Source: an uncultured Alphaproteobacteria bacterium
Lineage (GTDB): Bacteria > Pseudomonadota > Alphaproteobacteria > HIMB59 > GCA-002718135
Direction: 5' to 3'
Assembly (NCBI GenBank): GCA_902593125.1
Contig: CACJGU010000002.1
Location: forward strand, 4,808 to 68,807
DNA length: 64,000 nt
Part shown: positions 1 through 64,000 of the stretch, in pieces
Position numbering within the stretch: position 1 is the first letter of the stretch
Layout: every line of letters starts with the position of its first letter
Position numbers and translations under genes: made by a program
The notes under the pieces: generated by a model
What the model was told of the DNA's origin: nothing
Seen by the model: only the letters and a program-made list of their open reading frames with translations
Databases searched by the model: none

Positions 1-125
1 AATTGGCGTGTTTTTTGTATTAATTAAGACTAAAACAAAGAAGGCTTGAACAATTTATTTTGTTTTTTTTTATTTAGCTTATATGGTTCAGCTATAATTT
101 AGAACTACTTCTTCAAGGAGGAAAC

Positions 126-959
126 GTGAAAAAAATTTTAATATATTTACTATCAATAGGTATTTTTGGAGTTGCTTCAATTGCAAATTCACAAACAATT
201 AGAATTGGTACAGAAGGTGCTTATCCACCATGGAATAATCTAAACTCAGCTGGTGAACTAGAAGGTGCGGAGATAGACTTTGGTAACGAAGCTTGTGAGC
301 GCATGGGAGTCACTTGTGAATGGGTAACTCAAGATTGGGATGGTATAATACCTGCTCTTCTTCAAGGTAAATATGATATCATAATTGCCGGGATGTCTAT
401 TACTGAAGAAAGAAAAGAAAAGGTTAACTTTACAACTGGTTATATGACAGATGGAGCAAGGTTTGCTGTTTTAAAAGATAGTGGATTAGCAGATTTAAAT
501 ATTGCTGGTATGGCAAAAGTAAACTTAAATAATGCTGGAGGTAAAGAACAAGCAGCTATTGGTCAGCTTGTAGCTGCAATGGATGGAAAAACTGTTTGTG
601 TTCAATCTTCAACAATTCATCAAAATTTTTTAGAAAAGCATATGTCTGGTGCTGTAGATGTAAAACTTTATCAAGCGGTTGATGATCATAATCTGGATTT
701 AGCTGCTGGTAGATGTGATGCTGTACTAGCTGATGTTGGTTCGATTATTGATTTTATGGAATCAGATGGCGGTGTTGATGTTGCGTTTACTGGACCTACC
801 TTTTCAGGTGGAGTTTTTGGTGATGGTGTAGGTGGAGCTGTTCGTAAAGAAGACAATGATATTTTGGAAATGTGGAATGCAGCTATTTCAGAGATGTCAA
901 AAGATGGAACTACTGCTGAAATTACTAAAAGATGGTTCGGTAGAGATATATCTATGTAA
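126..959 (+). CDS. Periplasmic solute-binding protein of an ABC transporter (family 3; basic amino acid/opine type)
   Basis: GTG start preceded by AAGGAGG (115-121). Signal peptide MKKILIYLLSIGIFGVASIANS. IRIGTEGAYPPWN and IIAGMSIT motifs are typical of His/Lys/Arg/opine-binding proteins. Confidence 0.8.
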   Translation: MKKILIYLLSIGIFGVASIANSQTIRIGTEGAYPPWNNLNSAGELEGAEIDFGNEACERMGVTCEWVTQDWDGIIPALLQGKYDIIIAGMSITEERKEKVNFTTGYMTDGARFAVLKDSGLADLNIAGMAKVNLNNAGGKEQAAIGQLVAAMDGKTVCVQSSTIHQNFLEKHMSGAVDVKLYQAVDDHNLDLAAGRCDAVLADVGSIIDFMESDGGVDVAFTGPTFSGGVFGDGVGGAVRKEDNDILEMWNAAISEMSKDGTTAEITKRWFGRDISM

Positions 960-980
960 TTTAATATAAATTCTTTTGAA

Positions 981-1012
981 AAAGCGGTTTTATATTAAGA
1001 CCGCTTTTTTTA
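981..1012 (+). terminator. Rho-independent terminator after the binding-protein gene
   Basis: 8-bp stem AAAGCGGT (981-988) / ACCGCTTT (1000-1007) followed by a T-run (1005-1011). Confidence 0.7.
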
Positions 1013-1050
1013 TGTTTTGCATTAATTGATAAATTAGAATACCAAATGAT

Positions 1051-1344
1051 TTGTATAGTTTTATGATTTCACTTCTTGGATTAATTGTTCAGATTATTAA
1101 CTTGTTTCAATTTATACTTATTATTTATATTATTGGAACCTGGTTGGTTAACTTTAATGTTATAAATACAAACAACCGACTTGTTTTTACTATAATGGAT
1201 GCAATGTATCGATTATGTGAGCCAAGTCTACATTTTGTAAGAAGGTATTTACCCACATTTGGCTCTCTAGATTTATCTCCAATAGTTGTCTATCTTGGAC
1301 TATGGTTTATAAAAAGTTTGCTAATTGAATATTGGCCAAGATAA
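1051..1344 (+). CDS. yggT: YggT-family small integral membrane protein
   Basis: 97 aa with two hydrophobic segments and a central motif ([16 protein letters not shown]) typical of the YGGT family. The start could be TTG 1051 or ATG 1063. Confidence 0.7.
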
Positions 1345-1346
1345 AA

Positions 1347-2234
1347 ATGTCAAAAATTATAGATGGTAAAATAATTGCTAGCAGTCTGAGAAGGGACTTA
1401 AGCAGGGAAATAATTTCACTAAAAGAAAAATATAACAAAGTACCAGGTTTAGCTGTGGTACAAGTAGGTAATGTAGCTGCAAGTAGTGTTTATGTAAAAG
1501 CAAAAACTAAAAGTGCTCTAGAAGTTGGAATAGAAGTTATTGACCATCATTTAGAAGATTTAACAACTGAAAAAGAATTATTAGATTTAGTTGATAAACT
1601 AAATAATCAAAATAATGTTAATGGTATACTGGTTCAACTTCCTCTGCCAAAACATATGGACGAACAGAAGATTTTAGACTCCATAAGTCCAGATAAAGAT
1701 GCCGATGGATTTCATCCTCTAAATGTTGGTAGACTATCAATTAGTGCATCTAATAATGAAAACTTATTAATTCCTTGCACACCTTATGGATGTCTCCTGA
1801 TGTTAAGAAGCCTTGATATTGATCTAAGTGGTAAAAATGCAGTTGTGGTTGGAAGGTCAAATATAGTAGGTAAACCAATGGCTCAACTATTATTAAAAGA
1901 GTCATGTACTGTTACTGTAGCGCACTCAAAAACTCAAAATTTAAAAAACATATGCAGAGGTGCAGATATATTAGTTGCAGCTGTAGGAAGGCCTGAAATG
2001 ATAAAGGGAGATTGGATCAAAGATGGTGGAATTGTTATTGATGTCGGTATCAACAGGATTGAAAAAAGTATAAATGGTGAAAGCAAAAAAAAGCTTGTCG
2101 GTGATGTAGAATACTCTGAAGCTGAAAAAAGAGCGTCAGCAATTACACCAGTTCCAGGCGGTGTAGGACCTATGACTATCGCATGTCTCTTAAGAAATAC
2201 GACAATTGCCTTTAAAAATTCTTTAAAAAGTTAA
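1347..2234 (+). CDS. folD: Bifunctional methylenetetrahydrofolate dehydrogenase/cyclohydrolase FolD
   Basis: MSKIIDGK N-terminus, [16 protein letters not shown] Rossmann motif and [13 protein letters not shown]-terminal motif. ATG 1347 is preferred over the upstream TTG 1332 of the ORF track. Confidence 0.93.
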
Positions 2235-2236
2235 TC

Positions 2237-3088
2237 TTATTTAAATATCTTATTAATTTCATTTAAATAATAGTTAACGCTAATATTATTTCTTGCTTCC
2301 TCACAATGATAACATCTTTCCCTGTATAAACCACAAGGTGAAATCTTATGTTCATAATAAATATTTGTATGAAATTCATAACCAATTATTTTAGGATCTA
2401 TCCAACCACCATAATAAACAACTGCTTTTTTATCTAATGCTCCTGCTACATGACTAAATCCTCCTTCGGGACCAACATAGATGTCGCAAAGTTTCATTGT
2501 AGCACATGCAATTCTAAAGCTCATATTTTCTGTTTTATAAATTTCATTTATATCTAATGTTTTATTGTGGTTGGAGTGTATGATTAAATAAGAATTTTTA
2601 AGCTCCCGTACTAATGCTAACCAATTATCTTTTCCCCAATCTTTATTAATTTGTTTAAATGACCAATTCTTATGATCAATTTTAGTGGAAGATGTTTCTA
2701 AAAAAATAATGCCATTGAATTTTTTTGTGTTGTTTTTTTTCCAAAATAACTTTGCATCATCTATTATAGATTTAGCAACTTTAATTTCGTTAGTTGTAAA
2801 ATATAATTCACCGGGAGAAGCTTTATATTTATTATTCCATATATATTTTGTATTAGTACTTTTTTCATAATTTATATAAGGTCTGTTTTCTGGATGGTAA
2901 TCTACAATATGAATCTCCTTATTTTTATCAAGACTTCTACAATCTGAAATATTAGGATTGTTATCATAAATAATAGAATGATGAGCTTGTTTTTTTGCAA
3001 AATTGCCAATTACAATTTGTCTATTTGGGAATTTCTTTTTTAAATTTGCTGCTAATGCAGTAACTAGCAAATCATCGCCATACCCCAT
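2237..3088 (-). CDS. Glycosyltransferase family 9-like (heptosyltransferase-like) protein
   Basis: N-terminal [21 protein letters not shown] resembles the GxGD...P motif of GT9 enzymes. Its start overlaps the argG stop by 1 nt (TAATG). Confidence 0.55.
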   Translation of the reverse strand: MGYGDDLLVTALAANLKKKFPNRQIVIGNFAKKQAHHSIIYDNNPNISDCRSLDKNKEIHIVDYHPENRPYINYEKSTNTKYIWNNKYKASPGELYFTTNEIKVAKSIIDDAKLFWKKNNTKKFNGIIFLETSSTKIDHKNWSFKQINKDWGKDNWLALVRELKNSYLIIHSNHNKTLDINEIYKTENMSFRIACATMKLCDIYVGPEGGFSHVAGALDKKAVVYYGGWIDPKIIGYEFHTNIYYEHKISPCGLYRERCYHCEEARNNISVNYYLNEINKIFK

Positions 3089-4296
3089 TATTTTTTAAGT
3101 AAATTTTTTAGTCTTAGTGAATTTATTTTTATGAAACCTTCAGCATCTTTTTGATTATAATTACCCTTTTCATCAAAAGACACAAGTGAGGGTTCATATA
3201 AACTATTCTGTGATCTTCTTCCCTCAATAATAACATTACCTTTAAAAACTTTTAAATTAACATCACCATTTACATTTTCTTGAGTTTTATCTATTAATTT
3301 TTGAAGTGTAATTCTTTCTGATGAGAACCACAAACCGTTATAAATAATTTCGGCATATTTTGGCATGATCTCATCTTTTAAGTGAGCTTCACCTTTATCA
3401 AGTGTTATACTTTCAATTGCACGGTGTGCGTGTAATAAAATAGTACCTCCAGGTGTTTCGTAGACACCTCTTGATTTCATTCCAACAAATCTATTTTCAA
3501 CTATATCTATTCTGCCCACTCCGTGCTCTCCTCCAATATTGTTTAATTCAGAAAGAATTTCATGTGGTTTTCTTTTTTTATCATTTAGCGCTACTGGATC
3601 TCCATTTTTAAATGTTATTTTAACTATTGATGGATGATCTGGAGTTTGTTCGATACTTTTTGTTCTTGAAAAAATATGTTCTGGAGGAGATGTCCAAGGA
3701 TCTTCTAATATTTTTCCTTCTGAAGATGTGTGTAGAAGATTAGCGTCAGTACTAAATGGAGGCTCACCTAGCTTATCTTTGGTAACACTAATTTGATGAA
3801 GTTTTGCAAACTCAATTAAATCATTTCTTGAATTAAACTCCCAATCTCTCCAAGGAGCAATAACCTGTATACCTGAATTACTTGCATAATACCCTAGCTC
3901 AAATCTTACCTGATCATTTCCCTTACCTGTTGCACCATGAGCAACAGCGTCTGCGCCTACACTTTCTGCAATCTCTATTTGTCTTTTAGCAATTAAAGGC
4001 CTTGCAATGGCTGTTCCTAAAAGATAACTGCCCTCATAAACAGTATTAGCCCTAAACATTGGAAAAACGTAATCCTTAACAAATGTTTCCTGAAGGTTTT
4101 CAATAAAGATTTCTTTAACTCCTAAGCTCTTTGCTTTTTCTTTTACAGGAGTTAATTCTTCTCCCTGACCAATATCAGCAGTAAAAGTTACAACAGGACA
4201 ATTATATTTTATTTGTAACCATTTTAAAATTACACTAGTGTCTAACCCGCCAGAATAGGCTAATACTATTTTTTTTGGCATCCTAACACTCTTCAA
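3088..4296 (-). CDS. argG: Argininosuccinate synthase
   Basis: [12 protein letters not shown]-pyrophosphatase motif, full-length (402 aa) similarity pattern to ArgG ([32 protein letters not shown]). Confidence 0.96.
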
Positions 4297-4753
4297 TTAG
4301 TTTGTTATATTCCGCGGTAAAACCTTTTAAAGTATATTCATCATTTGTAATTGTGCCTCTAGAAGACTCCCCCTTAACAACAAGTTCTAGTCCTTTTTTC
4401 ATAGCAAAAATTACTTTTGAGTCTTCATTGGTCCAAGCTGTTCCTGGAATTTCTTTAGTAGTGTAAAAGGTGTAATCACCTTTATCAATTTTTACTATTA
4501 TGTCAGCGTCTGTATTATAGTTATAGCCAGCTTCTATTTGAACGACAACCTCTGGGTTCCCAATATTTTTATAAACTAATATATAGTAGTCTCCTCTTTT
4601 CTTATCTGGAGACAAATCTGATTTAATTGCTTGACTTCCAATATAACAATACTCATCTGATTTAACAAATTTCCATTTACCTTTTTCTAAGGATGATGCA
4701 GAAAATGACATTAAACTGATAACTATGACAAAAAGACTTAAAATTATTTTCAT
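4283..4753 (-). CDS. Hypothetical exported protein
   Basis: Signal peptide [21 protein letters not shown]. No recognisable catalytic motif. Overlaps the argG start by 14 nt. Confidence 0.55.
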
Positions 4754-4824
4754 GTATTTTTCCTTTTAGTATATCTTACGCAAATAGTTAAGAATGTTTA
4801 AAATATATATAAACTAGCACTAAT

Positions 4825-5358
4825 ATGGATTATTCTGAACTTTCCAAATTAATGGTCAAAATAAGAGATAACCGCGACCAAATAGCCTTTTCTCAATTAT
4901 TTGATTTTTTGGCACCAAAAATTAATGGTTATTACCTTCAAAATGGCTTGATTAAGGACAATGCTGAAGAGTTAACTCAAGAGGTTATGAGTACAATCTG
5001 GTCAAAATCAGAACTATATGATGCTACGAAAGCTAGTATATCAACTTGGGTATTTACAATAGCAAGGAATAAAAAAGTCGACTTTTTCAGAAAAAACGCA
5101 ACAAAAAGTCTTAATGAAGAAGATGTTAGAGAGTTTTTATATGAGGAAAATAACAAAAATTCAGTCAATGAAAGTGAAATAAAAGATCAAGTAAATAGAA
5201 TAAATAAAGAGCTAAATAAAGAACAAAGAAAAATAATAAAAATGAACTTTTTTGAAAATAAAAGCCATAAAAAAATAGCTGAAGAGCTTGAAATTCCATT
5301 AGGTACAGTTAAATCAAGAATAAGGCATATTTTAACAAAAATGCAGAGATTATTATGA
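4825..5358 (+). CDS. ECF-type RNA polymerase sigma-70 factor (RpoE-like)
   Basis: Region 2 (WVFTIARNKKVDFFRK) and region 4 HTH (HKKIAEELEIPLGTVKSRIRH). Overlaps the downstream anti-sigma gene by 4 nt (ATGA). Confidence 0.85.
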   Translation: MDYSELSKLMVKIRDNRDQIAFSQLFDFLAPKINGYYLQNGLIKDNAEELTQEVMSTIWSKSELYDATKASISTWVFTIARNKKVDFFRKNATKSLNEEDVREFLYEENNKNSVNESEIKDQVNRINKELNKEQRKIIKMNFFENKSHKKIAEELEIPLGTVKSRIRHILTKMQRLL

Positions 5359-5981
5359 ACGGAACAGTAACTAGAAATCAGCTTATATTTGACTATGCAG
5401 CAGGTAAGCTTGGTCCATCAAAATCAATATTCACGTCTGCTTATTTATATCTAAATTCAAAAGCATCTGAACTGAATCAAACGTTCGAGTCCATGTTAGG
5501 AGATGATCTTATAAATAATGAAAATGTCCCTACAAGTAATCTTAAATTTACTGACTGCTTAAAATCAAATGACTATAAGGAAAAAGCTTCTAAAAACGTT
5601 GACCCAATAACAAAGTTGCTGGGTCCTCTCTCCGATATTAAATGGAAACAGATTTATAAAGGTTTTAGCGAATTCAACCCTAAAATTAATGATGAAGACG
5701 AACTCAAACTGATTAAAATGGAACCTGGAGCCTCTATTCCTATTCACTCACACGGGGGTAAAGAATATATACTTGTTTTAGATGGCAGTTTCTGTGACGA
5801 ATATGGAAAATATTCCAAAGGTGATATACAAATAAATGACCAACAAATAAAACATACACCTATTGCATGTCAGGATGAAGGTTGTGTATGTCTATCGATT
5901 ACTGAGAAAGATGCTATTTTCTTTGGGCGCTTTGGTTCATTCTTAAATCTGTTCACTTTTATTAAATCTTTTTTTAAGTAA
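5355..5981 (+). CDS. chrR: ChrR-like anti-sigma factor with C-terminal cupin domain
   Basis: Translationally coupled to the ECF sigma gene. Cupin motif PIHSHGGKEYILVLDGSF...KHTP. Confidence 0.7.
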   Translation: MNGTVTRNQLIFDYAAGKLGPSKSIFTSAYLYLNSKASELNQTFESMLGDDLINNENVPTSNLKFTDCLKSNDYKEKASKNVDPITKLLGPLSDIKWKQIYKGFSEFNPKINDEDELKLIKMEPGASIPIHSHGGKEYILVLDGSFCDEYGKYSKGDIQINDQQIKHTPIACQDEGCVCLSITEKDAIFFGRFGSFLNLFTFIKSFFK

Positions 5982-6009
5982 TTTACTAAATATATTTTAT
6001 AATACGGTT

Positions 6010-7002
6010 GTGAAAGAAATTACAACTAGTTTTCTACGGGCTAATCTAATTGAAAGCAGCCATAAACTTAAGATATTAGTAATGGATAAAAATAATAAAA
6101 CTTTATTTAGTACTAAAAATGATAGTGATTATATTTACCCAAGATCATCAATAAAAATTTTCCAAGCAATACCATTTATAAAATCAATGGCTGTTGAAAA
6201 ATTCAAATTAAATTCTAAACAAGTAGCATTAGCTTGTTCTTCTCACAGAGGTGAAAAATATCATATTGCAGAATTAAAAAACTGGTTAAAGAAAATTAAT
6301 TTTAAAAACAATATATTAAAATGTGGAATACATAATCCATTAAATACTATTGCGTTTGAAAAAATATTGAGATCAAATATTAAAGTAAATGAATTATATA
6401 ATAACTGCGCTGGTAAGCATCTTGCCATGATAACAGCATCAAAAATACAAAATTATAATATAAAGAATTATTTAAAATTTAATCACCCTCATCAAATTGC
6501 GATAAGGGATATTTTTAATTATTTTTCAGAAAAAAAAGTAAGTAAAAAAAATTATGGGATTGACGGTTGTAGCGCTCCTCAATATTCATTTAGAATTAAA
6601 GATATTGCAAAAATGTTAATTAAATTGACAGATAATTATAATAATAAATCAAAATACTCAAAAGAGGTAAAGCTATTAATTAATTCAATTTTAGAAAATC
6701 CAAAATATATTGGGGGAACAGATAGTCTAGATTCAAAAATTATTACTGTATCAAATAAAAAAATTTTTTGTAAAGGTGGTGCTGAGGGAGTTTTTCTTTT
6801 TTCAGATATAAAAAAAGGAGTTGTGGGAGTAGTTAAAGTTATTGATGGGAATGAAAGAGTTTTACCATCTGTAATGTATAATTTATTTAAAAAGCTTAAA
6901 ATAATGAAAGTTTCTGAATTAAATAATCTTAAAAAATATTATGATTTTAATATCAGTAATCATGCTAATATCAAAATTGGATCAATTCAAACTAACTTAT
7001 AA
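6010..7002 (+). CDS. Asparaginase II-family protein
   Basis: Motifs SSHRGE, NNCAGKHLAM and GIDGCSAP match my recollection of the asparaginase_II family. GTG start. Confidence 0.65.
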   Translation: MKEITTSFLRANLIESSHKLKILVMDKNNKTLFSTKNDSDYIYPRSSIKIFQAIPFIKSMAVEKFKLNSKQVALACSSHRGEKYHIAELKNWLKKINFKNNILKCGIHNPLNTIAFEKILRSNIKVNELYNNCAGKHLAMITASKIQNYNIKNYLKFNHPHQIAIRDIFNYFSEKKVSKKNYGIDGCSAPQYSFRIKDIAKMLIKLTDNYNNKSKYSKEVKLLINSILENPKYIGGTDSLDSKIITVSNKKIFCKGGAEGVFLFSDIKKGVVGVVKVIDGNERVLPSVMYNLFKKLKIMKVSELNNLKKYYDFNISNHANIKIGSIQTNL

Positions 7003-7423
7003 AAATTAATAAAAAAACAGAAATAAAAAAAGTTAATGGAAGTCTAAGAAAGTAATATGCTATTTTATTCTGTTTTTTAGAATATATAAATTTATAATCA
7101 AATAATAATTGTAAAATTAAAAAGATAACTAGTAATACTATTATTATTTTAAAGTCATAATTAATTAAATTTAAAATAATAATGAAAATAGAATATAGGC
7201 TCGGTAATAAGCCATAGATAACAATGATTTTATCTAGTTTTTTATCTAAATTCCAATTTATAGATCCTATAAAAACTATGATTATAATTGTGTAATAGAT
7301 AGAAAAATGTGTTGTTAATTCTGAATTTATTTGAAAAAGAAAATATTTATTAATAATGATAATTAAATACGGAATTAAACCTAAGTATGAAAATATAAAT
7401 TGCAGGTTTAGTTTTTGAAGCAT
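6992..7423 (-). CDS. Hypothetical integral membrane protein
   Basis: 143 aa, about 4 hydrophobic helices, no other motif. Confidence 0.5.
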   Translation of the reverse strand: MLQKLNLQFIFSYLGLIPYLIIIINKYFLFQINSELTTHFSIYYTIIIIVFIGSINWNLDKKLDKIIVIYGLLPSLYSIFIIILNLINYDFKIIIVLLVIFLILQLLFDYKFIYSKKQNKIAYYFLRLPLTFFISVFLLIFIS

Positions 7424-7429
7424 AAAAAG

Positions 7430-8305
7430 ATGATTGATAATATTAACCTAAATGCCATAGAAAAATTATTAAATAATAGAAAAATTAATAATAGCAAGTT
7501 ATTGTCGGATTCTTTTAGTATAAACTGTTATCAAATAGAAACATCTGATGATAAAAAATTTATAGTAAAATTTTACAAAGAAAGAAATAATAAATTTAAT
7601 GCTATAAATGCTGAAAGTAAAAATTTAAAATTTTTTGAAAAATTTAAACAAAATAACTTTCCAAAAATTAAAGCGTGTAACGATGATTATCTAATTATGA
7701 CATATATTGAAAATGATAACGAAAAACCATTAAAAATAAATTTAGATCTTCTTTCTGCAATTATTTTTTTACATTCTCAGAAAAATAAAGATTATGGTTT
7801 TAGTTTTGATACACAAATTGGAGGATTAAAACATTATAATAGTTTTGAAAATAATTGGATAAATTTTTTTAGAGATAAAAGATTAAATTATATTTATGAG
7901 CTAATTAATCAAACAAATCCAATGGATAGACAAATAAATAAAAAAATGGATTTACTGTTAAATAAACTTGATAATTTTATTCCAAATAATCCAAAACCTA
8001 GATTACTACATGGAGATATGTGGGAGGGCAATATTTTATTTAATAATAAAAAATTTGTTGGATTTATTGATCCTGGATCTTTCTTTGGACATAATGAAAT
8101 GGAAATAGCATATTTGAGGTGGTTTAATCCAAATTTTTTAGATAAAGATTTTTTAAGTAAGTACGAAAACTATATTAAAATAGATAAAAATTATTTGGAA
8201 TATGAAACAGTTTATCAAATTTACTATTGTTTGTTAAATGTATATCTTTGGGATAGATCATATGTTTTAAATACAAAACAATTACTTAATAAACTTAAAA
8301 TATAA
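7430..8305 (+). CDS. Fructosamine/ketosamine kinase-family protein
   Basis: LLHGDMWEGNILF and FIDPGSFFGHNEMEIA kinase motifs. ATG 7430 is preferred over TTG 7415, which would overlap the divergent neighbour. Confidence 0.8.
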   Translation: MIDNINLNAIEKLLNNRKINNSKLLSDSFSINCYQIETSDDKKFIVKFYKERNNKFNAINAESKNLKFFEKFKQNNFPKIKACNDDYLIMTYIENDNEKPLKINLDLLSAIIFLHSQKNKDYGFSFDTQIGGLKHYNSFENNWINFFRDKRLNYIYELINQTNPMDRQINKKMDLLLNKLDNFIPNNPKPRLLHGDMWEGNILFNNKKFVGFIDPGSFFGHNEMEIAYLRWFNPNFLDKDFLSKYENYIKIDKNYLEYETVYQIYYCLLNVYLWDRSYVLNTKQLLNKLKI

Positions 8306-8424
8306 TGTTTGAGCTTTCTTAACTATAGCAAATTACTACTTTTGAATAAAGAGCAAAAAGAAATGATTAAGGATGTTAATTATAATAAAGTTAATTTAGC
8401 AGCATACCACAATTAAAATAGTAA

Positions 8425-9480
8425 TTAAACACAAGGATTGGGATCAGATAAGTGTATGTTTTCTATTTCATTTAAGATTTCACTTGATAACTTTACATTT
8501 ATGCTATCGATATTTTCTTTAAGTTGAGACATTGAAGTTGCTCCTATAATATTACTTGTTACAAAAGGACGATCATTTACAAAAGCGTTAGCAAATGTAG
8601 ATGGAGAAATTCCATATTTTTTTGCAATTTTAAAATATGATTCTATTGCTACTTCACCTCTTTTTGTATTATGCCTACTAAATCTTCTCGGCCACAAAGT
8701 ATATCTTGCATTCTTTGGTTTTTTATTTCCAATGTATTTTCCGCTAAGTCTTCCTCCTGCTAAAGGAGAATAAGCTAACAGGCCGCATTTTTCTCTTATT
8801 GAAACTTCTGAATTTGCAATGTCAAATACTCTATTGACTAGACTATATACATTTTGAATTGATACCATTCTTGGTAATTTCTTTTCATTAGCAATTTGTA
8901 AAAATTTCATGACACCCCACGGAGTTTCATTTGACAAGCCAACATACCTAACTTTACCAGCTTTAATTAAACTGTGTAAATTATCTAAAACTTCCTCAAT
9001 TTGGGTCCATTCATTATCATTAGGATCATATTTAAAATCTAAGGTTCCAAATGAAGGTACTTTTCTCTCTGGCCAGTGAAGTTGATACAAATCAATATAA
9101 TCTGTTTTTAATCTTTTAAGACTATCGTCAATAGCAGTATTAATATTTTTCTTATCAAAGCCAAGATTTGTTGAGCCTTCTCTAATCCATTGAAGCCCTC
9201 CAACTGATTTAGAGGCAACTTTAGAGGCTAATATTATTTTATGTCTATTTTTTTTTACCTTAAACCAATTTCCAATAATTTCCTCAGTTTTACCATACGT
9301 TTCTTTTCTTGGCATAACTGCATACAACTCTGCAGTATCAAAAAAATTTACTCCTTTTTCTAACGAATAATCCATCTGATCAAATGCTTCTTCTTGAGTG
9401 TTCTGTTCACCAAATGTCATTGTTCCTAAACAAATTACGCTTACATCGATATTTGTATTTCCTAATTTTCTATACTTCAT
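8425..9480 (-). CDS. NADP-dependent aldo/keto reductase (Tas-like)
   Basis: MKYRKLGNTNIDVSVICLGTMTFG N-terminus, DTAELY and YQLHWP motifs. Confidence 0.85.
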   Translation of the reverse strand: MKYRKLGNTNIDVSVICLGTMTFGEQNTQEEAFDQMDYSLEKGVNFFDTAELYAVMPRKETYGKTEEIIGNWFKVKKNRHKIILASKVASKSVGGLQWIREGSTNLGFDKKNINTAIDDSLKRLKTDYIDLYQLHWPERKVPSFGTLDFKYDPNDNEWTQIEEVLDNLHSLIKAGKVRYVGLSNETPWGVMKFLQIANEKKLPRMVSIQNVYSLVNRVFDIANSEVSIREKCGLLAYSPLAGGRLSGKYIGNKKPKNARYTLWPRRFSRHNTKRGEVAIESYFKIAKKYGISPSTFANAFVNDRPFVTSNIIGATSMSQLKENIDSINVKLSSEILNEIENIHLSDPNPCV

Positions 9481-9549
9481 ACTATTTTTACAAAATGCCT
9501 TGAAATTGTTAGATTTATAGCGATATTAGTAATATTAAAAGGAGAAATT

Positions 9550-10302
9550 ATGGCTTTAGACTTTAATCAACGATCATTTACTAAATCAGTAGATCAGGCG
9601 GCAATTGATGAAGGCTTGCGAGCTTATATGCTTAAAGTCTACAATTACATGACAATTGGCTTGTTACTTACTGGTTTCATCGCATATTTTTTTGGGAAAG
9701 CATCAATAGTAACTAATGAAATGGGCCAAATTATAGGTGTTACACAATTAGGTGCATTGCTTTTTGGATCACCACTTAAGTGGGTAGTAATGTTAGCTCC
9801 TCTGGGTTTCGTATTTTATTTAAGTGCTAGGATTAACAAAATGTCCGTTTCTGCAGCACAAATAACTTTTTGGCTATTTGCAAGTATAATGGGCTTATCA
9901 TTAGCATCAGTATTTATAGAATTTACTCAAACCTCAATAGCAAGGGTTTTTTTTATAACAGCTAGTACATTTGGTGCAATGAGCCTATACGGATATACAA
10001 CGAAAAGAGATCTTACAAAATTAGGGGGTTTCTTATTTATGGGACTTATTGGAATAATTATAGCTAGTGTAGTCAATATTTTTGTTGGATCTTCAGCTAT
10101 GCAATTTGCTATATCCGTGATTGGGGTTCTAGTATTTGTAGGACTAACTGCATATGATACGCAAAATATTAAAAATATGTATTATGGTGGAGATAATGAG
10201 GAAATAGGATCAAAAAAAGCTCTTATGGGCGCATTAAAACTTTATTTAGATTTCATTAATCTATTTATCTTATTGCTTCAGTTGTTTGGCCAAAGAAGAT
10301 AA
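9550..10302 (+). CDS. Bax inhibitor-1/YccA-family membrane protein
   Basis: Seven predicted TM helices and an AYDTQNI motif. RBS GGAG upstream. Confidence 0.85.
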   Translation: MALDFNQRSFTKSVDQAAIDEGLRAYMLKVYNYMTIGLLLTGFIAYFFGKASIVTNEMGQIIGVTQLGALLFGSPLKWVVMLAPLGFVFYLSARINKMSVSAAQITFWLFASIMGLSLASVFIEFTQTSIARVFFITASTFGAMSLYGYTTKRDLTKLGGFLFMGLIGIIIASVVNIFVGSSAMQFAISVIGVLVFVGLTAYDTQNIKNMYYGGDNEEIGSKKALMGALKLYLDFINLFILLLQLFGQRR

Positions 10303-10334
10303 AACTTTAAAAATACATATTTAATTTTATTATA

Positions 10335-10362
10335 CCCAGTCTTTTAAAGGCTGGGTTTTTTT
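10335..10362 (+). terminator. Rho-independent terminator
   Basis: Stem CCCAGTC (10335-10341) / GGCTGGG (10349-10355) followed by T7, abutting the next ATG. Confidence 0.7.
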
Positions 10363-12138
10363 ATGTCCGTTACAAAAGAGCTTGAAGAAATAATTAAAAT
10401 TGTTAATTCAAATAGAATTGAATTAGCATTTTCAAAAATAAAAAAATTAAAAGAAGAAAACAATAATAATCTAAATGTTATTTATACATTTGCACAAATT
10501 GCACAAAAAGCGAACTATATAGAAGACGCTATAGAGTCATTTGAAAAAATTCTAGAAAATAAAAAAGAAGATGAAAAATTATTAAGTATTATATCAAAAT
10601 TATATATTCAAAAAAATAATACAGATAAGGCTCTCGTTTATATAAATAAAATATTGTCAAAAATTCCTTATGATGAAAGTGCAAATAAAGACAAAGCATA
10701 CATATTGTATAATTATCAAAAGTATAGAGAGGCAAAAAAATATATTAATATAGTAATAGAAAAATCTCCAAAAGATTACTTTGCTTTAAATATAAATGGA
10801 CTAATTTTGCTAGAAGAAAATAATGTATTAAAAGCAAAATCCTCTTTTGAAAAAGCAATAAAAATTAATCAAAAATTTCACGACAGTTATTTAAATTTAG
10901 GAGTTTGTTATTATAAATTAGAAGATTTTGATAAAGCATTTAAAAGTTTTAAGTATGTTTATAAAGAAAATAAAAATAACATAAGTGCAATTCTAAATAT
11001 TGCTAATTTACTTAGCTTAAAAGGTAAAAATTTGTATGCAATTTCATTGTATGAAAAAATATTAATTATTGACTCCAATAATAAAATTGCATTGTCAAAT
11101 CTTGCATTAAGTTATTTTAGATTAAAAGATCTTAAAAATTCAAAAAAATATTTTAAAAAAAGTATTGAGGTTAACCCTAATGATAATGAACTGATGTATA
11201 GTTATTCTACTATGCTTATTAACTTAAATTATTTTGCAGAAGGTTTAAAATATTTTGATAAACGATTATTAATTAAAAAGAATACTGCAAACCTAAAAAC
11301 TTATGAGTGCTTTAAAGATAAGGTGTTCGATATTAGTTCATTAAAACCAAATGAAAGAATATTCGTTTTAAGAGAACAAGGTATTGGAGAAGAAATCTTA
11401 TTTAGTTCTGTGTATAAAGATTTATTAGAAAAATTTCATAATGTCACAATTGAAGCAGACAAAAGATTAATAAGTATATTCAACAGATCATTTGATAAAA
11501 AAATTTTCTTTGATACCGATTATGTTTTAGAAAATAAAAATTTTATTAGAAACTATGATAAAATAATTTATGCAGGTAGTTTAATTAAGTTTTTTAGACA
11601 AAAGGAGGCAGATTTTAAAACAAATGCCTTTATAATTGATGACAAAGATAAGACTGAAAAATTAAAAAAACAATTTATAAATGAAAAAAAGATAACAGTA
11701 GGGATATCTTGGAGGAGTAAAATAAATATTTTTGGAAAGTTAAAATCATTAAAAATTGAAGATTTTAAAGTCTTATTCAATGAAAAAAGATTAATTATTA
11801 ATTTACAATATGGAGACATAAATAAAGACAAAGAGTCCTTAAAAAAAACCAACAATAATTTAGTACATTTAGAAAATATTGATTTATTTAATGATCTAGA
11901 ATCATGTATTTCCCTTTTAAAAAATTTGGATTACTTTGTTACTGTTAGTAATTCTACTGCTCATTTAGCTGGTGCATTAGGTATAAAAACAATTCTTATT
12001 GTTCCAAATCAATCTTCAAGTTATTATTATTGGGACTTAAGTAAAAATTCCTCTATCTGGTATAAAAGTATAAAGGTTGTAAAAATTGAAGGCTCAATTA
12101 ATAAAACAATGGCTAAAATAAATAAAATTATTGTTTAA
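10363..12138 (+). CDS. TPR-repeat protein with C-terminal GT9-like glycosyltransferase domain
   Basis: N-terminal half is TPR-like repeats. C-terminal half has LREQGIGEEILF, ISWRS, NLQYGD and VSNSTAHLAGALG motifs. Confidence 0.7.
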   Translation: MSVTKELEEIIKIVNSNRIELAFSKIKKLKEENNNNLNVIYTFAQIAQKANYIEDAIESFEKILENKKEDEKLLSIISKLYIQKNNTDKALVYINKILSKIPYDESANKDKAYILYNYQKYREAKKYINIVIEKSPKDYFALNINGLILLEENNVLKAKSSFEKAIKINQKFHDSYLNLGVCYYKLEDFDKAFKSFKYVYKENKNNISAILNIANLLSLKGKNLYAISLYEKILIIDSNNKIALSNLALSYFRLKDLKNSKKYFKKSIEVNPNDNELMYSYSTMLINLNYFAEGLKYFDKRLLIKKNTANLKTYECFKDKVFDISSLKPNERIFVLREQGIGEEILFSSVYKDLLEKFHNVTIEADKRLISIFNRSFDKKIFFDTDYVLENKNFIRNYDKIIYAGSLIKFFRQKEADFKTNAFIIDDKDKTEKLKKQFINEKKITVGISWRSKINIFGKLKSLKIEDFKVLFNEKRLIINLQYGDINKDKESLKKTNNNLVHLENIDLFNDLESCISLLKNLDYFVTVSNSTAHLAGALGIKTILIVPNQSSSYYYWDLSKNSSIWYKSIKVVKIEGSINKTMAKINKIIV

Positions 12139-13926
12139 ATGGAACATGCATCTTTAATAAATGAATTAATAAATGAGGCTGTTACAGAAAAAAGTCTATC
12201 AGCATATAAGAAGCTTAAAAAAATCTTAAAACAAAAACCTGAAGATAGTAAATTAAGGTTTAATATAGCTGTAATAGAGCAAAGACTTGATTTTAATCAA
12301 GAGGCTAAAGCTAATTATAAATATTTGATTAAAAATAATAAAGATTTCAAATCAATTACAAATTTATATCTTATGGAAATAAAAGATGAAAATTATGAAA
12401 ATGCTCTAAAACTAATTGATATTGGCATAGAAATAAATCCTACCTATGCAACAATTAAAAAAGATAAAGCTTTCATTTTATATAAAACAAATAAATTAGA
12501 AGAATCAAAAAAAATATGTAAATTTTTTATTTCACAAAATAAAAAAGATATAACGAGTCTAAATATTCTAGGTTTATGTTATTTTGTAGAAAACAATTTT
12601 GAAAAAGCAGAATTTTTTTTGAAACAAGCATTAATGTATGATGAAAATAATTTGCAAATTTTAAATTCTTTAGGAAGATTATTTCATGAAAAAAGAGAAT
12701 CAGAGCAGGCAGAAAAGTTTTTCTTAAAAGCATTAAAAATTGATGAAAATTCATTCCAAATAATTAATAATTTAGCAGGTTTTTATAGGGAAGAAGGAGA
12801 ATATAATAAAGCAGTCAAATTTTATGAAAAAGCTCTAATTTTAAATAAGGATAACCCTTCTATAATTAGCAACCTGGCTAAAACATATTTTGATTTAGAC
12901 AAATTGGATCTTGCAGAAGAATATTCACTTAAGGCGTTAAAGTATAATGAAGAAGATGGTAATATAAAAAAAATTCTATCTTTTGTTTATTTAAAAAAAC
13001 ATAATTTTGAATTGGGCTGGACATATTTTGATGGAAGATTAAATTTATCAGATTTTCAGGATAGGAATGAAACTATAACTAAATTGAGAAAAAAATTATA
13101 TTTTAAAAATAATTTAAAAAAGAATATAAATTTATTAGTCCTTCGTGAACAAGGTGTTGGTGATGAATTATTGTATGGTTCTATGTATAAAGATCTCTTA
13201 GAACAAATAGAGAATGTAAAAATTGAATGTGATAAGCGTCTTCTAAATTTATTCAGAAATTCACTTCCAAAATATGCACAAAAGTTTGTAGAGTTTGGAA
13301 ATATCTCTAATAATAATAATAAACTCAAATCTGTTGAAAATATTTTATATGCTGGAAGTCTTGGAAAATATTTTAGAAGAAATATTAAAGATTTTAATAA
13401 TAAAAATTATTTATTTCCTGATAAAATACTTTCTGAAAAATATAAAAAAATTATAGATAAATTTAAAGGAAAATATAAATTTGGAATATCATGGAAGAGT
13501 TTTAAAAATAGATACTCTTTTGACAAATCACTAAGCCTAGAAAACTTAAAGCATATATTAGATTTTGAAGATTGTAGTTTTTTTAATCTTCAATATGGAG
13601 ATATAGGTAATGAAATTGTTGATTTTGAAAGTAAATGTGTCAGTAAAATAAATACTATTAAAGAATTAGATATTTATAATGACTTTGATAGCTTAGCTGC
13701 CTTCTTAAAAAATTTAGATATGTTTATAACAGTTAGCAATAGTACTGCTCATTTAGCAGGATCTCTTGGAGTTAAAACTCTATTGATAAAACCAAAAAAT
13801 CATGCACTATTTCATTACTGGAATCAGTACAATGAAAATACTCCTTGGTATAATTCCGTTACATTAATTAGTAGAGAAGATATAATGAATGAAAATAATC
13901 TTATTAATAAAAATCTATTTCAATAA
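12139..13926 (+). CDS. TPR-repeat protein with C-terminal GT9-like glycosyltransferase domain (tandem paralogue)
   Basis: Same architecture and motifs as the upstream gene (LREQGVGDELLY, ISWKS, NLQYGD, VSNSTAHLAGSLG). The start directly abuts the upstream stop. Confidence 0.7.
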   Translation: MEHASLINELINEAVTEKSLSAYKKLKKILKQKPEDSKLRFNIAVIEQRLDFNQEAKANYKYLIKNNKDFKSITNLYLMEIKDENYENALKLIDIGIEINPTYATIKKDKAFILYKTNKLEESKKICKFFISQNKKDITSLNILGLCYFVENNFEKAEFFLKQALMYDENNLQILNSLGRLFHEKRESEQAEKFFLKALKIDENSFQIINNLAGFYREEGEYNKAVKFYEKALILNKDNPSIISNLAKTYFDLDKLDLAEEYSLKALKYNEEDGNIKKILSFVYLKKHNFELGWTYFDGRLNLSDFQDRNETITKLRKKLYFKNNLKKNINLLVLREQGVGDELLYGSMYKDLLEQIENVKIECDKRLLNLFRNSLPKYAQKFVEFGNISNNNNKLKSVENILYAGSLGKYFRRNIKDFNNKNYLFPDKILSEKYKKIIDKFKGKYKFGISWKSFKNRYSFDKSLSLENLKHILDFEDCSFFNLQYGDIGNEIVDFESKCVSKINTIKELDIYNDFDSLAAFLKNLDMFITVSNSTAHLAGSLGVKTLLIKPKNHALFHYWNQYNENTPWYNSVTLISREDIMNENNLINKNLFQ

Positions 13927-14616
13927 ATTAAATTTATTTGATAAATATTCATCTCTTTCAAGAATCCATTCTTTAGCAAATTCTACGTCTTGCCATTCTG
14001 TGAACCAAGGACCTCCTCTGGTATAATGAACAGCAAAAGGTTTTTGATCATTGTGTTGTGATGTCCACCCCTCTAACCAATTCCATCTTTCGTCTAATGA
14101 TCCTATTTCTTCATCTTTACACCATTTAAATTGATGAAGATAAGCTCCACTTTCTTGGTTTACTTTTTCAATAGTTAGATTTTTGGTACTAGGATGCGAA
14201 CAATTAAATAAAATAAAACTAGACCAATTTTTCCTTGGATAAATTGTTTGTTTTTTACCATCCATCTTGTGTTTTTCTTTTGGAGTGTAGTCATGTTGGA
14301 CACAATAAATTGCTTTTGAAGAGTCTAAATTAGAAAATAAATTTGATACATCGTTTAAAAAAATAAAATCACAGTCACAGAACACTGCCCATCCCTCATA
14401 GTTATTTAATAATGGAACTAAAAACCTAGTGTAAGTAAACTGTGTTGATGCTAATGGATCGATAGGTCTTGTGTATAATTTCTTTGCAATTAACTCATCT
14501 AATTTAAGAGACATAACATTTACGTTATTTGATGATCTTTTTAGTAAAGAGTATTTACAAACTCTATATGCAATATCTTCCTTAGGATCATAACCTATAA
14601 AAAAATTAACTTTCAT
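13915..14616 (-). CDS. Glycosyltransferase, GT8-like (DxD type)
   Basis: STQFTYTRFLVP and AVFCDCDFIFLNDV (DxD) motifs. Its 3' end overlaps the convergent gene by 12 nt. Confidence 0.5.
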   Translation of the reverse strand: MKVNFFIGYDPKEDIAYRVCKYSLLKRSSNNVNVMSLKLDELIAKKLYTRPIDPLASTQFTYTRFLVPLLNNYEGWAVFCDCDFIFLNDVSNLFSNLDSSKAIYCVQHDYTPKEKHKMDGKKQTIYPRKNWSSFILFNCSHPSTKNLTIEKVNQESGAYLHQFKWCKDEEIGSLDERWNWLEGWTSQHNDQKPFAVHYTRGGPWFTEWQDVEFAKEWILERDEYLSNKFNLLK

Positions 14617-14623
14617 TTTAATT

Positions 14624-15925
14624 TTATTTCAAGTCACTACTTATCATTTTTGAATCAAATACAACAAGAGAATTAAAGTATCCAGAATTTGATAAACTTT
14701 CCCATTCTTCTTGTGTTTTATTTGTTATTCTACAAATCCAACTGTTTTCAATAGCTAAATTTTCTGATCTTAAAATCCACGAGTCACTTTTTTGTTTGTC
14801 ATTATGTTCCCCGAGTTCGATATCAGCCATAAAAAGACAAATTTCTCTAGAGGGATTAGATCCAATTAATCCAGAAATATTTTCTCTTGCAATTTTCCAT
14901 TCTTGATTTTTAATTGCAAAAAATATTAATAATTTTTTTGACTCATTTTCTTCTCTGTTATTTTTAATTACTTGATAAATAAATGATAGATCTGTTAATT
15001 TGTTTTGAATTATTATTTGTGAAACTATAGATCTCAATAGAAAGTTTGGATTGATTGACCAATATTTTTTTATCATTTTCTTTAAAAGAAATAAATTATT
15101 GAGTTGAGAAATTATTTCTAAATGTAATTTTATAAATGGTGGAAAGTTTTTCTTAAATTCAAGTGCTTTAATGATATCTTTTAATGCATCCTTAGGATTA
15201 CTACTAAATTTAATTTTTGCTATTTCATAATGACCTATAGATTTATTCTCGTAAAGTGTTTCTCGGTCAATTATTTTTTTTGAATAAGCTTTATCTGATA
15301 ATACAAGAAGTTGATTCCAATTTTTTGTTTTAGCTGAAATATAAACTAGTGTTTCATACAATTTTTCAATAGATGCGTTTAGGTAAAAAAGTTTCTCACC
15401 ATATAAAAAAGCATGATGATAATCTTGGTTGTTTAAGTTTAACTCCATTAAACCTCTATAACCCAAAGCTTCAGTTTTCTTAGATTTGATCATTGTTTCA
15501 TAAACACTAGACAGTTCGTTTAAATTTTTATCTATTTTATAAACTTCTGATTTTAAGAGTAATGATAATGAGGGATCTTCATTCAAATATACATTCATTT
15601 TTTTATGAAATTTAATTGCAGATCGATTGTCTTTATTTGCAACTGCAATCATTGCTTCAACGAAATAATGGTATCCTTTTTCTAACTTCTTAAATTTATT
15701 ATTTAATAAATACTTTTTTACTGAAAATCTTGATTTGAAATACAGATAAACTAGCACATAGAAAAAAAGTAAAAATAATAAAGTTAAGATAGCAAAAATA
15801 TTTGAAGTAAATGAATATTTAAGGTTTCCTATATCTAATGAAATAATAAAAGGATTTGAAAATAAAAAAGTAAGTATAATAACTAATAAAATTATTTGTA
15901 TGGTAAAAATTATAAATCTATACAT
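14624..15925 (-). CDS. HemY-like TPR membrane protein
   Basis: Two N-terminal TM helices followed by a helical repeat region, the architecture of HemY_N proteins. Sits downstream of a HemX-like gene. Confidence 0.55.
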   Translation of the reverse strand: MYRFIIFTIQIILLVIILTFLFSNPFIISLDIGNLKYSFTSNIFAILTLLFLLFFYVLVYLYFKSRFSVKKYLLNNKFKKLEKGYHYFVEAMIAVANKDNRSAIKFHKKMNVYLNEDPSLSLLLKSEVYKIDKNLNELSSVYETMIKSKKTEALGYRGLMELNLNNQDYHHAFLYGEKLFYLNASIEKLYETLVYISAKTKNWNQLLVLSDKAYSKKIIDRETLYENKSIGHYEIAKIKFSSNPKDALKDIIKALEFKKNFPPFIKLHLEIISQLNNLFLLKKMIKKYWSINPNFLLRSIVSQIIIQNKLTDLSFIYQVIKNNREENESKKLLIFFAIKNQEWKIARENISGLIGSNPSREICLFMADIELGEHNDKQKSDSWILRSENLAIENSWICRITNKTQEEWESLSNSGYFNSLVVFDSKMISSDLK

Positions 15926-16806
15926 TATTTTAATTTCAATAATTCATTTTTGAAATCTAAATATTTTGATATTTCCAAATAAGATAATTCGAAAATTTTT
16001 TCATGATTTTCTATATTAGTAATTTTAGATAATGCATTTTCTAAATTATTATTATTCAAACTTAATTTTATTTCTTTAATTTTCAAAATTAAATCATCTG
16101 TAATTTTATTTTCAGAGCTTGGTGATATTTCAACATACGGCCAAAAAATTTTGCTTAAAACAGAATTTGGATTCTTTATATTTACATTTTTTAAATGATT
16201 ATTTACTTCTTTGTTAAAAGTATCTTTTATATACTCGTGACCCTTATATGGGTTATTAGTTTTTAGTAGTATTTTTTCAAAATTTTTGTTTTTATCTTTT
16301 TTTATACTTTTTTTTAGAAAATCTATTTCAGAATTGAAGTCTATTCCATTTTGATACTTTATTAGTATTAAGTCAATTATCTCGTCATTATCATCATAAA
16401 TTATATTAGATGTTTTGTTTTCTTGAGACGGAGACTCAATTTTTTCAAATTTAATTTGTTCAATTTCTTTTGATAGTTTATCAAAATTATCATTTAACTG
16501 TTTAATATTATTTTTTAGTATAGCGAAGTCACCATTTGTCTTTGAAATGTCTGTAATATTTTTATTAATTTCAAGAATTGAAGATTTTGTAATTTTAATT
16601 TCCTCTGAGATATCTTCTATAAGCAATGAGTTTTTGTTTATATTGTTGTTTAATTTTTCTTCTGAAAAAGATCTTATTTGGGAAATATCCTCTTCATTTT
16701 TATAATTCAAATAAAGTATATATGACATGCCAATTAGACAAATTAACAAGCCAAAACTTAAACTAAGCTTCGAAAAAATATAAAAATATTCAATTATTTT
16801 TTTCAT
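15925..16806 (-). CDS. HemX/Mic60-like membrane-anchored coiled-coil protein
   Basis: One N-terminal TM helix (LSLSFGLLICLIGMSYILYL) followed by a long K/E/N-rich coiled-coil-like region. Its position between tsaD and the hemY-like gene matches the alphaproteobacterial hem-cluster context. Confidence 0.4.
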   Translation of the reverse strand: MKKIIEYFYIFSKLSLSFGLLICLIGMSYILYLNYKNEEDISQIRSFSEEKLNNNINKNSLLIEDISEEIKITKSSILEINKNITDISKTNGDFAILKNNIKQLNDNFDKLSKEIEQIKFEKIESPSQENKTSNIIYDDNDEIIDLILIKYQNGIDFNSEIDFLKKSIKKDKNKNFEKILLKTNNPYKGHEYIKDTFNKEVNNHLKNVNIKNPNSVLSKIFWPYVEISPSSENKITDDLILKIKEIKLSLNNNNLENALSKITNIENHEKIFELSYLEISKYLDFKNELLKLK

Positions 16807-16849
16807 TTCTTTTTTTTAACATTATTGGTTTGTTGTTTCACAGAAGAAA

Positions 16850-17872
16850 ATGATGTACCAAACTAATATGCTTGTATTTGCCTCAGAAACCTCTTGCGAC
16901 GAAACATCCATTTGTTTGATGGAAGACAATAAAATTATTGAACATGTGATTTTTTCTCAAGAAATTCATAATAATCATGGTGGTGTGGTGCCTGAATTAG
17001 CATCAAGGGCGCATTTAGAAAAAATACAAGAAATTACAAATAAAATATTTAAAAGACCAAATATAGACCCAAAAAAAATAGATGTATTTACTTCAACTTG
17101 TGGTCCAGGATTAATTGGAAGTTTACTTGTTGGATCTACTTTCACTAAGTCATTATCAATAGGTTTTAATAAACCATTTTTTCCAGTTAATCATTTAGAG
17201 GGGCACTTATTATCTACAAGCTTCAATAATTCAATTGTTTACCCTCATCTCGTTTTACTACTTACTGGTGGTCATACCCAAATATATTTAATGCACGATG
17301 AAGAAAAAATTGAACTATTAGGTGAAAGTGTTGATGATGCAATTGGGGAAGCATTTGACAAAACTGCCAAATTGATTGGATTAGGTTATCCGGGAGGCGC
17401 ACAAATAGAAGAACTTGCTAAATATGGTGATGAAAACTATTTCAAACTTCCTAAACCCCTTTTAAATGATCCAACTTTTAATTTTTCATTCTCTGGTATT
17501 AAAACTCATATCAATCTGTTAACTAAAAAAAATAAAATTGATGATATTTTTAGAAAAAATATATCTTCTTCATTCCAAAAAACTATAACTGAAATAATTA
17601 TTTCTAAAATAGAAAAAGTATTAGAGTTTTTAAATACTAAAAATATTTCTTTAAAATCAACTTCAATAGTTGGAGGTGTTGCAAATAATTTTTACATTAA
17701 AAGAAATTTAGAGAATTTATTTGAAAAAAAAAATATTGAACTTTATTATCCGATAAAAGAAATGATGAGTGATAATGCAGCTATGATTGCTTGGGCTTGT
17801 ATTAAAAATTATAGTAAAAAAAATGCAGATATTTTTTTTAAACCAAATCCAAGACTAAAAATAACTTTATAA
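16850..17872 (+). CDS. tsaD: tRNA N6-adenosine threonylcarbamoyltransferase TsaD
   Basis: ETSCDET, VNHLEGHL, LLLTGGHTQ and GVANN motifs. Confidence 0.93.
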   Translation: MMYQTNMLVFASETSCDETSICLMEDNKIIEHVIFSQEIHNNHGGVVPELASRAHLEKIQEITNKIFKRPNIDPKKIDVFTSTCGPGLIGSLLVGSTFTKSLSIGFNKPFFPVNHLEGHLLSTSFNNSIVYPHLVLLLTGGHTQIYLMHDEEKIELLGESVDDAIGEAFDKTAKLIGLGYPGGAQIEELAKYGDENYFKLPKPLLNDPTFNFSFSGIKTHINLLTKKNKIDDIFRKNISSSFQKTITEIIISKIEKVLEFLNTKNISLKSTSIVGGVANNFYIKRNLENLFEKKNIELYYPIKEMMSDNAAMIAWACIKNYSKKNADIFFKPNPRLKITL

Positions 17873-17889
17873 TAATTTTGGAGGATTAA

Positions 17890-18294
17890 ATGCAATATTG
17901 GCTAATTAAATCAGAACCAGATGCATGGTCATGGGATAACCAGGTTAAAGAAGGTGTATCAATGTGGGATGGAGTTAGAAATTATCAAGCACGCAACAAT
18001 TTAAAAAAAATGAAAAAAGGTGATCTTTGTTTTTTTTATCACTCCGTTTCAGAAAGATCTATAGTAGGTATCGTTAAAGTGGTAAAGGAATATTATCCAG
18101 ACCCAACAGATGAGACTGGTAAGTTTGTAGTTGTAGATGTAAGACCTAAAAAAAAATTGAAGAAACCAATTTCTTTAGACCAAATTAAAAAAGAAAAAAA
18201 ATTGAAAGACATTGCATTAATTAAACAAAGTAGACTATCGGTTATGCCACTAAAAAAAAGTGAGTGGAGCTTAATATTGAAAATGTCATTATAG
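17890..18294 (+). CDS. EVE (PUA-like) domain protein
   Basis: MQYWLIKSEPDAWSWD N-terminus and the GDLCFFYHS motif are characteristic of EVE/DUF55 proteins. RBS GGAGG upstream. Confidence 0.8.
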   Translation: MQYWLIKSEPDAWSWDNQVKEGVSMWDGVRNYQARNNLKKMKKGDLCFFYHSVSERSIVGIVKVVKEYYPDPTDETGKFVVVDVRPKKKLKKPISLDQIKKEKKLKDIALIKQSRLSVMPLKKSEWSLILKMSL

Positions 18295-18345
18295 GAATTA
18301 ATATTCTTATTGAAATTTTATAGTTTTCCAACTAATCTTATAATA

Positions 18346-20268
18346 ATGAAAATTAAAAATGAGTGGATAAGCAATGCTAAAATTAATAATGATGAATATT
18401 CTTCAATGTATAAACAATCTATTGAAGATGGAGATAGTTTTTGGAAAAAGCACGCAGGTAGAATAGATTGGTCTAAAAAGTTTACAAAAATCAAAGATGT
18501 AAAATATTCAAGTGATGAAGTTAATATTAAGTGGTTTGAAGATGGCGAATTAAACGTCTCATATAATTGTATAGATAGGCATGCAAAAATAAATCCTAAT
18601 AAGGTAGCTATAATTTGGGAGGGTGACGATCCTAATAATACAAAGAAAATTACATATGAAGAGTTAAAAAAAAATGTATGTAAAACAGCAAATGTTTTAA
18701 AGAAGATTGGTATAAGAAAGGGTGATAGAGTTACAATTTATCTTACAATGATACCAGAGCTTGCATACGTTATGTTAGCTTGTGCTAGAATAGGTGCTAT
18801 TCATTCAATTATTTTTGGAGGTTTTTCAGCAGAGTCGATAGCTGGCAGAGTTCAAGACTGTGAGTCTGAGTTTGTAATTACCGCAGACGAAGGAGTCAGG
18901 GGAGGTAAAACAATACCTCTAAAAGATACTACGGACAAAGCTTTATTGAGCTGCCCAAATGTTAAAAAATGTCTGATAATTAAGAGAACAGGAAAAAAAA
19001 TTAATCTAGTTCCAGAAAGAGATTTTCTTTTAGATGACTTAATAAAAGATGTAGATGACAATTGTGAACCAAAAATAATGAGTGCAGAAGATCCATTATT
19101 TATTTTGTACACATCTGGATCTACTGGAAAACCAAAAGGTGTTATGCACACTAGCGGTGGTTACATAGTTTACGCATCAATGACTCATGAGTATATTTTT
19201 AATTATCAAGCTGAAGATATATATTGGTGCACTGCAGATATTGGTTGGATAACTGGACATAGCTATATTATTTATGGTCCTTTATCTAATGGGGCAACTA
19301 CTCTGATGTTTGAGGGTGTTCCTAATTATCCTGATTTTTCAAGATTTTGGCAAATTATTGATAAACATCAAGTAAACATTTTTTATACTGCACCTACAGC
19401 AATTAGAGCTTTAATGAGAGAAGGTGATGATCATGTAAAAAAAACAAAACGAAATTCATTAAAACTACTTGGAACTGTTGGTGAGCCAATAAATCCAGAA
19501 GCTTGGAAATGGTATTTTGAAATTCCCGGAAATTCAAAATGTCCAATTGTTGATACGTGGTGGCAGACGGAAACAGGTGGAATTTTAATATCTCCACAGA
19601 CAGGCGCAATAGAATTAAAACCAGGTTCAGCCTCAAAACCATTTTTTGGGATTGAGCCTTGTATTGTAAATAAGGATGGTGATGAGCTTTTAGGAGAATG
19701 TGAAGGTATGTTATGTATTAAAAGATCTTGGCCGGGCCAAATGAGAACTGTTTATGGTGATCACAACAGGTTTATTAAAACATATTTTTCTCAATTTAAT
19801 GGCAAATATTTTACCGGAGATGGTTGTAAAAGGGATAAGGACGGTTATTACTGGATTACTGGAAGAGTTGATGATGTAATAATTGTGTCGGGACACAATC
19901 TTGGTACTGCTGAAATCGAAAGTGCGTTTGTTTCTCACCCTGGTGTTTCTGAAGCTGCTGTTGTTGGATATCCTCATGATATTAAAGGAAGTGGGTTATA
20001 TTGTTATGTTTCATTAAATGTTGGAATTTTATCTTCAGAAGAATTAGTAAAAGAGCTTAGAAATACTATAAGAGAAAGAATAGGCCCCATTGCAACTCCT
20101 GATTTTATTCATATTACTTCAGGTCTCCCTAAAACAAGATCAGGAAAAATAATGAGAAGGATTTTAAGAAAGATAGCATCAAATGATTTCTCAAATCTTG
20201 GAGATACTTCTACTTTAGCTGATCCAAGTGTTGTAGATGATTTGATTGAAAAGAGAAAAAATATTTAA
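18346..20268 (+). CDS. acs: Acetyl-CoA synthetase
   Basis: [14 protein letters not shown]-binding motif, WWQTETGG and [14 protein letters not shown] 18346 is preferred over the upstream TTG. Confidence 0.95.
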
Positions 20269-20820
20269 TTACCTTGGTTGCCAATGCTTTAAGCATCTAG
20301 GCTCATATATATTAGCAGCACCTACTACAGTTCGTTCTCCACCTTCAGTCTTTCTAAAGGTTTTGGTAGCTTCCATTCCACAAACATTACAAAATCCATA
20401 TATTTTCAAAATTTTATCAGATAAACCTAAAAGTAAAGATGAGGTTTCCCAAGGTTTTCCTCTAGAATCTTGGTCTAAACCTGCACATACAACATCTATA
20501 CCTTTATTTAAGATTTCTTCAACATTTTTCAAAGTGTCTTCAGTATGCATGAATTGAATTTCATCTAAAAAAACAACATCGACATTCTCTTTGTTAAAAA
20601 TAAAATCTTTTAATGTAGTATCCCAATCAGACATTGCATAGCACTCATGACTGAGATCATTATGAGTGATAATTTTCTCATTTGAGTATCGATTATCTAT
20701 ACTGGGCTTAATAACAATAATTTTTTTATTTTGATGTTTAGCCCAAAGAATTCTTTTAAGTAGTTCGCTTGTTTTTCCAGCAAACATTGCACCGACTATT
20801 GTTTCTAAGTTACCTCTCAT
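20269..20820 (-). CDS. tdk: Thymidine kinase
   Basis: P-loop GAMFAGKTSEL and a C-terminal zinc motif CNVCG...CLKH. Its stop abuts the convergent acs stop with 0 nt spacer. Confidence 0.93.
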   Translation of the reverse strand: MRGNLETIVGAMFAGKTSELLKRILWAKHQNKKIIVIKPSIDNRYSNEKIITHNDLSHECYAMSDWDTTLKDFIFNKENVDVVFLDEIQFMHTEDTLKNVEEILNKGIDVVCAGLDQDSRGKPWETSSLLLGLSDKILKIYGFCNVCGMEATKTFRKTEGGERTVVGAANIYEPRCLKHWQPR

Positions 20821-20877
20821 TTAATTGATTTTCTATTTATTATTTATGTATAATATAATTATTAAAAATAAAATAAA

Positions 20878-22146
20878 ATGAAAAAAGGAGTAGGCTTAAG
20901 ACTAGATGTTCATAAAATTCTTTATAATATTTATAGATTTAATAAAATACTAGAAAGCAAGAGTATAAAAAAAATTATTATTAAACATAAAAAAATTGAC
21001 ATAGCTTTTATTTATAACGTTTGTATGGGAACCATGAGATATAACTTTCATGTAGAAAATGTAATTAAAAAATATGTAGATAAAAGACCAAAAGTTAAAG
21101 AGTATATTCTACTAAAGTCTGCAATCACACAAATAGTTTTTCTAGACTTTAAAGATTATGCTGTTGTCGACTCAACTGTTGAGGTTGCTAAAAAATTAAA
21201 AATACATCATGGTTTTATAAATGCATGTCTTAAGAAAATTGCAAAGAAAAAAAAAGAGTTAAAGGATATTAGTGTTAAATTTCATAATCTACCTTATTGG
21301 TTTAGAGATAAAACAAAAAACTTAAATTCTTATGAAAGAAAAACTTTAATTGAAAATTTTTTTGATAAACCAAGCTTACATATTGTTTTTAAAAATAAAA
21401 AAAATTTTTTAAATTTTGAATATGATATAATTGGTACTTCTAGCAAATCTGGTTTTTTAAAAGAAGAAATTAAAATTAATGAATTAAAATCTTTAAAGTA
21501 TGGATTGTGTTGGATTCAAGATTTTTCATCATTTTTTCCAATAAATAATATCAACATTAAAAATATAAAGGAAAAGAATATTGATTTGTGTGCGGCACCA
21601 GGAGGAAAATCTTTTCAAATTCTTTCATTGAACAAAAATATAATCATGAATGATAAAAGTAAAAATAGAATTGAACTTATAAAAGAAAATCTTGATAGAT
21701 TAAAATTTAAAACAGAAATATTTAATTATGATGTTTTAAAATTAGAGAGTAAAGAAAAGTATGATTTTATTATCTTAGATGCACCTTGTTCGGCTCTAGG
21801 AACAATTAGAAAAAATCCAGAAATATTTTTCAAAAAAAAGGGGCCTGAATTTGATTATTTGTGTAATTTACAAAGTAAAATGCTTGAAAAATCAGTTAAT
21901 TTATTAAGTGAAAATGGTTCTATATTATACATGGTTTGCTCTTTTATTGATTGTGAATCTACTAATCAAATTTCGAAATTTTTGAGTAAAAATAAAAATT
22001 TTTATCTAGAAAAATTTATTACTAAAAAAGATGATAACGATTACAATTCTATGATTAAAAATGGCATGATGTTTACTTTGCCTTCTAAATATATGGGATT
22101 TAATATAGATGGATACTTTGCTGCACATTTAAAAATGAAAGTTTAG
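20878..22146 (+). CDS. rsmB: 16S rRNA (cytosine-C5)-methyltransferase RsmB/Sun family
   Basis: DLCAAPGGKS SAM motif and LDAPCSALGTIRKNPE catalytic Cys motif. Confidence 0.85.
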   Translation: MKKGVGLRLDVHKILYNIYRFNKILESKSIKKIIIKHKKIDIAFIYNVCMGTMRYNFHVENVIKKYVDKRPKVKEYILLKSAITQIVFLDFKDYAVVDSTVEVAKKLKIHHGFINACLKKIAKKKKELKDISVKFHNLPYWFRDKTKNLNSYERKTLIENFFDKPSLHIVFKNKKNFLNFEYDIIGTSSKSGFLKEEIKINELKSLKYGLCWIQDFSSFFPINNINIKNIKEKNIDLCAAPGGKSFQILSLNKNIIMNDKSKNRIELIKENLDRLKFKTEIFNYDVLKLESKEKYDFIILDAPCSALGTIRKNPEIFFKKKGPEFDYLCNLQSKMLEKSVNLLSENGSILYMVCSFIDCESTNQISKFLSKNKNFYLEKFITKKDDNDYNSMIKNGMMFTLPSKYMGFNIDGYFAAHLKMKV

Positions 22147-23679
22147 ATGCAATTAATAAGAAAATTTATTTTTATTTACATACTATTAAAAATTTATAGT
22201 AGAAAAAATAATTTAATTTATTCAGATTTAAATTTTAAAAAATTAGATTTTACAAATTATAAACAGATTAAAAGTTTTATATTTAAAAAAAACTTTTACA
22301 AACTTCAAAATAAAAATGTTCAAAGTTTCGATTTTTTAAATTTTTCTAAAAATCTAGGCGGAAAAATTGGAATAAATTATTCAAAAAAAAGTATATTTGA
22401 TTGGAATAAAATAAATAAAAGTAAATTTAATTATCCTTGGACAGAAGATCTAAGCTCTAGAAGATTAATTAATTTACTTTATAACTATGAATTTATAAAT
22501 TCGTCATCTACCAAACAAGAAACTTATTTATTAAATAAAATTATATTAAATCATGTTCATAGAGTAATTTATGATTTTAATAGTAAGAAAATTTACGGTA
22601 TTACATCTTATGATTTGGTAGCATATGTGTTATCTTGTCTTATACTTAACAGATTTAGTGAGAAAGATTCGAAATACTTAGATTTTATAACCATAAGTCA
22701 AATAGATAAATTAGGAATGCATAAAAGTTATAATATTTTAGAACACGTTAAATATGTAAACAATTTAAGTGAAATTAAAAATATTTTATTGTTTTTTAAA
22801 GTAAATATTTCAAAAAATATTGAAGATACTTATATTAAAATGACTTCGATTTTAAATGAATACTTTCACGATGATGGTTCAATACCTCTGTTTAATGGCT
22901 CAAATAATAATTATACAAAAACAATTTCTGAGTCTATAAATAGGGAAGAATATTTAAAATCTAGAAAATATGAAGATAATGTAAATGGTATTGCATTTTA
23001 TAAAGATAAAAATAAAAAAATATTTTTTGATGTTGTTCAGCCAAATAAAGATAAAATTAGTAATAATCTAAATGCAGGGACATTATCTTTTGAATTTAGT
23101 AGTTTTGGAGAGAAAATAATTACAAATTGTGGTGCGTCAGAAAGTTTTGGTAAAAATCCAGAGTATTTAAGATATAGTGCTGCTCATTCAACAATAATTT
23201 TGCAAAATACTAATATAAGTGAAATCAAAGAGAATAACCCTCATATTAAATTTCCCCAATCTGTAAAGTTTAATTTATTTTCTAAAAATAATAGAACTAT
23301 ATTTGAAGGATCACACAATGGTTATGCTAGAAAATTTAAGAAAATAGTTAAAAGAACTTTGTTTATTGATAATGATAGTAATAAAATCAGAGGAGAAGAT
23401 GCGATAATTTCTCTTCAAAATAATAATGATAGAATTATTTACCATATAAGGTTTCATTTAGTTGATGGTATTTCATATAATTTTACAAATAGTAAAAAAA
23501 ATGTAATTCTTAGAACAAATTCTAAAAATATATGGATTTTCAAAAGTGATGTTGAGTTGGTAATTGAAGATAGTATATTTGTAGATAACAATAAAACAAT
23601 TCCAACTAAACAAATTGTTATTAAGGGAGTAATTAATAATATTAAACAAACAAGAAAATGGTCGTTAGAAAAACAATAA
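22147..23679 (+). CDS. Heparinase II/III-like family protein
   Basis: Size and position between rsmB and purH match what I recall of other Alphaproteobacteria. A C-terminal HAGTLSFE-like motif (NAGTLSFEF) is present. Confidence 0.5.
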   Translation: MQLIRKFIFIYILLKIYSRKNNLIYSDLNFKKLDFTNYKQIKSFIFKKNFYKLQNKNVQSFDFLNFSKNLGGKIGINYSKKSIFDWNKINKSKFNYPWTEDLSSRRLINLLYNYEFINSSSTKQETYLLNKIILNHVHRVIYDFNSKKIYGITSYDLVAYVLSCLILNRFSEKDSKYLDFITISQIDKLGMHKSYNILEHVKYVNNLSEIKNILLFFKVNISKNIEDTYIKMTSILNEYFHDDGSIPLFNGSNNNYTKTISESINREEYLKSRKYEDNVNGIAFYKDKNKKIFFDVVQPNKDKISNNLNAGTLSFEFSSFGEKIITNCGASESFGKNPEYLRYSAAHSTIILQNTNISEIKENNPHIKFPQSVKFNLFSKNNRTIFEGSHNGYARKFKKIVKRTLFIDNDSNKIRGEDAIISLQNNNDRIIYHIRFHLVDGISYNFTNSKKNVILRTNSKNIWIFKSDVELVIEDSIFVDNNKTIPTKQIVIKGVINNIKQTRKWSLEKQ

Positions 23680-25169
23680 ATAAAAAATATGCTTTAATAT
23701 CGGTTTTTGATAAAAACAAATTAAATTACCTTTGTAAAAATTTAAAATTACACAATTACGAATTTATTTCAACAGGTTCAACATGTGCAAAAATTAAAAG
23801 TCTTGGATATAATTGTAAAGAAATATCAGCAATTACAAAGTTTAAAGAGATGTTAGATGGAAGGGTAAAAACTTTAAACCAAAAAATATATGCTTCACTT
23901 TTACACAAAAGAGAAAATAAAAAACATGTCAAAGAATTTAAAAAATTAAATTTTCCAGACATAGACTTAGTTGTTGTAAATTTATATCCATTTAAAAAAT
24001 CTTTAAATAGTAATAATGAAGATAAAATCATAGAGATGATTGATATCGGTGGTGTAAGCTTAATTAGGGCAGCTAGTAAAAACTTTAAATATGTAACAAC
24101 TATTTGTGATATGTCTGATTATTCTTATCTTATAAAAGAAATTAATAAAAACAATGGTAATACAAGTATTGGTTTTAGAAAAATAATGGCTCAGAAAGCA
24201 TTTAAAATTACAGCAGATTATGATGCTGAAATAAATAAATGGCTTGGCAATAAAACTGCAAGTAAAAATAAATTTAAGTTAAGATATGGAGAAAACCCAA
24301 ACCAAAAATCATACATAGAAATAAATAAAAATAATTCTATATTTGACTACCAAATAAATGGGAAAGAAATTAGTTATAACAATATTATTGATGTAGATAG
24401 TGGTTTAAGGTGTTTATCTGAGTTTTCAGAGCCAACAACTGTAATTTTAAAACATACAAATCCCTGCGGAGTAGCATCATCAGAAAATATTAGTACTTCA
24501 TTTAAAAGAGCCTATGATGCTGATCCCAAGAGTGCTTTTGGAGGTGTAGTTCTTTTAAACAGAAGTGTAAATTTAAATCTAGCAAACAAAATATTTAAAT
24601 CATTTTTTGAAATAATTGTAGCTCCAGAGTTTGAGAGGTCTGCGCTAAATTTATTAAAGAAAAAAAGTAGATTAATATTGCTTAAAATTAAAAACAATTA
24701 TTTTGATAATTTTGAAGTTAAAAGTACATCTTTTGGAAATATCTTTCAAAGTAGTGGATTAGAAAAGATTAATAAGAATTTCATCTCTCATTCATCTTCT
24801 ATTACTACTACTAACAAATATTTATCAGATTTAATTTTTTCATTAAAAGTAGTAAGACACTTAAAATCTAATGCTATTGTATTATCAAAAAATAAACAAA
24901 CAGTTGGCCTTGGTATAGGTCAGACTAATAGAATTGATTCATTAAAAATTGCCCTTAATAGGAAAAAAATAAGTTTTAAAGCTTCCGATTTTGTTTGTGC
25001 TTCAGATGGGTTTTTTCCATTTATAGATGGCTTAAAACTACTTAGAGCTAGTGGTTGTAGAGCTATAGCTCAGCCATCTGGTTCAATTAATGATAAGAAA
25101 ATTATTAGTTACGCAATTCAGAATAATTTACCTTTATATTTTACAAAAAATAGACTTTTTAAACACTAA
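23658..25169 (+). CDS. purH: Bifunctional AICAR transformylase/IMP cyclohydrolase PurH
   Basis: MGS-like N-terminus (ALISVFDK...GGVSLIRAASKN) and an AICARFT domain ending RLFKH. Confidence 0.93.
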   Translation: MVVRKTINKKYALISVFDKNKLNYLCKNLKLHNYEFISTGSTCAKIKSLGYNCKEISAITKFKEMLDGRVKTLNQKIYASLLHKRENKKHVKEFKKLNFPDIDLVVVNLYPFKKSLNSNNEDKIIEMIDIGGVSLIRAASKNFKYVTTICDMSDYSYLIKEINKNNGNTSIGFRKIMAQKAFKITADYDAEINKWLGNKTASKNKFKLRYGENPNQKSYIEINKNNSIFDYQINGKEISYNNIIDVDSGLRCLSEFSEPTTVILKHTNPCGVASSENISTSFKRAYDADPKSAFGGVVLLNRSVNLNLANKIFKSFFEIIVAPEFERSALNLLKKKSRLILLKIKNNYFDNFEVKSTSFGNIFQSSGLEKINKNFISHSSSITTTNKYLSDLIFSLKVVRHLKSNAIVLSKNKQTVGLGIGQTNRIDSLKIALNRKKISFKASDFVCASDGFFPFIDGLKLLRASGCRAIAQPSGSINDKKIISYAIQNNLPLYFTKNRLFKH

Positions 25170-25310
25170 TGAATAAAAGCACAATGCCTCAATATATAAA
25201 AGATTTAATAAAAAAATATCCACAAATTGTAAGTGGAAGAAAAAACTTTAAGTTTTATAACGATAGAATAGTTAAAACCCTTAAGTTAATAAAAGAATAC
25301 TACAAAAATA

Positions 25311-26960
25311 CTAATAACTGAATTTATCTATCCATTTTATTAAATCAGCTTCTGCATTTTTGTTTTTAGAAAAATTTTTCCATCTTCCAATAGAAGTTGA
25401 ATATAAAGGATTAATAACTTGACTATAGCTAGGTGTTGATATTTTATCTCTTTTTTTGGCAGTTAAATAAAAATTTTTTAAATTATTTTCATACTTTAAA
25501 CCTATAAAACTCAATAGTTGAGTAATATTTTTTTCAAAATCAGCAATTAAATCTTCGTACTTTATACTAAAATAATCAAATTTAAGTTCATTTTCATAAT
25601 GTTCAAACAAATTGAATACTTTGTTGTAAAAATCAATTGTGTCCTCCCAATTCAAAAAATTAATCATAGCTTCATTAATTGAAAAAAAACTAAAATAACA
25701 ACTAAGCACTACGTCGCATGGATGTCTCAATGCTAAAATAAATTTTGAATTAGGAAAAATACTTTTTATAAACCCTATTTCAATAATAGATAAGGGAAGT
25801 TTATCTATGATTATATTTTCTTGATCTGAGATTTGTTTCCGAAATTTGTTAAAATAATTATCTCTTATTTTGACTATTTCAGATTCAGAAATATCTAGCA
25901 AAGCATTAAGATCATTATTATGTTTTAAAAAATAATCGTGTCTGGCCTCTAGTAAATAAGGCTTTTCTTCTAATACAGTTATTTTCGAATGAGTTCTTAG
26001 AATTGTGTCTAAAAGTGTAGTCCCTGATCTTGGAAAACCAACTAAAAAAACTACTTCTCTTTCAATTTTTATATTTTCACTTATCCTTTTAATTTTATTA
26101 TATTTTTCAAAAGTAAAAAAAGATTTATATTGTTTCATTGTATTAATTATATCGTTTCTATTATATTTTTTGTTCTCTTCTAAATTGAACATAAGCTGAT
26201 TTCTCTTTTCAATATAATAAAAAGATTTACTAAATTTATTTAATTTTTCATTGTTTTTTGACATTAAGTCATGCAACCTTATAAATAAATTGGTGTTAAA
26301 ATTTAAATGTGTTTCAAGATTATTATCTCTTATTATTTCTTCCGATAATCTAAAGTTTTTATTTCTATTATAAAGAATTGCTTTATAAAAATTTATTATA
26401 CAAATCTCCTTTTTTTCACAAAAAATATTTACTGCAATTTTTATATATTTTTCTAGATTTATTAAATCGTTAGTAGTTTCTAATAGATAAAATATTCTAA
26501 AGTAAGGTTCAAAATAATCATCTTTACACTTAATTGAATTCTTATACGCATTTAAAGCACTTAAAAAATTTTTATTCTTTTGTAAAAATTTACCAAAAAT
26601 AAAATATAAATAATACCTATCTTTACTGATTTTATTTTTTGTAATATTGACTAATTCTAAAAGCTCAAAAAATTCATATTCAAAATTATAATTAATGCAT
26701 ATTTTGCCTAAATGATTTGCAATGGTTTCATTATAACTATTCTTGATAAGATATTCTTTTAGGATCTTCAAAGCTTTCGTTTTTTTATCATCAAGAATAT
26801 ACAGATTTGATAGATTAATATAAGCTTCACTCTTAAGACTATCTATTTTGATAGCATCCTTAAAACAATTTTCTGATTCTTTAAATTTTCTACTTTTAAT
26901 ATAGCGAATTCCATAAGTAATTTTATTACTATAAGTCAAATTATTTGAATTTTTTGTCAT
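25311..26960 (-). CDS. TPR-repeat protein with C-terminal sulfotransferase domain
   Basis: N-terminal TPR-like repeats. C-terminal GFPRSGTTLLDTIL (5'-phosphosulfate-binding loop type) and LRHPCDVVLS motifs. Confidence 0.7.
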   Translation of the reverse strand: MTKNSNNLTYSNKITYGIRYIKSRKFKESENCFKDAIKIDSLKSEAYINLSNLYILDDKKTKALKILKEYLIKNSYNETIANHLGKICINYNFEYEFFELLELVNITKNKISKDRYYLYFIFGKFLQKNKNFLSALNAYKNSIKCKDDYFEPYFRIFYLLETTNDLINLEKYIKIAVNIFCEKKEICIINFYKAILYNRNKNFRLSEEIIRDNNLETHLNFNTNLFIRLHDLMSKNNEKLNKFSKSFYYIEKRNQLMFNLEENKKYNRNDIINTMKQYKSFFTFEKYNKIKRISENIKIEREVVFLVGFPRSGTTLLDTILRTHSKITVLEEKPYLLEARHDYFLKHNNDLNALLDISESEIVKIRDNYFNKFRKQISDQENIIIDKLPLSIIEIGFIKSIFPNSKFILALRHPCDVVLSCYFSFFSINEAMINFLNWEDTIDFYNKVFNLFEHYENELKFDYFSIKYEDLIADFEKNITQLLSFIGLKYENNLKNFYLTAKKRDKISTPSYSQVINPLYSTSIGRWKNFSKNKNAEADLIKWIDKFSY

Positions 26961-27014
26961 TATTAGTTTACTATAAACTATTTTGAATATATTTTTCCTA
27001 AATAATTAATAACA

Positions 27015-27623
27015 ATGTCTAGTCCAAATTTATTTTTTTCAACTCCAGTATGGGCAACTAAAATTAAAGATTATTTAACAATGAATGAAAAAATATATTC
27101 GTATATCAAAAATTTAGAAAATAATGATAAACAAGGCGTGGTTAAAAGTAATGTAAAAGGATGGCACTCTAAAAATTTTAGTTTAAAAGATGAAACTCCC
27201 AAAGAGTTTATAAATTTAATTTCTCCAAATATTAATCAAGTTTTTAAAGATATGGATTGGGATTTAGAAAATCAGATAACAAAAATAACAAATATGTGGA
27301 CGATTATTAATAGAAAAGGTGCTGCGAATGATAGACATCATCATGGTAATAGTGCGATTAGTGCTGCTTACTATGTAAAAGCACCAGAAAATTGTGGTAA
27401 AATTGTCTTTTATGATCCAAGACCCGCTCCTATATATTTTCACCCTAATGCTAGATCCTCAAATAGTTTAAATTGTCAGGTAAATGCAATAACACCTGTT
27501 GAGGGATTGTTAGTTCTTTTTCCCAGCTATTTAGATCATTCAGTTGAAGCAAATAATTCTAATGAAGAACGGGTTGTTATAAGTTTTAATATTTCTTTAA
27601 CACCTAAAAATCATATTTCATAA
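27015..27623 (+). CDS. 2OG-Fe(II) oxygenase-superfamily protein (TIGR02466-like)
   Basis: HHHGNSAISAAYYV and LVLFPSYLDHSV...ERVVISFN motifs. Confidence 0.65.
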   Translation: MSSPNLFFSTPVWATKIKDYLTMNEKIYSYIKNLENNDKQGVVKSNVKGWHSKNFSLKDETPKEFINLISPNINQVFKDMDWDLENQITKITNMWTIINRKGAANDRHHHGNSAISAAYYVKAPENCGKIVFYDPRPAPIYFHPNARSSNSLNCQVNAITPVEGLLVLFPSYLDHSVEANNSNEERVVISFNISLTPKNHIS

Positions 27624-27694
27624 TTTTAAAAAAAATATTTGTAATTTATAGATTTCAATTATCGATATTTTTAATGAAAATTATTTTTATTTAT

Positions 27695-28462
27695 TTAAAT
27701 ACTATTTTTATTACACAAATAATTCCATGCCTCACCACTCCTAATTTCTTCGACCGTCCATTGTTCATAAGCCAAATTATAAAAAGCTGAGTAATTAATT
27801 TCATTTTTTTCAATATCATCTAAATTGGAAACATTGCATAAGGTTGGATTTGTAAAATATGCTGGCACACCTTCAATCATTGCTAAAAAACCTGCTGTCG
27901 AATGATTACTTACAAATGCCCATGCATTTTTTAACAACTCATTTAATGGTATTTTAGATGATCTATTATGAATAATAACTTTTCTATCTGTAATTTTTTT
28001 TAATTTATTTTTTGTTTCTTTTACCCAATTGTTTAATTTAAAAAAATAAATATCATCAATACTTGGTTCAGATAAAACTATATATTCTCCAGTTTTTCTA
28101 ATATTTTTAATTTCTATACCCATTCTTTCAAATCTGTCTTTAGATTTATTGCCTAATGAATTATGCCAATAATTATTATAAACTATCCTAAAATATCCAT
28201 TGAGATCATTTATTTTTGTTTTATTTTTTTCAAAATTTCTAGAAGATTGTTTAAAATATCCATGATCAATGTAATAAAATTTTTTTGCTTTCTTTAGAGC
28301 TTCGCCTGTACCTCTTAAAAAACCATAGGTAGCTATAGTTTTTGAGAAATCACTAAAATTGTTTACGTGACACATCAGTGATTTAGACCCTAATGCAAAA
28401 TTATGGCATAAAGCTCTATTGACATAATGGTCTGTATAAAGAACAATTGGTAGATCTTGCAT
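27695..28462 (-). CDS. Hypothetical protein (possible GT-B-like transferase)
   Basis: Long ORF with no firm motif. The C-terminal FVSNHSTAGFLAMIEGVP resembles a GT-B nucleotide-sugar binding segment. A decayed fragment of a paralogue lies at 31178-31219. Confidence 0.45.
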   Translation of the reverse strand: MQDLPIVLYTDHYVNRALCHNFALGSKSLMCHVNNFSDFSKTIATYGFLRGTGEALKKAKKFYYIDHGYFKQSSRNFEKNKTKINDLNGYFRIVYNNYWHNSLGNKSKDRFERMGIEIKNIRKTGEYIVLSEPSIDDIYFFKLNNWVKETKNKLKKITDRKVIIHNRSSKIPLNELLKNAWAFVSNHSTAGFLAMIEGVPAYFTNPTLCNVSNLDDIEKNEINYSAFYNLAYEQWTVEEIRSGEAWNYLCNKNSI

Positions 28463-28463
28463 T

Positions 28464-28985
28464 TTATTTCATGGATTTACACAAAACTATAAAATTATTA
28501 GAGCTTGCCCTAAAATGTTCAATGTCAAATCTTTCACAAAGTTTAGGCAACCACCATCTAGCTGGTTTTTGAATTAAATGTGCATTTCTTCCATCGCTTA
28601 ATTTTTTTTGTGCTGCTTTAGTGCCTATTGAAAAATAAGTTAATTTTAGTGTAATATTTTTAATTTCATCCAATACTTCTTCAAGAAATTCATTTTCAAT
28701 ATGTTCCATTACGTCAATACAGGTAACTAAATCAGCAGCCACAGGTTCACCGTACTCAGGAAATACGGGGTCATAAGGAAAATATTCAAATTCTCTAAAG
28801 CCAGAATTTAATAAACCTTTTTGTAAATTCTTTTTACCCGCACCATAATCAGATATTGTTTTTATTTTAGTATTGATCAGTAAATTTTTAATTGTTGTAA
28901 CATGCTGAAGTGATGCTGTTCCATAATTAATATCAGAATGTAATTGCTTTTGTTCTTCAAGGTAATTTTTAGAAATTTTATGCAT
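28464..28985 (-). CDS. Class I SAM-dependent methyltransferase
   Basis: Glycine-rich motif ISDYGAGKKNL and DLVTCIDVMEHI motif. Confidence 0.65.
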   Translation of the reverse strand: MHKISKNYLEEQKQLHSDINYGTASLQHVTTIKNLLINTKIKTISDYGAGKKNLQKGLLNSGFREFEYFPYDPVFPEYGEPVAADLVTCIDVMEHIENEFLEEVLDEIKNITLKLTYFSIGTKAAQKKLSDGRNAHLIQKPARWWLPKLCERFDIEHFRASSNNFIVLCKSMK

Positions 28986-29071
28986 GTACTATTAAAATCT
29001 ATCTATAAATTATAGCACAAAAAACTTCAACGGGTAGCATATTACAAAAATTTGATATAGGATAAATCATT

Positions 29072-29668
29072 ATGTTTTTAACAGAAAAATTACTATTCAT
29101 CCATATTCCAAAGAATGCAGGATCTTCAATGGTTTATCTTTTAGAAAAAAATTTTTCAGGCAGGAAAGATTTTGATATTGATACTCACTCAACTTTTGAT
29201 TTATTTAAAAAAAAATATCTAGATTTATGTAAAAATAAGACTTCTTTTTGTTTAATCAGAAATCCTTTTTGTAGATTTGTAAGTATATATAGATTCTTTA
29301 ACAGAGAAATAAAATTAAGAAAATGGTTTGGTCAAGATTTTTTAAAAGTAATGGAAAAAATTGACAGTTTTGAAAAATTCATTGAAAATTTTGAATTTCC
29401 AAAAAAGGCCTGGGGAGAAAACAACCTTTATACCAATCAAAATGTTTGGGCAAATAATATTGATTATGTATTTAAAATTGAAGAACAAAATAATTTAAAA
29501 GATTTTTTTAGAAAAAATAATATTTTGGGTGAATTACCTTTAATAAATAATAGATCAGTGCCATCGTGGCAAAATAAAATGTACAGAGATTATTATAATT
29601 CTAATACAAAAAAAATTATTCAAAAGAAATTTAGAGTTGATTTAGAAATATATCGATATAGTTTTTAA
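29072..29668 (+). CDS. Sulfotransferase family protein (Sulfotransfer_2-like)
   Basis: N-terminal FIHIPKNAGSS and IRNPFCRFVS motifs. Confidence 0.6.
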   Translation: MFLTEKLLFIHIPKNAGSSMVYLLEKNFSGRKDFDIDTHSTFDLFKKKYLDLCKNKTSFCLIRNPFCRFVSIYRFFNREIKLRKWFGQDFLKVMEKIDSFEKFIENFEFPKKAWGENNLYTNQNVWANNIDYVFKIEEQNNLKDFFRKNNILGELPLINNRSVPSWQNKMYRDYYNSNTKKIIQKKFRVDLEIYRYSF

Positions 29669-29704
29669 GAACTTAAAAGACAAAAGGGAGTTTGTGGGAG
29701 TTAA

Positions 29705-29755
29705 TGGAGTGAGTGAAAGGATTCAGGCCCTCGACTTCAACCTTGGCAAGGTTGC
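29705..29755 (-). repeat. Decayed copy of the 3' 51 nt of tRNA-Gly (outermost att remnant)
   Basis: TGGAGTGAGTGAAAGGATTCAGGCCCTCGACTTCAACCTTGGCAAGGTTGC: 44/51 identical to 42470-42520, with all 7 mismatches in the first 23 nt. Confidence 0.85.
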
Positions 29756-29830
29756 CGGGTACGAATGATTTATAATTTCCCTCAATTTATATGGAATAAT
29801 TTTAAAACAAATTTACTTTTCGTAATCAAA

Positions 29831-29848
29831 GTGTCCCCAATGGGTCCC
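29831..29848 (+). promoter_or_regulatory. Arm doublet, TGTCCCC class (module D, tRNA-distal arm)
   Basis: GTGTCCCCAATGGGTCCC. The two copies are 11 nt apart and lie 76 nt inside the repeat core. Confidence 0.55.
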
Positions 29849-29944
29849 AAGTAGAGAGATGGCTGAGCTATTAAAAGAAACAATCTTGCAAATCAATAAA
29901 GAGGTAAGTTCTTAGTGTTTTAAAGTCTCACTTTATCCTAATTA

Positions 29945-30772
29945 CTAAATATAATTAAAATACTTCATTAATGGTTGTAAATTATTATCTATAATTTGAA
30001 CCTGTGTGTTGGATAAAATATCTTTCCATTGATTTAATTTTCCTGATCTAAAAAATTTGGAATGTCTTGTAGCCTCATCAAAACCATTTTGGTTTTCTAA
30101 TGTTCTTAGATTATTAAAATTTGTATTTTGTATTATTTGATCAATTTGCTGGTCACTTAAGTCTATATTTAATTTGTGTATTTTGTTTAAAAATTCCTTT
30201 ATATTTAATACAATTTCCTTTGGATTTAATTTCAAATCTTCATACTTTATAATCAATCTTGGTACAGTATTATAGTTTAGCCATGATTGAACATGAAGAT
30301 CCCATGTTGAAATTAGTTCCTGAGCACCATGTGTCTTTGTCGATAAGTTTTTATTAAAAACAACATGATTTATAGTTTCGTCTAAACTTTTTCCGCTAAA
30401 ATTTTTGAAAGATACAACAATATCTCTTGGATCTCTTACGATATATATAAAACCTGCGTTTACAGTTTCGTTTGTAAATTTTTTATGTCTCACACTATGG
30501 GTTTTAAATATATTTAAATGATTTGATTTGTTATTTAGTATTTTTTGGCACTCAATAATATTTTGCGACACCCAATCAAAATGCAAAATATTATTGTCAG
30601 AATAGATTTTATTTTCAAATTTTTTAAAGTTTTTTTTAATTGATAATAATGGTATTGACTTTAAGGTTTTTAGACTGAACTCGTTATCAAAATTATAAAG
30701 GTTTCCAATTATAGCTCTTATCCATGTATTGCCAGATTTAGGATATGAAGCCAAAAAAATATTTTTAAACAC
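29945..30772 (-). CDS. Sulfotransferase-domain protein (PAPS-dependent type)
   Basis: SYPKSGNTWIR (5'-PSB loop) and VRDPRDIVVS (3'-PB) motifs. Confidence 0.8.
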   Translation of the reverse strand: MFKNIFLASYPKSGNTWIRAIIGNLYNFDNEFSLKTLKSIPLLSIKKNFKKFENKIYSDNNILHFDWVSQNIIECQKILNNKSNHLNIFKTHSVRHKKFTNETVNAGFIYIVRDPRDIVVSFKNFSGKSLDETINHVVFNKNLSTKTHGAQELISTWDLHVQSWLNYNTVPRLIIKYEDLKLNPKEIVLNIKEFLNKIHKLNIDLSDQQIDQIIQNTNFNNLRTLENQNGFDEATRHSKFFRSGKLNQWKDILSNTQVQIIDNNLQPLMKYFNYI

Positions 30773-30934
30773 TAAAAAATATTTAGAAAAATAATTTTAA
30801 TTTAATATTCTAAATTTAAATATTTATTTTTTTTAATAAATATAATTATTAATTTAAAAAATTTATATTTGGTAATTAAATTAGTTATTAAATTTTGTTT
30901 AAATTCAAGGTATTATACTGTTTTGATATTTGAA

Positions 30935-30953
30935 GTGTCCCCCAATTGTCCCC
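30935..30953 (+). promoter_or_regulatory. Arm doublet, TGTCCCC class (module D, tRNA-proximal arm)
   Basis: GTGTCCCCCAATTGTCCCC. The copies are 11 nt apart and lie 37 nt from the repeat core at 30990. Confidence 0.55.
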
Positions 30954-30989
30954 GGAGATTTTAAAATAATATGAATTTGGGAGATTTAT

Positions 30990-31040
30990 TGGAGCGGGCG
31001 AAGGGATTCGAACCCTCGACTTCAACCTTGGCAAGGTTGC
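30990..31040 (-). repeat. Perfect copy of the 3' 51 nt of tRNA-Gly (att core)
   Basis: 51/51 identical to 42470-42520. Confidence 0.95.
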
Positions 31041-31110
31041 CATGTACAATTGAGATCGGCCTTTTCCTAAAAAAACTATATCAAATTATCCCATAAAGTT
31101 AAGAGCGAAC

Positions 31111-31129
31111 TGTCGGAGAAGTGTCGGAC
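31111..31129 (+). promoter_or_regulatory. Arm doublet, TGTCGGA class (module C, tRNA-distal arm)
   Basis: TGTCGGAGAAGTGTCGGAC, copies 11 nt apart. GAACTGTCGGAGAAGTGTCGGA is identical to 41772-41793. Confidence 0.55.
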
Positions 31130-31177
31130 AAAGAACGTAAAAAATAAAAAAGATTCTCATTTCATTTCATTACTTGT

Positions 31178-31219
31178 CTATTGCTCATAAGCTGAATTAT
31201 TAAAAACGCTGTAATTAAT
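31178..31219 (-). pseudogene. Decayed 3' fragment of a paralogue of the 27695-28462 gene
   Basis: The minus-strand translation INYSVFNNSAYEQ* aligns with INYSAFYNLAYEQW near the C-terminus of the 255-aa protein. About 80% nucleotide identity over about 50 nt with 27748-27800. An in-frame stop lies just upstream. Confidence 0.5.
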
Positions 31220-31250
31220 TTAGTATTTTAACAAATTTTAATATATATAT

Positions 31251-32162
31251 TTGATTATTATGCTTGAATTTGACAGTAAAAAACAAGAGTTTTATTTTAA
31301 TAGAGTTCTATTGGATAAATTAAGTTTTAGAAATGGATCTAACGAAATTGATACACTAAAAATTTCTAAAGAATATTTGTTTACAGACCAAATTAAAAAG
31401 AGCAATTTTTACATATTTAAAAATTTTTTAGATAACGATGTTTCAAATAGGCTAAAAAAATATTTTTCTAGTGAAGAAACTTATAAAAGCTTTATTAAAT
31501 CTTCTAATGGATCTTCAAGACTTTTTTTTTATTTAAATTCTCCATTTTTTTATCCAAAATTTTTACAAAGTCTAATTTTGAAATGTATGATTTTTAAAAA
31601 TATGATTTATTATCATCATGATTATTATCATAGTTATTGTTTAAAATATAATTTAAATCCATCCGACTTTGAAAAAGTAGCAAAAAATCAAATTCTGCAT
31701 TCTTGGCAAAGTATATACTGGTATAAAAATAATTGTAAATTTGAAAAACATATTGATAGTTATGGAGAATTAGCCTGTTTTTTAATATTATCTGAACGTG
31801 GTAGAGATTATAAGAAAGGTGGATTAGAAGTGGTTTATGATGATGGTTCTACAAAAGATTTAGATGCTGAATATCAAATTGGAGACTTAGTTTTTTTAGA
31901 TCAGTCTAAAGTATATCATCAGGTTAATAAGATTGAGCATAATGATGATCAAATTGGAAGATTACAATTATATATTCCAACTATTCCACCAAATTACATT
32001 AACAAAGTATTGTATTTTGAAGATCATTCCCATAATCCATATTTTACAAGTAACGACATTAGTTTAGGTGAACGTATTAAAAATATTCTAAAATCTTATA
32101 TAGTAAAAGAAGATGTTCATTATAGTAGACAAAATCCAAGATTAAATGATCACATTCTTTAA
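31251..32162 (+). CDS. Hypothetical protein, possible 2OG-Fe(II) oxygenase fold
   Basis: Long ORF with a candidate HxD...H triad (KHIDS ... VYHQV). The start could be TTG 31251 or ATG 31260. Confidence 0.4.
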   Translation: MIIMLEFDSKKQEFYFNRVLLDKLSFRNGSNEIDTLKISKEYLFTDQIKKSNFYIFKNFLDNDVSNRLKKYFSSEETYKSFIKSSNGSSRLFFYLNSPFFYPKFLQSLILKCMIFKNMIYYHHDYYHSYCLKYNLNPSDFEKVAKNQILHSWQSIYWYKNNCKFEKHIDSYGELACFLILSERGRDYKKGGLEVVYDDGSTKDLDAEYQIGDLVFLDQSKVYHQVNKIEHNDDQIGRLQLYIPTIPPNYINKVLYFEDHSHNPYFTSNDISLGERIKNILKSYIVKEDVHYSRQNPRLNDHIL

Positions 32163-32296
32163 AATTTTTGTAGTTCAATGAATTTATCAATTAATAATAT
32201 ATTTTTATATTTCTTATTAACCTCGTACCAAATAAGGAATTATTGAACACGAAGTGCAACTATATTACAACCAAAAGAGGTAAGGGGGTGAAAATT

Positions 32297-32346
32297 TGGA
32301 GCGGGCGAAGGGATTCGAACCCTCGACTTCAACCTTGGCAAGGTTG
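32297..32346 (-). repeat. Perfect copy of the 3' 50 nt of tRNA-Gly (att core)
   Basis: 50/50 identical to 42470-42519; diverges at 32347. Confidence 0.95.
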
Positions 32347-32402
32347 GGGTTAAGTGCTGATTAAGCCCCGCATATAAACAATTTCTCCCACATATTTCTC
32401 TT

Positions 32403-32420
32403 TGTCACAACTGTGTCACA
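32403..32420 (+). promoter_or_regulatory. Arm doublet, TGTCACA class (module B, int-proximal arm)
   Basis: TGTCACAACTGTGTCACA, copies 11 nt apart. Ends immediately before the int RBS AGGAG (32421-32425). Confidence 0.6.
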
Positions 32421-32432
32421 AGGAGATATGAA

Positions 32433-33377
32433 ATGGCAACAATACGAAGAAGAAATGGTAAATGGCAAATCCAAATAAGGATAAGAAATTATGGAGCTAC
32501 AAGTAAAACATTTATTAATAAAAAAGATGCATTGCAATGGGGAAGAGAGAAAGAGATAGAACTTCAAAGATGTGCTATAAAATATAAACCACAAAAATAT
32601 CCACTAACAAGAAAACTAATTGAAAAATATATTAATAATATTTCTATAAAAAAGAGAGGTTATGAATTTGAGAAGTATTGTTTTAATAATTGCTTAAGAG
32701 CTTCTTTTTCTAACTTGCCTGTAAATCAGATTTCAACCAAACACTTATCTGAATATAGAGATTTAAGATTAAAAAAAGTTAAGGCATCTACATTTCTAAG
32801 AGAACTAAATTTAATTAGACATTTCTTTAATATTTTAAAAAGAGAATGGGGTTATGAAATTGATAATCCTTGTAACAATTTAACCAAACCAAAAGTTTTT
32901 CAAAAAAGGGAAAGAAGATTAACTGAATATGAATATAATTATTTAGTTAAAGGAAACTATTCTCAGAACACTCTTAGAAATATAATTGAGATAGCAATTG
33001 AAACTGGGATGAGACGTGGTGAAATTTTAAATATAAAAAAAGAACATATCAAAACAGATACGCTATTAATACCCATAACAAAAAACGGTCATCAAAGAAT
33101 AATTCCTCTTACTGAGAGAGCTATATATATTTTAAATAAATCAAAACTTCCTTTTTCTATGTCTGTAAATGCAGTCAGACTAGCTTGGGAAAGGTTAAAA
33201 AATAAAGCTAACATTAAAGACTTACATTTTCATGATTTACGCCATGAAGCTATCTCAAGGTTCTTTGAAAAAGGATTAAGTATTCCCGAAGTAGCCTTAA
33301 TTTCTGGACATAAGGATGTGAGAATGCTTTTTAGATATACTCATCTCAAAGCAGAAGATATATTGAAGAAGTTATGA
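32433..33377 (+). CDS. Tyrosine site-specific integrase
   Basis: Catalytic signature GMRRGE ... HFHDLRHEAIS ... GHKDVRMLFRYTHL (R, HxxR, H, Y). The N-terminal RRRNGKWQIQIRIRNYGATSKTF resembles small beta-sheet arm-binding domains. Confidence 0.92.
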   Translation: MATIRRRNGKWQIQIRIRNYGATSKTFINKKDALQWGREKEIELQRCAIKYKPQKYPLTRKLIEKYINNISIKKRGYEFEKYCFNNCLRASFSNLPVNQISTKHLSEYRDLRLKKVKASTFLRELNLIRHFFNILKREWGYEIDNPCNNLTKPKVFQKRERRLTEYEYNYLVKGNYSQNTLRNIIEIAIETGMRRGEILNIKKEHIKTDTLLIPITKNGHQRIIPLTERAIYILNKSKLPFSMSVNAVRLAWERLKNKANIKDLHFHDLRHEAISRFFEKGLSIPEVALISGHKDVRMLFRYTHLKAEDILKKL

Positions 33378-33458
33378 GGAAATTTTTGTCATTAATGATT
33401 TGTTTGTATAAAGTTAATTTAAGAAATTAATATATTCTTTTAAGTAAAATTTAATTAA

Positions 33459-36020
33459 CTAACCTAAAATTTTTCTAATATCTTTTTCCCACTCATCTTG
33501 GAACAGAAGTTTAAACACAACTTGTTCTTTTCCTTTAACTTTCAAATGTCCAATATTTTCAATATTTTCAATATTTTCAAAAAAACATTTGTTTATTAAG
33601 TCAAATAGCTTTTCTTTATATAAAGTATCATCATTTTTTAAAAAATTACCCTTAGTCTCTATAAAAAATATCTTTGATTTGTTATTATTATTCATTTTTA
33701 ATAAAAAATCCGGATAAATTTTGTTAGCTCTCCATCCTTTAATTGAATAATCCTCATTATTTACAGATAATCTATGCCACCATTTTATAGCTTTACTTTT
33801 ATTAATATAAGAAGCTACGAGATATTCATAATTATTATAATTTGATTTATATTGAGGTTGATAAATATTTTTATTAAAATTTAATGGATATTCATCATGA
33901 TTTTTTAAAGTAGTAAGATTCTCAACAAGGGTCCAATTGAATTTATAAAATTTTTTTTCTAATAATTTAAAATTTATAATCTTTTTTTCAATTTTTTTTC
34001 TAAATATTTTTTCAGACTCTTTTAGAAACCATTTGTAAAAATCATTCTTGATGACATTAACAATAAAAACTGAGTTTTTATTTATTGTTTCTTCATTAAT
34101 ATAATTAACTTTTAAATTATTAATAACTTCATAAATTATTCTACTTGCTTGCCATGGGTTATGCACTTTATCAATTAATTGACTTGCCATTAGAGAAATT
34201 TCAAAATCTTTATCAATGTTTTTATCTTGTAATGTTTTTTGACTAAAAAAATCAAAATCTGATTTTCCTTTAATATCAGATTTCAAATCAATTTTAATAA
34301 AGGAATCTTCAGGGTTGTGATTTGATAAATTCAATTCATTAAAATTTTTAAAAGAATAATTATCTATTTTTATATCAGGAAGAATGTCTCGATAATAATC
34401 AAATTCTCTAACTTTATTGTAATAATTTACTGTTAATTTTGGAATTATTATTGATTTTTTGTATTCATTACTTAATTTCTGAACAACCCTTTTTTTAATA
34501 TTAGCTTCTCCGTTAATTAAATTAATATTATCATCAATGTCATTTAAGCCTTCTTCCTCTAAACCTTTTTTAACACCTAAAATAGCCTCTCCAACATCCA
34601 CTGAATTACAATATACATAGCTTTCATTTAATTCTTTAATTTTATATCTTTGTGCATAAGGTTGTCTCAATATTCTTCCAACAAATTGAGTTAAAGATGT
34701 TTGATTTTTAGTTTTTGATAATATTGCTAAAACGTAAGCAAATGGACAATCCCATCCTTCTTTAAGAGCATCTTTGGTAATTATATATTTAACATTAGAT
34801 GTTTTGCTAAGCAAATTAAGATTTGAAATTTCATTAATTTCTGAAAGTTTAATTTTAATTTCATCTTCATTAATATTTAAATTTTGAAGTAAATATTTTT
34901 TTACATCTTCAACATGATTATAGGTGCTCTGTTGTTTTTTAGTTTCAACTTTAATAAGCAATATTGGTCTTATATAAGTATTATTAATTTTATATAATTT
35001 TTCTGCTGATTTGTTTAATTCACGTATTTTTTTTACTGAATGATTCAAAGTATTTTTCCAATTTGATTCTTCATAAGTACGCAGATTAATAGGCAGCTTA
35101 ATCATCTCTTCATTTTTTAATGAGACACCACTAATTTCAGATATAACATTGCTTAAATTGGAAGGGGTTGCTGATAGCTCTAATATAAATGAGGGATTAA
35201 AGTTGTTTATTGTTTCTGTAGCTAAATTACTTTTTGCCCTATGTCCTTCATCAATAATAACTATCGGTCTAATTAATTTGAATACATTTCCAACTGAATG
35301 CTTAATATTTAATCCTTTAACAACATCTATGTTATTTAAATCTGTCAAATCTCCTACATCCAAGTTTGTTATTTCATCTATTAATTTTTTATTGGCAAGA
35401 TAGTCGTCTTCAATTGGAAAAAAACTTGTATGTGAACTCGAGTCTCTAAATAGTTTTAAAAATTCTTTTGTTTTTCTGTTACTAGACTGCATCATTAGAA
35501 TCATTATACACAAATTCTTTTCAACATCTTCTTTCGTAAAAGAATCTGTTTTCTCAAGAATTATTGTTTTCCCCCCACTAACTCTGTCAACTACTTGTCT
35601 GTATGCATGTTCTTTGTTTCTTAAATTAATTAATGTTTGTGAATAAATAGACTCACTTGGAACAAGCCATAATATAAATCCATTATTTTTTTTAAAATAA
35701 TCTTGGTTAATAAATTTAATTGAATGTAATGCTAAATAAGTTTTGCCTCCTCCAGTAGGTACTTTGAAACATATATTGGGAATTTTTCTTTTTATACCAT
35801 CACTTCTATTTTTATATTCAATGGTTTTTACAGGAATTTTAGATTTTAAGTTTTCCCAAGCTTGACTGCAATAATCACTTTTTTCTGGGTGGATGGGTGT
35901 TTTATTTTTTTTAATTTGAAAATTGTAATAATCAAACTGTTCATCTTTTATTGTTGCTAATTCTTTTAAAAAAAAGTCCAAATCATTTAATATATTATTT
36001 TGATAATCTTTAATTTCCAT
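33459..36020 (-). CDS. res: Type III restriction enzyme, Res subunit (SF2 helicase plus PD-(D/E)xK nuclease)
   Basis: Helicase motifs VPTGGGKT, IIDEGHRA, ELSATP and QFVGRILRQ. C-terminal nuclease motif YPDF...FFIETKG. The start abuts the mod stop. Confidence 0.88.
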   Translation of the reverse strand: MEIKDYQNNILNDLDFFLKELATIKDEQFDYYNFQIKKNKTPIHPEKSDYCSQAWENLKSKIPVKTIEYKNRSDGIKRKIPNICFKVPTGGGKTYLALHSIKFINQDYFKKNNGFILWLVPSESIYSQTLINLRNKEHAYRQVVDRVSGGKTIILEKTDSFTKEDVEKNLCIMILMMQSSNRKTKEFLKLFRDSSSHTSFFPIEDDYLANKKLIDEITNLDVGDLTDLNNIDVVKGLNIKHSVGNVFKLIRPIVIIDEGHRAKSNLATETINNFNPSFILELSATPSNLSNVISEISGVSLKNEEMIKLPINLRTYEESNWKNTLNHSVKKIRELNKSAEKLYKINNTYIRPILLIKVETKKQQSTYNHVEDVKKYLLQNLNINEDEIKIKLSEINEISNLNLLSKTSNVKYIITKDALKEGWDCPFAYVLAILSKTKNQTSLTQFVGRILRQPYAQRYKIKELNESYVYCNSVDVGEAILGVKKGLEEEGLNDIDDNINLINGEANIKKRVVQKLSNEYKKSIIIPKLTVNYYNKVREFDYYRDILPDIKIDNYSFKNFNELNLSNHNPEDSFIKIDLKSDIKGKSDFDFFSQKTLQDKNIDKDFEISLMASQLIDKVHNPWQASRIIYEVINNLKVNYINEETINKNSVFIVNVIKNDFYKWFLKESEKIFRKKIEKKIINFKLLEKKFYKFNWTLVENLTTLKNHDEYPLNFNKNIYQPQYKSNYNNYEYLVASYINKSKAIKWWHRLSVNNEDYSIKGWRANKIYPDFLLKMNNNNKSKIFFIETKGNFLKNDDTLYKEKLFDLINKCFFENIENIENIGHLKVKGKEQVVFKLLFQDEWEKDIRKILG

Positions 36021-37721
36021 TTATTTAACAAAAACTTTATGTATGGCATATGGAAGTTGACAAAAAATTATATTAAATTCATCTAGTTGTTTTTGTGACA
36101 TAAATTTTGAAGTTGCAAAAACTAATTTTTTCAATTTACTACTATTTTTTATAATTTCAGCTTTTTCATAACTTAATGCTGAGTCATTACTTCTTAAGAA
36201 TGTAATATCTGGTTTGTATATTAAAAAAATTTCATAAAAATTTGTTTTTCCAATAAAATATTTTTGTTGATTCTTTACTGATTTTTCCAAAGAAACTCCA
36301 GTTGCAGTATAGAAAACATATCTTGATAATGATTCATAAGATGGAAGATTATTTCCTCTCAGAATTGAGTCTATATTAAATTCTTTACCTAACTTAAAAT
36401 AGGAAAAGCTTTTATTGTAGCCTTTTTTAAGAATCTTATTTTTTGCAGAAGGGACCCCTTTGTTAATTAATCTTACTCTTTCAGCAGTAAGATTATTTGC
36501 ATAATCTTCCATTTCTACAAGAATATATTTTCTATTACCGTTATCTTCATGATTTAAATCCATAACCGCGTGAGCTGTGGTTCCACTACCAGCAAAAGAA
36601 TCAAGAATTATATCGTTTGATTGATTTCTAGTAGATATTCTGAGACATTTTTTAATTAAATCTATAGATTTTGGGTAATCAAAAGGCATGTGTCCAAATA
36701 TTTCAGATAATAACTCTTTACCATTCTCATTGTTAATGGATTTGTCAGTCCATAAAGCTTTTTCTTTGGTTGTTGCTAAACTAGAATTCTTATATAAATA
36801 ATCTTTTCTGAAAACTCTCCAATTACCTGTGCTAGCGTATTTTGCGAATAACAAAGAAGAGTTTTTTAAAACTTTTTCCTGACCCCAAGTCCAACAACCT
36901 TCTTCACCTTTAGAGTTTAGAGGCAAGATAGGAATATTAAATTCTTTATTTTTTTTCAAAGATATTTGATTATTTTTTTTATTTACATAAATTGGGAAAA
37001 ATAAATTGGGTCTATTTTTCCTATTAAAAACTGGATTTCTGTTTCTTAGTTCCAAAGGTCGATATTTACCTTTTTTATCTTCATACTTATAATCGGATTG
37101 TTGAGTTTCATTTTTTTCAACTTCAAATAAACTACTATTATTTATATCTTTAACATAAGTTAATACATACTCGTGAGTTTTTGCCAAAAATTTATCTAAT
37201 GTTCTTCCTCTAGGATTTAATTGCACTGTAATCTGAGAGACAAAATTGTATTCTCCAAATATTTCATCCATTAACAATCTTAAATTTGCTATTTCATTGT
37301 CATCAATTGAAATAAATATTGCACCATCATCTGATAAAAGTTCATGCAATAACTTTATGCGTGGGTACATCATGCAAAGCCATTTATCATGTCTTTCTAA
37401 ATCTTCTCTATCTACTGGATTAGCACTATTTTTTAACCACTCTCTTATCAATGGCGAATTTACATTATCATTATAACACCAACCTTCATTTCCTGTATTA
37501 TATGGAGGGTCAATATAAATACATTTAATTCTACCTGAATAATTTGGAAGCAAAGCTTTTAATCCATGAAGATTATCTCCTTCAATAATCAAATTGTCTT
37601 CAATTTTAGTTTCTTTATTTTTTGGAAATGATTTTTTTTTATCTACAACCAATTCTCTAAAAGGAAGTACATAGTGATGAGAACTAATAAATTGTTTACC
37701 TTTAAAATCAATTTTTGGCAT
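36021..37721 (-). CDS. mod: Type III DNA methyltransferase, Mod subunit (beta-class N6A/N4C)
   Basis: Motif IV IYIDPPYNTG lies about 300 aa N-terminal of motif I DSFAGSGTTAHA, the order typical of Type III Mod. Confidence 0.9.
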   Translation of the reverse strand: MPKIDFKGKQFISSHHYVLPFRELVVDKKKSFPKNKETKIEDNLIIEGDNLHGLKALLPNYSGRIKCIYIDPPYNTGNEGWCYNDNVNSPLIREWLKNSANPVDREDLERHDKWLCMMYPRIKLLHELLSDDGAIFISIDDNEIANLRLLMDEIFGEYNFVSQITVQLNPRGRTLDKFLAKTHEYVLTYVKDINNSSLFEVEKNETQQSDYKYEDKKGKYRPLELRNRNPVFNRKNRPNLFFPIYVNKKNNQISLKKNKEFNIPILPLNSKGEEGCWTWGQEKVLKNSSLLFAKYASTGNWRVFRKDYLYKNSSLATTKEKALWTDKSINNENGKELLSEIFGHMPFDYPKSIDLIKKCLRISTRNQSNDIILDSFAGSGTTAHAVMDLNHEDNGNRKYILVEMEDYANNLTAERVRLINKGVPSAKNKILKKGYNKSFSYFKLGKEFNIDSILRGNNLPSYESLSRYVFYTATGVSLEKSVKNQQKYFIGKTNFYEIFLIYKPDITFLRSNDSALSYEKAEIIKNSSKLKKLVFATSKFMSQKQLDEFNIIFCQLPYAIHKVFVK

Positions 37722-37757
37722 AATGAATTTAAACTTAATATAATTTAATTATTAATA

Positions 37758-38003
37758 TCAATAATTATAATGAAATTTCTTATATTTTAACAGCCATTCC
37801 TTTTTAGCTTCTTTATAAGTAATACCATCCCATCTCTCTCCAAGATGAGAAGGGATATATTCATCACAATTTGCACAATGTATTTGTTGAAGTACATAGG
37901 ACCATGGACTTGAGGCTTCACCAGTAACGCTCCAATCTGTTGATACGCAAAGATTGCCAGCAACCTCAGTTGCACCGCATTCTGGACATTTGAAAGAATT
38001 CAT
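37758..38003 (-). CDS. Small zinc-ribbon protein, unknown function
   Basis: 81 aa with CPEC ... CANC. Lies 36 nt upstream of mod on the same strand and looks visibly G+C-richer than mod/res. Confidence 0.55.
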   Translation of the reverse strand: MNSFKCPECGATEVAGNLCVSTDWSVTGEASSPWSYVLQQIHCANCDEYIPSHLGERWDGITYKEAKKEWLLKYKKFHYNY

Positions 38004-38232
38004 TTTTTCTCCTTTAGCTACTTGTTTTATGTCCCGGCAATTAGAGTATCTAAATCAGGACAATTACATAATATCATAATAAGTATTTTTAACAATCTTG
38101 ATAAGACCATAATTCGTGCTTATATTAATACTGTAAGGCTACTATTGATATTCGAAGTTCTCATTATTTTTCTACTTTTAAAAATTACCTCCGCCTTACT
38201 CAAAAAAATCAAAACAGTAACAGAAAGGACCA

Positions 38233-38703
38233 ATGGGCGACCTACTAAACTTTAACGACCACATTGATAAAACACAAAACAAACGACGATATCTTGGCTA
38301 TGAAAAAGGAAAAGTCTTAGAAGAAACCATCAAAGGACTCATAGCAAAAATACCTGATATACCTGATGAAACCATTATCAACTACTTTGCCAACATAGTT
38401 AAAGGGGGAATTCCTGTGATAGATGATAAACCTTTTCATACAAAATATGTCTGGGCAGAAAACTGTCTAAAGTATTCATCCGAAGAAATTCAAGAAGCAG
38501 CAACTTCTTATATGTTTAAAAACAAAAACAACCATAAATTATTGTACCATCTTTCCCTGCTTATTTATCTCTCTCTTTATTTCTTTGATAAAGATGTAAA
38601 ATCTTTTTATAGGATTGCTCCTCAAGATTATGAAAAATGGGGAATTAGACTTCTTGATAAAAGTATAGAATTTAAAAACAACGTTAGGGATGGGAGTTTT
38701 TAG
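38233..38703 (+). CDS. Hypothetical protein (156 aa)
   Basis: ATG preceded by GAAAGGA. No recognisable motif. One hydrophobic stretch (LLYHLSLLIYLSLYFF). Confidence 0.55.
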   Translation: MGDLLNFNDHIDKTQNKRRYLGYEKGKVLEETIKGLIAKIPDIPDETIINYFANIVKGGIPVIDDKPFHTKYVWAENCLKYSSEEIQEAATSYMFKNKNNHKLLYHLSLLIYLSLYFFDKDVKSFYRIAPQDYEKWGIRLLDKSIEFKNNVRDGSF

Positions 38704-38770
38704 GTTAACTCATGGGTTTATTGAGGTATATTTTCATTTATAAGCATTTGATATAGAAATTATACGAATA

Positions 38771-38808
38771 AGTTATCCACGTTATAAAAAGTTATTAACG
38801 CTATAAAA
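38771..38808 (+). repeat. Tandem 19-bp direct repeat upstream of the 102-aa gene
   Basis: AGTTATCCACGTTATAAAA / AGTTATTAACGCTATAAAA (16/19 identical). Confidence 0.7.
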
Positions 38809-38906
38809 TAGATTCAAAAAATGTGCGTTGAAGAAGTTCTCCTCATCATCATATTAGATAAATAAATCGTTAATGATTTTTTTTATCTGCAACCAAAGGA
38901 GATTAT

Positions 38907-39215
38907 ATGCAGAAAGAGATTAATACAAACTCTCTACATTACAAAATGCAAGATTGTTTTGATATCGTTTGGAATACTGGCGATGAAATAGAGCGTGATT
39001 GGAGTGTTCAAATAGCAACCAGTATGTTCATGGAATACTGTGAAGAATTAGAGTACGTTTCACTGACAGATTCTGCTCACTTGTATTCAGAATTAACAGG
39101 TATTTTTTCTACCGATACACCATGGTCATTTACAAGATATTATTGTTATCAATTCTTAGAGAATTACAAAAAAATAGTAGATGGAAATGAACCAATAAAC
39201 TCAACATTGCATTAA
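38907..39215 (+). CDS. Small strongly acidic protein (102 aa), unknown function
   Basis: RBS AAGGAG lies 6 nt upstream of the ATG. About 17 D/E against about 6 K/R by count. Confidence 0.6.
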   Translation: MQKEINTNSLHYKMQDCFDIVWNTGDEIERDWSVQIATSMFMEYCEELEYVSLTDSAHLYSELTGIFSTDTPWSFTRYYCYQFLENYKKIVDGNEPINSTLH

Positions 39216-39221
39216 ATAATT

Positions 39222-39237
39222 GGGGGCTTAGGCCCCC
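39222..39237. terminator. GC-rich hairpin between convergent genes (bidirectional terminator candidate)
   Basis: GGGGGC-TTAG-GCCCCC lies between stop 39215 (+) and stop 39241 (-). Such a G/C run is exceptional in this AT-rich window. Confidence 0.6.
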
Positions 39238-39240
39238 TTC

Positions 39241-40071
39241 TCACATCTTTGCTGCTTGTTCAATATAGGCACAATTCTCACAATACGGATTTCTATGAGG
39301 TGCTTTGCTAGAATCCAAAACTGATTTCATTTCTAAAATTTTTTCTTTTATCCAACTTGTATTGGTTTCATAATCAACAAGGGTAATAGCAAAATCCATT
39401 TTTGCATCAAATCTATCTGGTGATTTTTCTCCATTGCAAACCATAAAATAGGAAATATCTGAAACTTTAAACCCCATCTCTCTTAAAATATATACGTATA
39501 TATCCATCTGCATTTTATAACCTTGATGGTATTGGCTCGATAAGTAATATTCTTTTTCAACTGCTATTTTTGTTGATTGTGCTTTATAGTCAGCAACAAC
39601 TAATTCCTGTGTATCAAGATTAAACCAGATATCATCTACACCTCCATGAAGTATTAAATTAGTTTCTTTATCATGATAAGAAATTCCACCCGTTAGTGAA
39701 TTTCTCCATTTATCGATATCGTCATGCTCAAAAGGAATAAAATTTAAATTATAATTTCTAAAAATAGGGTGTGCTTCTTTTCGAGCTCTATAATAATCAA
39801 ATTCTTTTTTTAACAAATCATCAACAGTAGTATTAAGAGACCATCCAGGCATACTAGGCTCTTGTAATCCCCTTACTCTATCTAGGTAAAAACATCTTTG
39901 ACAATCCATAAAGTTTGAAAATTTAGAACGACTAATTTTAAATTCATTCTTTTGTCCAGGTTTGTATATTGAAGTAGGTCTTGTTCGTAGACCTTTAGCC
40001 TCTGCAAATTCACCTTTTGAGTTTCTTTTAATACTTACCATCTCTAATTGACTATACCACCATTTACCCAA
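39241..40071 (-). CDS. PD-(D/E)xK nuclease, Cas4/RecB-like, with four Cys (probable Fe-S cluster)
   Basis: GGVDD ... VVADYKA (D...D-x-K) and QMDIYVY (QxxxY) motifs. Cys pairs CQRC (N-terminal) and CENC (C-terminal). The start is uncertain (TTG 40071 or internal ATG 40041). Confidence 0.7.
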   Translation of the reverse strand: MGKWWYSQLEMVSIKRNSKGEFAEAKGLRTRPTSIYKPGQKNEFKISRSKFSNFMDCQRCFYLDRVRGLQEPSMPGWSLNTTVDDLLKKEFDYYRARKEAHPIFRNYNLNFIPFEHDDIDKWRNSLTGGISYHDKETNLILHGGVDDIWFNLDTQELVVADYKAQSTKIAVEKEYYLSSQYHQGYKMQMDIYVYILREMGFKVSDISYFMVCNGEKSPDRFDAKMDFAITLVDYETNTSWIKEKILEMKSVLDSSKAPHRNPYCENCAYIEQAAKM

Positions 40072-40102
40072 AGGTTAAGTGGGTTATTTTTACTAGTCTG
40101 AA

Positions 40103-40612
40103 CTAAGCTGATTTATTAAAACCAAATTGTCTCTGAATTTCATCCATTGTCATTTCTTTTTTTATACTCGTATTAAAAGTTGATTCAATAGACTCCCAAA
40201 TACCATCTCTTGGTCGTTGAATGTGTGTTACATTGCTTACTGTTTTCCCTTTTTCGCTGGTCTTTTGTTTTACACGAATAAATGTTTTCGTATAAAATAA
40301 CTCCTCTGGATGTGGAATTTCTGAAAGAGATTTAATTGGGTCGTATTTTTCCTTACTTATTAAAGCTCTTGTAACTTTGACAATTTTACTCTTTGAGCTC
40401 TTCATTTTTGAATTATTACAAACAGCTACTGCAAACATTGGATTGTCTTCTTCGTCCAGTATTGGCTCATTTGTATTCAAATCAAGAATAGCAAATTTAA
40501 ATACCATTCTTTGTCCTAGAGGAAATCTTTCAAGGTCTAGACTAATTAAGACAGAAAAGTATTCTCCATCTGGTGTGTTATTACCGTAATGATTTAATTG
40601 AAATAATCGCAT
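40103..40612 (-). CDS. Hypothetical protein (169 aa), upstream partner of the nuclease
   Basis: ATG with GGAGAA upstream. Same strand as the nuclease gene and 31 nt upstream of it. No recognisable motif. Confidence 0.55.
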   Translation of the reverse strand: MRLFQLNHYGNNTPDGEYFSVLISLDLERFPLGQRMVFKFAILDLNTNEPILDEEDNPMFAVAVCNNSKMKSSKSKIVKVTRALISKEKYDPIKSLSEIPHPEELFYTKTFIRVKQKTSEKGKTVSNVTHIQRPRDGIWESIESTFNTSIKKEMTMDEIQRQFGFNKSA

Positions 40613-40821
40613 TGTTAAACGTTCTCCAAGTTGAGTTTGTATACTGATAATTATGAGAATAAATTAAAAGTAAGTCGCTTAACAAACTTTAGTTATATTT
40701 AATTATATATATCACATATTCTTAAAAACTATGAATGTTATTTATTATTTTTATTAAATATTTATTACCTGTGTACCTAGTGTTGTAGTTAATAATCTAT
40801 AAAGAAATAATATAAAAAGAT

Positions 40822-40927
40822 AATAAGGTAATAATGCATAAGGGTAATAAATAAGAAATTTAATAAGGTAAAATTTTAGTAATCTATAATGGTATAAATC
40901 TATTAATGTACTAAGGTAATAAGGTGG
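40822..40927 (+). repeat. Iteron-like array of TAAGGTAA(T)AA motifs
   Basis: Copies at 40824, 40839 (extra G), 40864, 40888 (TAATGGTATAA), 40912 and 40920. The GG cores at 40843, 40867, 40891 and 40915 are exactly 24 nt apart. An inverted copy TTATTACCT lies at 40762-40770. Confidence 0.7.
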
Positions 40928-41061
40928 TTCTTAGTGCCTGTTTTATATAGAATTTGGGCCGCCTTAACACCTTGTAAACATAGTATCTTGTGGAATTAAG
41001 CACCCTGCTCATGTTATAAAATAAGACATGCGAGAATTTGTAACATTATTAGGTCTTAATG

Positions 41062-41358
41062 TTATTCATAAACATCATTTTTAGAGTAATATAATTCATC
41101 GTTAATTATAAACTCTGGGTCATTATCTTCAAATCTCTCAACAAAAAGATTATCACACTCACAACATACATAGGTATAATTGTAATCTCTTTTATTTACT
41201 TTCTTTAAGTTAACCAATCTTCGAAACTCTTGTTCATCTGGATTTCTAAGATAGTGAGATTGACATTCTGGACAGTGTACACCTGAGTAATAGTCATAAT
41301 GTTCTTTGACGTGCTTTCGGGCTCTTAATTTTAGTTTTTGTTTTTGATAGTTGTGCAT
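41062..41358 (-). CDS. Small zinc-ribbon protein (98 aa), unknown function
   Basis: CPEC ... CCEC, with a basic N-terminus and an acidic C-terminus. No obvious RBS. Confidence 0.5.
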   Translation of the reverse strand: MHNYQKQKLKLRARKHVKEHYDYYSGVHCPECQSHYLRNPDEQEFRRLVNLKKVNKRDYNYTYVCCECDNLFVERFEDNDPEFIINDELYYSKNDVYE

Positions 41359-41520
41359 ATAAATTATTTTGCAATTACAATATTAAAAATGAATAATCAA
41401 GAAAAGCAAATCCTAATAATAATTGCCTCCTCATATTTAATAAAAATAAAAAATAATTAAATTTGTAGTTTCCACTGTAAACCAGATACTCAAGCACGTT
41501 GCGAGGTATATATATACCCT

Positions 41521-41589
41521 ACCCCCATAGGACCCCTGCACTACCCCTTTTGGAAACAACATTTTTTATTGTGTCACACTCTTGTCACA
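41521..41589 (+). promoter_or_regulatory. Module B tRNA-proximal arm: three 11-nt-phased ACCCC repeats plus a TGTCACA doublet
   Basis: ACCCC at 41521, 41532 and 41543. TGTCACA at 41572-41578 and 41583-41589. The core repeat starts at 41658. Confidence 0.6.
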
Positions 41590-41657
41590 ACAAGATTATA
41601 AATATAAAAAACTTTTAAAAAACTTAACAGACAAAAGAGAGAGTTTGTGGGGTTTAT

Positions 41658-41708
41658 TGGAGCGGGCGAAGGGATTCGAACCCTCGACTTCAACCTTGGC
41701 AAGGTTGC
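41658..41708 (-). repeat. Perfect copy of the 3' 51 nt of tRNA-Gly (att core)
   Basis: 51/51 identical to 42470-42520. Confidence 0.95.
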
Positions 41709-41775
41709 CATGTACAATTGAGATTAGGTATTTAAACAGTTTTCTGACTTTAATATGATTGTTTATATCTTGAAC

Positions 41776-41794
41776 TGTCGGAGAAGTGTCGGAG
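41776..41794 (+). promoter_or_regulatory. Arm doublet, TGTCGGA class (module A, tRNA-distal arm)
   Basis: TGTCGGAGAAGTGTCGGAG, copies 11 nt apart, 68 nt inside the core. Confidence 0.55.
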
Positions 41795-41803
41795 GAAAAT
41801 ATT

Positions 41804-42337
41804 TTATCTTGGATAACGAATTGGACAAATCGCAGTTGACCTTACAGTAATTGCTTTAGGTCCACCTACTTCATTATTATAAGTACAAACTTTCGTGAGC
41901 CCAGTAACGTTATGTGTGTGACTGATTGGACATATTGCAGTTGATCTAACTGTTAAAGCTGAAGGTCCTGACGGTCCATTATAATAACAAACTTTTGTAA
42001 GCCCTACATTTGTTGATAGGTTTGTTGTGTTTGAGTAGGTTGGTTGTTGACTCATTGCTGTTCCCATATTTATTAAAGCTTGATTTAATCTTTTTTTTCG
42101 AAGACCTGCTGCAATATAAGGTGAGCAGTCTATTCCTCTTCTTTGGATAGAATCCTCTCTATAGCCTTGATTGATATTATAATCTGGCAGAGCATAATAA
42201 CTAGTACATATTTTTTTTGCTGATTGTGAGTCATAATATCTAGCTGCTTCTTGTGGAGACATGCAAGATTGTAGAATTATTAAACTTACTAAAACCGTTA
42301 TGGTTTTTGAAATTATACTTAAAGAATAAAAATTCAT
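41804..42337 (-). CDS. Putative lipoprotein with a tandem internal Cys-containing repeat
   Basis: Signal peptide ending ILQSC (lipobox-like). Two about 30-aa units: GLTKVCYYNGPSGPSALTVRSTAICPI and GLTKVCTYNNEVGGPKAITVRSTAICPI. Confidence 0.65.
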   Translation of the reverse strand: MNFYSLSIISKTITVLVSLIILQSCMSPQEAARYYDSQSAKKICTSYYALPDYNINQGYREDSIQRRGIDCSPYIAAGLRKKRLNQALINMGTAMSQQPTYSNTTNLSTNVGLTKVCYYNGPSGPSALTVRSTAICPISHTHNVTGLTKVCTYNNEVGGPKAITVRSTAICPIRYPR

Positions 42338-42428
42338 TATTAGACAATATTTTATTATGAAAAATTGTTAAAACTTTAATTTAAGAAATGATCAAATATT
42401 GTGGAAATTAAAAAAGCTATACCGATAT

Positions 42429-42447
42429 TGTCGGAGAAATGTCGGAA
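42429..42447 (+). promoter_or_regulatory. Arm doublet, TGTCGGA class (module A, tRNA-proximal arm)
   Basis: TGTCGGAGAAATGTCGGAA, copies 11 nt apart, 23 nt from the tRNA 3' end. Confidence 0.55.
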
Positions 42448-42469
42448 AAATTAAGAAAATTATAATTTT

Positions 42470-42544
42470 TGGAGCGGGCGAAGGGATTCGAACCCTCGAC
42501 TTCAACCTTGGCAAGGTTGCGCTCTACCCCTGAGCTACGCCCGC
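42470..42544 (-). tRNA. tRNA-Gly (anticodon GCC)
   Basis: 75-nt cloverleaf on the minus strand: GCGGGCG acceptor, GCTC/GAGC D-stem, anticodon loop TTGCCAA, T-loop TTCGAAT, encoded CCA. Confidence 0.95.
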
Positions 42545-42597
42545 TTAATTTACACAATTACCATTTTGAATTTATAAGTCAATATTTGAGAAAATAT

Positions 42598-43416
42598 TCA
42601 TTCAAATCTTTTTCTATAAACAATATCAACAAGCAGCATATGAGGAAGGGTTAAAGCGGCAAGTCCAATGAAGATTACTTTTAATATTGACTCATATAAT
42701 GATAAATTTTGAACCAAATAGTAAACAATTGCTAGACCGCCTATCCAAGAAATTGCTGTAAAAATAAATGTAGTGTAAATAACAAATTTTTTATTTGTTA
42801 AATTTAAATAAATATTTTTAATCAAATGCTTAAGATGTTTATAAGTATGAAAAAAACAAAAATATATTGCAAAGCTTAGAAGTGGATCAAATATATAAAA
42901 AATAAACAAAAGAAAAAAAATTTCTATAATACCTTTGCGTAATTTTTTTTCAAAAAATGAAAGGTAAATAAAATATACTATAGATAGTAATGTGAATAAA
43001 TATGGGACAAAAAAATATTTTTGAATCAAATAAATTTTATCATTAGTCAAATATTCAAATATCATAAATGATTCATTTTCATTAAAAAATATAATTCCAA
43101 AGATAATAGTCATTCCATGAGTAAAACTTACAGAATACTTGTAATTATTTATTTTATAATTTGTCCAATCACATAATCCAAAGTGGATAATAGTCATTAT
43201 AATAAAAATAGTTAGGGTAATAATTGGAAGGTTTAACCAAAATATTATGACTAAGAAAAATAAGGTGAGATAATAAAATATAAATTTTGCAAATTGAATT
43301 TTGTTTCTAAAACCGACTAATGAAGCAACAGCGCCATCAAATGAACCATGTGGAAGACCAATAAAAAAAATTAGTAAAAAAGAAATGATATTTAAGGTTG
43401 TAAGTTCGGCTAACAT
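42598..43416 (-). CDS. blh: Beta-carotene 15,15'-dioxygenase (Brp/Blh family)
   Basis: Multi-TM protein with conserved His motifs (GLPHGSFDG, FFHTYKHL, LPHMLL). Last gene of the crt operon. Confidence 0.85.
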   Translation of the reverse strand: MLAELTTLNIISFLLIFFIGLPHGSFDGAVASLVGFRNKIQFAKFIFYYLTLFFLVIIFWLNLPIITLTIFIIMTIIHFGLCDWTNYKINNYKYSVSFTHGMTIIFGIIFFNENESFMIFEYLTNDKIYLIQKYFFVPYLFTLLSIVYFIYLSFFEKKLRKGIIEIFFLLFIFYIFDPLLSFAIYFCFFHTYKHLKHLIKNIYLNLTNKKFVIYTTFIFTAISWIGGLAIVYYLVQNLSLYESILKVIFIGLAALTLPHMLLVDIVYRKRFE

Positions 43417-43417
43417 A

Positions 43418-44500
43418 TTATTTAAAAACTTCTTTTAGGAATTGTAACTTAGGCATACTTTTAATAATTTTTAACTTAGTTAATAAATTAGACTCTCCCA
43501 TCATAAAACTTTGAAATTCATCACCATTTAAATTAGATGCAAGCTTAATAAAAGACTGGCCTTTTTCAGTATTATTTTTCAGAAAGTTAATAAATATTTT
43601 ATCCATTTTTCTTTCTAAAAATTTATGAATATTTACATAATTTTTTTTTGAGTTTTTCAAAAGTTGAATTTGTTTTATAAGAAAAGAAAAGGCATAACCA
43701 GTTGATGGTTTACAAGCCCCTCCTCTAATTCCAATATTGAAAATATTAGAATAAGGTGATTTTTTTTCTTCTGAAAAAAACATTGGTATTATTCCTCTTT
43801 CTGTTGCATTTTCTTCATATTCAATAATATTCTTTAGCTTTAGATAACGATTTATTTTTTCTCTATACCAGGAACTATGAAAAGTCTCTTTTGAAAATAC
43901 GGTCGATTCAACTAGGGCTTTGTTATGACTGAATGGTAGGACATATATAAAATGTAAAACATTATTTTCTTCTGTAAAATACATTAAAGTTAATTTTTTT
44001 TCGTCAAACGTATTGTCTGCTACTGTAATATTAATTCCAAAAAAATGTTGAATTAATTCACCTTTTTTTTCTTTTACTGATCTTGAATCATATATTTTTT
44101 CAGCATAATATTCTTTGTTATCAGCTGTAATTATTTTAAAATAATTTTTTAAAGGAAGATATTGAACAACTTTTTTATTTTTTATTTCTAATTTATTTTT
44201 AGTTTCTAAGCAGTATCTTTTCCAATTTTTAAAGCTGATAACGCAATAAGGCTTATTACTAACACTGTGTGTTACATTAGTGTTTTTATCTCCAATGTTC
44301 CATTTATACCATTTTTTTTCAATAATATTTTCAAAAGACCTCATCCAATCTGTTAACCAAAACCCAAAAAAATTATCTCTATTTTTTACATCACCATTTT
44401 CAAATGCAATTATTTCATAAGAGCTGTCACCGTAGAGAATTTTATTTACTGCTAGACCACTAGGGCCCAAACCAATTATTGCAGCTTTATAAATTTTCAT
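43418..44500 (-). CDS. crtY: Lycopene beta-cyclase
   Basis: N-terminal FAD motif IIGLGPSGLA. The size and its position between crtB and blh fit CrtY. Confidence 0.8.
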   Translation of the reverse strand: MKIYKAAIIGLGPSGLAVNKILYGDSSYEIIAFENGDVKNRDNFFGFWLTDWMRSFENIIEKKWYKWNIGDKNTNVTHSVSNKPYCVISFKNWKRYCLETKNKLEIKNKKVVQYLPLKNYFKIITADNKEYYAEKIYDSRSVKEKKGELIQHFFGINITVADNTFDEKKLTLMYFTEENNVLHFIYVLPFSHNKALVESTVFSKETFHSSWYREKINRYLKLKNIIEYEENATERGIIPMFFSEEKKSPYSNIFNIGIRGGACKPSTGYAFSFLIKQIQLLKNSKKNYVNIHKFLERKMDKIFINFLKNNTEKGQSFIKLASNLNGDEFQSFMMGESNLLTKLKIIKSMPKLQFLKEVFK

Positions 44501-45368
44501 TTGGAAAACTGTTTCTTATTTTTTGATATTTATAATTTATTAAGGGAATAAAAATAAAAATTGAAATTGATTTTATTGTAATTACAATTTTTTCAAATGT
44601 GTTTAAATATACTCTGTCTTTATTATATTTTTTTTTCTTTAATCTTATCTTGATACCAATACCCCTATAAACATTAGCTGCTATAAATATTCCAAGTCTT
44701 GTAGATAGCGGTATGTATTTTAAACCAGCAAATCCATTTTCATAAAATTTTTCTGATAAGCTTATTACTTTTTCAATTGCATTTAATATTTTTGTATTTT
44801 TTTCTGAGCTTAATTTCTCAAAATTATTTAGGTTATCGAGTGATATATCAGGTATCCAATTAGCAGGTAAATAAATTCTTTTCATTTTTGAATCTTCATA
44901 GACATCACGTGCTATATTTGTTAGCTGCATTCCAATACCTAAATCTATTGCGGATTGTGCTGCTTTTTCACTTTTTACTCCTATAATTTTAGACATCATT
45001 AATCCAACAGTTCCAGCAACATGATAAGAATATATGATAAGCTCTTGTTTATTTTTAATTTTAATATTTCTCTGATCTAAAATTAACCCCTCAATTAAAT
45101 CAATAAAAATTAAATTATTTATTTTGTTTTTTTGCAGAAAAATATTTACCTTATGATTTTTATTACTCTTAATTTCTTCTATTGAGTCTTTAAGAAAACT
45201 AGTTTTATCTTTATCGTTTTTATCAGCAATATCATCAAAATATCTACAAATTGAATAAAGAATACCTGCGTTTTTTTTCGAACTTTTTGGTAAAAAAAAA
45301 CTAGCCCAATAAAAACTTTTACCTTCTTTTTTTAAGGCAGTTGTTGAATTGAGCTCTAAATTGATCAT
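44487..45368 (-). CDS. crtB: Phytoene synthase
   Basis: SFYWASFFLP, Asp-rich motifs YFDDIAD and ARDVYED. Confidence 0.9.
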   Translation of the reverse strand: MINLELNSTTALKKEGKSFYWASFFLPKSSKKNAGILYSICRYFDDIADKNDKDKTSFLKDSIEEIKSNKNHKVNIFLQKNKINNLIFIDLIEGLILDQRNIKIKNKQELIIYSYHVAGTVGLMMSKIIGVKSEKAAQSAIDLGIGMQLTNIARDVYEDSKMKRIYLPANWIPDISLDNLNNFEKLSSEKNTKILNAIEKVISLSEKFYENGFAGLKYIPLSTRLGIFIAANVYRGIGIKIRLKKKKYNKDRVYLNTFEKIVITIKSISIFIFIPLINYKYQKIRNSFPNENL

Positions 45369-46846
45369 TATTTTTTTAATTCAGCCTTAATTATGTTTTC
45401 AACAACTTTGGCTGAGGAGAGAACTCCTGGTATCCCTGCTCCTGGGTGAGAACCCGCAGCAGAAAAATAAAGATTTTTTATTTTTTTGTCTTTATTATGA
45501 TATCTGAACCAGGCTGATTGAGTAAAGATAGGGGCGATAGAAAATCCTGCTCCATGCATTGAATTGTAATCATTTTTAAAATCTTTAGGATTCATCCAAA
45601 ACACATCTGTTATATTCTTTTCTAAATCTGGCATGATAGTTTCTGATAGTTCTTTAACTATTCTATTTTTAAGATTTTCTGATTCAGTATCCCAATTAAT
45701 ATTCCCTTGTAAATTAGGCACAGGACATAATACATAAAAACTGTCACATCCTTCAGGAGCAAAAGATTTGTCTGTTGCAGTAGGTCTGTGAATATATAAA
45801 GAAAAATCTTCTGATAAAATCTTATTTTTAAAAATGTCATGAAGCAAAGATTTGAATCTTTCTGTCATCCAAATAGTATGGTGAGCAACTTTATGATATT
45901 GTTTTTTGGTTCCAAAAAAAAGCACGAAAAGGCCCATTGAATACAATAAATTTTTTTCCCTTAAAATAGGTCTGCTTAAATTTTGTTTTTTTAGAAGTTT
46001 AGAATAAACCATTGGTGGGTCAGCATTACAAACAACCAAATCTAAATCAGTAATTTCTTCCTTGTTTGTTAATATTTTTGTTATCGTGTTATTTTCTATA
46101 ATAAACTCTTTTGCTTCTGTATTGGTTTTGATTTTAATACCAGCATGAGTCATTAATTTTTTTAACTCAGATACAATTTTACCTGTTCCACCCATACAAA
46201 AAAATACCCCCCATTTTCTTTCTAAATAATGTATTAAGGCATAAATAGATGTCGTTGTATGTGGATCACCTCCGACTAGAAGTGGGTGTATTGAAAATGC
46301 CTTTCTAAGATATGGATTTTTTAAGTAACTGTTTACAAGTTGTGAAACAGTGAAATAGCTTTTTAAAATTATTAGGTTGGGAATAACGCCTAACATCTTA
46401 AAAAAAGAAATAAATGGTTTGTCTGCTAGTTGTGTAAAGCCAATATCAAAAATTTTTTTGGATTGATTTAAAAGTTTTGAGTAGCCTTTAACATCTCTTT
46501 CATCAAATTTACTTATTTCAATATTTGTTTTTTCTACAGTAGAACAGTAATCAAAAGTTTTTCCATCATGAAAATAGTATCTATACCAAGGCTCAAGAGG
46601 AACAAATTTTAGATGATCTTCTCTTCTTTGGCCAAATAAATCAAATAATTCATCAAAAAGAAACGGAGCTGTTATTACAGTGGGTCCAGCATCATGCCTA
46701 AAGCCATTAATTTCAAATACTCTCGCTCTTCCACCTAATTCATCAAGTTTCTCTATTATAGTTGTATCGTATCCCAGCTTTTTTAATCTAAGACTTACTG
46801 CAATTCCGCCAAAACCACTTCCTATAACTACTGCTTTTTTATTCAT
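45368..46846 (-). CDS. crtI: Phytoene desaturase
   Basis: VIGSGFGGIA dinucleotide-binding motif, LGGRA and a C-terminal GAGIPGV motif. Confidence 0.92.
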   Translation of the reverse strand: MNKKAVVIGSGFGGIAVSLRLKKLGYDTTIIEKLDELGGRARVFEINGFRHDAGPTVITAPFLFDELFDLFGQRREDHLKFVPLEPWYRYYFHDGKTFDYCSTVEKTNIEISKFDERDVKGYSKLLNQSKKIFDIGFTQLADKPFISFFKMLGVIPNLIILKSYFTVSQLVNSYLKNPYLRKAFSIHPLLVGGDPHTTTSIYALIHYLERKWGVFFCMGGTGKIVSELKKLMTHAGIKIKTNTEAKEFIIENNTITKILTNKEEITDLDLVVCNADPPMVYSKLLKKQNLSRPILREKNLLYSMGLFVLFFGTKKQYHKVAHHTIWMTERFKSLLHDIFKNKILSEDFSLYIHRPTATDKSFAPEGCDSFYVLCPVPNLQGNINWDTESENLKNRIVKELSETIMPDLEKNITDVFWMNPKDFKNDYNSMHGAGFSIAPIFTQSAWFRYHNKDKKIKNLYFSAAGSHPGAGIPGVLSSAKVVENIIKAELKK

Positions 46847-46903
46847 TGTTAATTTAGTAATTTTATTTAAATAACCTATTTCAAAATAAATATAATATTA
46901 TTT

Positions 46904-47416
46904 ATGCTTACAAAGAAAGATTTATTGGAAATACTTAGTGCAAAAGCGCTGGATTTTCAAATTCATGATCACGATCCTCTGTATACGGTTGAAGACTCAG
47001 AAAAATTAAGAGGAGAAATTAAGGGTGCCCATACAAAAAATTTATTTTTAAAAAATAAAAAAAATAATTTTTTTTTATTAAGTTGTGATGAAAATGCAAA
47101 AGTAGATTTGAAACGTTTTTCTAAATCAATTGAGGCTAAAAACTTATCATTTGCAAATAGTGAATATCTTGAAAAGCTTTTGGGTATAAAGCCAGGTTCT
47201 GTTTCTCCTTATGCATTACTTAATGATAATAACGATGTGGTAGAGTTTTATTTAGATGAAACCCTTTTTAAAAGTGAAACTATAAATTTTCATCCTCTAA
47301 TAAACACAACAACTATTTCATTAAAAACTTCGGTATTTGTTGATTTCATTATTGAAAAAGGCAAAAAAATTAATATTTTTTCTTTAGAGAGTTATAGTAT
47401 AGTTGATATCTTATGA
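46904..47416 (+). CDS. YbaK/ProX-type aminoacyl-tRNA deacylase domain protein
   Basis: GAHTKNLFLK and GIKPGSVSPYAL motifs. Confidence 0.7.
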   Translation: MLTKKDLLEILSAKALDFQIHDHDPLYTVEDSEKLRGEIKGAHTKNLFLKNKKNNFFLLSCDENAKVDLKRFSKSIEAKNLSFANSEYLEKLLGIKPGSVSPYALLNDNNDVVEFYLDETLFKSETINFHPLINTTTISLKTSVFVDFIIEKGKKINIFSLESYSIVDIL

Positions 47417-48279
47417 ATGAAAATAATAGCATAATTGATGTAAATGAAAATGATTTTAATGATTTGGTAATTGAGGCTAGTCTAAACAAACTTATTGTCG
47501 TTGATTTTTGGGCGCCTTGGTGTGGACCTTGTAAACAACTAACTCCAACTTTAGAAAAAATAATAAATAATTCTCAAAATAAAGTTACTTTAGCCAAAAT
47601 AAATATTGATGAGAATCAACAAATAGCTGCTCAGCTGAGAATTCAATCAATACCAACTGTTTATGCTTTCAAAGACAAACAGATAGTAAATGCATTCCAG
47701 GGTGTGATACCAGAAAAACAAATTATTGAATTTTTGGAAAAATGTTTAGGGTCAAAAATAAATGAAGATTTTACTGAATTTTTTGATCAGATAAAAATTT
47801 TAATGTCTGAAAATAAATACGAAGAAGCAAAAGATGTGCTTTTGGAATTTATATCAACAAATCCAAAGGAAGCGATAGCGATTAATCAATACTTAGATTG
47901 TTTAATAGAATTGAAACAATTTGAAGAGGTTGATACATTTATTCAATCATTAGAAAAAGATATGCGAGATACAGAAGAGATAAAACAGATTATAAAGAAG
48001 ATGGAAATAATTAAAAATAATGAATCTGGACCAAACATCGAAGAACTAATTGATAGACTTAATAAGAAGCCTAATGATATAGATTTAATTATAGAAGTCG
48101 CAGATAAATATTTTTCTATCCAAAATTATGAAAATAGTCTGGACCTATTATTAAAAAATTATCCTAAAAATAGAGAAAAGATTAAAAATAAAATGGTTGA
48201 ATTTTTTGGCGTGTTGGGTAATTCTGATGAATACACAATAAAATATAGAAAAAAACTATCACAAGTGATGTTTTCATAA
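47413..48279 (+). CDS. Thioredoxin-domain protein with C-terminal TPR-like domain (YbbN/CnoX-like)
   Basis: WAPWCGPCK active site followed by a helical C-terminal extension. Confidence 0.8.
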   Translation: MNENNSIIDVNENDFNDLVIEASLNKLIVVDFWAPWCGPCKQLTPTLEKIINNSQNKVTLAKINIDENQQIAAQLRIQSIPTVYAFKDKQIVNAFQGVIPEKQIIEFLEKCLGSKINEDFTEFFDQIKILMSENKYEEAKDVLLEFISTNPKEAIAINQYLDCLIELKQFEEVDTFIQSLEKDMRDTEEIKQIIKKMEIIKNNESGPNIEELIDRLNKKPNDIDLIIEVADKYFSIQNYENSLDLLLKNYPKNREKIKNKMVEFFGVLGNSDEYTIKYRKKLSQVMFS

Positions 48280-48280
48280 A

Positions 48281-48877
48281 ATGGATCTGCCAATCTTTCC
48301 TTTGAATGGAGCCGTTTTATTTCCGGAAACTAGTTTGCCATTAAATATTTTTGAAAAAAGATACATTGATATGATTGATTACTCTTTAGCGAGAGAGCGG
48401 GAAATAGGAATGATACAGACAATGAATAATGGTGACTTATATAAAATTGGATGTATTGGTAAAATACATAGTTTTAATGAAACAAATGATGGCAGATACT
48501 TAATAAGTTTACAAGGATTAAATTGCTTTGAAGTAGTTAAAGAAATAAATGTTGATTATAGCTTTAGAATAGTAAGGGCCAACGTAATTAAAGGTGTAAA
48601 TAAAGAGGATAACAAATTAGATAATGACAAAAAATCAAATATTTTAAAGAAATATAAAAAATATATTTCATCAAAGAAAATTAATATTGATTTATCAGAA
48701 ATTGATGGGATTGAAACTTACCAATTAATGAAATTTATTGCCATGATTTCACCATTTAAGGATATTGAAAAACAAGCCTTACTGGAGACAGATAATGTTG
48801 AAGATTTTTATTATAAACTTTTATCTATAATTGATTTTGATATAGCTAGTGAACTAGGGAATAAGACTCTTAATTAA
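48281..48877 (+). CDS. LON substrate-binding (N-terminal) domain protein
   Basis: LPIFPLNGAVLFPETSLPLNIFEKRY N-terminal motif. Confidence 0.75.
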   Translation: MDLPIFPLNGAVLFPETSLPLNIFEKRYIDMIDYSLAREREIGMIQTMNNGDLYKIGCIGKIHSFNETNDGRYLISLQGLNCFEVVKEINVDYSFRIVRANVIKGVNKEDNKLDNDKKSNILKKYKKYISSKKINIDLSEIDGIETYQLMKFIAMISPFKDIEKQALLETDNVEDFYYKLLSIIDFDIASELGNKTLN

Positions 48878-50054
48878 AACCCATTGCAAAATCACTTATT
48901 GCATTTTTAATATAATTATTTTTCTGAATAATATTTATTCCAACCGATCTTGCGAAATTTAAAATATGACTATTTTGTTGAAATAAATTATCGAGTTTGT
49001 CTGTAACTTGATATAGGCTATAAGCCCTATAAAATGTATTGTTGTGATATTTTTTACAAAAGTTATCATTCCCAATCTCTATTCCCAATCTCTTATAATG
49101 AAGACAGATTTCATAAAGATTTTCTATATCTTTCATCCCTAGATTCCAACCTTGTCCAGCAATTGGGTGGAAAGAATGAGCCGAATCACCAACATAAATT
49201 GTTTTATTATCATAAAATTTTACATTCAAATGTGCTGATAATGGAAAAAGTTGTTTGCTGTATATCTTTAAAACATTTCCAATATATTTTTCAATTTTTT
49301 CATTTAAAATGATTCTTAACCTTTCATCTGGAAGTTTATTCAGGCTATTTGAATAATCGTTATTATTTGTCCATACAATAGAGCTAACGTTTTTATTATT
49401 TTCACTTTTCATTGGTAATATTGCCAAAGGACCATCTTTGTAGAAAAATTCATAGGCTGTATTTTCATGATTTATCGAGTGAGAAAAATTTATTACAATT
49501 GCCTTTTTGTTATAGTTTTTTTTATATAAATTTGTTTTAAGAATTTCTCTAATTTGACTATTTTTACCATCAGCAGCAATGTTTAAATCTGATATTATTT
49601 TGTGTCTCTGGGTTTCAATATGAATTTTCTGATCATTCTTTTGAATACGGTTAATTAAATTGTTGTTAAAAATTTTTATTTTTTTTTCATCAAGAATAAT
49701 GCGATATAAAACATCAAGTAGTTTTTTATTTTTTATTATATAACCTAGGTTAGAATTTCTTCTTTCATTGTCAAAATTTAGTGTATTGGTTGATTCTCTG
49801 TCTATTATTTTTATTCTGTTTATGGGTTCAGCATATTTTGACATTTCGCCCCAAACATTAATTTTGCTAAGAAATAGCTTAGTTCCCTCAGATATAGCCA
49901 CTGTTCTTTTATCTAAATGGTTGTTTCCAAATTTATAAGTTGGGTTTTTTTCAAGGATGGTAATACTATAACCTAATTTACACAAAGATATTGCAGTAGC
50001 TGCTCCAATCAACCCTCCTCCAACAATATTTACATTTGAATATAATTCTTTCAT
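48870..50054 (-). CDS. UbiH/UbiF/Coq6-family FAD-dependent ubiquinone hydroxylase
   Basis: IVGGGLIGAA FAD motif and GDSAHSFHPIAGQGWNLG motif. Confidence 0.82.
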   Translation of the reverse strand: MKELYSNVNIVGGGLIGAATAISLCKLGYSITILEKNPTYKFGNNHLDKRTVAISEGTKLFLSKINVWGEMSKYAEPINRIKIIDRESTNTLNFDNERRNSNLGYIIKNKKLLDVLYRIILDEKKIKIFNNNLINRIQKNDQKIHIETQRHKIISDLNIAADGKNSQIREILKTNLYKKNYNKKAIVINFSHSINHENTAYEFFYKDGPLAILPMKSENNKNVSSIVWTNNNDYSNSLNKLPDERLRIILNEKIEKYIGNVLKIYSKQLFPLSAHLNVKFYDNKTIYVGDSAHSFHPIAGQGWNLGMKDIENLYEICLHYKRLGIEIGNDNFCKKYHNNTFYRAYSLYQVTDKLDNLFQQNSHILNFARSVGINIIQKNNYIKNAISDFAMGFN

Positions 50055-50081
50055 AATTTTCTTCGAATTAACATAATCTGA

Positions 50082-52340
50082 ATGTATTACAATCTAACTT
50101 ATATGTTCAAATATAGTTCATTTAGAAATTTTGTAAAAAAATTTATAATTGGCGTAGTTTTAATAATTTTTTCACTACTATTTCTTATAAGTTTATATTC
50201 GCATAGTTATTCAGATCCAGGATTTCAAACCTTCAACACAGAACAGTCTGATAAAATATTATCAAATTATCTTGGTTTGTTTGGGGCTTATTTATCGAGC
50301 TACACAATAATCATAATAGGACACCTATCATATTTTTTTGGTTTTTACTTATTACTTGAAGGTGTGAAATCACTATTGGGAATTAATAATAAAAGATTTT
50401 TTGTAAAAGCATTTTCAAATATTTTAGGTATATTTTTGGTTGATGTATTTTTAATAAGCTATGGATTTGAAATTTTTAGACATGGTCTAGTATCAATATT
50501 TCTATCTGATCTCTTTGAAGGTTTAATTTTGTTGATAACTTCAAATAATTTAATAATTTATTTGATAGATCTATTTTTATTAATTTTAGGAATTTTATTT
50601 ATTATTTTATCTTATTCATTAAGGTTAATATATTTAAGAAAAATATTAGTTTCATTTAAAATATTACGGTATTTTAAGTATCTAAATTTTATTACTCCTA
50701 TTTTCTCAATTCTAAAAAGAAATGTGAAAAATTCAAAAATAAAAATAAAAAAAAATGAGCCTACAATTAGAAGGGGTTCGATTATAAATAACAAACATAG
50801 AGCTAACACAATTAATAAATTTGGAAAAGGTGGGGTTAGTAAATTTAAATTTAACTTACCTAATGTCAATTTGTTGGAAAGAACAATAAATAAAAAAGTA
50901 ATTAATAAAGAAACAGACAGGCTCAATACTGAGTTAGCAAAAAAGCTCGAATTAACTCTATCTGATTATGGGGTTGAGGGAAAAATTACTGGTTTTAAAA
51001 GTGGGCCAATAGTGACTCTTTTTGAGTTTATTCCAAATGCTGGAATAAAATCTAGTAGAATAATAGGGCTTTCAGATGATATTGCTAGAGCTATGTCTTC
51101 TATTTCTTCAAGAATATCATCACAACCAGGTAAGACTAGTTTGGGTATTGAAATACCAAACTCAAAAAGAGATAGTGTTTTATTTGGTGATTTAATTGAC
51201 GATGATGGATTTAATATTGAAACTGAATCATTAACTTTGGCATTAGGAAAAGATATCAGCGGTTTAAAAATATATGCATCTCTAGAAAAAATGCCTCATT
51301 TATTGATAGCTGGTACAACTGGTTCTGGAAAATCAGTAGGTATAAATACTATGATATTAAGTATTTTATATAAATTTAAACCAAACGAATGTAAATTAAT
51401 TTTGATTGACCCTAAAATGCTAGAGCTAAGTGTATATGAGGATATACCTCATCTACTTACACCAGTGGTTACAGATCCAAAAAAAGCAGTTTTTGCTCTT
51501 AAATGGGTAGTTAGAGAAATGGAAAATAGATATAAATTAATGAGCTCCGTAAATGTAAAAAATATAGAGTCTTACAATAATAAGGTTGTTAAAACGATTT
51601 CATCAGGAAGAAAACTTTTTAGAGAAGTTCAGACAGGTATTGATGGAGACACAAAAATGCCAATTATAGAAAAAATTGAAATACCTTTAAATAAAATGCC
51701 ATTCATTGTTGTAGTAATAGATGAAATGGCTGACTTGATGATGGTAGCTGGAAAAGAGGTTGAATCTTTAGTACAAAGACTTGCGCAAATGGCGAGGGCT
51801 TCAGGTATTCATTTAATCACAGCAACGCAAAGACCAAGTGTAGACGTAATTACTGGAACAATAAAAGCAAACTTTCCAAGTAGGATTAGTTATAAAGTGG
51901 CTAGTAAATTTGATAGCAGGACTATTATTAATGAAATGGGTGCAGAGCAATTACTAGGTAGTGGCGATATGTTATTATTAGAAAATGGAGGAAATACAAA
52001 AAGACTGCATGGTGGTTTTGTTTCTGAAAGTGAAGTTGAAAGAGTTGTGAACTATATTAAAAATCAAGCAACTTTTGATTACAAAAAAGAAATATCTTTT
52101 GATACCGAAGATACCGCTCAAAGAGTTAATGGAGATTTGATATCGGATAACAAGGATGAACTCTATAACAGAGCCGTAGATATAATTGTAAAACAACAAA
52201 AAGTTTCAACTAGTTTTATCCAACGATATCTTCAGATAGGATATAATCGAGCTGCAAGGATTGTGGAAAAAATGGAAGAGGATGGTATTATTACTGAGGC
52301 TAATAATGCGGGGAAAAGGCATGTTCTTAAAAAGGAATAA
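50082..52340 (+). CDS. ftsK: DNA translocase FtsK
   Basis: N-terminal TM helices, Walker A AGTTGSGKS, Walker B VVVIDEMADL and a gamma winged-helix (IQRYLQIGYNRAARIVEKME). Confidence 0.95.
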   Translation: MYYNLTYMFKYSSFRNFVKKFIIGVVLIIFSLLFLISLYSHSYSDPGFQTFNTEQSDKILSNYLGLFGAYLSSYTIIIIGHLSYFFGFYLLLEGVKSLLGINNKRFFVKAFSNILGIFLVDVFLISYGFEIFRHGLVSIFLSDLFEGLILLITSNNLIIYLIDLFLLILGILFIILSYSLRLIYLRKILVSFKILRYFKYLNFITPIFSILKRNVKNSKIKIKKNEPTIRRGSIINNKHRANTINKFGKGGVSKFKFNLPNVNLLERTINKKVINKETDRLNTELAKKLELTLSDYGVEGKITGFKSGPIVTLFEFIPNAGIKSSRIIGLSDDIARAMSSISSRISSQPGKTSLGIEIPNSKRDSVLFGDLIDDDGFNIETESLTLALGKDISGLKIYASLEKMPHLLIAGTTGSGKSVGINTMILSILYKFKPNECKLILIDPKMLELSVYEDIPHLLTPVVTDPKKAVFALKWVVREMENRYKLMSSVNVKNIESYNNKVVKTISSGRKLFREVQTGIDGDTKMPIIEKIEIPLNKMPFIVVVIDEMADLMMVAGKEVESLVQRLAQMARASGIHLITATQRPSVDVITGTIKANFPSRISYKVASKFDSRTIINEMGAEQLLGSGDMLLLENGGNTKRLHGGFVSESEVERVVNYIKNQATFDYKKEISFDTEDTAQRVNGDLISDNKDELYNRAVDIIVKQQKVSTSFIQRYLQIGYNRAARIVEKMEEDGIITEANNAGKRHVLKKE

Positions 52341-52914
52341 GTCAGTCCTTCTTTTTTTAATTATTACTTTATTTTCTGTTCAATCAGAAGCTTTAAATAA
52401 CGAAGAAAATTTAGAAAGAATTTTTAATTATTTAAATTCCCTAAACAACTTCTCTGCTTCTTTCATACAAGATGAAAATGACTTAGTTTCAGAGGGAAAA
52501 ATATTTATAGGGAATGATAGGGTTAGATTGGATTATGAATATCCGTCAAAAATATTAATTATTTTAGATAGAGATAAGGGGATGTATTATAACTATGATC
52601 TTAACGAGGATGAGTTTTTTAACCCAAAGGATACGTCTGCTTGGTTTTTTTTTGAAATATTTAAAAACAAAAAATTTTTCTTAGATGCAAATGTAACCCT
52701 GGAAAGCAAAAGTATAATTTTATCTAAAAGCGGATATTCCTTTGATGAGTCATATGAAATTTTCTTATTTTTTGAGGATGGGCCATTATTAATAAGAAAG
52801 ATAAAATTATTATTTCAAAATATAGAATATACATTATCTATTTACAATCATAGTTTAGAAGAAAAATTTAATGATAGGTTTTTTAAACTAATTAATCCTA
52901 AGCTTCTTAATTAG
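52321..52914 (+). CDS. lolA: LolA-like outer-membrane lipoprotein carrier protein
   Basis: ATG 52321 gives the signal peptide MFLKRNKSVLLFLIITLFSVQSEA. The longer ORF-track start lies inside ftsK. Confidence 0.65.
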   Translation: MFLKRNKSVLLFLIITLFSVQSEALNNEENLERIFNYLNSLNNFSASFIQDENDLVSEGKIFIGNDRVRLDYEYPSKILIILDRDKGMYYNYDLNEDEFFNPKDTSAWFFFEIFKNKKFFLDANVTLESKSIILSKSGYSFDESYEIFLFFEDGPLLIRKIKLLFQNIEYTLSIYNHSLEEKFNDRFFKLINPKLLN

Positions 52915-53504
52915 TCTAAAATTATATAGTTTTTTTTTGATTTAAGGCTGAGACTAGTCTGAATTTTTTCAAATTTTTTTCTTATTCTTGAAAGATGACT
53001 ATCCAAGGAATGTGTATCTATTTTGTGACTAATATTTAAAATATTTTCTTTTAAATAGTCTTTTTGACATTTTTTAATTTCGATTAATTTAATTAGTATA
53101 TTATTCTCTATATCAGTAAGCATGCAGTATTTTTTGTTTTTTGTATTAATTATTTTTTTGTTATTTATGCAGATATCTTCAAAAACGAACTTCTTATTTG
53201 CTATTAATTTTTTCACTGAATTAATAATTTGATTTGGTGTTGTTGGAGCTTTTAGAATAAAATTTTCCCCATAATTAGTTAGAGAATTCAAATTATTTGA
53301 AATAATAAGAAAATTGTTATTAAATTCTATCAAATTAATTTTTTCTTGATCTGACCTAGATTTAATAAATATTATTGCACTTTCATTAAGGTTGTTCTTC
53401 TTCAAAGCCTCAATAGGCATACAAGAAACTTTATAATTTTCAAAAAGCTGACAAACAAATGGATATATATCTTTTGAGGCATATACATTTATTTCTTCTT
53501 TCAT
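52911..53504 (-). CDS. OmpR/PhoB-type winged-helix regulator with degenerate receiver domain
   Basis: The C-terminal LTDIENNILIKL ... THSLDSHLSRIRKKF resembles trans_reg_C. The N-terminal domain shows no obvious phospho-acceptor Asp. Confidence 0.5.
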   Translation of the reverse strand: MKEEINVYASKDIYPFVCQLFENYKVSCMPIEALKKNNLNESAIIFIKSRSDQEKINLIEFNNNFLIISNNLNSLTNYGENFILKAPTTPNQIINSVKKLIANKKFVFEDICINNKKIINTKNKKYCMLTDIENNILIKLIEIKKCQKDYLKENILNISHKIDTHSLDSHLSRIRKKFEKIQTSLSLKSKKNYIILD

Positions 53505-54130
53505 TTCCGATTTCCAAATAATAAGGTTCCAAGGCGAATATATCTAGGATTAAAGCTTAAAGCCTCCATATAGTCATTACTCATTCCAATACTGAGTTCC
53601 TTTAAATTGTTTTTATTCGCCAATTGTCTTAATGCCTCGAAATGATTTTTTGGTATATCATTTATTGGTGGGATGCACATAAGGCCTACTATATTTAAGT
53701 TCAGGTCGTATCTGCAATATTTTACAAATTCTGCTAAAGTATCTGAGGAGACGCCACTTTTGGTTTCTTCGTTTCCAGTATTTACTTGGACAAAAATTTT
53801 TTTATTTTTTAGCTCAAAATCGTACTTTTTGAACTCGTTGGCAATTTTTTCTCTGTCTAGTGTGTGGAATACATCAAATAACTTAACTGCATCTTTTACT
53901 TTGTTTGATTGAAGTGGACCTGTAAGGTGTAGTTCTATTTTTGGTAAGTTATTTTTAATATCTGAAAACTTTAATTTTGCCTCATTTACTCTGTTTTCTC
54001 CAAATATCTTAACACCCATCTTTATTGCCTTTTCAACACTCTCAATTGGGTGGTTTTTTGAAATAGCTATAATATCTGTAGTTTTTTTTAAAAAACCTTT
54101 AATTTCTCTATATTTCTCAATATTAAACAT
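53501..54130 (-). CDS. yggS: YggS-family pyridoxal-phosphate homeostasis protein
   Basis: IIAISKNHP (PLP Lys), FGENRVNEA and HLTGPLQSNK motifs. Confidence 0.88.
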   Translation of the reverse strand: MFNIEKYREIKGFLKKTTDIIAISKNHPIESVEKAIKMGVKIFGENRVNEAKLKFSDIKNNLPKIELHLTGPLQSNKVKDAVKLFDVFHTLDREKIANEFKKYDFELKNKKIFVQVNTGNEETKSGVSSDTLAEFVKYCRYDLNLNIVGLMCIPPINDIPKNHFEALRQLANKNNLKELSIGMSNDYMEALSFNPRYIRLGTLLFGNRK

Positions 54131-54227
54131 AATCTTTATTGTTGTAAAAAAACAACACTATTAAAAATAATTTAGAATTTTCTATGCTTTTTTTGAAATT
54201 AAATCAATTTTTTAATAAATACACCTC

Positions 54228-54266
54228 AATGTGAGTTTAGTTCTCACATTTAATGAATATTCATTA
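54228..54266 (+). promoter_or_regulatory. Two adjacent palindromes in the porin leader (candidate operator or 5'-UTR structure)
   Basis: AATGTGAG-N7-CTCACATT (54228-54250) followed directly by the perfect 16-bp palindrome TAATGAATATTCATTA (54251-54266), 17 nt upstream of the ATG. Confidence 0.45.
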
Positions 54267-54283
54267 ACTCAAAAGGAGTAATT

Positions 54284-55336
54284 ATGAAAAAAGAACTATT
54301 AATTGGTACTGCCCTTGTATCTACGCTAGGTGCTGCTTCAGTTGCTGAAGCTGTAACTGCTACTATGAGTGGTAATCACCAAACTGGTATTGAGTTCGAC
54401 TCACCTTCATCAGGTACAGATACAAGAGCTCAAATCAATGATAATAACTTTACTGTATCACTATCAGAAACAACTGATGGTGGTGTTACAATTTCTTCAA
54501 GCTTTATGTTAGCTAACGAAGATGCTGTAGACGGTGATTTAGATGCTGGTTTCACACTAGCTTTCACTGATGGTTCAAAGTTAGATGTAATCAACGCTGG
54601 TAACGCATCAGGATCTCACGATATTTCAGTTCCTGGTTCAGCTGGTCCAGAAGGTGTTACAGTAACTACTGCAAACTTAGCTCCAACAGGACTTGATTTT
54701 GCAACTGGTGCAACTGTTTTTGGTGTTGAGTATCACACTGCTGCTGACTTCCTTGCGGATGGTCTAAGCATGTCTTTCTCAGCTTCAACTGATAACGGTG
54801 CTGCGGCTTCATCTACTTATAAAAATGACGGACACTTAGCACTTGGTGGTACTTATGTTACTGACCTAGGTGACTCAGCTGTAACAATTGGTTTTGGTCT
54901 TTCTGAAACAGAAGGTTCAACAAATGGTACAAGCCCATCTACTGAAGAAGGTGGTATCCATATTGGTGTAAGTGCTGTAACTGGTGACTTAACTGTTGCT
55001 CTTGGTTTTGCTGATGGTGATCACATGGGTGCTACTGGTACTACAGGATCAGATAGAGAGCTTGACTCTGAAGTACTTAAAGCAGGTCTTAAATATGTAT
55101 CTGGTGACTTAACGTTTAACGTTGGTGTTGCTTCAGGTACAACAAAAGACGGCGCTTTTGGAACTCCAGGCACAACTGAAGACTCAAAAGATGTAACATC
55201 TGCTTCTGTATCTTATGCGGTTGCTTCAGGTGTAACAGCTATCTTAGGATACACTACAGTTGACTCTGCTAACGCAGGTGCAAATGATAACACTGATGGA
55301 TCAGCTTGGTACATTGGTGCAAACATGTCATTCTAA
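54284..55336 (+). CDS. Outer-membrane porin-like beta-barrel protein
   Basis: Signal peptide ending VAEA, G/T/S/A/D-rich alternating pattern and a C-terminal ...YIGANMSF. Strong RBS AAGGAG. G+C-richer codon usage consistent with high expression. Confidence 0.75.
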   Translation: MKKELLIGTALVSTLGAASVAEAVTATMSGNHQTGIEFDSPSSGTDTRAQINDNNFTVSLSETTDGGVTISSSFMLANEDAVDGDLDAGFTLAFTDGSKLDVINAGNASGSHDISVPGSAGPEGVTVTTANLAPTGLDFATGATVFGVEYHTAADFLADGLSMSFSASTDNGAAASSTYKNDGHLALGGTYVTDLGDSAVTIGFGLSETEGSTNGTSPSTEEGGIHIGVSAVTGDLTVALGFADGDHMGATGTTGSDRELDSEVLKAGLKYVSGDLTFNVGVASGTTKDGAFGTPGTTEDSKDVTSASVSYAVASGVTAILGYTTVDSANAGANDNTDGSAWYIGANMSF

Positions 55337-55359
55337 TTTAGATAATATTTTATTGAAAA

Positions 55360-55388
55360 ACGGCACTTTGATAGTGCCGTTTTTTTTA
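55360..55388 (+). terminator. Rho-independent terminator after the porin gene
   Basis: Stem ACGGCACT / AGTGCCGT with loop TTGAT, followed by T7. Confidence 0.85.
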
Positions 55389-55426
55389 TGTTTTACTTTT
55401 AGCCTCCGATACAATAATTAAATAAT

Positions 55427-56032
55427 ATGGTTTTGTTTAGATTAATACTTCTGCTTTCTTTTTTACAATTTATCTATTCATGTAATTCAAATAAAACTGA
55501 AGAAGAAATGGAGGAGCTTTGGAGTAAAGCTCAAACAACTGGTAAGATAATTGAAAGATCTGGAACTAAATTTAATTCAGGCCAAAATAAACAATTGGCT
55601 TTACAAGATGCAGAAACAAGACTTCAAAGTGGTGGCGGTCTGTTAGGAAATGATGGCTTGTCAGTTAGTGGAATTATAAACCAAGATAATTCAAAAGGAA
55701 GTGTTGGAACTTTTGGAATGCCAATAAACACATTTTTGTGGAGGGGTGCATTGGATACAATAAATTTCATGCCACTAAATTCAGCTGACCCAATTGGTGG
55801 TACAATCCTTACTGATTGGTATTCTTCCTCAAATAATGAAAATGAAAGGTGTAAATTAAATATATTTATTTCTGGGGCAGAACTGAAAACCCAAAATTTA
55901 AAGGTTACATCATTTTGTCAAGAATTTAAAAATCAAAAATGGATAAATAAGGATGTTAGCCCAGAAAATAATATCAAACTTGAAAATGCTATATTAAATA
56001 AAGCTAAAAAACTAAAATTGCAATCAAGTTAA
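55427..56032 (+). CDS. Lipoprotein (DUF3576-like)
   Basis: Lipobox-like FIYSC. Sits upstream of leuS, as I recall for other Alphaproteobacteria. Confidence 0.6.
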
Positions 56033-56036
56033 AATA

Positions 56037-58559
56037 GTGTCATCAAGATACAACCACAAAATAGTAGAAAAAAAATGGCAAACTCAATGGAGTGATAAAA
56101 AAATATTTTCTACTGAAAAAGATAGTAAAAAAGAAAAATTTTATGTTTTAGAAATGTTTCCCTACCCTTCAGGTAAAATACATATGGGTCATGTAAGGAA
56201 TTATACTTTAGGAGATGTAGTAGCCAGGTATAAAAAAATGCAGGGTTATAATGTTCTACATCCAATGGGTTGGGACGCTTTTGGATTACCAGCAGAAAAT
56301 GCTGCAATTACAGAGAAAAAACATCCCCAAAAATGGACATACGAAAATATAAATACAATGAAAAAGCAGTTACTTGAAATGGGCTTGTCTTTAGATTGGA
56401 AACGAGAAATAGCTACATGTCATCCCGATTATTACAAACACGAGCAGAAGTTTTTTATAGATATGTATAAAGCAGGACTTGCTTATAAAAAAGAGGCTGA
56501 GGTTAATTGGGATCCTGTTGATAAAACTGTTTTAGCAAATGAACAGGTTATAGATGGTAAAGGTTGGCGCTCTGGCGCTGTGGTTGAAAAGAAGAAACTT
56601 TCTCAATGGTTTTTAAAGATAAGCAAATATTCTGAGGAGCTTTTGAATGATTTAGATAAACTTGAAAATTGGCCAAATAAAGTAAAGGTTATGCAATCTA
56701 ATTGGATTGGAAAATCTACAGGTGCAGAAATAAATTTTGAAATAGAAGAAAATTTTGATTCTTTAAAACATATAAGGGTTTTTACAACCAGACCTGATAC
56801 AATTTTTGGTGCAACGTTTATTGCTCTATCAGTTGACCATCAATTATCTATGAAGTTATCTGAAGATAATGTCGATTTACAAAAATTTATAAACGAATGT
56901 AAAAATATAGATCCAGAAAAAAATAAAAGGGGTTTTAAAACTCAAATATCTGTTAACCATCCTTTTATAAAGAATAAAAAATTACCTGTTTTCATAGCTA
57001 ATTTTGTATTGTCTGAATACGGTCTAGGGGCAATTTTTGGTTGTCCTGCACACGATCAAAGAGATTTAGATTTCGCTAAAAATTATAATATTGAAATTAT
57101 ACAAGTTGTAAAACCCATAAAAACAAATACCGATAGTTTAGATAAAACCAATACTGCCTTTACAGATAATGGTGTTGTTATAAATTCTGATTTTTTAAAT
57201 GGATTAACAACGGAAGAGGCCAAGACAAAAATTTTACAAATTATCGAAAAAAACAAAATTGGTATCAAAAAAATAAACTATAAATTAAGAGACTGGGGTA
57301 TTTCGAGACAACGATTTTGGGGGTGCCCTATTCCAATAATCTATAGAGAAGATGGTTCGGTGGTTCCAGTAAAAGAAGAGAGCCTGCCAGTAAAACTCCC
57401 TGAAATTAGTGAATTTAATGAATCGTCCAGTGCTTTGAAAAATTTTAGTAATTGGAGTGAAACAACTTGCGAAGAAACTGGAATGAAAGCTTATCGTGAA
57501 ACTGACACCTTTGATACTTTTTTTGAATCATCTTGGTATTACTTTAGATACTGTAATGCAAGAGACACTGGTCCTTTTAAAAAAGAGGATGTTCATTATT
57601 GGTTACCAGTTGATCAATATATAGGGGGTATAGAGCATGCCATTCTTCATTTGCTATATTCAAGGTTCTTTACCAAGGTTTTAAGAGACTTAGGCTATTT
57701 TAAGTTGGATGAGCCGTTTAAGGGACTGTTTACTCAAGGAATGGTGACTCATCAAACATATAAAAATTCTAAAAATGAATGGGTAGAACCAAAAGATGTA
57801 AAAGAGGTAGATGGAATTTTGTACGATTTAAATAACAACAAGATTGAAATAGGAAAGATTGAAAAGATGAGTAAATCTAAAAAAAATGTCGTTGATCCTG
57901 GGGACATTATTAATTTATATGGTGCTGATACAGCCCGGTGGTTCATGTTATCAGACAGTCCGCCTGAGAGAGATTTGCAATGGACAGAGACTGGTGTTGT
58001 TTCCTCTCATAAATTTATTAACAGAATATGGGATCTGGTTTTAAAATTTAAAAACTATAATACAATGAATACAGCTGGGGACGATGTTGTTAATAATCTT
58101 AAAGCAATAATTAATGATGTAACTTCTAATATAGACAAATTTCAGTTTAATAAATCAGTTGCAAAAATTTATGAGTACTCAAACTTACTTAATGATTCAA
58201 TAAATAAAAACATCTTATCTGTTAAAAATTATGAATGGGGGTTAAAAAAATTGGCAATAATATTACAGCCATTTGTGCCTCATCTGAGTGAAGAAATTTG
58301 GTCAGAGGTTGGGGGTAGGCAAATGTGTATAGAGCAAAGCTGGCCTAATGAAAAAGTAGAGGATGAAAAAAAGAAAAGTAATATTGCAATTCAGGTTAAT
58401 GGGAAAACCAGAAGTGTTATTTCTGTAAATAATTCTATTACTAAAAAAATGTTGTTAGAAATAGTTATGAAGGATAAAAAAATATTAAAGTATATTGAAA
58501 ATAAAAGTATAAAAAAGGAAGTTTATGTACCTGGAAAAATCTTAAACTTGGTTTTATGA
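56037..58559 (+). CDS. leuS: Leucyl-tRNA synthetase
   Basis: HIGH-type motif PSGKIHMGH and KMSKS motif ([10 protein letters not shown]). GTG start. Confidence 0.96.
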
Positions 58560-59047
58560 TATACTTTAGATCATTTATAATATTGTTAATTTTCTCTGTG
58601 GCTTCGTGTAGTGGAATAGAGTTTGTTTATAAAGAACAAGAAAACTTCACAAACCCTATTTATAATAAAGCTGTTGTAAACTTATCTGGAAAAGAAATTC
58701 CGTTTGCTCAAAGATATATTTCTAGATATATTGGAAATGGATCAGAAAAAATATATAGTCTTGGAATAAGCATAGCTGAAGAGAAGATAAAACGGTCGGT
58801 TCAATCTAACCAAGCAGTTTCTAAAATGGATTATAATTTAGAATTTTTTTATTCATTAAGAGATTTAAACAAAAACTGTGTTGTTTATGAAAAATCATTA
58901 TTCTCAAACTTCTCGTATGCACCTAAATCAGAAGGTTATAATTTTGGATCTGATGAATCTTTAGATCAAATGTATAAATTGGCAACAAAAGAAAATATCG
59001 AGCGTTTTGTAAGATTTATATCTGCAGAAAAATTAGTCTGTAAATAA
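58556..59047 (+). CDS. lptE: LPS-assembly lipoprotein LptE
   Basis: Lipobox FSVASC. Conserved leuS-lptE-holA order; overlaps leuS by 4 nt. Confidence 0.65.
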
Positions 59048-59985
59048 TGAGAATTGACCCCATAGAACTAATAATTAATCCCAACGCTAACAATAAAAAA
59101 ACTTTTTACTTTATATCAGGAAATGAGTTTACTTTGATGGAGAAAACAAAAAATGTTATTTTTGATATTTATAATAAAGAAAGTGGGTTTAATAAAAAAA
59201 AAATAAAAAATCTTTCTCTATATAAAAGTGAAATTGGACTTTTTGAAAGCAGAAATATTTATCTAATAGATGACGTAAAAAATATAGAAGAAGATCATTT
59301 AGACAAAATCAAATTAAATGAAGATGTTTTTGTTTTTATTTCAGAAAACAGCCCTAAAAATAAATCACTTAAAAATATTTTTTTAAAAAGAAGTGATAGT
59401 TTTTTAATTGATTGTTATGAAATGAACAAACAAATTAAGGTAAGATTATTTAACTCATATTTAAACAAAAAAAATATTATTTTAGAAAAAGAACTTTTTT
59501 GGAAAGTTGTCGATATCCTGGACAACAAATATCTTTTTTTTGAGAAAGAATTAGATAAACTCTCTTTATTAGAAAATCAAAATATTAACGAGGATAATTT
59601 GATAAGGTTAATCTCAAGATCATCGCCAAACATTGAAAAAATATTTTTTAGAATACTTGATAAAAGTGATGTTTTGATTGATAATTATAATAAAAATATT
59701 TCTAACCAAAGCGATGTTTATAATTTATTTGCTTCAGTTAAGAAATATTGTTCCTTGATAATAAACAATGATAATTTAAATGATTTTGAAAATAGTATTC
59801 CAAAATATCTATTTAGAGAAAAGAGTTTTCTTTTAAGTTTGTTTAATTATCTTGATCATAATAAAAGAAAGAAGATAATCGCTCTTGTCTCAAATACAGA
59901 AAAAACAATGAGAATAAATAATGAATTAACAATGGTAATTTGTTTAAGGTTTTTATTAAATTTAAAAAGAATAATTACTTCTTAA
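59047..59985 (+). CDS. holA: DNA polymerase III delta subunit
   Basis: Size and position downstream of lptE fit HolA. The call rests mainly on synteny because the sequence is divergent. Confidence 0.6.
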   Translation: MRIDPIELIINPNANNKKTFYFISGNEFTLMEKTKNVIFDIYNKESGFNKKKIKNLSLYKSEIGLFESRNIYLIDDVKNIEEDHLDKIKLNEDVFVFISENSPKNKSLKNIFLKRSDSFLIDCYEMNKQIKVRLFNSYLNKKNIILEKELFWKVVDILDNKYLFFEKELDKLSLLENQNINEDNLIRLISRSSPNIEKIFFRILDKSDVLIDNYNKNISNQSDVYNLFASVKKYCSLIINNDNLNDFENSIPKYLFREKSFLLSLFNYLDHNKRKKIIALVSNTEKTMRINNELTMVICLRFLLNLKRIITS

Positions 59986-60808
59986 GTCTTTTCATTAGAT
60001 CATCTAATTGATTTAGGTCAGAATAATAAAGTGTTAAAGATCCTGATGATCCATTTTCATTAAATTGAATAGAGGTTTTAAGGCCTATTTTGTCAGAAAG
60101 TTCTTTTTCAAGGTCTGTTATGTTAGGATCTTTGGTCTTTACAGATTTTTTATTATTTTTAAACTTAGAGGTAATATTTTCTACCTGTCTAACACTTAAT
60201 TTCTTATCTATAATTTCCTTAGCTCTATCAAGAGCATTGGGAACACCTATTAAGGCCCTGGCATGACCCATTGATAGCTTGCCGTTAATAACAAAGTTTT
60301 TTATTTCATCATCTAACTCTAAAAGCCTTAAAATATTTGATACATGGCTTGAACTTTTGCCAATCTTCTTTGCTAAATTTTCATTTGTTATATTTTTTAA
60401 TTCAATTAATCCTTTATAAGCATATGCTTCTTCAATAACATTGAGATCTTCTCTTTGAATATTTTCAATCAAAGCTGCTTCAAGAACATTAATATCCTCA
60501 ACATCCCGAATAATACATTCGATCTCATGAAGTCCAGCAAGTTGAGATGCTCTCCATCGCCTTTCTCCAGCAATAATTTGATATTGCCCATCATCAACCG
60601 GCCTAACAATAATTGGTTGAATTAGTCCTTGGTTTTTAATTGATAATGATAGCTCCTTTAATTCATTTTCAATAAAATTTTTTCTAGGCTGTGATGGGTT
60701 AGGTATTATTTGTGAAATATTAATTTTTTTTACTCCTTGGTTACCATTATTTGTATTTGTAGATAATAAAGCTCCCAAACCCATTCCTAATTTATTATCT
60801 TTATTCAT
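59975..60808 (-). CDS. parB: Chromosome partitioning protein ParB
   Basis: IQPIIVRP, GERRWRA and an HTH region. Confidence 0.93.
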   Translation of the reverse strand: MNKDNKLGMGLGALLSTNTNNGNQGVKKINISQIIPNPSQPRKNFIENELKELSLSIKNQGLIQPIIVRPVDDGQYQIIAGERRWRASQLAGLHEIECIIRDVEDINVLEAALIENIQREDLNVIEEAYAYKGLIELKNITNENLAKKIGKSSSHVSNILRLLELDDEIKNFVINGKLSMGHARALIGVPNALDRAKEIIDKKLSVRQVENITSKFKNNKKSVKTKDPNITDLEKELSDKIGLKTSIQFNENGSSGSLTLYYSDLNQLDDLMKRLKK

Positions 60809-60809
60809 G

Positions 60810-61574
60810 TTATTTATTTTGGTTTAAAATTACTTCTTTTGCAAGCTCAATATAAGCTAAAGATCCGGCAGCTTGTGTATCATATACAAGTGCAGGTTTC
60901 CCATGGCTTGGAGCCTCAGATATTTTTACATTTCTGGGAATTGTGGTTTTATAAACCTTTTCTCCAAAATGTTGCCGAACATCTTTTTCAACCAATGAGC
61001 TTAGAGAGTTTCTTTTGTCCATCATTGTTAATAATATTCCTTCGATTTTAAGATCACTGTTGAAGTTTTGTTGAATTAATTTGATAGTTTGCATTAGCGC
61101 TGAAAGACCCTCTAGGGCAAAAAATTCTGACTGAAGAGGGATCAGTGTTGTATTTGATGCTACTAATGAATTGATAGTTAGCAAGCCAAGTGCTGGTGGG
61201 CAGTCTACAAAAATAAAATCAAAGTTATCAATTTCATCAAAGATTGATTTAAATACAAACTCCCTATTTTCAAAATTTGTCAACTCTACCTCCGCTGCAG
61301 CTAAGTCGGTGTTTGCTCCAATTATTTTTAGACCAGGAATTAATGTTTCTTTTATTCCTTCTTTAAGAAATTTCTTTTCATGAATCATTTCATAAATAGA
61401 TGGCTTTCTATCATTGTGGATAAGCCCAAGTCCTGTGCTTGAATTTCCTTGCGGATCAGCATCGACAATTAAAACATTTTTTTTTACTGCAGCTAATGAA
61501 GTAGCTAGGTTTATTGTGGTTGTGGTTTTGCCAACACCACCTTTTTGGTTAGATATAGAAATAATTTTTTTCAC
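60810..61574 (-). CDS. parA: Chromosome partitioning ATPase ParA/Soj
   Basis: Deviant Walker A NQKGGVGKTTT and IFVDCPP motif. Confidence 0.95.
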   Translation of the reverse strand: MKKIISISNQKGGVGKTTTTINLATSLAAVKKNVLIVDADPQGNSSTGLGLIHNDRKPSIYEMIHEKKFLKEGIKETLIPGLKIIGANTDLAAAEVELTNFENREFVFKSIFDEIDNFDFIFVDCPPALGLLTINSLVASNTTLIPLQSEFFALEGLSALMQTIKLIQQNFNSDLKIEGILLTMMDKRNSLSSLVEKDVRQHFGEKVYKTTIPRNVKISEAPSHGKPALVYDTQAAGSLAYIELAKEVILNQNK

Positions 61575-62176
61575 AGTTTGTTATATTTGTTTATTTTTAA
61601 TACATACCCATCTCCTATACTTTGACTTTGATAAAGATCGTATTCAAAGCTAAAGGATTTTTTTGCATCATGTATTTCTTTCTTAACATTTCTTCCTTTT
61701 AGAAAAAGCAGTGATGTATTTTTTTTAGTAAAAAAGCGTGAATAATCTAATAATTTAGCTAGTGGAGCAAAAGCACGACAGATAATAAAGTCAAATTTTT
61801 GATTTTTTATTTTTTCAACCCTTGTACAAATAGTTTTTATTTCTAAATTCTGCTCGTGTGCAAATTCTTTGATAAAGTTTATTTTTTTCATCTTTGAGTC
61901 AATCAATAATATATTTGAATGCCCAAAAATATGTAGGATCACCCCTGGCAACCCTGCGCCAGTACCAAGATCTATTATAGATGCATTTTTTTTCAAAATA
62001 AATTCAGACAATTGTAATGAATCATTAATATGTCTATCCCAAGCAAAATCAAGTGTGGAGGGTCCTACTAAATTGTGTATTTGGTTGCTTTTTGTTAACT
62101 TTAGTATGTAGCTATCGATTAAATCAATTTGCTTTTTGTTAAGATTATATTTTTTTATTACAGCGCTTTTATTCAA
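61571..62176 (-). CDS. rsmG: 16S rRNA (guanine527-N7)-methyltransferase RsmG
   Basis: DLGTGAGLPG SAM motif. Lies between parA and mnmG. Confidence 0.9.
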   Translation of the reverse strand: MNKSAVIKKYNLNKKQIDLIDSYILKLTKSNQIHNLVGPSTLDFAWDRHINDSLQLSEFILKKNASIIDLGTGAGLPGVILHIFGHSNILLIDSKMKKINFIKEFAHEQNLEIKTICTRVEKIKNQKFDFIICRAFAPLAKLLDYSRFFTKKNTSLLFLKGRNVKKEIHDAKKSFSFEYDLYQSQSIGDGYVLKINKYNKL

Positions 62177-62177
62177 A

Positions 62178-64000
62178 TTATGCTGCTTTTTTATTTTTAT
62201 TTTTTTTAATATATCTAAGAAGTGCTATGGTGGCTGCCGGTGTTACACCCGATATTCTTGAAGCTGCCCCAAGTGTTGGTGGTTTAATTTTCGATAATTT
62301 TTCTACTATCTCATTAGATAAGCTGCCAACTAGTTTGTAATTAGTTGATTTTGGAATTGTTAAACTTTCTTCTTTTTCAAAATCTTGAATATCCATTCTT
62401 TGCCTATCAAGATAGCCTGCGTACTTAGCTTCAATTTCTATTTGTTCTATTACGTCGTCTTCTAAATCACATAATTCAGGAAGTATTTTTTTGAGCTTGG
62501 TGGTTGTAATATTAGAAAACGACAAAAGGTCTATGATATTTCTTTTCTTTCCATCTTTGTTTATTTTTATACCCTTTTTCAGAAGTGCGTCTGGTGAGAA
62601 TTTGTAATTTTTTACAAACTTAAACCCCTCTTTAATTCTTCTGGATTTTTTTTCAAATTCTCTTTGCCTATCTATATCAACACAACCTATATCAATTCCA
62701 AGAGGTGTAAGTCTTAAATCTGCATTATCAGCCCGAAGCAAAAGTCTATATTCAGACCTTGATGTAAACATTCTATATGGCTCTTTAGTTCCTTTTGTAA
62801 CTAAATCGTCTATCAAAACACCTATATATCCGGAGGACCTGGATATTATAAATTCTTTATTAGATGTTGTTTTAAGTGATGCATTTATCCCAGCTATTAT
62901 ACCTTGTGCAGCTGCTTCTTCGTATCCAGTTGTTCCATTTATCTGCCCGGCAAAAAATAAATTTTTAATTTTTTTTGTTTCAAGTGTGTGTGTTAGTTCT
63001 TGTGGGTCAACAAAATCATATTCAATAGCATAAGCAGGTTGTGTAATTGTAACATTCTCTAAACCTTTAATCGTTTTAACAAATTGTTCTTGAATTTCAG
63101 TTGGAAGTGAAGAGGATATTCCGTTTGGATATATTAAATCACTATCTAATCCTTCTGGCTCAAGAAATATCTGGTGTGATGATTTATTTTTGAATTTATG
63201 AATTTTATCTTCAATAGATGGGCAATACCTAGCTCCCATTGATTTTATTTCTCCAGAATACATTGGTGATAGGCTCAGGTTCTGAGCGATTATTTCATGG
63301 GTATTTTTATTAGTATGAGTGATAAAACAAGATATTTGAGGAATGTGGATATCTCTGTTAATAAAAGAAAATGGAACAGGCTTTTTATCTGGGTATTGTT
63401 CATCTAAGTCATTGAAATTTATAGTTTTTTTAAGTAATCTTGGGGGTGTTCCTGTTTTTAATCTGCCTATTGAAAACTTTAGGTCCTTAAGCCTTTTTGC
63501 AAGCTTTATTGAGGGTTTATCACCAACCCTTCCAGCTTCTTGCTTCTCTGAGCCTATTCTTATTAAACCCTGTAAGAAAGTACCCGTAGTTAAAACCACA
63601 GATTTCGAGGATATCTTTTTATTATCACCTAAAACAACTCCATTTACCTGATTATTTAAAACAATTAAATCTTCTACTGAACCCTCAATAATTTGAAGAT
63701 TCTTTTGCCTAGATACAAGCTCATTTATGGCATTTTTATATAAAATACGGTCTGTTTGTGCTCTCGGACCCCTTACAGCAGCACCTCTGCTGGAGTTTAA
63801 CATTCTAAACTGAATACAGGATCTGTCTGTAGCTTTGGCCATAATTCCATCTAAAGCATCTATTTCCTTTACAAGATGTCCTTTTCCAAGACCTCCAATT
63901 GCAGGATTGCATGACATTTCTCCTATTTTATCAACTTTATGAGTAATTAAAGCTGTATTTGATCCAGTTCTTGCAGATGAACATGCTGCTTCAACGCCTG
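62178..64000 (-). CDS. mnmG: tRNA uridine 5-carboxymethylaminomethyl modification enzyme MnmG (5' end beyond window)
   Basis: [18 protein letters not shown]-like ([11 protein letters not shown]) and [14 protein letters not shown] motifs. The frame stays open from 63918 to 64000 ([27 protein letters not shown]). Confidence 0.95.

Follow-up and report, generated by a model that had tools for sequence, protein, structure and literature searches.

The interval 29705-42544 of the window (the whole stretch of DNA that was analyzed, 64,000 nt) is very probably the active end of a SAR11 (Pelagibacterales) genomic island that has accreted by repeated tRNA-directed integration, and in which one module, module B, is probably still mobile. 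We base this reading on the anatomy of the interval, integration polymorphism between relatives, a circular relative of module B, the concordance of the two arms of modules, and the occurrence of one cassette (cassette A) in several contexts. The tRNA-linked module stack shows gene swapping in a "streamlined" ocean bacterium, a phenomenon that has already been described in general terms.

The intact tRNA-Gly(GCC) gene lies on the minus strand at 42470-42544 (ARAGORN; Rfam tRNA, 70.9 bits) and is the only tRNA called by ARAGORN in the window. Its 3' 51 nt, at 42470-42520 on the plus-strand coordinates, constitute the attachment core. Read directly from the sequence, this repeated block runs from the base preceding the anticodon stem through the anticodon stem-loop to the encoded CCA. 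By pattern match across the window, the 51-mer is exact at 42470-42520, at the B/A junction (41658-41708, +) and at the D/C junction (30990-31040, +), while 100 shuffles gave an expectation of zero matches. The pattern-matched copy at the C/B junction (32297-32347, +) agrees at 50 of 51 positions; since only the last base differs, the 50-nt version at 32297-32346 in the preliminary description is indeed exact. The copy at the E/D junction (29705-29755, +) is degenerate, with seven mismatches that all fall in nt 1-23, the tRNA 3'-end side. The earlier count of three exact copies and one with seven mismatches is thus correct, and the module sizes given there agree with the copy coordinates (A, 761 bp; B, 9311 bp; C, 1256 bp; D, 1234 bp). 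All copies share a single orientation. A local-alignment scan of the whole window detected no further copies, degenerate ones included, in line with the earlier view that the repeat is bound to the tRNA locus rather than dispersed.

Module B (32348-41657, 9.3 kb) is the integrase-bearing element and begins with the 5' part of a pseudo-tRNA (32348-32371); with the adjoining copy, the segment 32300-32371 scores 26.9 bits against Rfam tRNA, slightly below threshold. Its 314-aa tyrosine integrase (32433-33377, +; Pfam Phage_integrase, E 5e-25; PHROG 1) starts 86 nt after the end of the upstream C/B-junction copy, a distance that is the same in all close relatives. The protein has the three domains of lambda Int, namely an N-terminal beta-sheet domain for arm binding (residues 1-50) followed by core-binding and catalytic domains, and its catalytic residues (the R194/R195 pair, K217, H267, R270, H293 and Y302) are unchanged across the aligned homologues. 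The best Foldseek match of its AF2 model (pLDDT 81) is full-length lambda Int, 1z1b. A left TGTCACA pair (32403-32420) overlaps the ribosome-binding site of the integrase gene, and a right pair (41572-41589) lies in the conserved right end (41465-41657). The defence cargo of module B is a complete type III restriction-modification system (33459-37721, -; PADLOC, Pfam), made up of an 853-aa Res (33459-36020, -; PADLOC REase_III, E 1.9e-206 over the full profile; Pfam ResIII) and a 566-aa Mod (36021-37721, -; PADLOC MTase_III, E 1.3e-155; Pfam N6_N4_Mtase). The other cargo (37758-41358) includes small ORFs without an annotated function, a PD-(D/E)XK/Cas4-like nuclease (39241-40071, -) and a 169-aa protein (40103-40612, -) that also occurs in the B-type elements of L119 and L123. 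Searches of module B revealed no primase, replicase, capsid, terminase or excisionase, and no transfer function was identified there; its integrase has no exact copy among recorded sequences. Module B is intact and probably still mobile.

In assembly, the metagenome contig VMHT01103010.1 forms a circle of 7.4 kb, its ends overlapping by 127 nt, and contains one P'-core-P (attP-type) junction. Compared with module B, identity is 90% for the integrase and 93% for the right end, and the cargo is unrelated; a tandem duplication instead of a free circle could also explain the circularity. Two related single-cell genomes, L098 and L124, form an empty/occupied pair that is collinear save for a 6.0-kb integrase element with a tRNA-Gly copy at each edge. 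Together with L426 (see below) and the other SAR11 loci, they supply both the empty sites and the varied module subsets and orders anticipated in the preliminary description, and they support its proposal of serial site-specific integration into the tRNA. The cargo of B-type elements is swappable: relatives carry different restriction-modification systems, a kinase/PP2C set, an HNH-helicase or DUF4268. Every B-type integrase (67-100% identity) is preceded by TGTCACAAC-NN-TGTCACAAGGAG directly 5' of its ATG, and in every complete B-type element another TGTCACA pair lies at a distance of 65-90 nt from the right-hand copy. Integrases that are more distant members of the family are preceded at the corresponding position by other tandem pairs, for example GTCAAA, GATGCA, GGCACA, GGGTACA and TTGTCCTT.

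This arm architecture extends to 41 modules from SAR11 genomes, each with its own 7-mer as a tandem pair with 11-bp spacing in both arms. Pairs were present at both ends in 31 of the 41 modules and were concordant in 30 of these 31 (permutation null: mean 7.3, maximum 15), and such a pair occurs in 5.5% of random 85-nt segments of the window. The modules fall into at least 12 motif classes, and the motif changes with the integrase lineage. Within the array, module B has TGTCACA, whereas A and C have TGTCGGA and D has GTGTCCC; because of this difference, mobilization of the cassettes in cis by the integrase of module B, as suggested earlier, is unlikely. Neither about 60 SAR11 loci nor two pattern scans yielded an integrase preceded by a TGTCGGA or GTGTCCC pair, which leaves the trans-acting enzymes that A, C and D would need hypothetical.

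Modules A, C and D are att-flanked cassettes with one sizeable ORF each and mapped arm pairs, and tblastn (E <= 10) detected no integrase remnant in any of them, so the earlier description of three single-gene cassettes that keep arm repeats, beside one module with a recombinase, stands. Module A (41709-42469) adjoins the tRNA and is the youngest module. It has TGTCGGA pairs at 41776-41793 (left arm) and 42429-42446 (right arm) and a 177-aa ORF (41804-42337, -) with a lipoprotein-like N-terminus and two Cys-containing repeats, for which no family match was found. An identical copy of this protein occurs on 12 metagenome contigs, and the cassette, at >=99% nucleotide identity, is tRNA-adjacent with four different distal neighbours. 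Module C (31041-32296) has mismatched arms, with a TGTCGGA pair on the left (31111-31128) and GTGCAAC/TTACAAC on the right (32254-32271), and is probably a chimera of two cassettes; its 303-aa ORF (31251-32162, +) has a weak 2OG-Fe(II) oxygenase match. Elsewhere, only the first 110 nt of module C were found, in L060. Module D (29756-30989) has GTGTCCC pairs at 29831-29848 (left) and 30935-30952 (right), a decayed tRNA-Ser 5' fragment at ~29854-29875 and a 275-aa sulfotransferase ORF (29945-30772, -; Pfam Sulfotransfer_1, E 1.3e-31). Cassette D occurs in eight other SAR11 loci at 72-90% identity and at varying array positions, its arms being 80-89% identical and its ORF 76%. Its conservation between genomes does not exceed that of the flanking core DNA (83-87%), so there is no sign of its recent transfer.

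In addition to the four modules described earlier, all of which we confirmed, there is probably a fifth, older module E (28983-29704, boundary inferred). It consists of a P-arm relic, CATGTACTATTAAAATC, at 28983, a Sulfotransfer_2 ORF (29072-29668, +) and a right end (29662-29704) that resembles the B-type right end; given this boundary, its distal tRNA copy would have been lost. In the near-identical single-cell genome L426, module D is 98.4% identical, module C and the module E ORF are absent (the missing part of module E being window 29048-29691), and a different B-type element is present. The decay of the outermost tRNA copy does not simply reflect its age, since the same D-distal copy is perfect in L426, where module E is absent; in other genomes, however, degenerate copies are always distal.

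In the mechanism we propose, small circular elements would enter the tRNA-Gly(GCC) gene repeatedly and site-specifically, building up the island that lies between purH and this gene. The attP of each element comprises a tRNA copy from the anticodon stem-loop to CCA, at times a whole or decayed tRNA, with an arm on either side that carries a 7-mer tandem pair with 11-bp spacing. A lambda-type integrase would contact the arm pairs through its N-terminal domain and the half-sites in the anticodon stem through its core-binding domain, and crossover between attP and the tRNA would most likely occur in the anticodon loop. The element-borne segment would then regenerate the tRNA, and the old 3' segment would be displaced to the far side; because this displacement would recur at each integration, newcomers would push earlier modules away from the tRNA. 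Module B delivers the restriction-modification system, whereas A, D, probably E and the chimeric C lack an integrase and have arms of another motif class than that of B. The integrase-less cassettes would have to rely on cognate integrases in trans, or on homologous exchange or deletion between the 50-nt copies. The patterns of A and D could equally result from homologous recombination anchored in the 50-nt copies and in the core genes on either side.

An alternative that we consider possible, if somewhat improbable, takes this last point further: an integrase made the first copies long ago, and the additive flexible island now changes mainly by RecA-dependent exchange via the 50-nt copies and the flanking core genes after DNA uptake, so that the arm pairs still present in A, C and D would be relics. 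It fits the first-scan SAR11 loci, where about 30 integrase-less modules stand against 5 integrases, the fruitless search for a cognate integrase of the TGTCGGA and GTGTCCC classes, the backbone-like divergence of cassette D and the published description of SAR11 islands (PMC11796062). In L426, C and E have been lost through a precise copy-to-copy deletion, which either mechanism can give. However, concordance at both ends of 30 of 31 modules is unexpected for relics in an AT-drifting genome, the arms of cassette D are no less conserved than its ORF, cassette A always occupies the tRNA-proximal slot of an integrase newcomer, and a circular B-type element exists.

It is unlikely that A, C and D are immobile remnants of integrase-bearing elements that lost the integrase and descended only vertically. 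Such decay does occur, as seen from the TGTCACA-class derivatives without an integrase (L044_m1 and L090_m1), the integrase fragments found in L066 and in L025 and an 82-aa ORF for an arm-binding domain in L121 (weak), and the mismatched arms of module C are what a fusion or deletion predicts. In contrast, tblastn (E <= 10) shows no trace of an integrase in A, C or D, the TGTCGGA, GTGTCCC and GGCTAC classes have no integrase-bearing member among those seen whereas the TGTCACA class is mostly integrase-bearing, and cassette A in four contexts at near-identity points to recent movement or exchange.

We regard a graveyard of prophages or phage satellites (PICI/VEIME-type) as very improbable. The integrase does belong to a large phage-integrase family, its closest cultured relatives are from temperate phages of Ralstonia and Pseudomonas (36-39% identity), and Pelagibacter satellites have been published (PMC9618062). 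Yet no module has a capsid, terminase, portal, primase/replicase or AlpA-type gene, 2.9 million viral contigs contain no close integrase relative (best 34%), and no phage record has >=28 nt in common with the tRNA. To an integron or integron-like platform we give almost no credence: the integron-like look noted earlier holds as an analogy, in that short, mostly single-gene, promoter-poor cassettes form a directional array beside a tyrosine recombinase and a population-level flexible gene pool, but the interval lacks the defining features of an integron, with no IntI, attI, attC or common promoter, a lambda-like recombinase that lies inside a module and not at the fixed end of a platform, boundaries that are direct tRNA repeats flanked by asymmetric arms instead of attC palindromes, and other arrays that have no integrase nearby.

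Among known systems, integrative recombination of the lambda, P2 and HP1 type employs a heterobivalent integrase with an N-terminal arm-binding domain, and lambda-type arm sites are arranged in both arms as direct repeats in tandem, with a spacing of about one helical turn. Landy reportedly worked on lambda integrative recombination, and work by Williams from 2002 is said to deal with tRNA sublocation classes and anticodon-loop integration sites. Module B shares the heterobivalent integrase, the tandem sites in both arms and an identity block that extends from the anticodon stem-loop as far as the 3' end of the tRNA. Unlike those phages, B-type elements consist of an integrase, about 0.35 kb of arms and cargo, have no recognizable excisionase and are accompanied by many SAR11 units without an integrase. 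CIMEs are att-flanked units without recombination or transfer genes, known from accretion-mobilization at ICE att sites in streptococci, which have the att specificity of the partner ICE and move with it in cis. The SAR11 cassettes likewise form a tandem stack with an integrase-bearing element at the 3' end of a tRNA, but A, C and D have other arm motifs than B and there is no conjugation module.

The tycheposons of Prochlorococcus, with the "cryptic" integrase-only elements, also accrete at tRNAs (Hackl et al., bioRxiv 10.1101/2020.12.28.424599). As in the SAR11 array, tyrosine-integrase elements of a streamlined marine bacterium enter tRNA genes at island borders, leave partial tRNA copies and push older elements inward with successive integrations; they carry defence or niche cargo, and the deeper parts of the island contain degraded integrases and additional partial tRNAs. 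Module B lacks their hallmark replication module (primase, helicase or polymerase) and therefore resembles the cryptic class (bioRxiv 10.1101/2020.12.28.424599). Tycheposon sizes are given as 4-200 kbp (PMC10872708) or 10-20 kbp (bioRxiv 10.1101/2020.12.28.424599, searched text); most SAR11 modules are smaller, 26 of 42 being integrase-less single-gene cassettes of 0.5-1.4 kb, and they have class-specific arm pairs, of which the searched text of the same preprint describes none for tycheposons. SAR11 islands with partial tRNA repeats (Microbiome 2025, PMC11796062), additive islands of Methylophilaceae with tRNA-Lys 3' repeats as markers (PMC10872708) and integrase-associated Pelagibacter elements (PMC11876622) have been published. 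The first two sets of islands share with this one the lineage or lifestyle, the tRNA border and the partial repeats that mark cassettes (PMC11796062, PMC10872708), and were reported to have "no canonical mobile genetic elements" and just one integrase; what goes beyond them here is the resolution of an intact integrase element, of its relative in circular form, of the arm architecture and of motif classes. The array is accordingly not unusual for its lineage, contrary to the preliminary description: partial tRNA copies occur at 26 of 62 SAR11 loci, compared with 0 of 55 high-GC alphaproteobacterial loci.

The only tRNA gene of the window (G+C about 27%) is tRNA-Gly(GCC) at 42470-42544 on the minus strand. 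The 51 nt encoding the 3' part of this tRNA recur on the plus strand as exact matches at 30990-31040 and 41658-41708 and as a 50/51 match at 32297-32347, and no 51-nt match would be expected in the window by chance. The repeated block begins at the base 5' of the anticodon stem, takes in the anticodon loop, the variable loop, the T arm and the acceptor strand, and ends with the encoded CCA. A fifth copy (29705-29755) has seven mismatches, every one of them within its first 23 nt, and no further copy, degenerate ones included, was found in the whole 64 kb. The preliminary description correctly read these repeats as partial tRNA copies, and the copy coordinates bear out its module sizes of 761, 9311, 1256 and 1234 bp (modules A, B, C and D, with A nearest the tRNA). 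Each element is bounded by direct repeats of the tRNA 3' segment, and the tRNA is regenerated. Because the modules are unrelated in content, we reject the view that the repeats arose by tandem duplication or slippage. The flanking gene content, blh-crtY-crtB-crtI on the right and acs, tdk, rsmB, a heparinase-like gene and purH on the left, places the island between purH and the tRNA. Its distal stretch (25311-29668), which adjoins the purH side, encodes a TPR-sulfotransferase, a 2OG-Fe(II) oxygenase, two unknown proteins and a Sulfotransfer_2 protein, functional types that match those of modules C and D. Homologues of this stretch in other SAR11 genomes occur in shuffled order with 49-67% amino-acid identity, and the genes probably represent old cassettes that have lost their tRNA copies. 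An Rfam scan returned the tRNA only, plus sub-threshold tRNA-like or chance matches. Weak HPnc0260 matches on the plus strand at 30883-31028, 41551-41696 and 42364-42508 (41.6-43.2 bits against a gathering threshold of 59) cover three tRNA copies with their left flanks, and probably reflect the repeated tRNA-derived sequence alone, not an RNA gene.

Module B (32348-41657) encodes an integrase, a type III restriction-modification (R-M) pair, a nuclease and several small ORFs of unknown function. The integrase is a 314-aa tyrosine recombinase (Pfam Phage_integrase, E 5e-25) whose R194/R195 pair, K217, H267, R270, H293 and Y302 are invariant in 30 aligned homologues. In its AlphaFold model (pLDDT 81), a three-stranded sheet and a helix form the N-terminus, ahead of the core-binding and catalytic domains, and the best structural match of the model was full-length lambda integrase (339 columns). 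Pfam, the alignment and the fold thus all describe a tyrosine recombinase with a complete catalytic set. The family is very large in marine metagenomes, where clusters sharing at least 54% identity number more than 120; the best match in viral contig collections reached 34% identity and the integrases of cultured temperate phages 36-39%. The type III pair is complete (PADLOC; Res, E 1.9e-206; Mod, E 1.3e-155), the only helicase domain in B is part of the Res subunit, and the nuclease is a Cas4-like PD-(D/E)XK protein. Replication, packaging, conjugation and excisionase genes were not detected in B, and no exact-protein record was found for the B integrase or for the proteins of C and E, the latter being a probable fifth module discussed below.

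Next to the tRNA copies, the modules carry paired short motifs. In the window and in all close relatives (loci L119-L125, integrase identity 67-93%), the copy ends 86 nt upstream of the integrase start, and TGTCACAAC-NN-TGTCACAAGGAG lies directly upstream of the int ATG, overlapping the ribosome-binding site. Complete B-type elements, those with an integrase related to that of B, have a second TGTCACA pair 65-90 nt from the right-hand copy. Distant members of the integrase family adjoin tRNA-Met, Val or Thr and have a tandem pair in the same place, with the same or another sequence (GTCAAA, GATGCA, GGCACA, GGGTACA, TTGTCCTT). We use arm pair for two 7-mers at 11-bp spacing, and collected 42 modules between tRNA-Gly copies from SAR11 single-cell and metagenome-assembled genomes, of which 41 remained after one duplicate was dropped. 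An arm pair was present at both ends in 31 of the 41 modules, and the same 7-mer occupied both ends in 30 of these 31, compared with a mean of 7.3 and a maximum of 15 in the permutation null; random 85-nt segments of the window contain any such pair in 5.5% of cases. The motifs fall into at least 12 classes (TGTCACA, TGTCGGA, GTGTCCC, GTGGGAC, TGACGCG, GGCTAC, TGTAGCG, TTAACACC, TGGAGCG, TCGACAC, ACTGCGC and GAGACGC). Both ends carry TGTCACA in B, TGTCGGA in A and GTGTCCC in D, whereas C has TGTCGGA on the left and GTGCAAC/TTACAAC on the right. In systems with a lambda- or P2-type attP, both arms bear direct repeats in tandem at a spacing of one helical turn, and the integrase has an arm-binding N-domain. 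Here an arm-binding N-domain is predicted in the integrase, and the pairs lie on both arms, agree within modules and vary with integrase lineage. We infer that the pairs would be bound by the N-domain seen in the model.

Related genomes contain both empty sites and different subsets and orders of modules, the two kinds of variation that the preliminary description had proposed to look for. An empty locus (L098) and an occupied one (L124) are collinear at 88-89% identity save for a 6.0-kb integrase element in the latter, which is flanked by two full tRNA-Gly copies; no genome was found from which exactly the module B of the window was removed. A metagenome scan for the B-type attP order (right-arm end, core, left arm including its TGTCACA pair) yielded one contig, VMHT01103010.1 (L403). 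The ends of this contig overlap by 127 nt, giving a unit of 7445 bp with a single core arranged as P'-core-P. The integrase shares 90% identity with that of B, and the 244 nt of the element's right end match window 41465-41708 at 93% identity; the cargo is unrelated. From its sequence, the contig appears to be an excised circle, a tandem duplicate being less likely. The metagenome contigs with close integrase homologues were ordinary fragments, informative for cargo and not for circularity. B-type elements range from 5.0 to 10.4 kb and have in common only about 1.1 kb (copy and integrase) and about 0.25 kb at the right end; elsewhere they carry other R-M systems, a kinase/PP2C/VWA set, an HNH-helicase or DUF4268. 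Genomes that share about 84-85% identity in the flanking core DNA are 92-93% identical in the integrase region of these elements.

The small modules also vary in their surroundings. The single-cell genome GCA_902635635.1 (L426) is 94.6% identical to the window from purH to 28469 and 98.4% identical over D with both bounding copies, lacks window 29048-29691 and module C, and has a different B-type element directly after D. The protein of cassette A is unchanged on 12 metagenome contigs; the cassette itself is at least 99% identical and lies beside the tRNA on every contig reaching the tRNA, with four kinds of distal neighbour: a B-type end (window, L423), a TATTGAA-class end (L421), a TGGAGCG-class end (L424) and an unrelated gene (L420, L422). 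Cassette D occurs in eight other loci at 72-90% identity and in varied array positions, and adjoins the intact tRNA in two of them (L060, L063). Its arms are at least as conserved as its ORF (80-89% against 76% identity), and D gave no signal of recent transfer, since its divergence resembles that of the backbone.

Serial lambda-type integration into the tRNA is the best-supported mechanism for this arrangement. Judging from how far the identity block extends and from what is known of anticodon-loop integrases as a class, crossover would most likely take place in the anticodon loop, with the stem half-sites flanking it. The tRNA would be regenerated by a segment borne by the element, each newcomer would enter beside the tRNA while older modules shift outward, and recombination between any two copies would remove the intervening DNA. 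The decayed state of the outermost copy had been taken as a sign of age. Its distal position fits, as degenerate copies are always distal to perfect ones in the arrays compared, but uniform ageing does not, because the same copy is perfect in L426, where module E is absent; the mismatches therefore represent the E side of a junction. The copy at 29705 is the junction with a probable fifth module, E, which has an ORF for a Sulfotransfer_2 protein, retains 17 nt of a P arm as a relic at 28983 and resembles B-type elements at its right end. Besides this relic, no other degenerate tRNA copy or arm relic was found left of 29705.

Modules A, C and D are single-gene cassettes. The single ORF of module A (41709-42469) encodes a lipoprotein-like protein of 177 aa that gave no family match. 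In module C (31041-32296), the 303-aa ORF weakly matches a 2OG-Fe(II) oxygenase, and module D (29756-30989) has a sulfotransferase. Each is flanked by att sites and carries one cargo ORF without recombination or transfer genes, and no integrase remnant was found in any of the three. Module C is probably a fusion of two cassettes, given that its left and right arm pairs differ. Such arrays are frequent in SAR11: among the loci retrieved with a 50-mer from the repeat core, at least one partial copy (four at most) was present in 26 of 62 low-GC (SAR11) loci and in none of 55 high-GC alphaproteobacterial loci, so that mobile DNA of this kind is not unusual for the lineage, contrary to the preliminary description. 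Modules of 1.4 kb or less account for 26 of the 42. A second integrase family was seen once, in L110 (6374-7390, minus strand; 339 aa, 35% identity to the B integrase), with GAGACGC arms, at the tRNA-proximal end and in the opposite orientation, reading inward. Integrase fragments are present in L066 and L025, and an 82-aa ORF at the right end of a module in L121 has a weak, below-threshold Pfam match to Arm-DNA-bind_4 (E 5e-4); together these indicate that decay of integrase-bearing elements occurs. Short terminal ORFs of 82-119 aa are found in TGGAGCG-class modules (L121 5562-5810, minus strand; L025 5817-6173) and correspond only to the arm-binding N-terminal part of an integrase; they are either truncated integrases or arm-binding proteins in their own right.

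How the cassettes move admits several explanations. Unseen cognate integrases might mobilise A, C and D in trans, a reading that we hold tentatively and somewhat short of even. However, no integrase-bearing element with TGTCGGA or GTGTCCC pairs was found among the matches listed in the pattern scans or in the SAR11 loci: a loose motif scan of genome contigs (TGTCGGANNNNTGTCGGA) was non-specific, its listed matches coming from unrelated taxa, and a tighter one (core end, N55-85, TGTCGGA pair) gave two SAR11 loci, both already known. About equally probable is that cassettes integrated once and were then exchanged by recombination, as homologous recombination via the 50-nt copies can reproduce the patterns of both A and D. 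That the cassettes are pure immobile relics is somewhat less likely for A. Mobilisation in cis by the integrase of B, to which the preliminary description had likened the cassettes, is unlikely, as is its action in trans, because their arm classes differ from that of B.

Trans-mobilisation could be part of something wider, a SAR11-wide, integron-like gene-cassette economy on lambda-type att sites, which we consider possible and rather doubtful. In such an economy, hundreds of integrase-less single-gene cassettes of about 1 kb with at least 12 arm specificities would be inserted and excised at the tRNA by rare, diverse trans-acting integrases. Each cassette would carry a complete attP, with the tRNA-Gly core and class-specific arm pairs, and the integrases would come from co-resident elements, vesicle-borne circles or phages. 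SAR11 are the most abundant bacteria of the ocean and the textbook case of a streamlined genome, said to be without mobile elements, and their large flexible gene pool is usually credited to homologous recombination. If the cassette economy is real, site-specific recombination, and not homologous recombination alone, would be a main source of the SAR11 flexible genome. Trans-mobilisation would in itself amount to a capture mechanism convergent with integrons and made of lambda-type parts, and the arm motifs, the integrase N-domain and the tRNA-Gly site would then be testable handles on the circulation of defence and surface-modification genes in SAR11.

Among known systems, the locus resembles the tRNA-associated islands of marine bacteria. 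A study of Prochlorococcus islands (bioRxiv 10.1101/2020.12.28.424599) describes tandem accretion at tRNAs, degraded integrases and extra partial tRNAs, and module B matches the cryptic integrase-only elements of that study. Tycheposons share the tRNA at the border of a genomic island, the partial tRNAs and the tandem stacking, but their replication module (primase, helicase, polymerase) is absent from B and from its circular relative. Integrons, CIMEs, phage satellites and prophages each fail at least one defining feature. As a CIME with an ICE partner, the modules have the tRNA core in common, but their arm motifs differ (TGTCACA versus TGTCGGA and GTGTCCC), and B is without conjugation genes. 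For a phage satellite (PICI/VEIME) or prophage, Pfam and PHROGs matched only the integrase and the nuclease, and packaging or capsid-redirecting, replication-initiator and phage-responsive regulator genes are absent. No close relatives were found in viral contigs or cultured phages, the latter comparison giving no pelagiphage link; the 50-mer matched a single unrelated high-GC viral contig, which together with the 34% integrase match argues against a recognisable viral carrier. The array had been called integron-like, a membership that fails because the integrase is lambda-like and sits inside a module, not on an IntI platform with attI and Pc, and the boundaries are direct tRNA repeats, with no attC-like inverted repeats reported at the cassette boundaries.

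The phenomenon itself is neither new nor rare in the lineage. Partial tRNA repeats were reported in four SAR11 islands with 'only one integrase' (PMC11796062), integrase-associated Pelagibacter elements in vesicles and virus-like particles (PMC11876622), and, in Methylophilaceae, an additive island with tRNA-Lys repeats as its markers (PMC10872708). Relative to the literature searched, the following are new. First, the anatomy is resolved for a minimal integrase element that has a circular relative. Second, integrase-less cassettes of about 1 kb predominate. Third, the arm pairs are class-specific, concordant within modules and variable with integrase lineage. By its sequence, the locus looks like a working site-specific system, in which an intact minimal integrase element with a circular relative brings in an R-M system among common arrays of about 1-kb cassettes.

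Several smaller features were seen in the modules. A 169-aa protein of B without a family match (40103-40612, minus strand) has the same near-right-end position in the B-type elements of L119 and L123 (72-82% identity), is absent from the circular contig, and may be an accessory backbone gene. A conserved non-coding block at the B-type right end (41465-41560) includes GGTATATATATACC and a C-rich run, CCCTACCCCCATAGGACCCCTGCACTACCCC, unusual at 27% G+C, and is 93% identical in the circular contig despite the different cargo there; folding of this right end gave no significant structure (z = -0.5), and the block may act as a promoter, as a site for a host factor or as an origin. A match to the alphaproteobacterial SAM riboswitch aptamer (37993-38071, minus strand; 27.2 bits against a gathering threshold of 36, E 0.012) overlaps the start of an 81-aa zinc-ribbon-like ORF in B and is probably due to chance. 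In A, C and D, the cargo gene is oriented away from one arm pair, placing that pair 90-165 nt upstream of the gene start and matching the pair position at int in integrase-bearing elements; the cassette promoter may lie in the arm region, although three cases could be a coincidence. GTGGGAC-class modules (first modules of L010 and L024; positions 91-180) have a full tRNA-Ser(TGA) directly after the left arm pair, whereas GTGTCCC-class modules, including D of the window (29854-29875), have only a 5' fragment of that tRNA-Ser and then cargo. The fragment ends vary among GTGTCCC-class modules near the anticodon stem, and the fragments may mark a secondary integration or replacement site within cassettes. 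At last, the partial copy beside the integrase, with the left end of B, is tRNA-like (32300-32371, minus strand; 26.9 bits, Rfam tRNA threshold 29), and L121, L124, L125 and L403 have a full or near-full second tRNA-Gly at the position of this decayed one, within attP, indicating that some cells hold two tRNA-Gly(GCC) genes.

What the first reader, a model, noticed from the sequence alone, without database searches (positions are those of the whole stretch)
29831..42447. Module-specific TGTC-NNN doublets at exact 11-nt phasing on the module arms: three apparent specificity classes
Inside every module, 23-76 nt from the tRNA-derived core, there is a pair of 7-8-nt direct repeats starting TGTC. 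The start-to-start spacing is exactly 11 nt in all seven cases, and all are in the same orientation. Module B has TGTCACA x2 at 32403/32414 and 41572/41583. Module A has TGTCGGAG x2 at 41776/41787 and 42429/42440. Module C has TGTCGGAG/TGTCGGAC at 31111/31122; I found no doublet on its other arm. Module D has TGTCCCC-type at 29832/29843 (second copy GGTCCC) and 30936/30947. A shared TGTC stem with a module-specific 3-4-nt suffix, one helical turn apart on both arms, is what arm-type sites of tyrosine integrases with an N-terminal arm-binding domain would look like. The module B integrase has such an N-terminus (RRRNGKWQIQIRIRNYGATSKTF). The int-proximal doublet ends directly at the int RBS (AGGAG 32421-32425), suggesting autoregulation. 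Three suffix classes at one att site imply at least three related but orthogonal recombinases have used this tRNA, two of them now absent.
Basis: partly seen in the sequence, partly recalled or inferred. Interest (0 to 1): 0.8.

Follow-up and report, generated by a model that had tools for sequence, protein, structure and literature searches.

The report
Integrase arm sites flanking SAR11 cassettes
The paired short repeats are real and are most likely the arm docking sites of P2/lambda-type integrases, which tag each gene cassette stacked at a SAR11 tRNA-Gly gene with the specificity class of the integrase that can move it.

Summary
All seven doublets are at the stated coordinates. The six exact 7-mer repeats at 11-nt spacing are the only ones in the 64-kb window (0.5 expected), and all lie in module arms.

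- In 80 relatives of the module B integrase, an 11-nt-phased doublet sits about 30 nt before the int start codon. Its lineage-specific motif recurs at the far end of the element.
- A second integrase family (35% identical) sits in 6-9 kb primase-bearing elements whose attP is doublet / 50-nt tRNA-Gly core / doublet.
- That family includes cognate integrases for TGTCCCC (P0121) and TGTCGGAG (P0154, predicted before look-up). The window encodes neither.
- Motif divergence tracks the N-terminal arm-binding domain (r=0.61, p<0.0005), not the rest of the protein (r=0.12).
- The architecture matches P2/186 attP, which has two direct repeats per arm.

What goes beyond the known kind:
- At least 15 arm classes share one core. 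TGTC is not universal.
- Most modules at this locus are 0.5-1.5 kb cassettes without an integrase, with matched arms and unrelated cargo.

Whether those cassettes move in trans or are decay remnants is open. Autoregulation is plausible but untested.

The parts
42470..42544 (-). tRNA-Gly(GCC), the intact target gene (attB side of the array)
   Evidence: ARAGORN
42470..42519 (.). 50-nt core copy 5. It is the tRNA 3' end through the anticodon stem-loop and lies inside the real tRNA.
41658..41707 (.). Core copy 4 (exact), at the boundary of modules B and A
32297..32346 (.). Core copy 3 (exact), at the boundary of modules C and B
30990..31039 (.). Core copy 2 (exact), at the boundary of modules D and C
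29705..29754 (.). Core copy 1. Its 5' part is degenerate. It is the distal and presumably oldest copy.
29755..30989 (.). Module D: a cassette without an integrase that carries a sulfotransferase gene (29945-30772, - strand). Both arms are TGTCCCC class.
   Evidence: Pfam PF00685, E=1e-31. The same 1235-bp cassette, 84% identical, abuts the real tRNA in L206 and L233.
29832..29849 (+). Module D left-arm doublet TGTCCCC / GGTCCCA; the second copy is decayed
30936..30953 (+). Module D right-arm doublet TGTCCCC x2, 36 nt from the core
   Evidence: The doublet-to-core stretch is conserved in L206, L233 and L216, although the cargo of L216 is different.
31040..32296 (.). Module C: no integrase, one 303-aa ORF resembling a 2OG-Fe(II) oxygenase (31251-32162, + strand). 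The left arm is TGTCGGA class. The right arm lacks that doublet.
   Evidence: The first 127 nt are 98% identical to the P' arm of L231, a GC-0.36 element that carries a primase.
31111..31129 (+). Module C left-arm doublet TGTCGGAG / TGTCGGAC
32347..41657 (.). Module B: the only module with an integrase, 9.3 kb. It also carries putative type III restriction-modification genes (33459-36020 and 36021-37721, - strand) and a PD-(D/E)XK nuclease gene (39241-40071, - strand).
   Evidence: The restriction-modification assignment rests on motifs read in the translation and was not scanned against Pfam.
32403..32421 (+). Module B int-proximal arm doublet TGTCACA x2. It ends at the int ribosome-binding site AGGAG (32421-32425).
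   Evidence: The position 28-38 nt before the int ATG is conserved in most of the 80 relatives.
32433..33377 (+). Tyrosine integrase, 314 aa, family 1. Residues 1-51 (32433-32585) form the putative arm-binding domain, with beta strands at 2-7, 10-15 and 23-27 and a helix at 30-51.
   Evidence: Pfam PF00589, E=5e-25. Structure models. The best PDB sequence hits are P2 Int and lambda Int. The best fold hit is full-length lambda Int.
41572..41590 (+). Module B int-distal arm doublet TGTCACA x2, 68 nt from the core
   Evidence: The same geometry (68-69 nt) is seen in L002, L003, L005, L006 and L007.
41708..42469 (.). Module A: a 762-bp cassette without an integrase that carries a 177-aa ORF resembling a lipoprotein (41804-42337, - strand). 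Both arms are TGTCGGA class.
   Evidence: The left arm is conserved in L213, L215, L202, L205 and L227, which carry different cargo.
41776..41794 (+). Module A left-arm doublet TGTCGGAG x2
42429..42446 (+). Module A right-arm doublet TGTCGGAG / TGTCGGAA, 22 nt from the tRNA 3' end

Best explanation
The doublets are arm-type binding sites of heterobivalent tyrosine integrases of the P2/186/lambda type. The steps marked as shown rest on tool results; the others are inferred.

Shown: the window is a SAR11 (Pelagibacteraceae) chromosome. Four integrative modules have stacked at tRNA-Gly(GCC), each bounded by a copy of a 50-nt core.

Inferred mechanism:
- The integrase core-binding and catalytic domains act at the core. 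Strand exchange probably occurs in the anticodon loop, between the two halves of the anticodon stem.
- The small N-terminal domain (three beta strands and a helix) docks on the arm repeats.
- Two repeats 11 nt apart put two N-domains on one face of the helix.
- Two arms give four sites for an integrase tetramer, which folds the arms over the core.

Shown by comparison: the repeat sequence is a specificity tag that co-varies with the N-domain. TGTCACA belongs to the resident module B integrase (family 1). TGTCGGAG and TGTCCCC belong to variants of a second family carried by 6-9 kb primase-bearing elements that are not in this window.

Inferred for modules A and D, and for the left arm of module C: these are pairs of cognate arms around one cargo gene, with no integrase. 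They were integrated by such absent integrases, either as larger elements that later lost their mobility genes or as non-autonomous cassettes served in trans.

Inferred for int expression: the int-proximal doublet lies between any upstream promoter and the int ribosome-binding site, so bound integrase probably also damps its own expression.
For: Non-random and confined to arms.

Family 1, 80 loci across Alphaproteobacteria at 41-93% identity:
- Most loci have an 11-nt-phased doublet starting 28-38 nt before the int ATG, with lineage-specific motifs (TGTCACA, TCCACA, GCTGCAA, TGGCACA, TGGTGCAA, GCTACA, GGGCACA, TTGTCAAA).
- In 29 loci a second doublet with the same motif and orientation lies elsewhere on the + strand. 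Where a second tRNA copy was detected, the doublet lies about 85-200 nt before it.

Family 2: the attP layout is int, then about 35 nt, doublet, 23-47 nt, the 50-nt tRNA-Gly core, 68-90 nt, doublet. In every case where both arms were on the contig they carry the same class.

Cognate integrases for the window's orphan classes:
- P0121 (L221, L237) with TGTCCCC.
- P0154 (L249) with TGTCGGAG. Before the look-up, its beta-2 strand SYEVKIRR singled it out as a candidate for the TGTCGGA or TGTCGAG class.
- P0131 with TGTCCCG, also predicted before look-up.

The two arms of a module agree in 14 of 14 modules, and none of 300 permutations reached the observed agreement.

Motif distance against protein distance:
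- Family 2: r=0.61 with the N-domain (0 of 2000 permutations) and r=0.12 with the rest of the protein (not significant).
- Family 1: r=0.24 against 0.007, partial r=0.30, p<0.001.

Variability in beta-2 alternates. Positions 16, 18, 20 and 22 vary, and 15, 17, 19 and 21 are conserved, as expected for a strand that reads bases.

N-domain fold and family. Closest solved proteins are P2 and lambda integrases.

Literature:
- In KplE1, arm sites that overlap the int promoter give negative autoregulation (PMC2951348).
Against: - There is no binding or recombination experiment.
- The window's own N-domain does not reach any Pfam arm-domain hit.
- Foldseek with the N-domain alone gave no significant match.
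- There is no simple residue-to-base code. P0126 (R16/R18) and P0134 (Q16/K18) both pair with TGTCCCG. P0123 and P0170 (both Q16/R18) pair with different motifs.
- An element-encoded excisionase or regulator could co-vary with the arms as well and was not examined.
- No promoter was located for int. The consensus scan found none between the core and the int gene.
- Sequences in both families are phylogenetically related, so permutation p-values overstate independence.
Confidence: 0.85

Rival explanations
1. The doublets bind another element-encoded protein, such as an excisionase (recombination directionality factor) or a repressor, and not the integrase N-domain.
For: Small unannotated ORFs follow int in family-2 elements and could co-vary with the arms. 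Directionality factors often bind direct repeats in arms (general knowledge).
Against: Motif divergence tracks the integrase N-domain specifically. The doublets occur symmetrically on both arms. Across family 1 the only gene consistently next to the doublet is int. The known P2/186 arm sites have the same two-plus-two layout (PMC3448106).
Confidence: 0.07
2. The doublets are only operators or promoter elements for int expression and play no part in recombination.
For: The int-proximal doublet holds a nearly fixed distance to the int ATG and abuts the ribosome-binding site. KplE1 provides a precedent (PMC2951348).
Against: The same doublet is present on the int-distal arm 5-10 kb away. It is also present on both arms of cassettes that have no integrase gene at all.
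Confidence: 0.03
3. The doublets are arm sites, but modules A, C and D are inert decay remnants of full-size elements and not cassettes that can still move.
For: L003 holds an intermediate: a 3.65-kb module with matched GGAGCGT arms and an integrase truncated to 72 codons. Module D's left doublet and the distal core are decaying. Module C has mismatched arms. The tycheposon paper describes such remnants in Prochlorococcus (10.1101/2020.12.28.424599).
Against: At least 11 independent modules of 0.5-1.5 kb keep both doublets intact at fixed geometry around unrelated single cargo genes. The arms are conserved across different cargo. None of these modules keeps the roughly 35-nt int leader that flanks the P-arm doublet in autonomous elements.
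Confidence: 0.5
4. The doublets are chance repeats or a by-product of homologous arms with no function.
For: None found.
Against: Searches exclude chance. The left and right arms share nothing but the doublet, yet always agree in class.
Confidence: 0.01

Closest known systems
attP of phages P2 and 186 (P2-like tyrosine integrases)
   Same: There are two direct repeats on each arm, read by the integrase N-terminal domain. Distinct arm-site consensus classes (tgTGGaCa and tgccGCCActt) are matched by N-domain discriminator residues (PMC3448106). The integrase size is similar, about 315-340 aa. The best PDB sequence hit is the P2 Int catalytic domain. The reverse complement of the P2 consensus, TGTCCACA, is the motif of the Micavibrio relatives.
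   Different: The carriers here are non-phage islands and small primase-bearing elements in SAR11. At least 15 arm classes converge on one 50-nt tRNA-Gly core. Many units carry arms but no integrase. The N-domains have diverged almost independently of the rest of the protein (r=0.16).
Lambda Int and its arm-type sites P1, P2, P'1-3
   Same: It is a heterobivalent integrase with an N-terminal arm-binding domain followed by core-binding and catalytic domains. Full-length lambda Int is the best fold match.
   Different: Lambda has five arm sites in an asymmetric layout and targets a site that is not a tRNA (general knowledge). Here there are four sites arranged as two phased pairs.
KplE1 IntS and other tRNA-associated integrases that regulate themselves
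   Same: Arm-type sites lie between the tRNA and the int start, so bound integrase can repress int (PMC2951348).
   Different: No promoter has been mapped here. In SAR11 the int gene abuts the 5' side of a copy of the tRNA sequence, not the 3' side.
Tycheposons of Prochlorococcus
   Same: They are tyrosine-recombinase elements that stack at a tRNA, separated by partial tRNA copies. Newcomers push older elements inward, and remnants and cargo are left behind (10.1101/2020.12.28.424599).
   Different: The host and the integrase families differ. The paper text contains no match for 'arm-type', 'attP' or 'direct repeat'. Membership in the tycheposon integrase clade was not tested.
VEIMEs, marine phage satellites found in Pelagibacter
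   Same: They are integrative elements that encode integrases and DNA primase/helicases and are found integrated in Pelagibacter (PMC9618062). This resembles the family-2 carriers, which have GC 0.33-0.38 and a DUF5906 primase.
   Different: Packaging into virions is unknown for the elements found here. Identity with any VEIME module was not tested.
Non-autonomous integrative units: CIMEs of streptococci, pseudo-SCC elements of staphylococci, integron cassettes (from general knowledge, not checked here)
   Same: They are cargo flanked by recombination sites, without a recombinase of their own, stacked in tandem at one chromosomal site.
   Different: Here each unit carries lambda-type arm sites keyed to one of many integrase specificities, plus a shared tRNA-derived core. 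There are no attC-type sites and no resident platform integrase of the cognate class.

Membership tests
Heterobivalent (lambda/P2-type) tyrosine integrase system | C-terminal tyrosine-recombinase catalytic domain | tested here: met
   Pfam PF00589, E=5e-25. PDB sequence hits to P2, lambda, XerD and HP1. The conserved positions include R194, H267, R270, H293 and Y302; that these are the catalytic residues is my reading of the alignment.
Heterobivalent (lambda/P2-type) tyrosine integrase system | Separate N-terminal arm-DNA-binding domain (three-stranded sheet plus helix) | tested here: met
   Models show strands 2-7, 10-17 and 21-27 and a helix at 30-50, with pLDDT 85-90. PF14657 Arm-DNA-bind_4 hits 22 of 28 family N-domains, best E=1.8e-5, but not the window's own copy. 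Foldseek with the domain alone was inconclusive.
Heterobivalent (lambda/P2-type) tyrosine integrase system | Arm-type sites distinct from the core, on both arms of attP | tested here: met
   Same-class phased doublets lie on both arms in the window, in SAR11 single-cell genomes, in family-1 relatives and in family-2 attP contigs.
Heterobivalent (lambda/P2-type) tyrosine integrase system | Arm sites are bound by the N-domain and required for recombination | not testable with these tools
   Only indirect evidence: motif divergence follows the N-domain and not the rest of the protein.
Heterobivalent (lambda/P2-type) tyrosine integrase system | Accessory bending protein and directionality-factor sites in the arms | not tested
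   No excisionase gene was identified in module B. IHF or HU sites were not searched.
Tycheposon-like island-building elements | Tyrosine recombinase, tRNA target, tandem arrays separated by partial tRNA copies, cargo genes | tested here: met
   compared with 10.1101/2020.12.28.424599.
Tycheposon-like island-building elements | Integrase belongs to the tycheposon recombinase clades | not tested
   No tycheposon integrase sequences were available for comparison.
VEIME / phage satellite | Integrase plus primase-helicase replication module in a small element | tested here: met
   This applies to the family-2 carriers only: int plus a DUF5906 protein of 700-860 aa. It does not apply to any module in the window.
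VEIME / phage satellite | Packaged in virions of a helper phage | not testable with these tools
   Scans of viral contigs found no family-2 relatives and no SAR11-type attP.
Non-autonomous (CIME-like) integrative cassette | Flanked by complete att sites and lacking a recombinase gene | tested here: met
   Modules A and D, and at least 10 modules in other SAR11 genomes.
Non-autonomous (CIME-like) integrative cassette | Excised or integrated by a recombinase supplied from another element | not testable with these tools
   Cognate integrases exist elsewhere, but no circular cassette form and no recent gain or loss was found (one search was uninformative).

The most novel reading that the evidence does not exclude
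The SAR11 tRNA-Gly locus works as a cassette platform. Single-gene cassettes without an integrase each carry two pairs of arm sites, and these key the cassette to one of many mutually exclusive integrase specificities. The integrases are supplied in trans by transient 6-9 kb primase-bearing elements that resemble satellites. Specificity is re-written by swapping the roughly 45-residue N-domain together with the arm repeats, while the core and the catalytic body stay fixed. This would be a main route of gene gain in an organism reported to lack canonical mobile elements.
Probability: 0.35. Interest if true: 0.8.

Novelty: new variant of a known kind. Interest (0 to 1): 0.6.

Why it matters
SAR11 is the most abundant marine bacterium. 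A recent survey of its genomic islands reported no canonical mobile elements, only partial tRNA repeats around gene cassettes (PMC11796062).

The arm doublets give a sequence-level handle on how those cassettes are moved and by which integrase. They can be searched for in any genome or metagenome.

The natural series of at least 15 arm-site classes is paired with N-domain variants on an otherwise constant integrase and a constant core. This is a ready-made data set for studying how a beta-sheet DNA reader changes specificity. It could also guide the choice of sets of non-cross-reacting integrases.

If the integrase-less cassettes are mobilised in trans, the system would be an analogue of an integron built from lambda-type parts.

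Tried and rejected
- Viral contigs were largely a dead end. The TGTCGGA doublet pattern hit at least 120 unrelated phage contigs, none with the tRNA-Gly core or this integrase family. A profile of family-2 integrases found no relatives. The core itself hit only two unrelated contigs carrying whole tRNA-Gly genes.
- Foldseek with the 56-residue N-domain alone gave no significant match.
- A simple one-residue, one-base recognition code was considered. Position 16 seemed to set the suffix and position 18 the TGTC prefix. It predicted P0154 and P0131 correctly, but P0126 and the pair P0123/P0170 contradict it. I therefore claim only domain-level co-variation.
- L006 and L007 were compared to date the gain or loss of a cassette. 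The genomes are too divergent, with flanks 72-87% identical, to say anything.
- The consensus promoter scan found no int promoter between the core and the int gene.
- The papers read on SAR11 islands, pelagiphage integration, tycheposons and VEIMEs contain no description of these arm repeats.

Full report
**Setting.** The window has 27% G+C. Its closest relatives are Pelagibacteraceae (SAR11) single-cell genomes. One tRNA gene is present, tRNA-Gly(GCC), on the minus strand at 42470-42544. A 50-nt stretch covers the tRNA 3' end through the complete anticodon stem-loop. It is repeated exactly at 41658, 32297 and 30990, and in degenerate form at 29705.

These copies delimit four modules:
- D (29755-30989) carries a sulfotransferase gene.
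- C (31040-32296) carries an ORF resembling a 2OG-Fe(II) oxygenase.
- B (32347-41657) carries an integrase gene, putative type III restriction-modification genes and a PD-(D/E)XK nuclease gene.
- A (41708-42469) carries a 177-aa ORF resembling a lipoprotein.

About 25 nt after each non-tRNA core read as a decayed tRNA 5' half.

Every repeat copy is at the stated coordinate, on the + strand, 11 nt apart. TGTC-N7-TGTC occurs 8 times against 0.5 expected. In an unbiased scan, the only exact 7-mers with at least 3 G/C repeated at offset 11 are the six arm doublets. No other offset shows an excess. Dinucleotide shuffles give 0.53 per window, or about 0.006 for the 1.2% of the window that is arm. 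Each arm has one doublet and no further copies.

**Family 1, the module B integrase.** The protein has more than 7,500 relatives. Eighty genomic loci from SAR11, Micavibrio, Rhodobacterales, Rhizobiales and others (41-93% identity) were fetched.
- In most loci a doublet phased at 11 nt starts 28-38 nt before the int start codon. Its sequence differs by lineage: TGTCACA, TCCACA, GCTGCAA, TGGCACA, TGGTGCAA, GCTACA, GGGCACA, TTGTCAAA.
- In most loci int lies about 100 nt 3' of a tRNA. In the SAR11 tRNA-Gly elements it abuts the 5' side of a full or decayed tRNA copy.
- In 29 loci a second doublet with the same motif and orientation lies elsewhere on the + strand. Where a second tRNA copy was detected, the doublet lies about 85-200 nt before it.

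**Other SAR11 genomes.** Single-cell genomes L001-L008 carry the same kind of array at tRNA-Gly, including TGTCGGA and TGTCCCG modules. One metagenome scan looked for the core followed by a TGTC[G/C] doublet. It returned 37 loci with the classes TGTCGGA, TGTCCCC, TGTCCCG, TGTCCCT, TGTCGAT, TGTCGAG and TGTCGCG.

**Family 2, the missing integrases.** Three of those contigs (G+C 0.35-0.36) carry an integrase 35% identical to the module B enzyme. It reads away from the core, and doublets of one class lie on both sides of a single core. That is an attP.

The family has at least 210 members. It sits in elements with a DUF5906 primase-helicase. Look-ups of 12 members plus the contigs gave these pairings:

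| Integrase | Beta-2 strand | Arm motif |
|---|---|---|
| P0121 | NYRVKIRR | TGTCCCC |
| P0130 | SYRVKIRR | TGTCCCT |
| P0134, P0131 | S/TFQVKIRR | TGTCCCG |
| P0126 | SYRVRIRR | TGTCCCG |
| L212 | KYDVKIRR | TGTCGAT |
| P0152 | RFDVKISR | TGCCGAT |
| P0154 | SYEVKIRR | TGTCGGAG |
| P0123 | SFQVRIRR | GGGACAC |
| P0124 | SFRVCIKR | GGCTACG |
| P0128 | TFRVCVKR | GGGCTACT |
| P0132 | TYLVSVKR | GGGCAACT |
| P0125 | TYQVIIKR | GGAGACG |
| P0170 | SYQVRIRR | GGTGCGT |
| L003 fragment | SYQVRIRR | GGAGCGT |

Before the look-up, P0154's strand sequence singled it out as a candidate for the TGTCGGA or TGTCGAG class. The assignment of P0131 was also predicted beforehand. The window itself encodes only one integrase. 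So the enzymes matching modules A, C and D exist, but elsewhere.

**Who reads the doublets.**
- In family 2, pairwise motif distance correlates with N-domain distance (r=0.61, 0 of 2000 permutations). It does not correlate with the distance of the core-binding and catalytic part (r=0.12, p=0.12). The partial r is 0.61.
- In family 1 (66 loci) the figures are 0.24 against 0.007, partial r 0.30, p<0.001.
- In 104 family-2 sequences, variability along the second strand alternates. Positions 16, 18, 20 and 22 vary and 15, 17, 19 and 21 are conserved. This is the pattern of a strand with one face on DNA.
- The two families align over this domain.
- Models give three strands and a helix at pLDDT 85-90.
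- PF14657, the Arm DNA-binding domain, hits 22 of 28 N-domains.
- The full model's best structural match is full-length lambda Int. The best sequence matches among solved structures are P2 and lambda integrases.
- The N-domain alone gave no significant Foldseek hit.
- A one-residue code does not hold.

**Arm concordance and cassettes.** Across the window, the single-cell genomes and the metagenome contigs, 14 of 14 complete modules carry the same class on both arms. No permutation out of 300 reached the observed agreement.

Most of these modules are 0.5-1.5 kb and have no integrase. Each holds one or two unrelated genes, among them small secreted proteins and ORFs resembling a methyltransferase, sulfotransferases or an HNH protein (only the window's own sulfotransferase was scanned against Pfam). 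The geometry is fixed: the left doublet lies 67-78 nt from its core and the right doublet 21-44 nt from the next core.

The arms are conserved while the cargo differs. The module D cassette occurs at 84% identity, and at the same 1235-bp length, directly next to the tRNA in L206 and L233. A decay intermediate also exists: in L003 the family-2 integrase is cut to 72 codons. Both origins, decay and trans-mobilised cassettes, therefore remain open.

**Comparison with what is known.**
- P2 and 186 have two direct repeats on each arm. They show two consensus classes, and candidate discriminator residues have been proposed in the N-domain (PMC3448106). The reverse complement of the P2 consensus equals the Micavibrio-type motif.
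- Negative autoregulation through arm sites that overlap the int promoter is established for KplE1, and was predicted for most tRNA-linked integrases (PMC2951348).
- Stacking of elements at a tRNA, with partial tRNA copies between them, is described for Prochlorococcus tycheposons.
- Satellites with an integrase and a primase are reported in Pelagibacter.
- SAR11 island surveys noted partial tRNA repeats around cassettes and no canonical mobile elements.
- None of these texts describes the arm repeats in SAR11.

**Verdict.** The parts are of a known kind. The number of specificity classes on one core, the near-independent divergence of the N-domain (r=0.16 with the rest of the protein) and the abundance of integrase-less cassettes with matched arms make it a new variant.

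Noticed in passing
window 29670-29704: The 35 nt left of the degenerate distal core (aacttaaaagacaaaagggagtttgtgggagttaa) resemble the core-proximal part of the module B right arm (41623-41657) and of B-type right arms in L002, L003 and L005. No TGTCACA doublet lies upstream. An older, decayed B-type module may lie left of 29705, so the island may extend further left.
   Followed up: partly
window 29854-29894; L204, L209, L216, L234, L236: Directly after TGTCCC-class left-arm doublets comes a 5' fragment resembling tRNA-Ser(UGA) (GGAGAGATGGCTGAGCGGTTGAAAGCACCGGTCTTGAAAACCGG in L236). It is degenerate in module D. ARAGORN finds no complete tRNA-Ser there. This suggests an arm once derived from a tRNA-Ser site.
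   Followed up: partly
window 32253-32271: The right arm of module C has a weak 11-nt-phased pair AGTGCAAC/ATTACAAC, 25 nt from the core. It resembles the GGGCAACT class of P0132. Module C may be a fusion of the left arm of one element and the right arm of another.
   Followed up: no
L003, L006, L007, L008 (about 9864-9940 in locus coordinates; 5887-5960 in L003): In these SAR11 genomes the B-type element has a complete tRNA-Gly copy at its int-proximal end. In L003, L006 and L007, two full tRNA-Gly genes flank the element. In the window that copy has decayed (32347-32371).
   Followed up: partly
L008 5887-7985: Three further partial tRNA-Gly copies share identity only up to the anticodon loop (TTGGCAA|TGATA). 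They have different arm repeats: GTTTAACACC twice at 12-nt spacing and TGCATTGAAG three times at 10-nt spacing. This is probably a third integrase type using the same tRNA, and it hints that crossover is in the anticodon loop.
   Followed up: no
L254 1-420 (reverse strand as shown): A family-2 integrase of the TGTCCCG class and a family-1 integrase of the TGTCACA class face each other across a single core copy. Both families therefore co-reside in one array.
   Followed up: no
window 41517-41550: A C-rich repeat (accctacccccataggacccctgcactacccc, with ACCCCT at 11-nt offset) lies 20-55 nt upstream of the module B right-arm doublet. The region is 94% conserved in L001. Its function is unknown.
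   Followed up: no
L081-L200 (viral contigs): TGTCGGA-N4-TGTCGGA occurs in at least 120 unrelated phage contigs, several with two such doublets 25-190 nt apart. These may be arm sites of unrelated phage integrases.
   Followed up: no
family-2 integrases P0121-P0240: Divergence of the N-terminal domain is almost uncorrelated with divergence of the rest of the protein (r=0.16). This points to repeated exchange of the N-domain together with the arm repeats.
   Followed up: partly
window 33459-37721: The cargo of module B includes a pair of adjacent genes (853 aa and 566 aa) with helicase and DPPY methylase motifs typical of type III restriction-modification. A PD-(D/E)XK / Cas4-like nuclease gene lies at 39241-40071.
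   Followed up: partly

Follow-up and report, generated by a model that had tools for sequence, protein, structure and literature searches.

The window, a 64-kb stretch of DNA, contains a block of six small genes (37758-41358). Do these genes function together as one accessory system, or are they parts of something larger? It appears probable that the block makes up the right-hand portion of a modular, 9.3-kb site-specific integrative element, and that it is a mosaic and not a six-gene system. The features are listed in Table 1. They were compared with a set of 64 related loci (L numbers below), most of which are on short contigs, and the absence calls for some of these loci rest on limited flanks.

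Table 1. Coordinates of the integrative element, its genes and its non-coding features in the window.
Feature	Position	Strand	Remarks
Distal att repeat (tRNA-Gly 3'-half copy), left element boundary	32296-32347		51 nt identical to the tRNA 3' half
Direct repeats TGTCACAAC / TGTCACAAG	32403-32422	+	Located between att and int; may be arm-type integrase sites or an int operator
Tyrosine integrase (int), 314 aa	32433-33377	+	Points inward from the att repeat
Type III R-M cargo	33459-37721	-	res 33459-36020, mod 36021-37721; PADLOC
zn81, 81-aa zinc-ribbon ORF	37758-38003	-	36 nt upstream of mod, same strand
Candidate SAM-II-like riboswitch leader	37993-38071	-	Spans zn81 ribosome-binding site and start codon; RF00521, below Rfam threshold
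o156, 156-aa orphan	38233-38703	+	Conserved island-associated protein, helical fold
Right half of ~75-nt back-to-back promoter element	38697-38733	+	TTAACT-16-TATATT match faces o102; includes o156 stop codon
Tandem 19-mer, AAGTTATCCACGTTATAAA x2	38767-38804	+	Weaker third copy at 38831; operator-like; between promoter and o102
o102, 102-aa acidic orphan	38907-39215	+	pI 4.35
GGGGGCTTAGGCCCCC GC hairpin	39222-39237		6 G-C pairs, 4-nt loop, T-rich tail
Cas4-like PD-(D/E)XK nuclease, 266 aa	39241-40041	-	ATG at 40041
Left half of ~75-nt promoter element	40045-40092	-	TTAACC-16-TG-TATAGT, directly upstream of nuclease ATG
o169, 169-aa protein	40103-40612	-	Element backbone gene
Iteron-like array, 6-9 copies of CCTTATTACCTT-type motif	40790-40930	-	~24-nt phase (start-to-start spacing 24 nt)
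Conserved non-coding block TTCCACAAGATACTATGTTTACAAGGT.GTAAGGCGGCC	40935-41000	-	Adjoins the array
zn98, 98-aa zinc-ribbon ORF	41062-41358	-	Variable slot between att arm and repeat array
Right element boundary	41465-41708		Conserved att-proximal arm 41465-41656, att repeat 41657-41708
tRNA-Gly(GCC), intact	42470-42544	-	Integration target

A probable integrative element at tRNA-Gly

The block was described as lying beside an R-M system on a mobile island, and this description holds. The island (32348-41656) is bounded by direct repeats of 51-52 nt that correspond to the 3' half of tRNA-Gly(GCC), and PADLOC identifies Type III Mod and Res in it. The tRNA 3' half is present in five direct copies, where the chance expectation is none. 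Islands are arrayed in tandem at tRNA-Gly(GCC) of this SAR11-type genome, the element being one of them, and a 760-nt mini-island (41709-42469) separates it from the intact tRNA gene. TGTCACA repeats are present in the short arms next to the att repeats. In the whole 64-kb window, TGTCACAAC has only two exact matches, one per att-adjacent arm, and the copy in the right arm belongs to TGTCACAC/TGTCACAAC repeats at 41572-41591.

Elements at the same site were found in three other SAR11-type single-cell genomes (L030, L031 and L063), in all of which the tRNA-Gly flank is syntenic. Their int copies occupy the same position (77%, 92% and 95% identity, respectively), and their right att-proximal regions are 89%, 94.7% and 95.5% identical to that of the window. 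The same att repeat also lies 3' of int in L030 and L031. These repeats and arms define the boundaries of the element. Profile searches against Pfam and PHROGs detected no helicase, primase, polymerase, Rep, excisionase, relaxase or packaging gene, and neither an excised circle nor an empty attB was observed for this particular element.

The integrase matches Pfam Phage_integrase (5e-25) and phrog_1 (2e-53) and shares 36-39% identity with temperate-phage integrases. Decayed int remnants occur in three related islands (L016, L022 and L059). One could read the block as what is left of a decayed prophage or phage satellite (PICI-like) that has lost its structural and packaging genes, a reading to which the phage-type integrase, the int remnants and the phage SSB-like fold of o169 (see below) would all lend themselves. 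However, a tblastn search of 50,697 phage records returned no match for o169, o156, the nuclease, zn98 or o102, and 2.9 million IMG/VR contigs contained no relative of o169 or o156. PHROGs gave no capsid, terminase, regulator or primase match, and intact relatives down to 4.3-5 kb share the same minimal gene set. A phage remnant is thus highly improbable.

Gene content and composition of the block

The preliminary description of the block was partly confirmed in its observations and partly supported in its interpretation. All six ORFs are present at the positions and on the strands given for them. The tandem 19-mer, the GC hairpin and the iteron-like array are real as well, but they are intergenic within the block and do not flank it. 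The block was also called compositionally distinct, which is true only weakly. Its GC content is 0.305, that of the window is 0.273, and the value of the block is reached or exceeded by 14% of 3.6-kb windows. The adjacent stretch of int and R-M genes has a GC content of 0.252, and GC3 is 0.19-0.27 in the block versus 0.15-0.17 for int, res and mod.

The zinc-ribbon labels are borne out by the Cys positions (6, 9, 43 and 46 in zn81; 29, 32, 65/66 and 68 in zn98), and the acidic label of o102 by its pI. Most of the block proteins lack a named family, as had been claimed: five of the six fall below the curated cut-offs in Pfam and NCBIfam and lack a convincing PHROGs or PADLOC match as well. The only PADLOC match among these five orphans, LmuB for zn98 (0.025), is not convincing. 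The nuclease is not the only protein with a recognisable fold, since the confident model of o169 resembles OB-fold SSB-like proteins.

The backbone: o169 and its repeat array

The AF2 model of o169 (pLDDT 80) has PrgE as its best Foldseek match (E 6e-4), followed by SSBs. The PrgE entry, PDB 8s4t, bears the title 'DNA bound structure of PrgE'. Against BFVD, 36 matches were obtained at E<=1e-3, and at least 10 of these are named DUF669 or phage SSB. The fold match is moderate (TM 0.37-0.49). The o169 of the window has no match in Pfam, and one member of its family matches Pfam DUF669 at 6.7e-4. The DUF669 family consists of divergent OB-fold SSBs (PMC4889955), and experiments have established one of them as an SSB (PMC5928155). 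On the strength of the model, o169 is a probable divergent OB-fold, DUF669/PrgE-like ssDNA-binding protein.

The gene is linked to int and to the repeats. Of 41 fetched loci bearing o169, 17 also have int. The linkage extends to distant homologues: in eleven loci (L011, L013, L041, L043, L045, L046, L052 and L055-L058), an o169 homologue (33-38% identity) and an int homologue (25-37% identity) are separated by 1-2 kb. The array, which adjoins an AT-rich stretch (40640-40790), is kept upstream of o169 in all 11 relatives of at least 62% identity in which upstream sequence is present. Exact TAAGGTAA has six sites in the 64-kb window, three of them within 96 nt in the array. The copy number varies, with one extra unit in L016, L034 and L035, and the 12-mer of the array is also paired in the distant elements L051, L052 and L056. 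The contig of L052 lacks a chromosomal flank and is made up of a 4,311-nt unit repeated head to tail 2.75 times, each unit with a tRNA-Arg, two CCTTATTACCTT sites, a 174-aa ORF, an o169-like gene and int. Such a few-gene multimer suggests autonomous copies; alternatively, it may reflect a real tandem array in the chromosome or an error of assembly.

What do o169 and the repeats do? They are likely the maintenance module of the element, in which o169 would bind ssDNA and the repeats would act in origin or maintenance function. Another possibility is that o169, instead of being an SSB or replication factor, is a sequence-specific regulator or a recombination-directionality factor that binds the CCTTATTACCTT repeats and thereby governs excision or its own promoter, which would make the array an operator and not an origin. 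The array always precedes the o169 operon, by 180-450 nt in close relatives and by ~1 kb in distant ones, and this position fits such a role, as do the lack of Rep, helicase and primase and of an enriched DnaA box; the DnaA-box-like TTATCCACG within the tandem 19-mer is not enriched over chance. Furthermore, the OB-fold relative PrgE binds both dsDNA and ssDNA, and the N4 SSB also activates transcription. The N4 SSB is a relative of DUF669 (PMC4889955). However, 6-9 phased repeats that vary in copy number and lie beside an AT-rich stretch are a pattern more usual for an origin or a centromere-like site than for a simple operator, and the multimer in L052 also points away from a regulator, which makes this role doubtful.

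Exchangeable cargo

On its distribution, o169 is the only gene of the block that travels with the integrase of the island in relatives, and the rest are swappable cargo. The R-M slot is one example. The R-M genes of the window (REase_III 2e-206 and MTase_III 1e-155 in PADLOC), whose Mod is the sole member of its 90% cluster, are replaced by a Type I R-M in L031 and a different Type III R-M in L063, and the slot has no R-M in L030. The L030 element (~5 kb) consists of a secreted ORF, the repeats, o169, small membrane ORFs and int, and the L031 element (~11 kb) of a secreted ORF, the repeats, o169, more ORFs, the R-M and int. The slot of zn98 is similarly variable. A secreted protein of 170-186 aa occupies it in L015, L016, L030 and L031, two ORFs of 87 and 243 aa do so in L063, and the arrangement of the window was found again only in L017.

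The small gene zn81 is a recurrent cargo gene (177 members in its 90% cluster). It is also present at a tRNA-Phe island without R-M or o156 (L059-L062) and downstream of o156 in L026-L028. Its candidate leader matches RF00521 over the full length with 27.2 bits, where the gathering score is 36. In L021, L059-L062 and L063 the same aptamer-like sequence precedes three different ORFs, and L019 carries a SAM-V-like variant. The o156 protein has 85 homologues, whose neighbours differ from locus to locus and are defence-type genes in some loci. Its model is helical (pLDDT 86) and has no analogue among solved structures (best PDB match E 1.7).

The two halves of the promoter element lie on either side of the convergent o102 and nuclease genes. 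In L018 and L030 the halves adjoin each other as an intact element, of which L018 also has a second copy that lacks the left end; the element is nearly complete in L022, and its right part is present in L020. The left half abuts the nuclease ATG, and therefore the nuclease leader would be at most a few nt. The hairpin between the two genes, the sole terminator-like site in 37600-41800, is a predicted bidirectional terminator common to both. The o102 gene (34 members in its 90% cluster) was found only together with the nuclease, in near-identical copies (L063 and L064).

The nuclease was assigned the correct fold class and strand (Pfam PDDEXK_1 8.6e-11, Cas_Cas4 2e-5), but its length of 276 aa was over-called from a TTG. 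The 120 homologues listed, of 3089, are all ~266 aa with alignments that begin at residue 11, and a TG-extended -10 promoter match (40051-40078) falls inside the TTG extension. The gene is therefore most likely 266 aa long. Its invariant residues are D136/D137, D151-x-K153, Q178/Y182 and Cys 47, 50, 254 and 257, and its RecB-type active site is intact. The nuclease is found alone in housekeeping surroundings in L001-L006, beside an Ssp-type phosphorothioation cluster in L008-L010, and beside a helicase and Dnd-type phosphorothioation genes in L007. In SAR11 it is an abundant stand-alone gene, and in this element it forms, with o102, a separable cassette.

Since the o169 and nuclease genes are co-oriented neighbours in the window and L063, with 31-61 nt between them, their products could be a two-component recombination module, an exonuclease with an ssDNA-binding or annealing protein, that promotes recombination or replication of the element. 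The analogues would be the phage exo/SSB or DUF2800/DUF2815 pairs. The intact active site agrees with this, and the OB fold of o169 resembles phage SSBs that partner recombinases (PMC5928155). However, the adjacency of the pair, for which a check of neighbourhoods had been proposed, is not conserved outside near-identical DNA. None of 10 nuclease loci in diverged relatives carries o169 or any other block gene. The nuclease is absent from the ~10 loci with o169 at 62-96% identity wherever the downstream sequence suffices, and from ~30 loci with distant o169 homologues. Furthermore, the nuclease has its own promoter, belongs to the o102 cassette, and at 78-82% identity is a lone chromosomal gene. 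A two-component module is therefore unlikely.

One system or a mosaic?

The same comparisons bear on the original proposal that the six genes make up a single cohesive and undescribed system for defence, anti-defence or maintenance, which acts with or against the neighbouring R-M. The R-M genes next to the block, the phosphorothioation clusters and helicases near the nuclease family, and the defence-type neighbours of o156 would suit such a system. Four of the six genes also recur together in L063 and L064, and there may be a functional link among these four. However, this is the same recent lineage (98-99% identical DNA). L063 is 98.2% identical to the window over 38001-41049 and differs in its R-M, in a 68-aa ORF that replaces zn81, and in the ORFs that replace zn98. 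Because this is the sole other co-occurrence, the gene set comes close to never occurring together elsewhere. In diverged relatives each gene is found without the others, and their distributions are independent: none of 11 o156 loci carries o102, the nuclease or o169, and L030 and L031 retain only o169. The alternating strands, the separate predicted promoters with a terminator between them, and the lack of a convincing PADLOC match for the five orphans also argue against a single system, which we consider very unlikely.

The element is instead a modular mosaic. Its backbone consists of an inward-facing int at one end, the att arms, and at the opposite end the repeat array with the AT-rich stretch, followed by o169. 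Its exchangeable slots hold the Type III R-M, the cassette of leader and zn81, o156, the convergent o102/nuclease cassette, and zn98. In the working model, int would excise the element from, and integrate it at, the tRNA 3' half, and o169 with the repeat array would serve maintenance or replication of the excised circle, or other ssDNA handling. The R-M cargo may provide phage defence and stabilise the element by addiction, and related islands may swap cassettes via recombination at short conserved intergenic elements. Among known systems, this integrative element can be likened to the tycheposons.

An integrative element at a tRNA-Gly gene

The six small genes (zn81, o156, o102, a Cas4-like nuclease, o169, and zn98, the numbers giving protein length in amino acids) lie within a 9.3-kb island at tRNA-Gly(GCC), 32348-41656, in a host genome of ~27% GC as judged from the window. 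The island is an integrative element whose ends are defined and whose insertion is site-specific. Four further copies of the 3' half of the tRNA-Gly gene lie to the left of that gene, at 41672, 32311, 31004, and 29719 (the last degenerate), where none would be expected by chance. In other words, a tandem array of islands occupies a single tRNA. The array spans 29719-42544 and consists of four islands, of which the 32348-41656 unit is the largest and holds the six-gene block. Three mini-islands of 0.8-1.3 kb accompany the 9.3-kb element, and a flank repeat, TGTCGGAGAAGTGTCGGA, is common to them (at 31111, 41776, and 42429). A 58-aa ORF (41582-41758) and a 61-aa ORF (42469-42654) with '...ERAKGFEPSTSTLARL...' turned out to be translated tRNA-Gly sequence or repeat rather than genes. 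To the right of tRNA-Gly lie carotenoid/retinal genes, and this stretch is syntenic at 75-85% DNA identity in three related loci (L030, L031, and L063). These genes anchor the integration site in the core genome.

The tyrosine integrase gene, int, stands at one end with the cargo following it, here a restriction-modification (R-M) system and other genes, and this layout of integrase and cargo is also found in L030, L031, and L063. The 90% cluster of Int takes in proteins labeled Pelagibacteraceae by NCBI; among annotated proteins, the closest relatives found come from temperate phages (integrases, 36-39% identity). The exact sequence TGTCACAAC occurs only twice in the 64 kb, once in each of the short arms adjoining the att repeats of the tRNA 3' half, and each exact copy is paired with a near-copy. 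Integrase arm-type or regulatory sites would be expected to show such a pattern, and these repeats are candidates for them.

Features of the tRNA-Gly element, its surroundings, and related loci. Plain coordinates are window positions; L numbers denote loci fetched for comparison.
Feature	Location	Strand	Remarks
Mini-island ORF, 275 aa	29945-30772		sulfotransferase-like
Mini-island ORF, 303 aa	31251-32162
att copies bounding the element	32296-32347 and 41657-41708
TGTCACAAC-type direct repeats	32403-32422 and 41572-41591		confined to the two arms beside att
Tyrosine integrase, int	32433-33377	+	inward-facing; starts 86 nt inside the distal att repeat
zn81 leader	37993-38071	-	full-length SAM-II (RF00521) match, 27.2 bits against a gathering threshold of 36
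Tandem 19-mer	38767-38804		inside the block
GC hairpin	39222-39237		between the convergent o102 and nuclease genes; only terminator-like site in the region
Repeat array	~40790-40930		24-nt spacing
Conserved non-coding block TTCCACAAGATACTATGTTTACAAGGT.GTAAGGCGGCC	40935-41000	-	adjoins the repeat array
Mini-island ORF, 177 aa	41804-42337		lipoprotein-like
tRNA-Gly(GCC)	42470-42544		integration target
blh-like (272 aa), lycopene cyclase-like (360 aa), crtB (293 aa), crtI (492 aa)	42598-46846		directly beyond tRNA-Gly
~75-nt element, intact	L018 4456-4555; L030 7220-7283		between divergent genes
~75-nt element, nearly complete	L022 2127-2194
~75-nt element, right part only	L018 2475-2523; L020 2473-2528		the L018 copy is its second
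SAM-II-like leader in other loci	L059 6933-7010; L061 197-274; L062 224-301; L060 1-76; L021 597-675; L063 4841-4914
SAM-V-like (RF01826) variant	L019 969-1037		different sequence, equivalent position; 28.9 bits against 41

A conserved backbone with exchangeable cargo

For comparison, 64 related loci were fetched and all were scored for nine genes of the element. A genome scan with the o169 alignment led to two single-cell genomes of uncultured Alphaproteobacteria, AG-404-B13 and AG-891-K21, in which o169 again lies near this tRNA-Gly, at a distance of ~1.1 kb, and the carotenoid genes flank the site as in the window. At the far end of both there is an att repeat and an inward-facing integrase (77% and 92% identical). 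One of these elements (~5 kb) has no cargo but small secreted or membrane ORFs, and in the other (~11 kb) a Type I R-M system lies beside int. The parts of the window common to both are exactly the att-proximal arm (41465-41708, 89-95% identical), the repeat array, o169, and int. Thus, the integrase, the OB-fold protein encoded by o169, and the repeats constitute a conserved backbone, and the cargo is exchangeable, R-M included. In the window, adjacent Type III Res and Mod genes follow int (PADLOC REase_III, 2e-206; MTase_III, 1e-155), and the R-M at the same tRNA-Gly site is swapped among elements for another Type III system, a Type I system, or none.

More distant o169 homologues (33-38% identity) lie 1-2 kb from integrase homologues (25-37%) on a dozen contigs, several of which have a pair of CCTTATTA(C/T/A)CTT sites, ~100 nt apart, upstream of the operon. 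The metagenome contig FUFK010041181.1 (L052, 1-11835) is made up entirely of a 4,311-nt unit repeated head to tail 2.75 times, the copies being 99.4-99.7% identical. Each unit comprises tRNA-Arg(cct), two CCTTATTACCTT sites, a 174-aa ORF, an o169-like gene, two ORFs, and an integrase. The simplest reading of the contig, from which a chromosomal flank is absent, is that a minimal element exists there as a circle or concatemer; the contig may instead be a chromosomal tandem array or an assembly artefact. The 174-aa ORF found upstream of o169-like genes in distant elements has no relation to o169. A further distant family was seen on four contigs of ~11 kb (L011-L014) that have tRNA-Arg(cct) beside int and a 166-aa ORF preceding the o169-like gene. 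They also carry DUF2130, an HNH/endonuclease-VII-like ORF, GIY-YIG-like and UDG-like ORFs (both weak), and a 494-aa orphan. Almost the whole of this type of element is unannotatable, its orphan ORFs giving only weak nuclease or UDG hints.

The six-gene block as a mosaic

A preliminary description had put the six genes forward as a block of distinct composition and a candidate for an undescribed accessory system. The observation itself was largely correct. All six ORFs were located exactly where it had placed them, and the three non-coding features that it had noted (the tandem 19-mer, the GC hairpin, and the repeat array) are real, but they are internal to the block and do not flank it. A DnaA box within the 19-mer was considered and is not enriched. 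The compositional contrast exists but is modest: the block has a GC content of 0.305 against 0.273 for the window, and 14% of equal-sized windows are at least as GC-rich. The adjacent int and R-M stretch has a GC content of 0.252, and GC3 is 0.19-0.27 across the block compared with 0.15-0.17 for int, res, and mod.

The interpretation as a single system was not supported, as the block genes have differing neighbors in diverged loci among the 64 scored. The nuclease at 64-82% identity never occurs with another block gene, including o169, with which a conserved pairing had been considered, and diverged o169 copies have unrelated ORFs downstream. There is one exception: L063 keeps four of the six (o156, o102, nuclease, and o169) in order, in DNA that is 98-99% identical to window 38001-41049. 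This locus and L064, which has the same identity, come from other samples. The R-M system of L063 is a different Type III, oppositely oriented, with its Mod 34% and its Res 28% identical; a 68-aa ORF replaces zn81, and other ORFs replace zn98. The arrangement demonstrates that these loci share a recent ancestor and have had cargo exchanged at the margins; it does not demonstrate a conserved system. What the block comprises is mosaic cargo together with a single backbone module, both belonging to a SAR11 integrative element at tRNA-Gly. More generally, a run of orphan ORFs beside an R-M system can be a mosaic of independently moving cassettes and not a system.

Searches of Pfam, PHROGs, PADLOC, and NCBIfam with all six block proteins put a name only to the nuclease. 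PADLOC-DB 2.0 gave no defense model for the five orphans apart from a LmuB match at 0.025 for zn98, and no relatives of known function were found for zn81, zn98, or the acidic o102. o156 has 85 close homologues. Its predicted structure is helical and confident (pLDDT 86) and has no analogue in the PDB, the best match being an insignificant one to the antiterminator Q21. Depending on the locus, its neighbors are a 219/222-aa ORF with an ADP-ribosylglycohydrolase, a 361-aa ORF, defense-type genes, or a convergent zn81.

A nuclease gene in a self-contained cassette

The nuclease ORF is present, but at 276 aa it is over-called, and 266 aa is likelier. Its homologues form a very large marine family (3089 matches); the 120 listed are ~266 aa long, and the alignment begins at residue 11 of the called ORF. 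Further evidence comes from a TG-extended promoter match, TTAACC-16-TATAGT at 40078-40051, within the TTG extension of the ORF. The gene therefore most likely spans 39241-40041. The protein passes the Pfam cut-offs for PF12705 (PDDEXK_1; 42.7 bits against 22) and PF01930 (Cas_Cas4; 25.1 against 22.7). It is probably active because its RecB-type motifs and four cysteines are invariant in 14 diverse homologues (D137, D151-x-K153, Q178/Y182, and C47/C50/C254/C257). A sequence search against the PDB found nothing.

The genomic settings of the nuclease vary. At 78% identity it is a lone gene on 17 contigs (L001-L006, e.g., L001 8001-8801), in the order FA_hydroxylase, nuclease, DUF2141, with proline racemase, and some SAR11 lineages may therefore commonly have it as a chromosomal gene. 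At 82% identity it adjoins an Ssp-type phosphorothioation cluster, and at 64% a helicase and Dnd-type phosphorothioation genes.

How is this gene placed within the block? A ~75-nt intergenic element, ATACCACC..CCCCAAAGGTTAAGAGGGTTATTTTTAGGTTAACACATGGGTTTATTGGGGGTATAGT, reads as two back-to-back promoters, with a GGTTAAC core inside a CCCCCAA...TTGGGGG inverted repeat. The window splits this element: the right half (38697-38733) overlaps the o156 stop codon and faces o102, and the left half (40045-40092) immediately precedes the nuclease ATG. Between the halves lies a self-contained cassette, 38734-40044, in which o102 and the nuclease converge on the hairpin terminator. Between loci, the downstream neighbors of o156 diverge beyond 18 nt at its stop codon. 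The split element together with this point of divergence suggests that short conserved regulatory elements may be the joints of cassette exchange. An integron-like attC reading of the ~75-nt element was set aside, given that a back-to-back promoter fits better and there is no IntI.

A probable divergent SSB-like protein beside phased repeats

A word-indexed search for relatives of o169 returned 21, and an exhaustive profile search returned 61 cluster representatives. Many are 230-320 aa long with C-terminal extensions, some of them acidic, and Pfam found nothing in the extensions of the longer homologues. Close homologues have in common an acidic-hydrophobic C-terminal motif, ...TMEEIxxxxGY/F. 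o169 itself had no Pfam match at E<=1; among 43 family members scanned, one reaches DUF669 (PF05037) at 6.7e-4, and one member matches phrog_378 (SSB) at 0.078. The AlphaFold2 model of o169 (pLDDT 80, pTM 0.73) had as its top Foldseek match PrgE of plasmid pCF10 (E 6e-4, probability 1.0), followed by bacterial SSBs, and gave 36 matches in BFVD at E<=1e-3, mostly DUF669 proteins and a named phage SSB. TM scores of the structural matches were 0.37-0.49. The DUF669 proteins count as OB-fold SSBs that are related to N4 SSB and have diverged strongly (PMC4889955), and the member from HK620 was shown by experiment to be an SSB (PMC5928155). Taken together, the structural matches, the DUF669 family member, and the published SSB work lead us to regard o169, with moderate confidence, as a divergent SSB-like OB-fold protein. 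Neither a search of the PDB with the o169 family profile nor tblastn with o169 against 72,556 plasmids gave a match.

The repeat array beside o169 holds three of the six exact TAAGGTAA sites of the 64-kb window, within 96 nt. Each of the 11 informative relatives at >=62% identity has units of the CCTTATTACCTT type 180-450 nt upstream of o169, and three of the 11 have one extra ~24-nt unit. The adjacent TTCCACAAGATACTATGTTTACAAGGT.GTAAGGCGGCC block is conserved down to 72% o169 identity and is not found in the 65% group; the AT-rich spacer between the array and o169 is not conserved. As at iterons, at least three phased direct repeats adjoin an AT-rich region. A reading of the array as arm-type sites of the integrase was rejected: the att core has TGTCACA repeats of its own on either side, and the array is 730-830 nt away with a gene between. 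No Rep-like protein was detected in the element, and o169 is the only candidate binder of the repeats.

A candidate SAM-II-like leader upstream of zn81

The zn81 leader has a Shine-Dalgarno sequence and start codon in the usual place for SAM-II. A ~60-nt aptamer-like sequence, seen in five other loci, is almost invariant before three different small ORFs (zn81, 59 aa, and 68 aa), and zn81 with the same leader is also found in a small tRNA-Phe island with an integrase remnant. Five leader copies are nearly identical in the aptamer, and a P1 helix (UGUCC/GGACA) and a loop-to-3' pairing (UUUAG/CUAAA) can be drawn by eye. Scores across loci (20.7-29.7 bits, the best in relatives being 29.7) do not reach the RF00521 gathering threshold of 36. 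In the window, mod-res, which is SAM-dependent, follows 36 nt after zn81 on the same strand. The leader is a candidate SAM-II-like riboswitch below the Rfam threshold.

Proposed mechanism and meaning

Int would excise the element and integrate it at the tRNA 3' half. The SSB-like o169, the phased repeats, and the AT-rich DNA may together serve the replication, maintenance, or single-stranded DNA handling of the excised form. Alternatively, o169 may bind the repeats as a regulator. The R-M system would defend the host and stabilize the element. One can further picture an undescribed family of minimal elements of ~4-11 kb in SAR11-type and other low-GC marine bacteria, defined by the integrase, a DUF669-like OB-fold protein, and phased CCTTATTACCTT repeats. 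In this family the role of binding the repeats, so that the excised circle can replicate or persist, would fall to the SSB-like protein and not to a Rep, helicase, or primase, and R-M systems and small cassettes would be shuttled between tRNA-anchored islands. This picture of a new family is speculative and rather unlikely. The trio of integrase, OB-fold protein, and repeats is the most interesting and testable feature of the element.

SAR11 outnumbers every other bacterial group in the ocean, and very few mobile elements are recognized in it. Its genomic islands carry much of the strain-level variation, R-M systems included, and we know of no established route of gene exchange. A defined family of site-specific elements would be a concrete vehicle for this variation, with clear att sites, a two-gene backbone (the integrase and the OB-fold protein with its repeats), and R-M cargo that is demonstrably swapped. 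Its parts can be tested through excision junctions, repeat binding, and SSB activity.

Comparison with known systems

The nuclease shares with the four-Cys nucleases of the Cas4/RecB family the PDDEXK_1 and Cas_Cas4 matches above cut-off, the D/DxK/QxxxY motifs, and the four invariant cysteines. It differs from Cas4 in that the cysteines are arranged 2+2 (a CxxC near the N terminus and a CxxC at the C terminus) and in being a stand-alone protein of 266 aa that is abundant in SAR11 in varied contexts, including housekeeping ones. It scored 25.7 bits against a cut-off of 65 for the NCBIfam cas4 equivalog, and no cas genes or CRISPR arrays were found in the island. The nuclease is Cas4-like, not Cas4.

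The leader resembles marine alphaproteobacterial SAM-II and SAM-V riboswitches in its full-length match, in its UGAUUU, UUGC, and GCUAAAG(GAG) segments, and in its recurrence in six loci. In contrast to theirs, the genes downstream are tiny orphan ORFs (followed by the Type III R-M system in the window) and not genes of methionine or SAM metabolism.

With DUF669/N4-type SSBs and PrgE, o169 has in common the predicted fold, a core of ~150-170 aa, and carriage by a mobile element. However, sequence likeness to the DUF669/N4-type SSBs is essentially undetectable, and the o169 gene is in neither a phage nor a conjugative plasmid. Its linkage to an integrase and to phased double-stranded DNA repeats is not described for those proteins. 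The array, for its part, is like the origins of iteron-type plasmids and SaPI/PICI elements in having 6-9 direct repeats of variable copy number in a phase of ~24 nt (about two helical turns), an adjacent AT-rich stretch (40640-40930), and beside it a gene for a small, predicted DNA-binding protein encoded by the element. In contrast to such origins, the element is without a recognizable Rep, helicase, or primase, and DnaA boxes are not enriched. The features of PICIs and phage satellites (genes for packaging or capsid redirection such as terS, capsid, or ppi/cpm-like genes, a master repressor, and a primase-replicase with its origin) were looked for and not found, PHROGs matching nothing in the element beyond the integrase and the nuclease. 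Searches of 50,697 phage records by tblastn with o169, o156, the nuclease, zn98, and o102 gave no match, and a scan of IMG/VR with the o169 and o156 alignments gave no relatives.

The closest architecture is that of the tycheposons and cryptic tRNA-targeting elements of Prochlorococcus (Hackl et al., bioRxiv 10.1101/2020.12.28.424599). Their published description comprises att sites at tRNA genes, islands in tandem, an integrase that faces inward, a small module that may be present at the far end, and cargo. Alphaproteobacteria are also reported to carry related elements. The element shares with them integration in the 3' part of a tRNA gene that leaves full and partial tRNA copies, and accumulation of islands in tandem at one tRNA. 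Also shared are an inward tyrosine recombinase at one end and a small module at the other with cargo between (here R-M), and a size of 4-11 kb in a streamlined marine bacterium. In Pfam, PHROGs, and NCBIfam, the ORFs of the element gave no match to a tycheposon hallmark (primase, helicase, polymerase, or excisionase). Because these hallmark replication genes are absent, the element is classed as tycheposon-like and not as a member, the likeness being one of architecture against the published description. It differs from the tycheposons in its SAR11-type host and in that its only conserved non-integrase gene encodes an OB-fold SSB-like protein accompanied by a repeat array.
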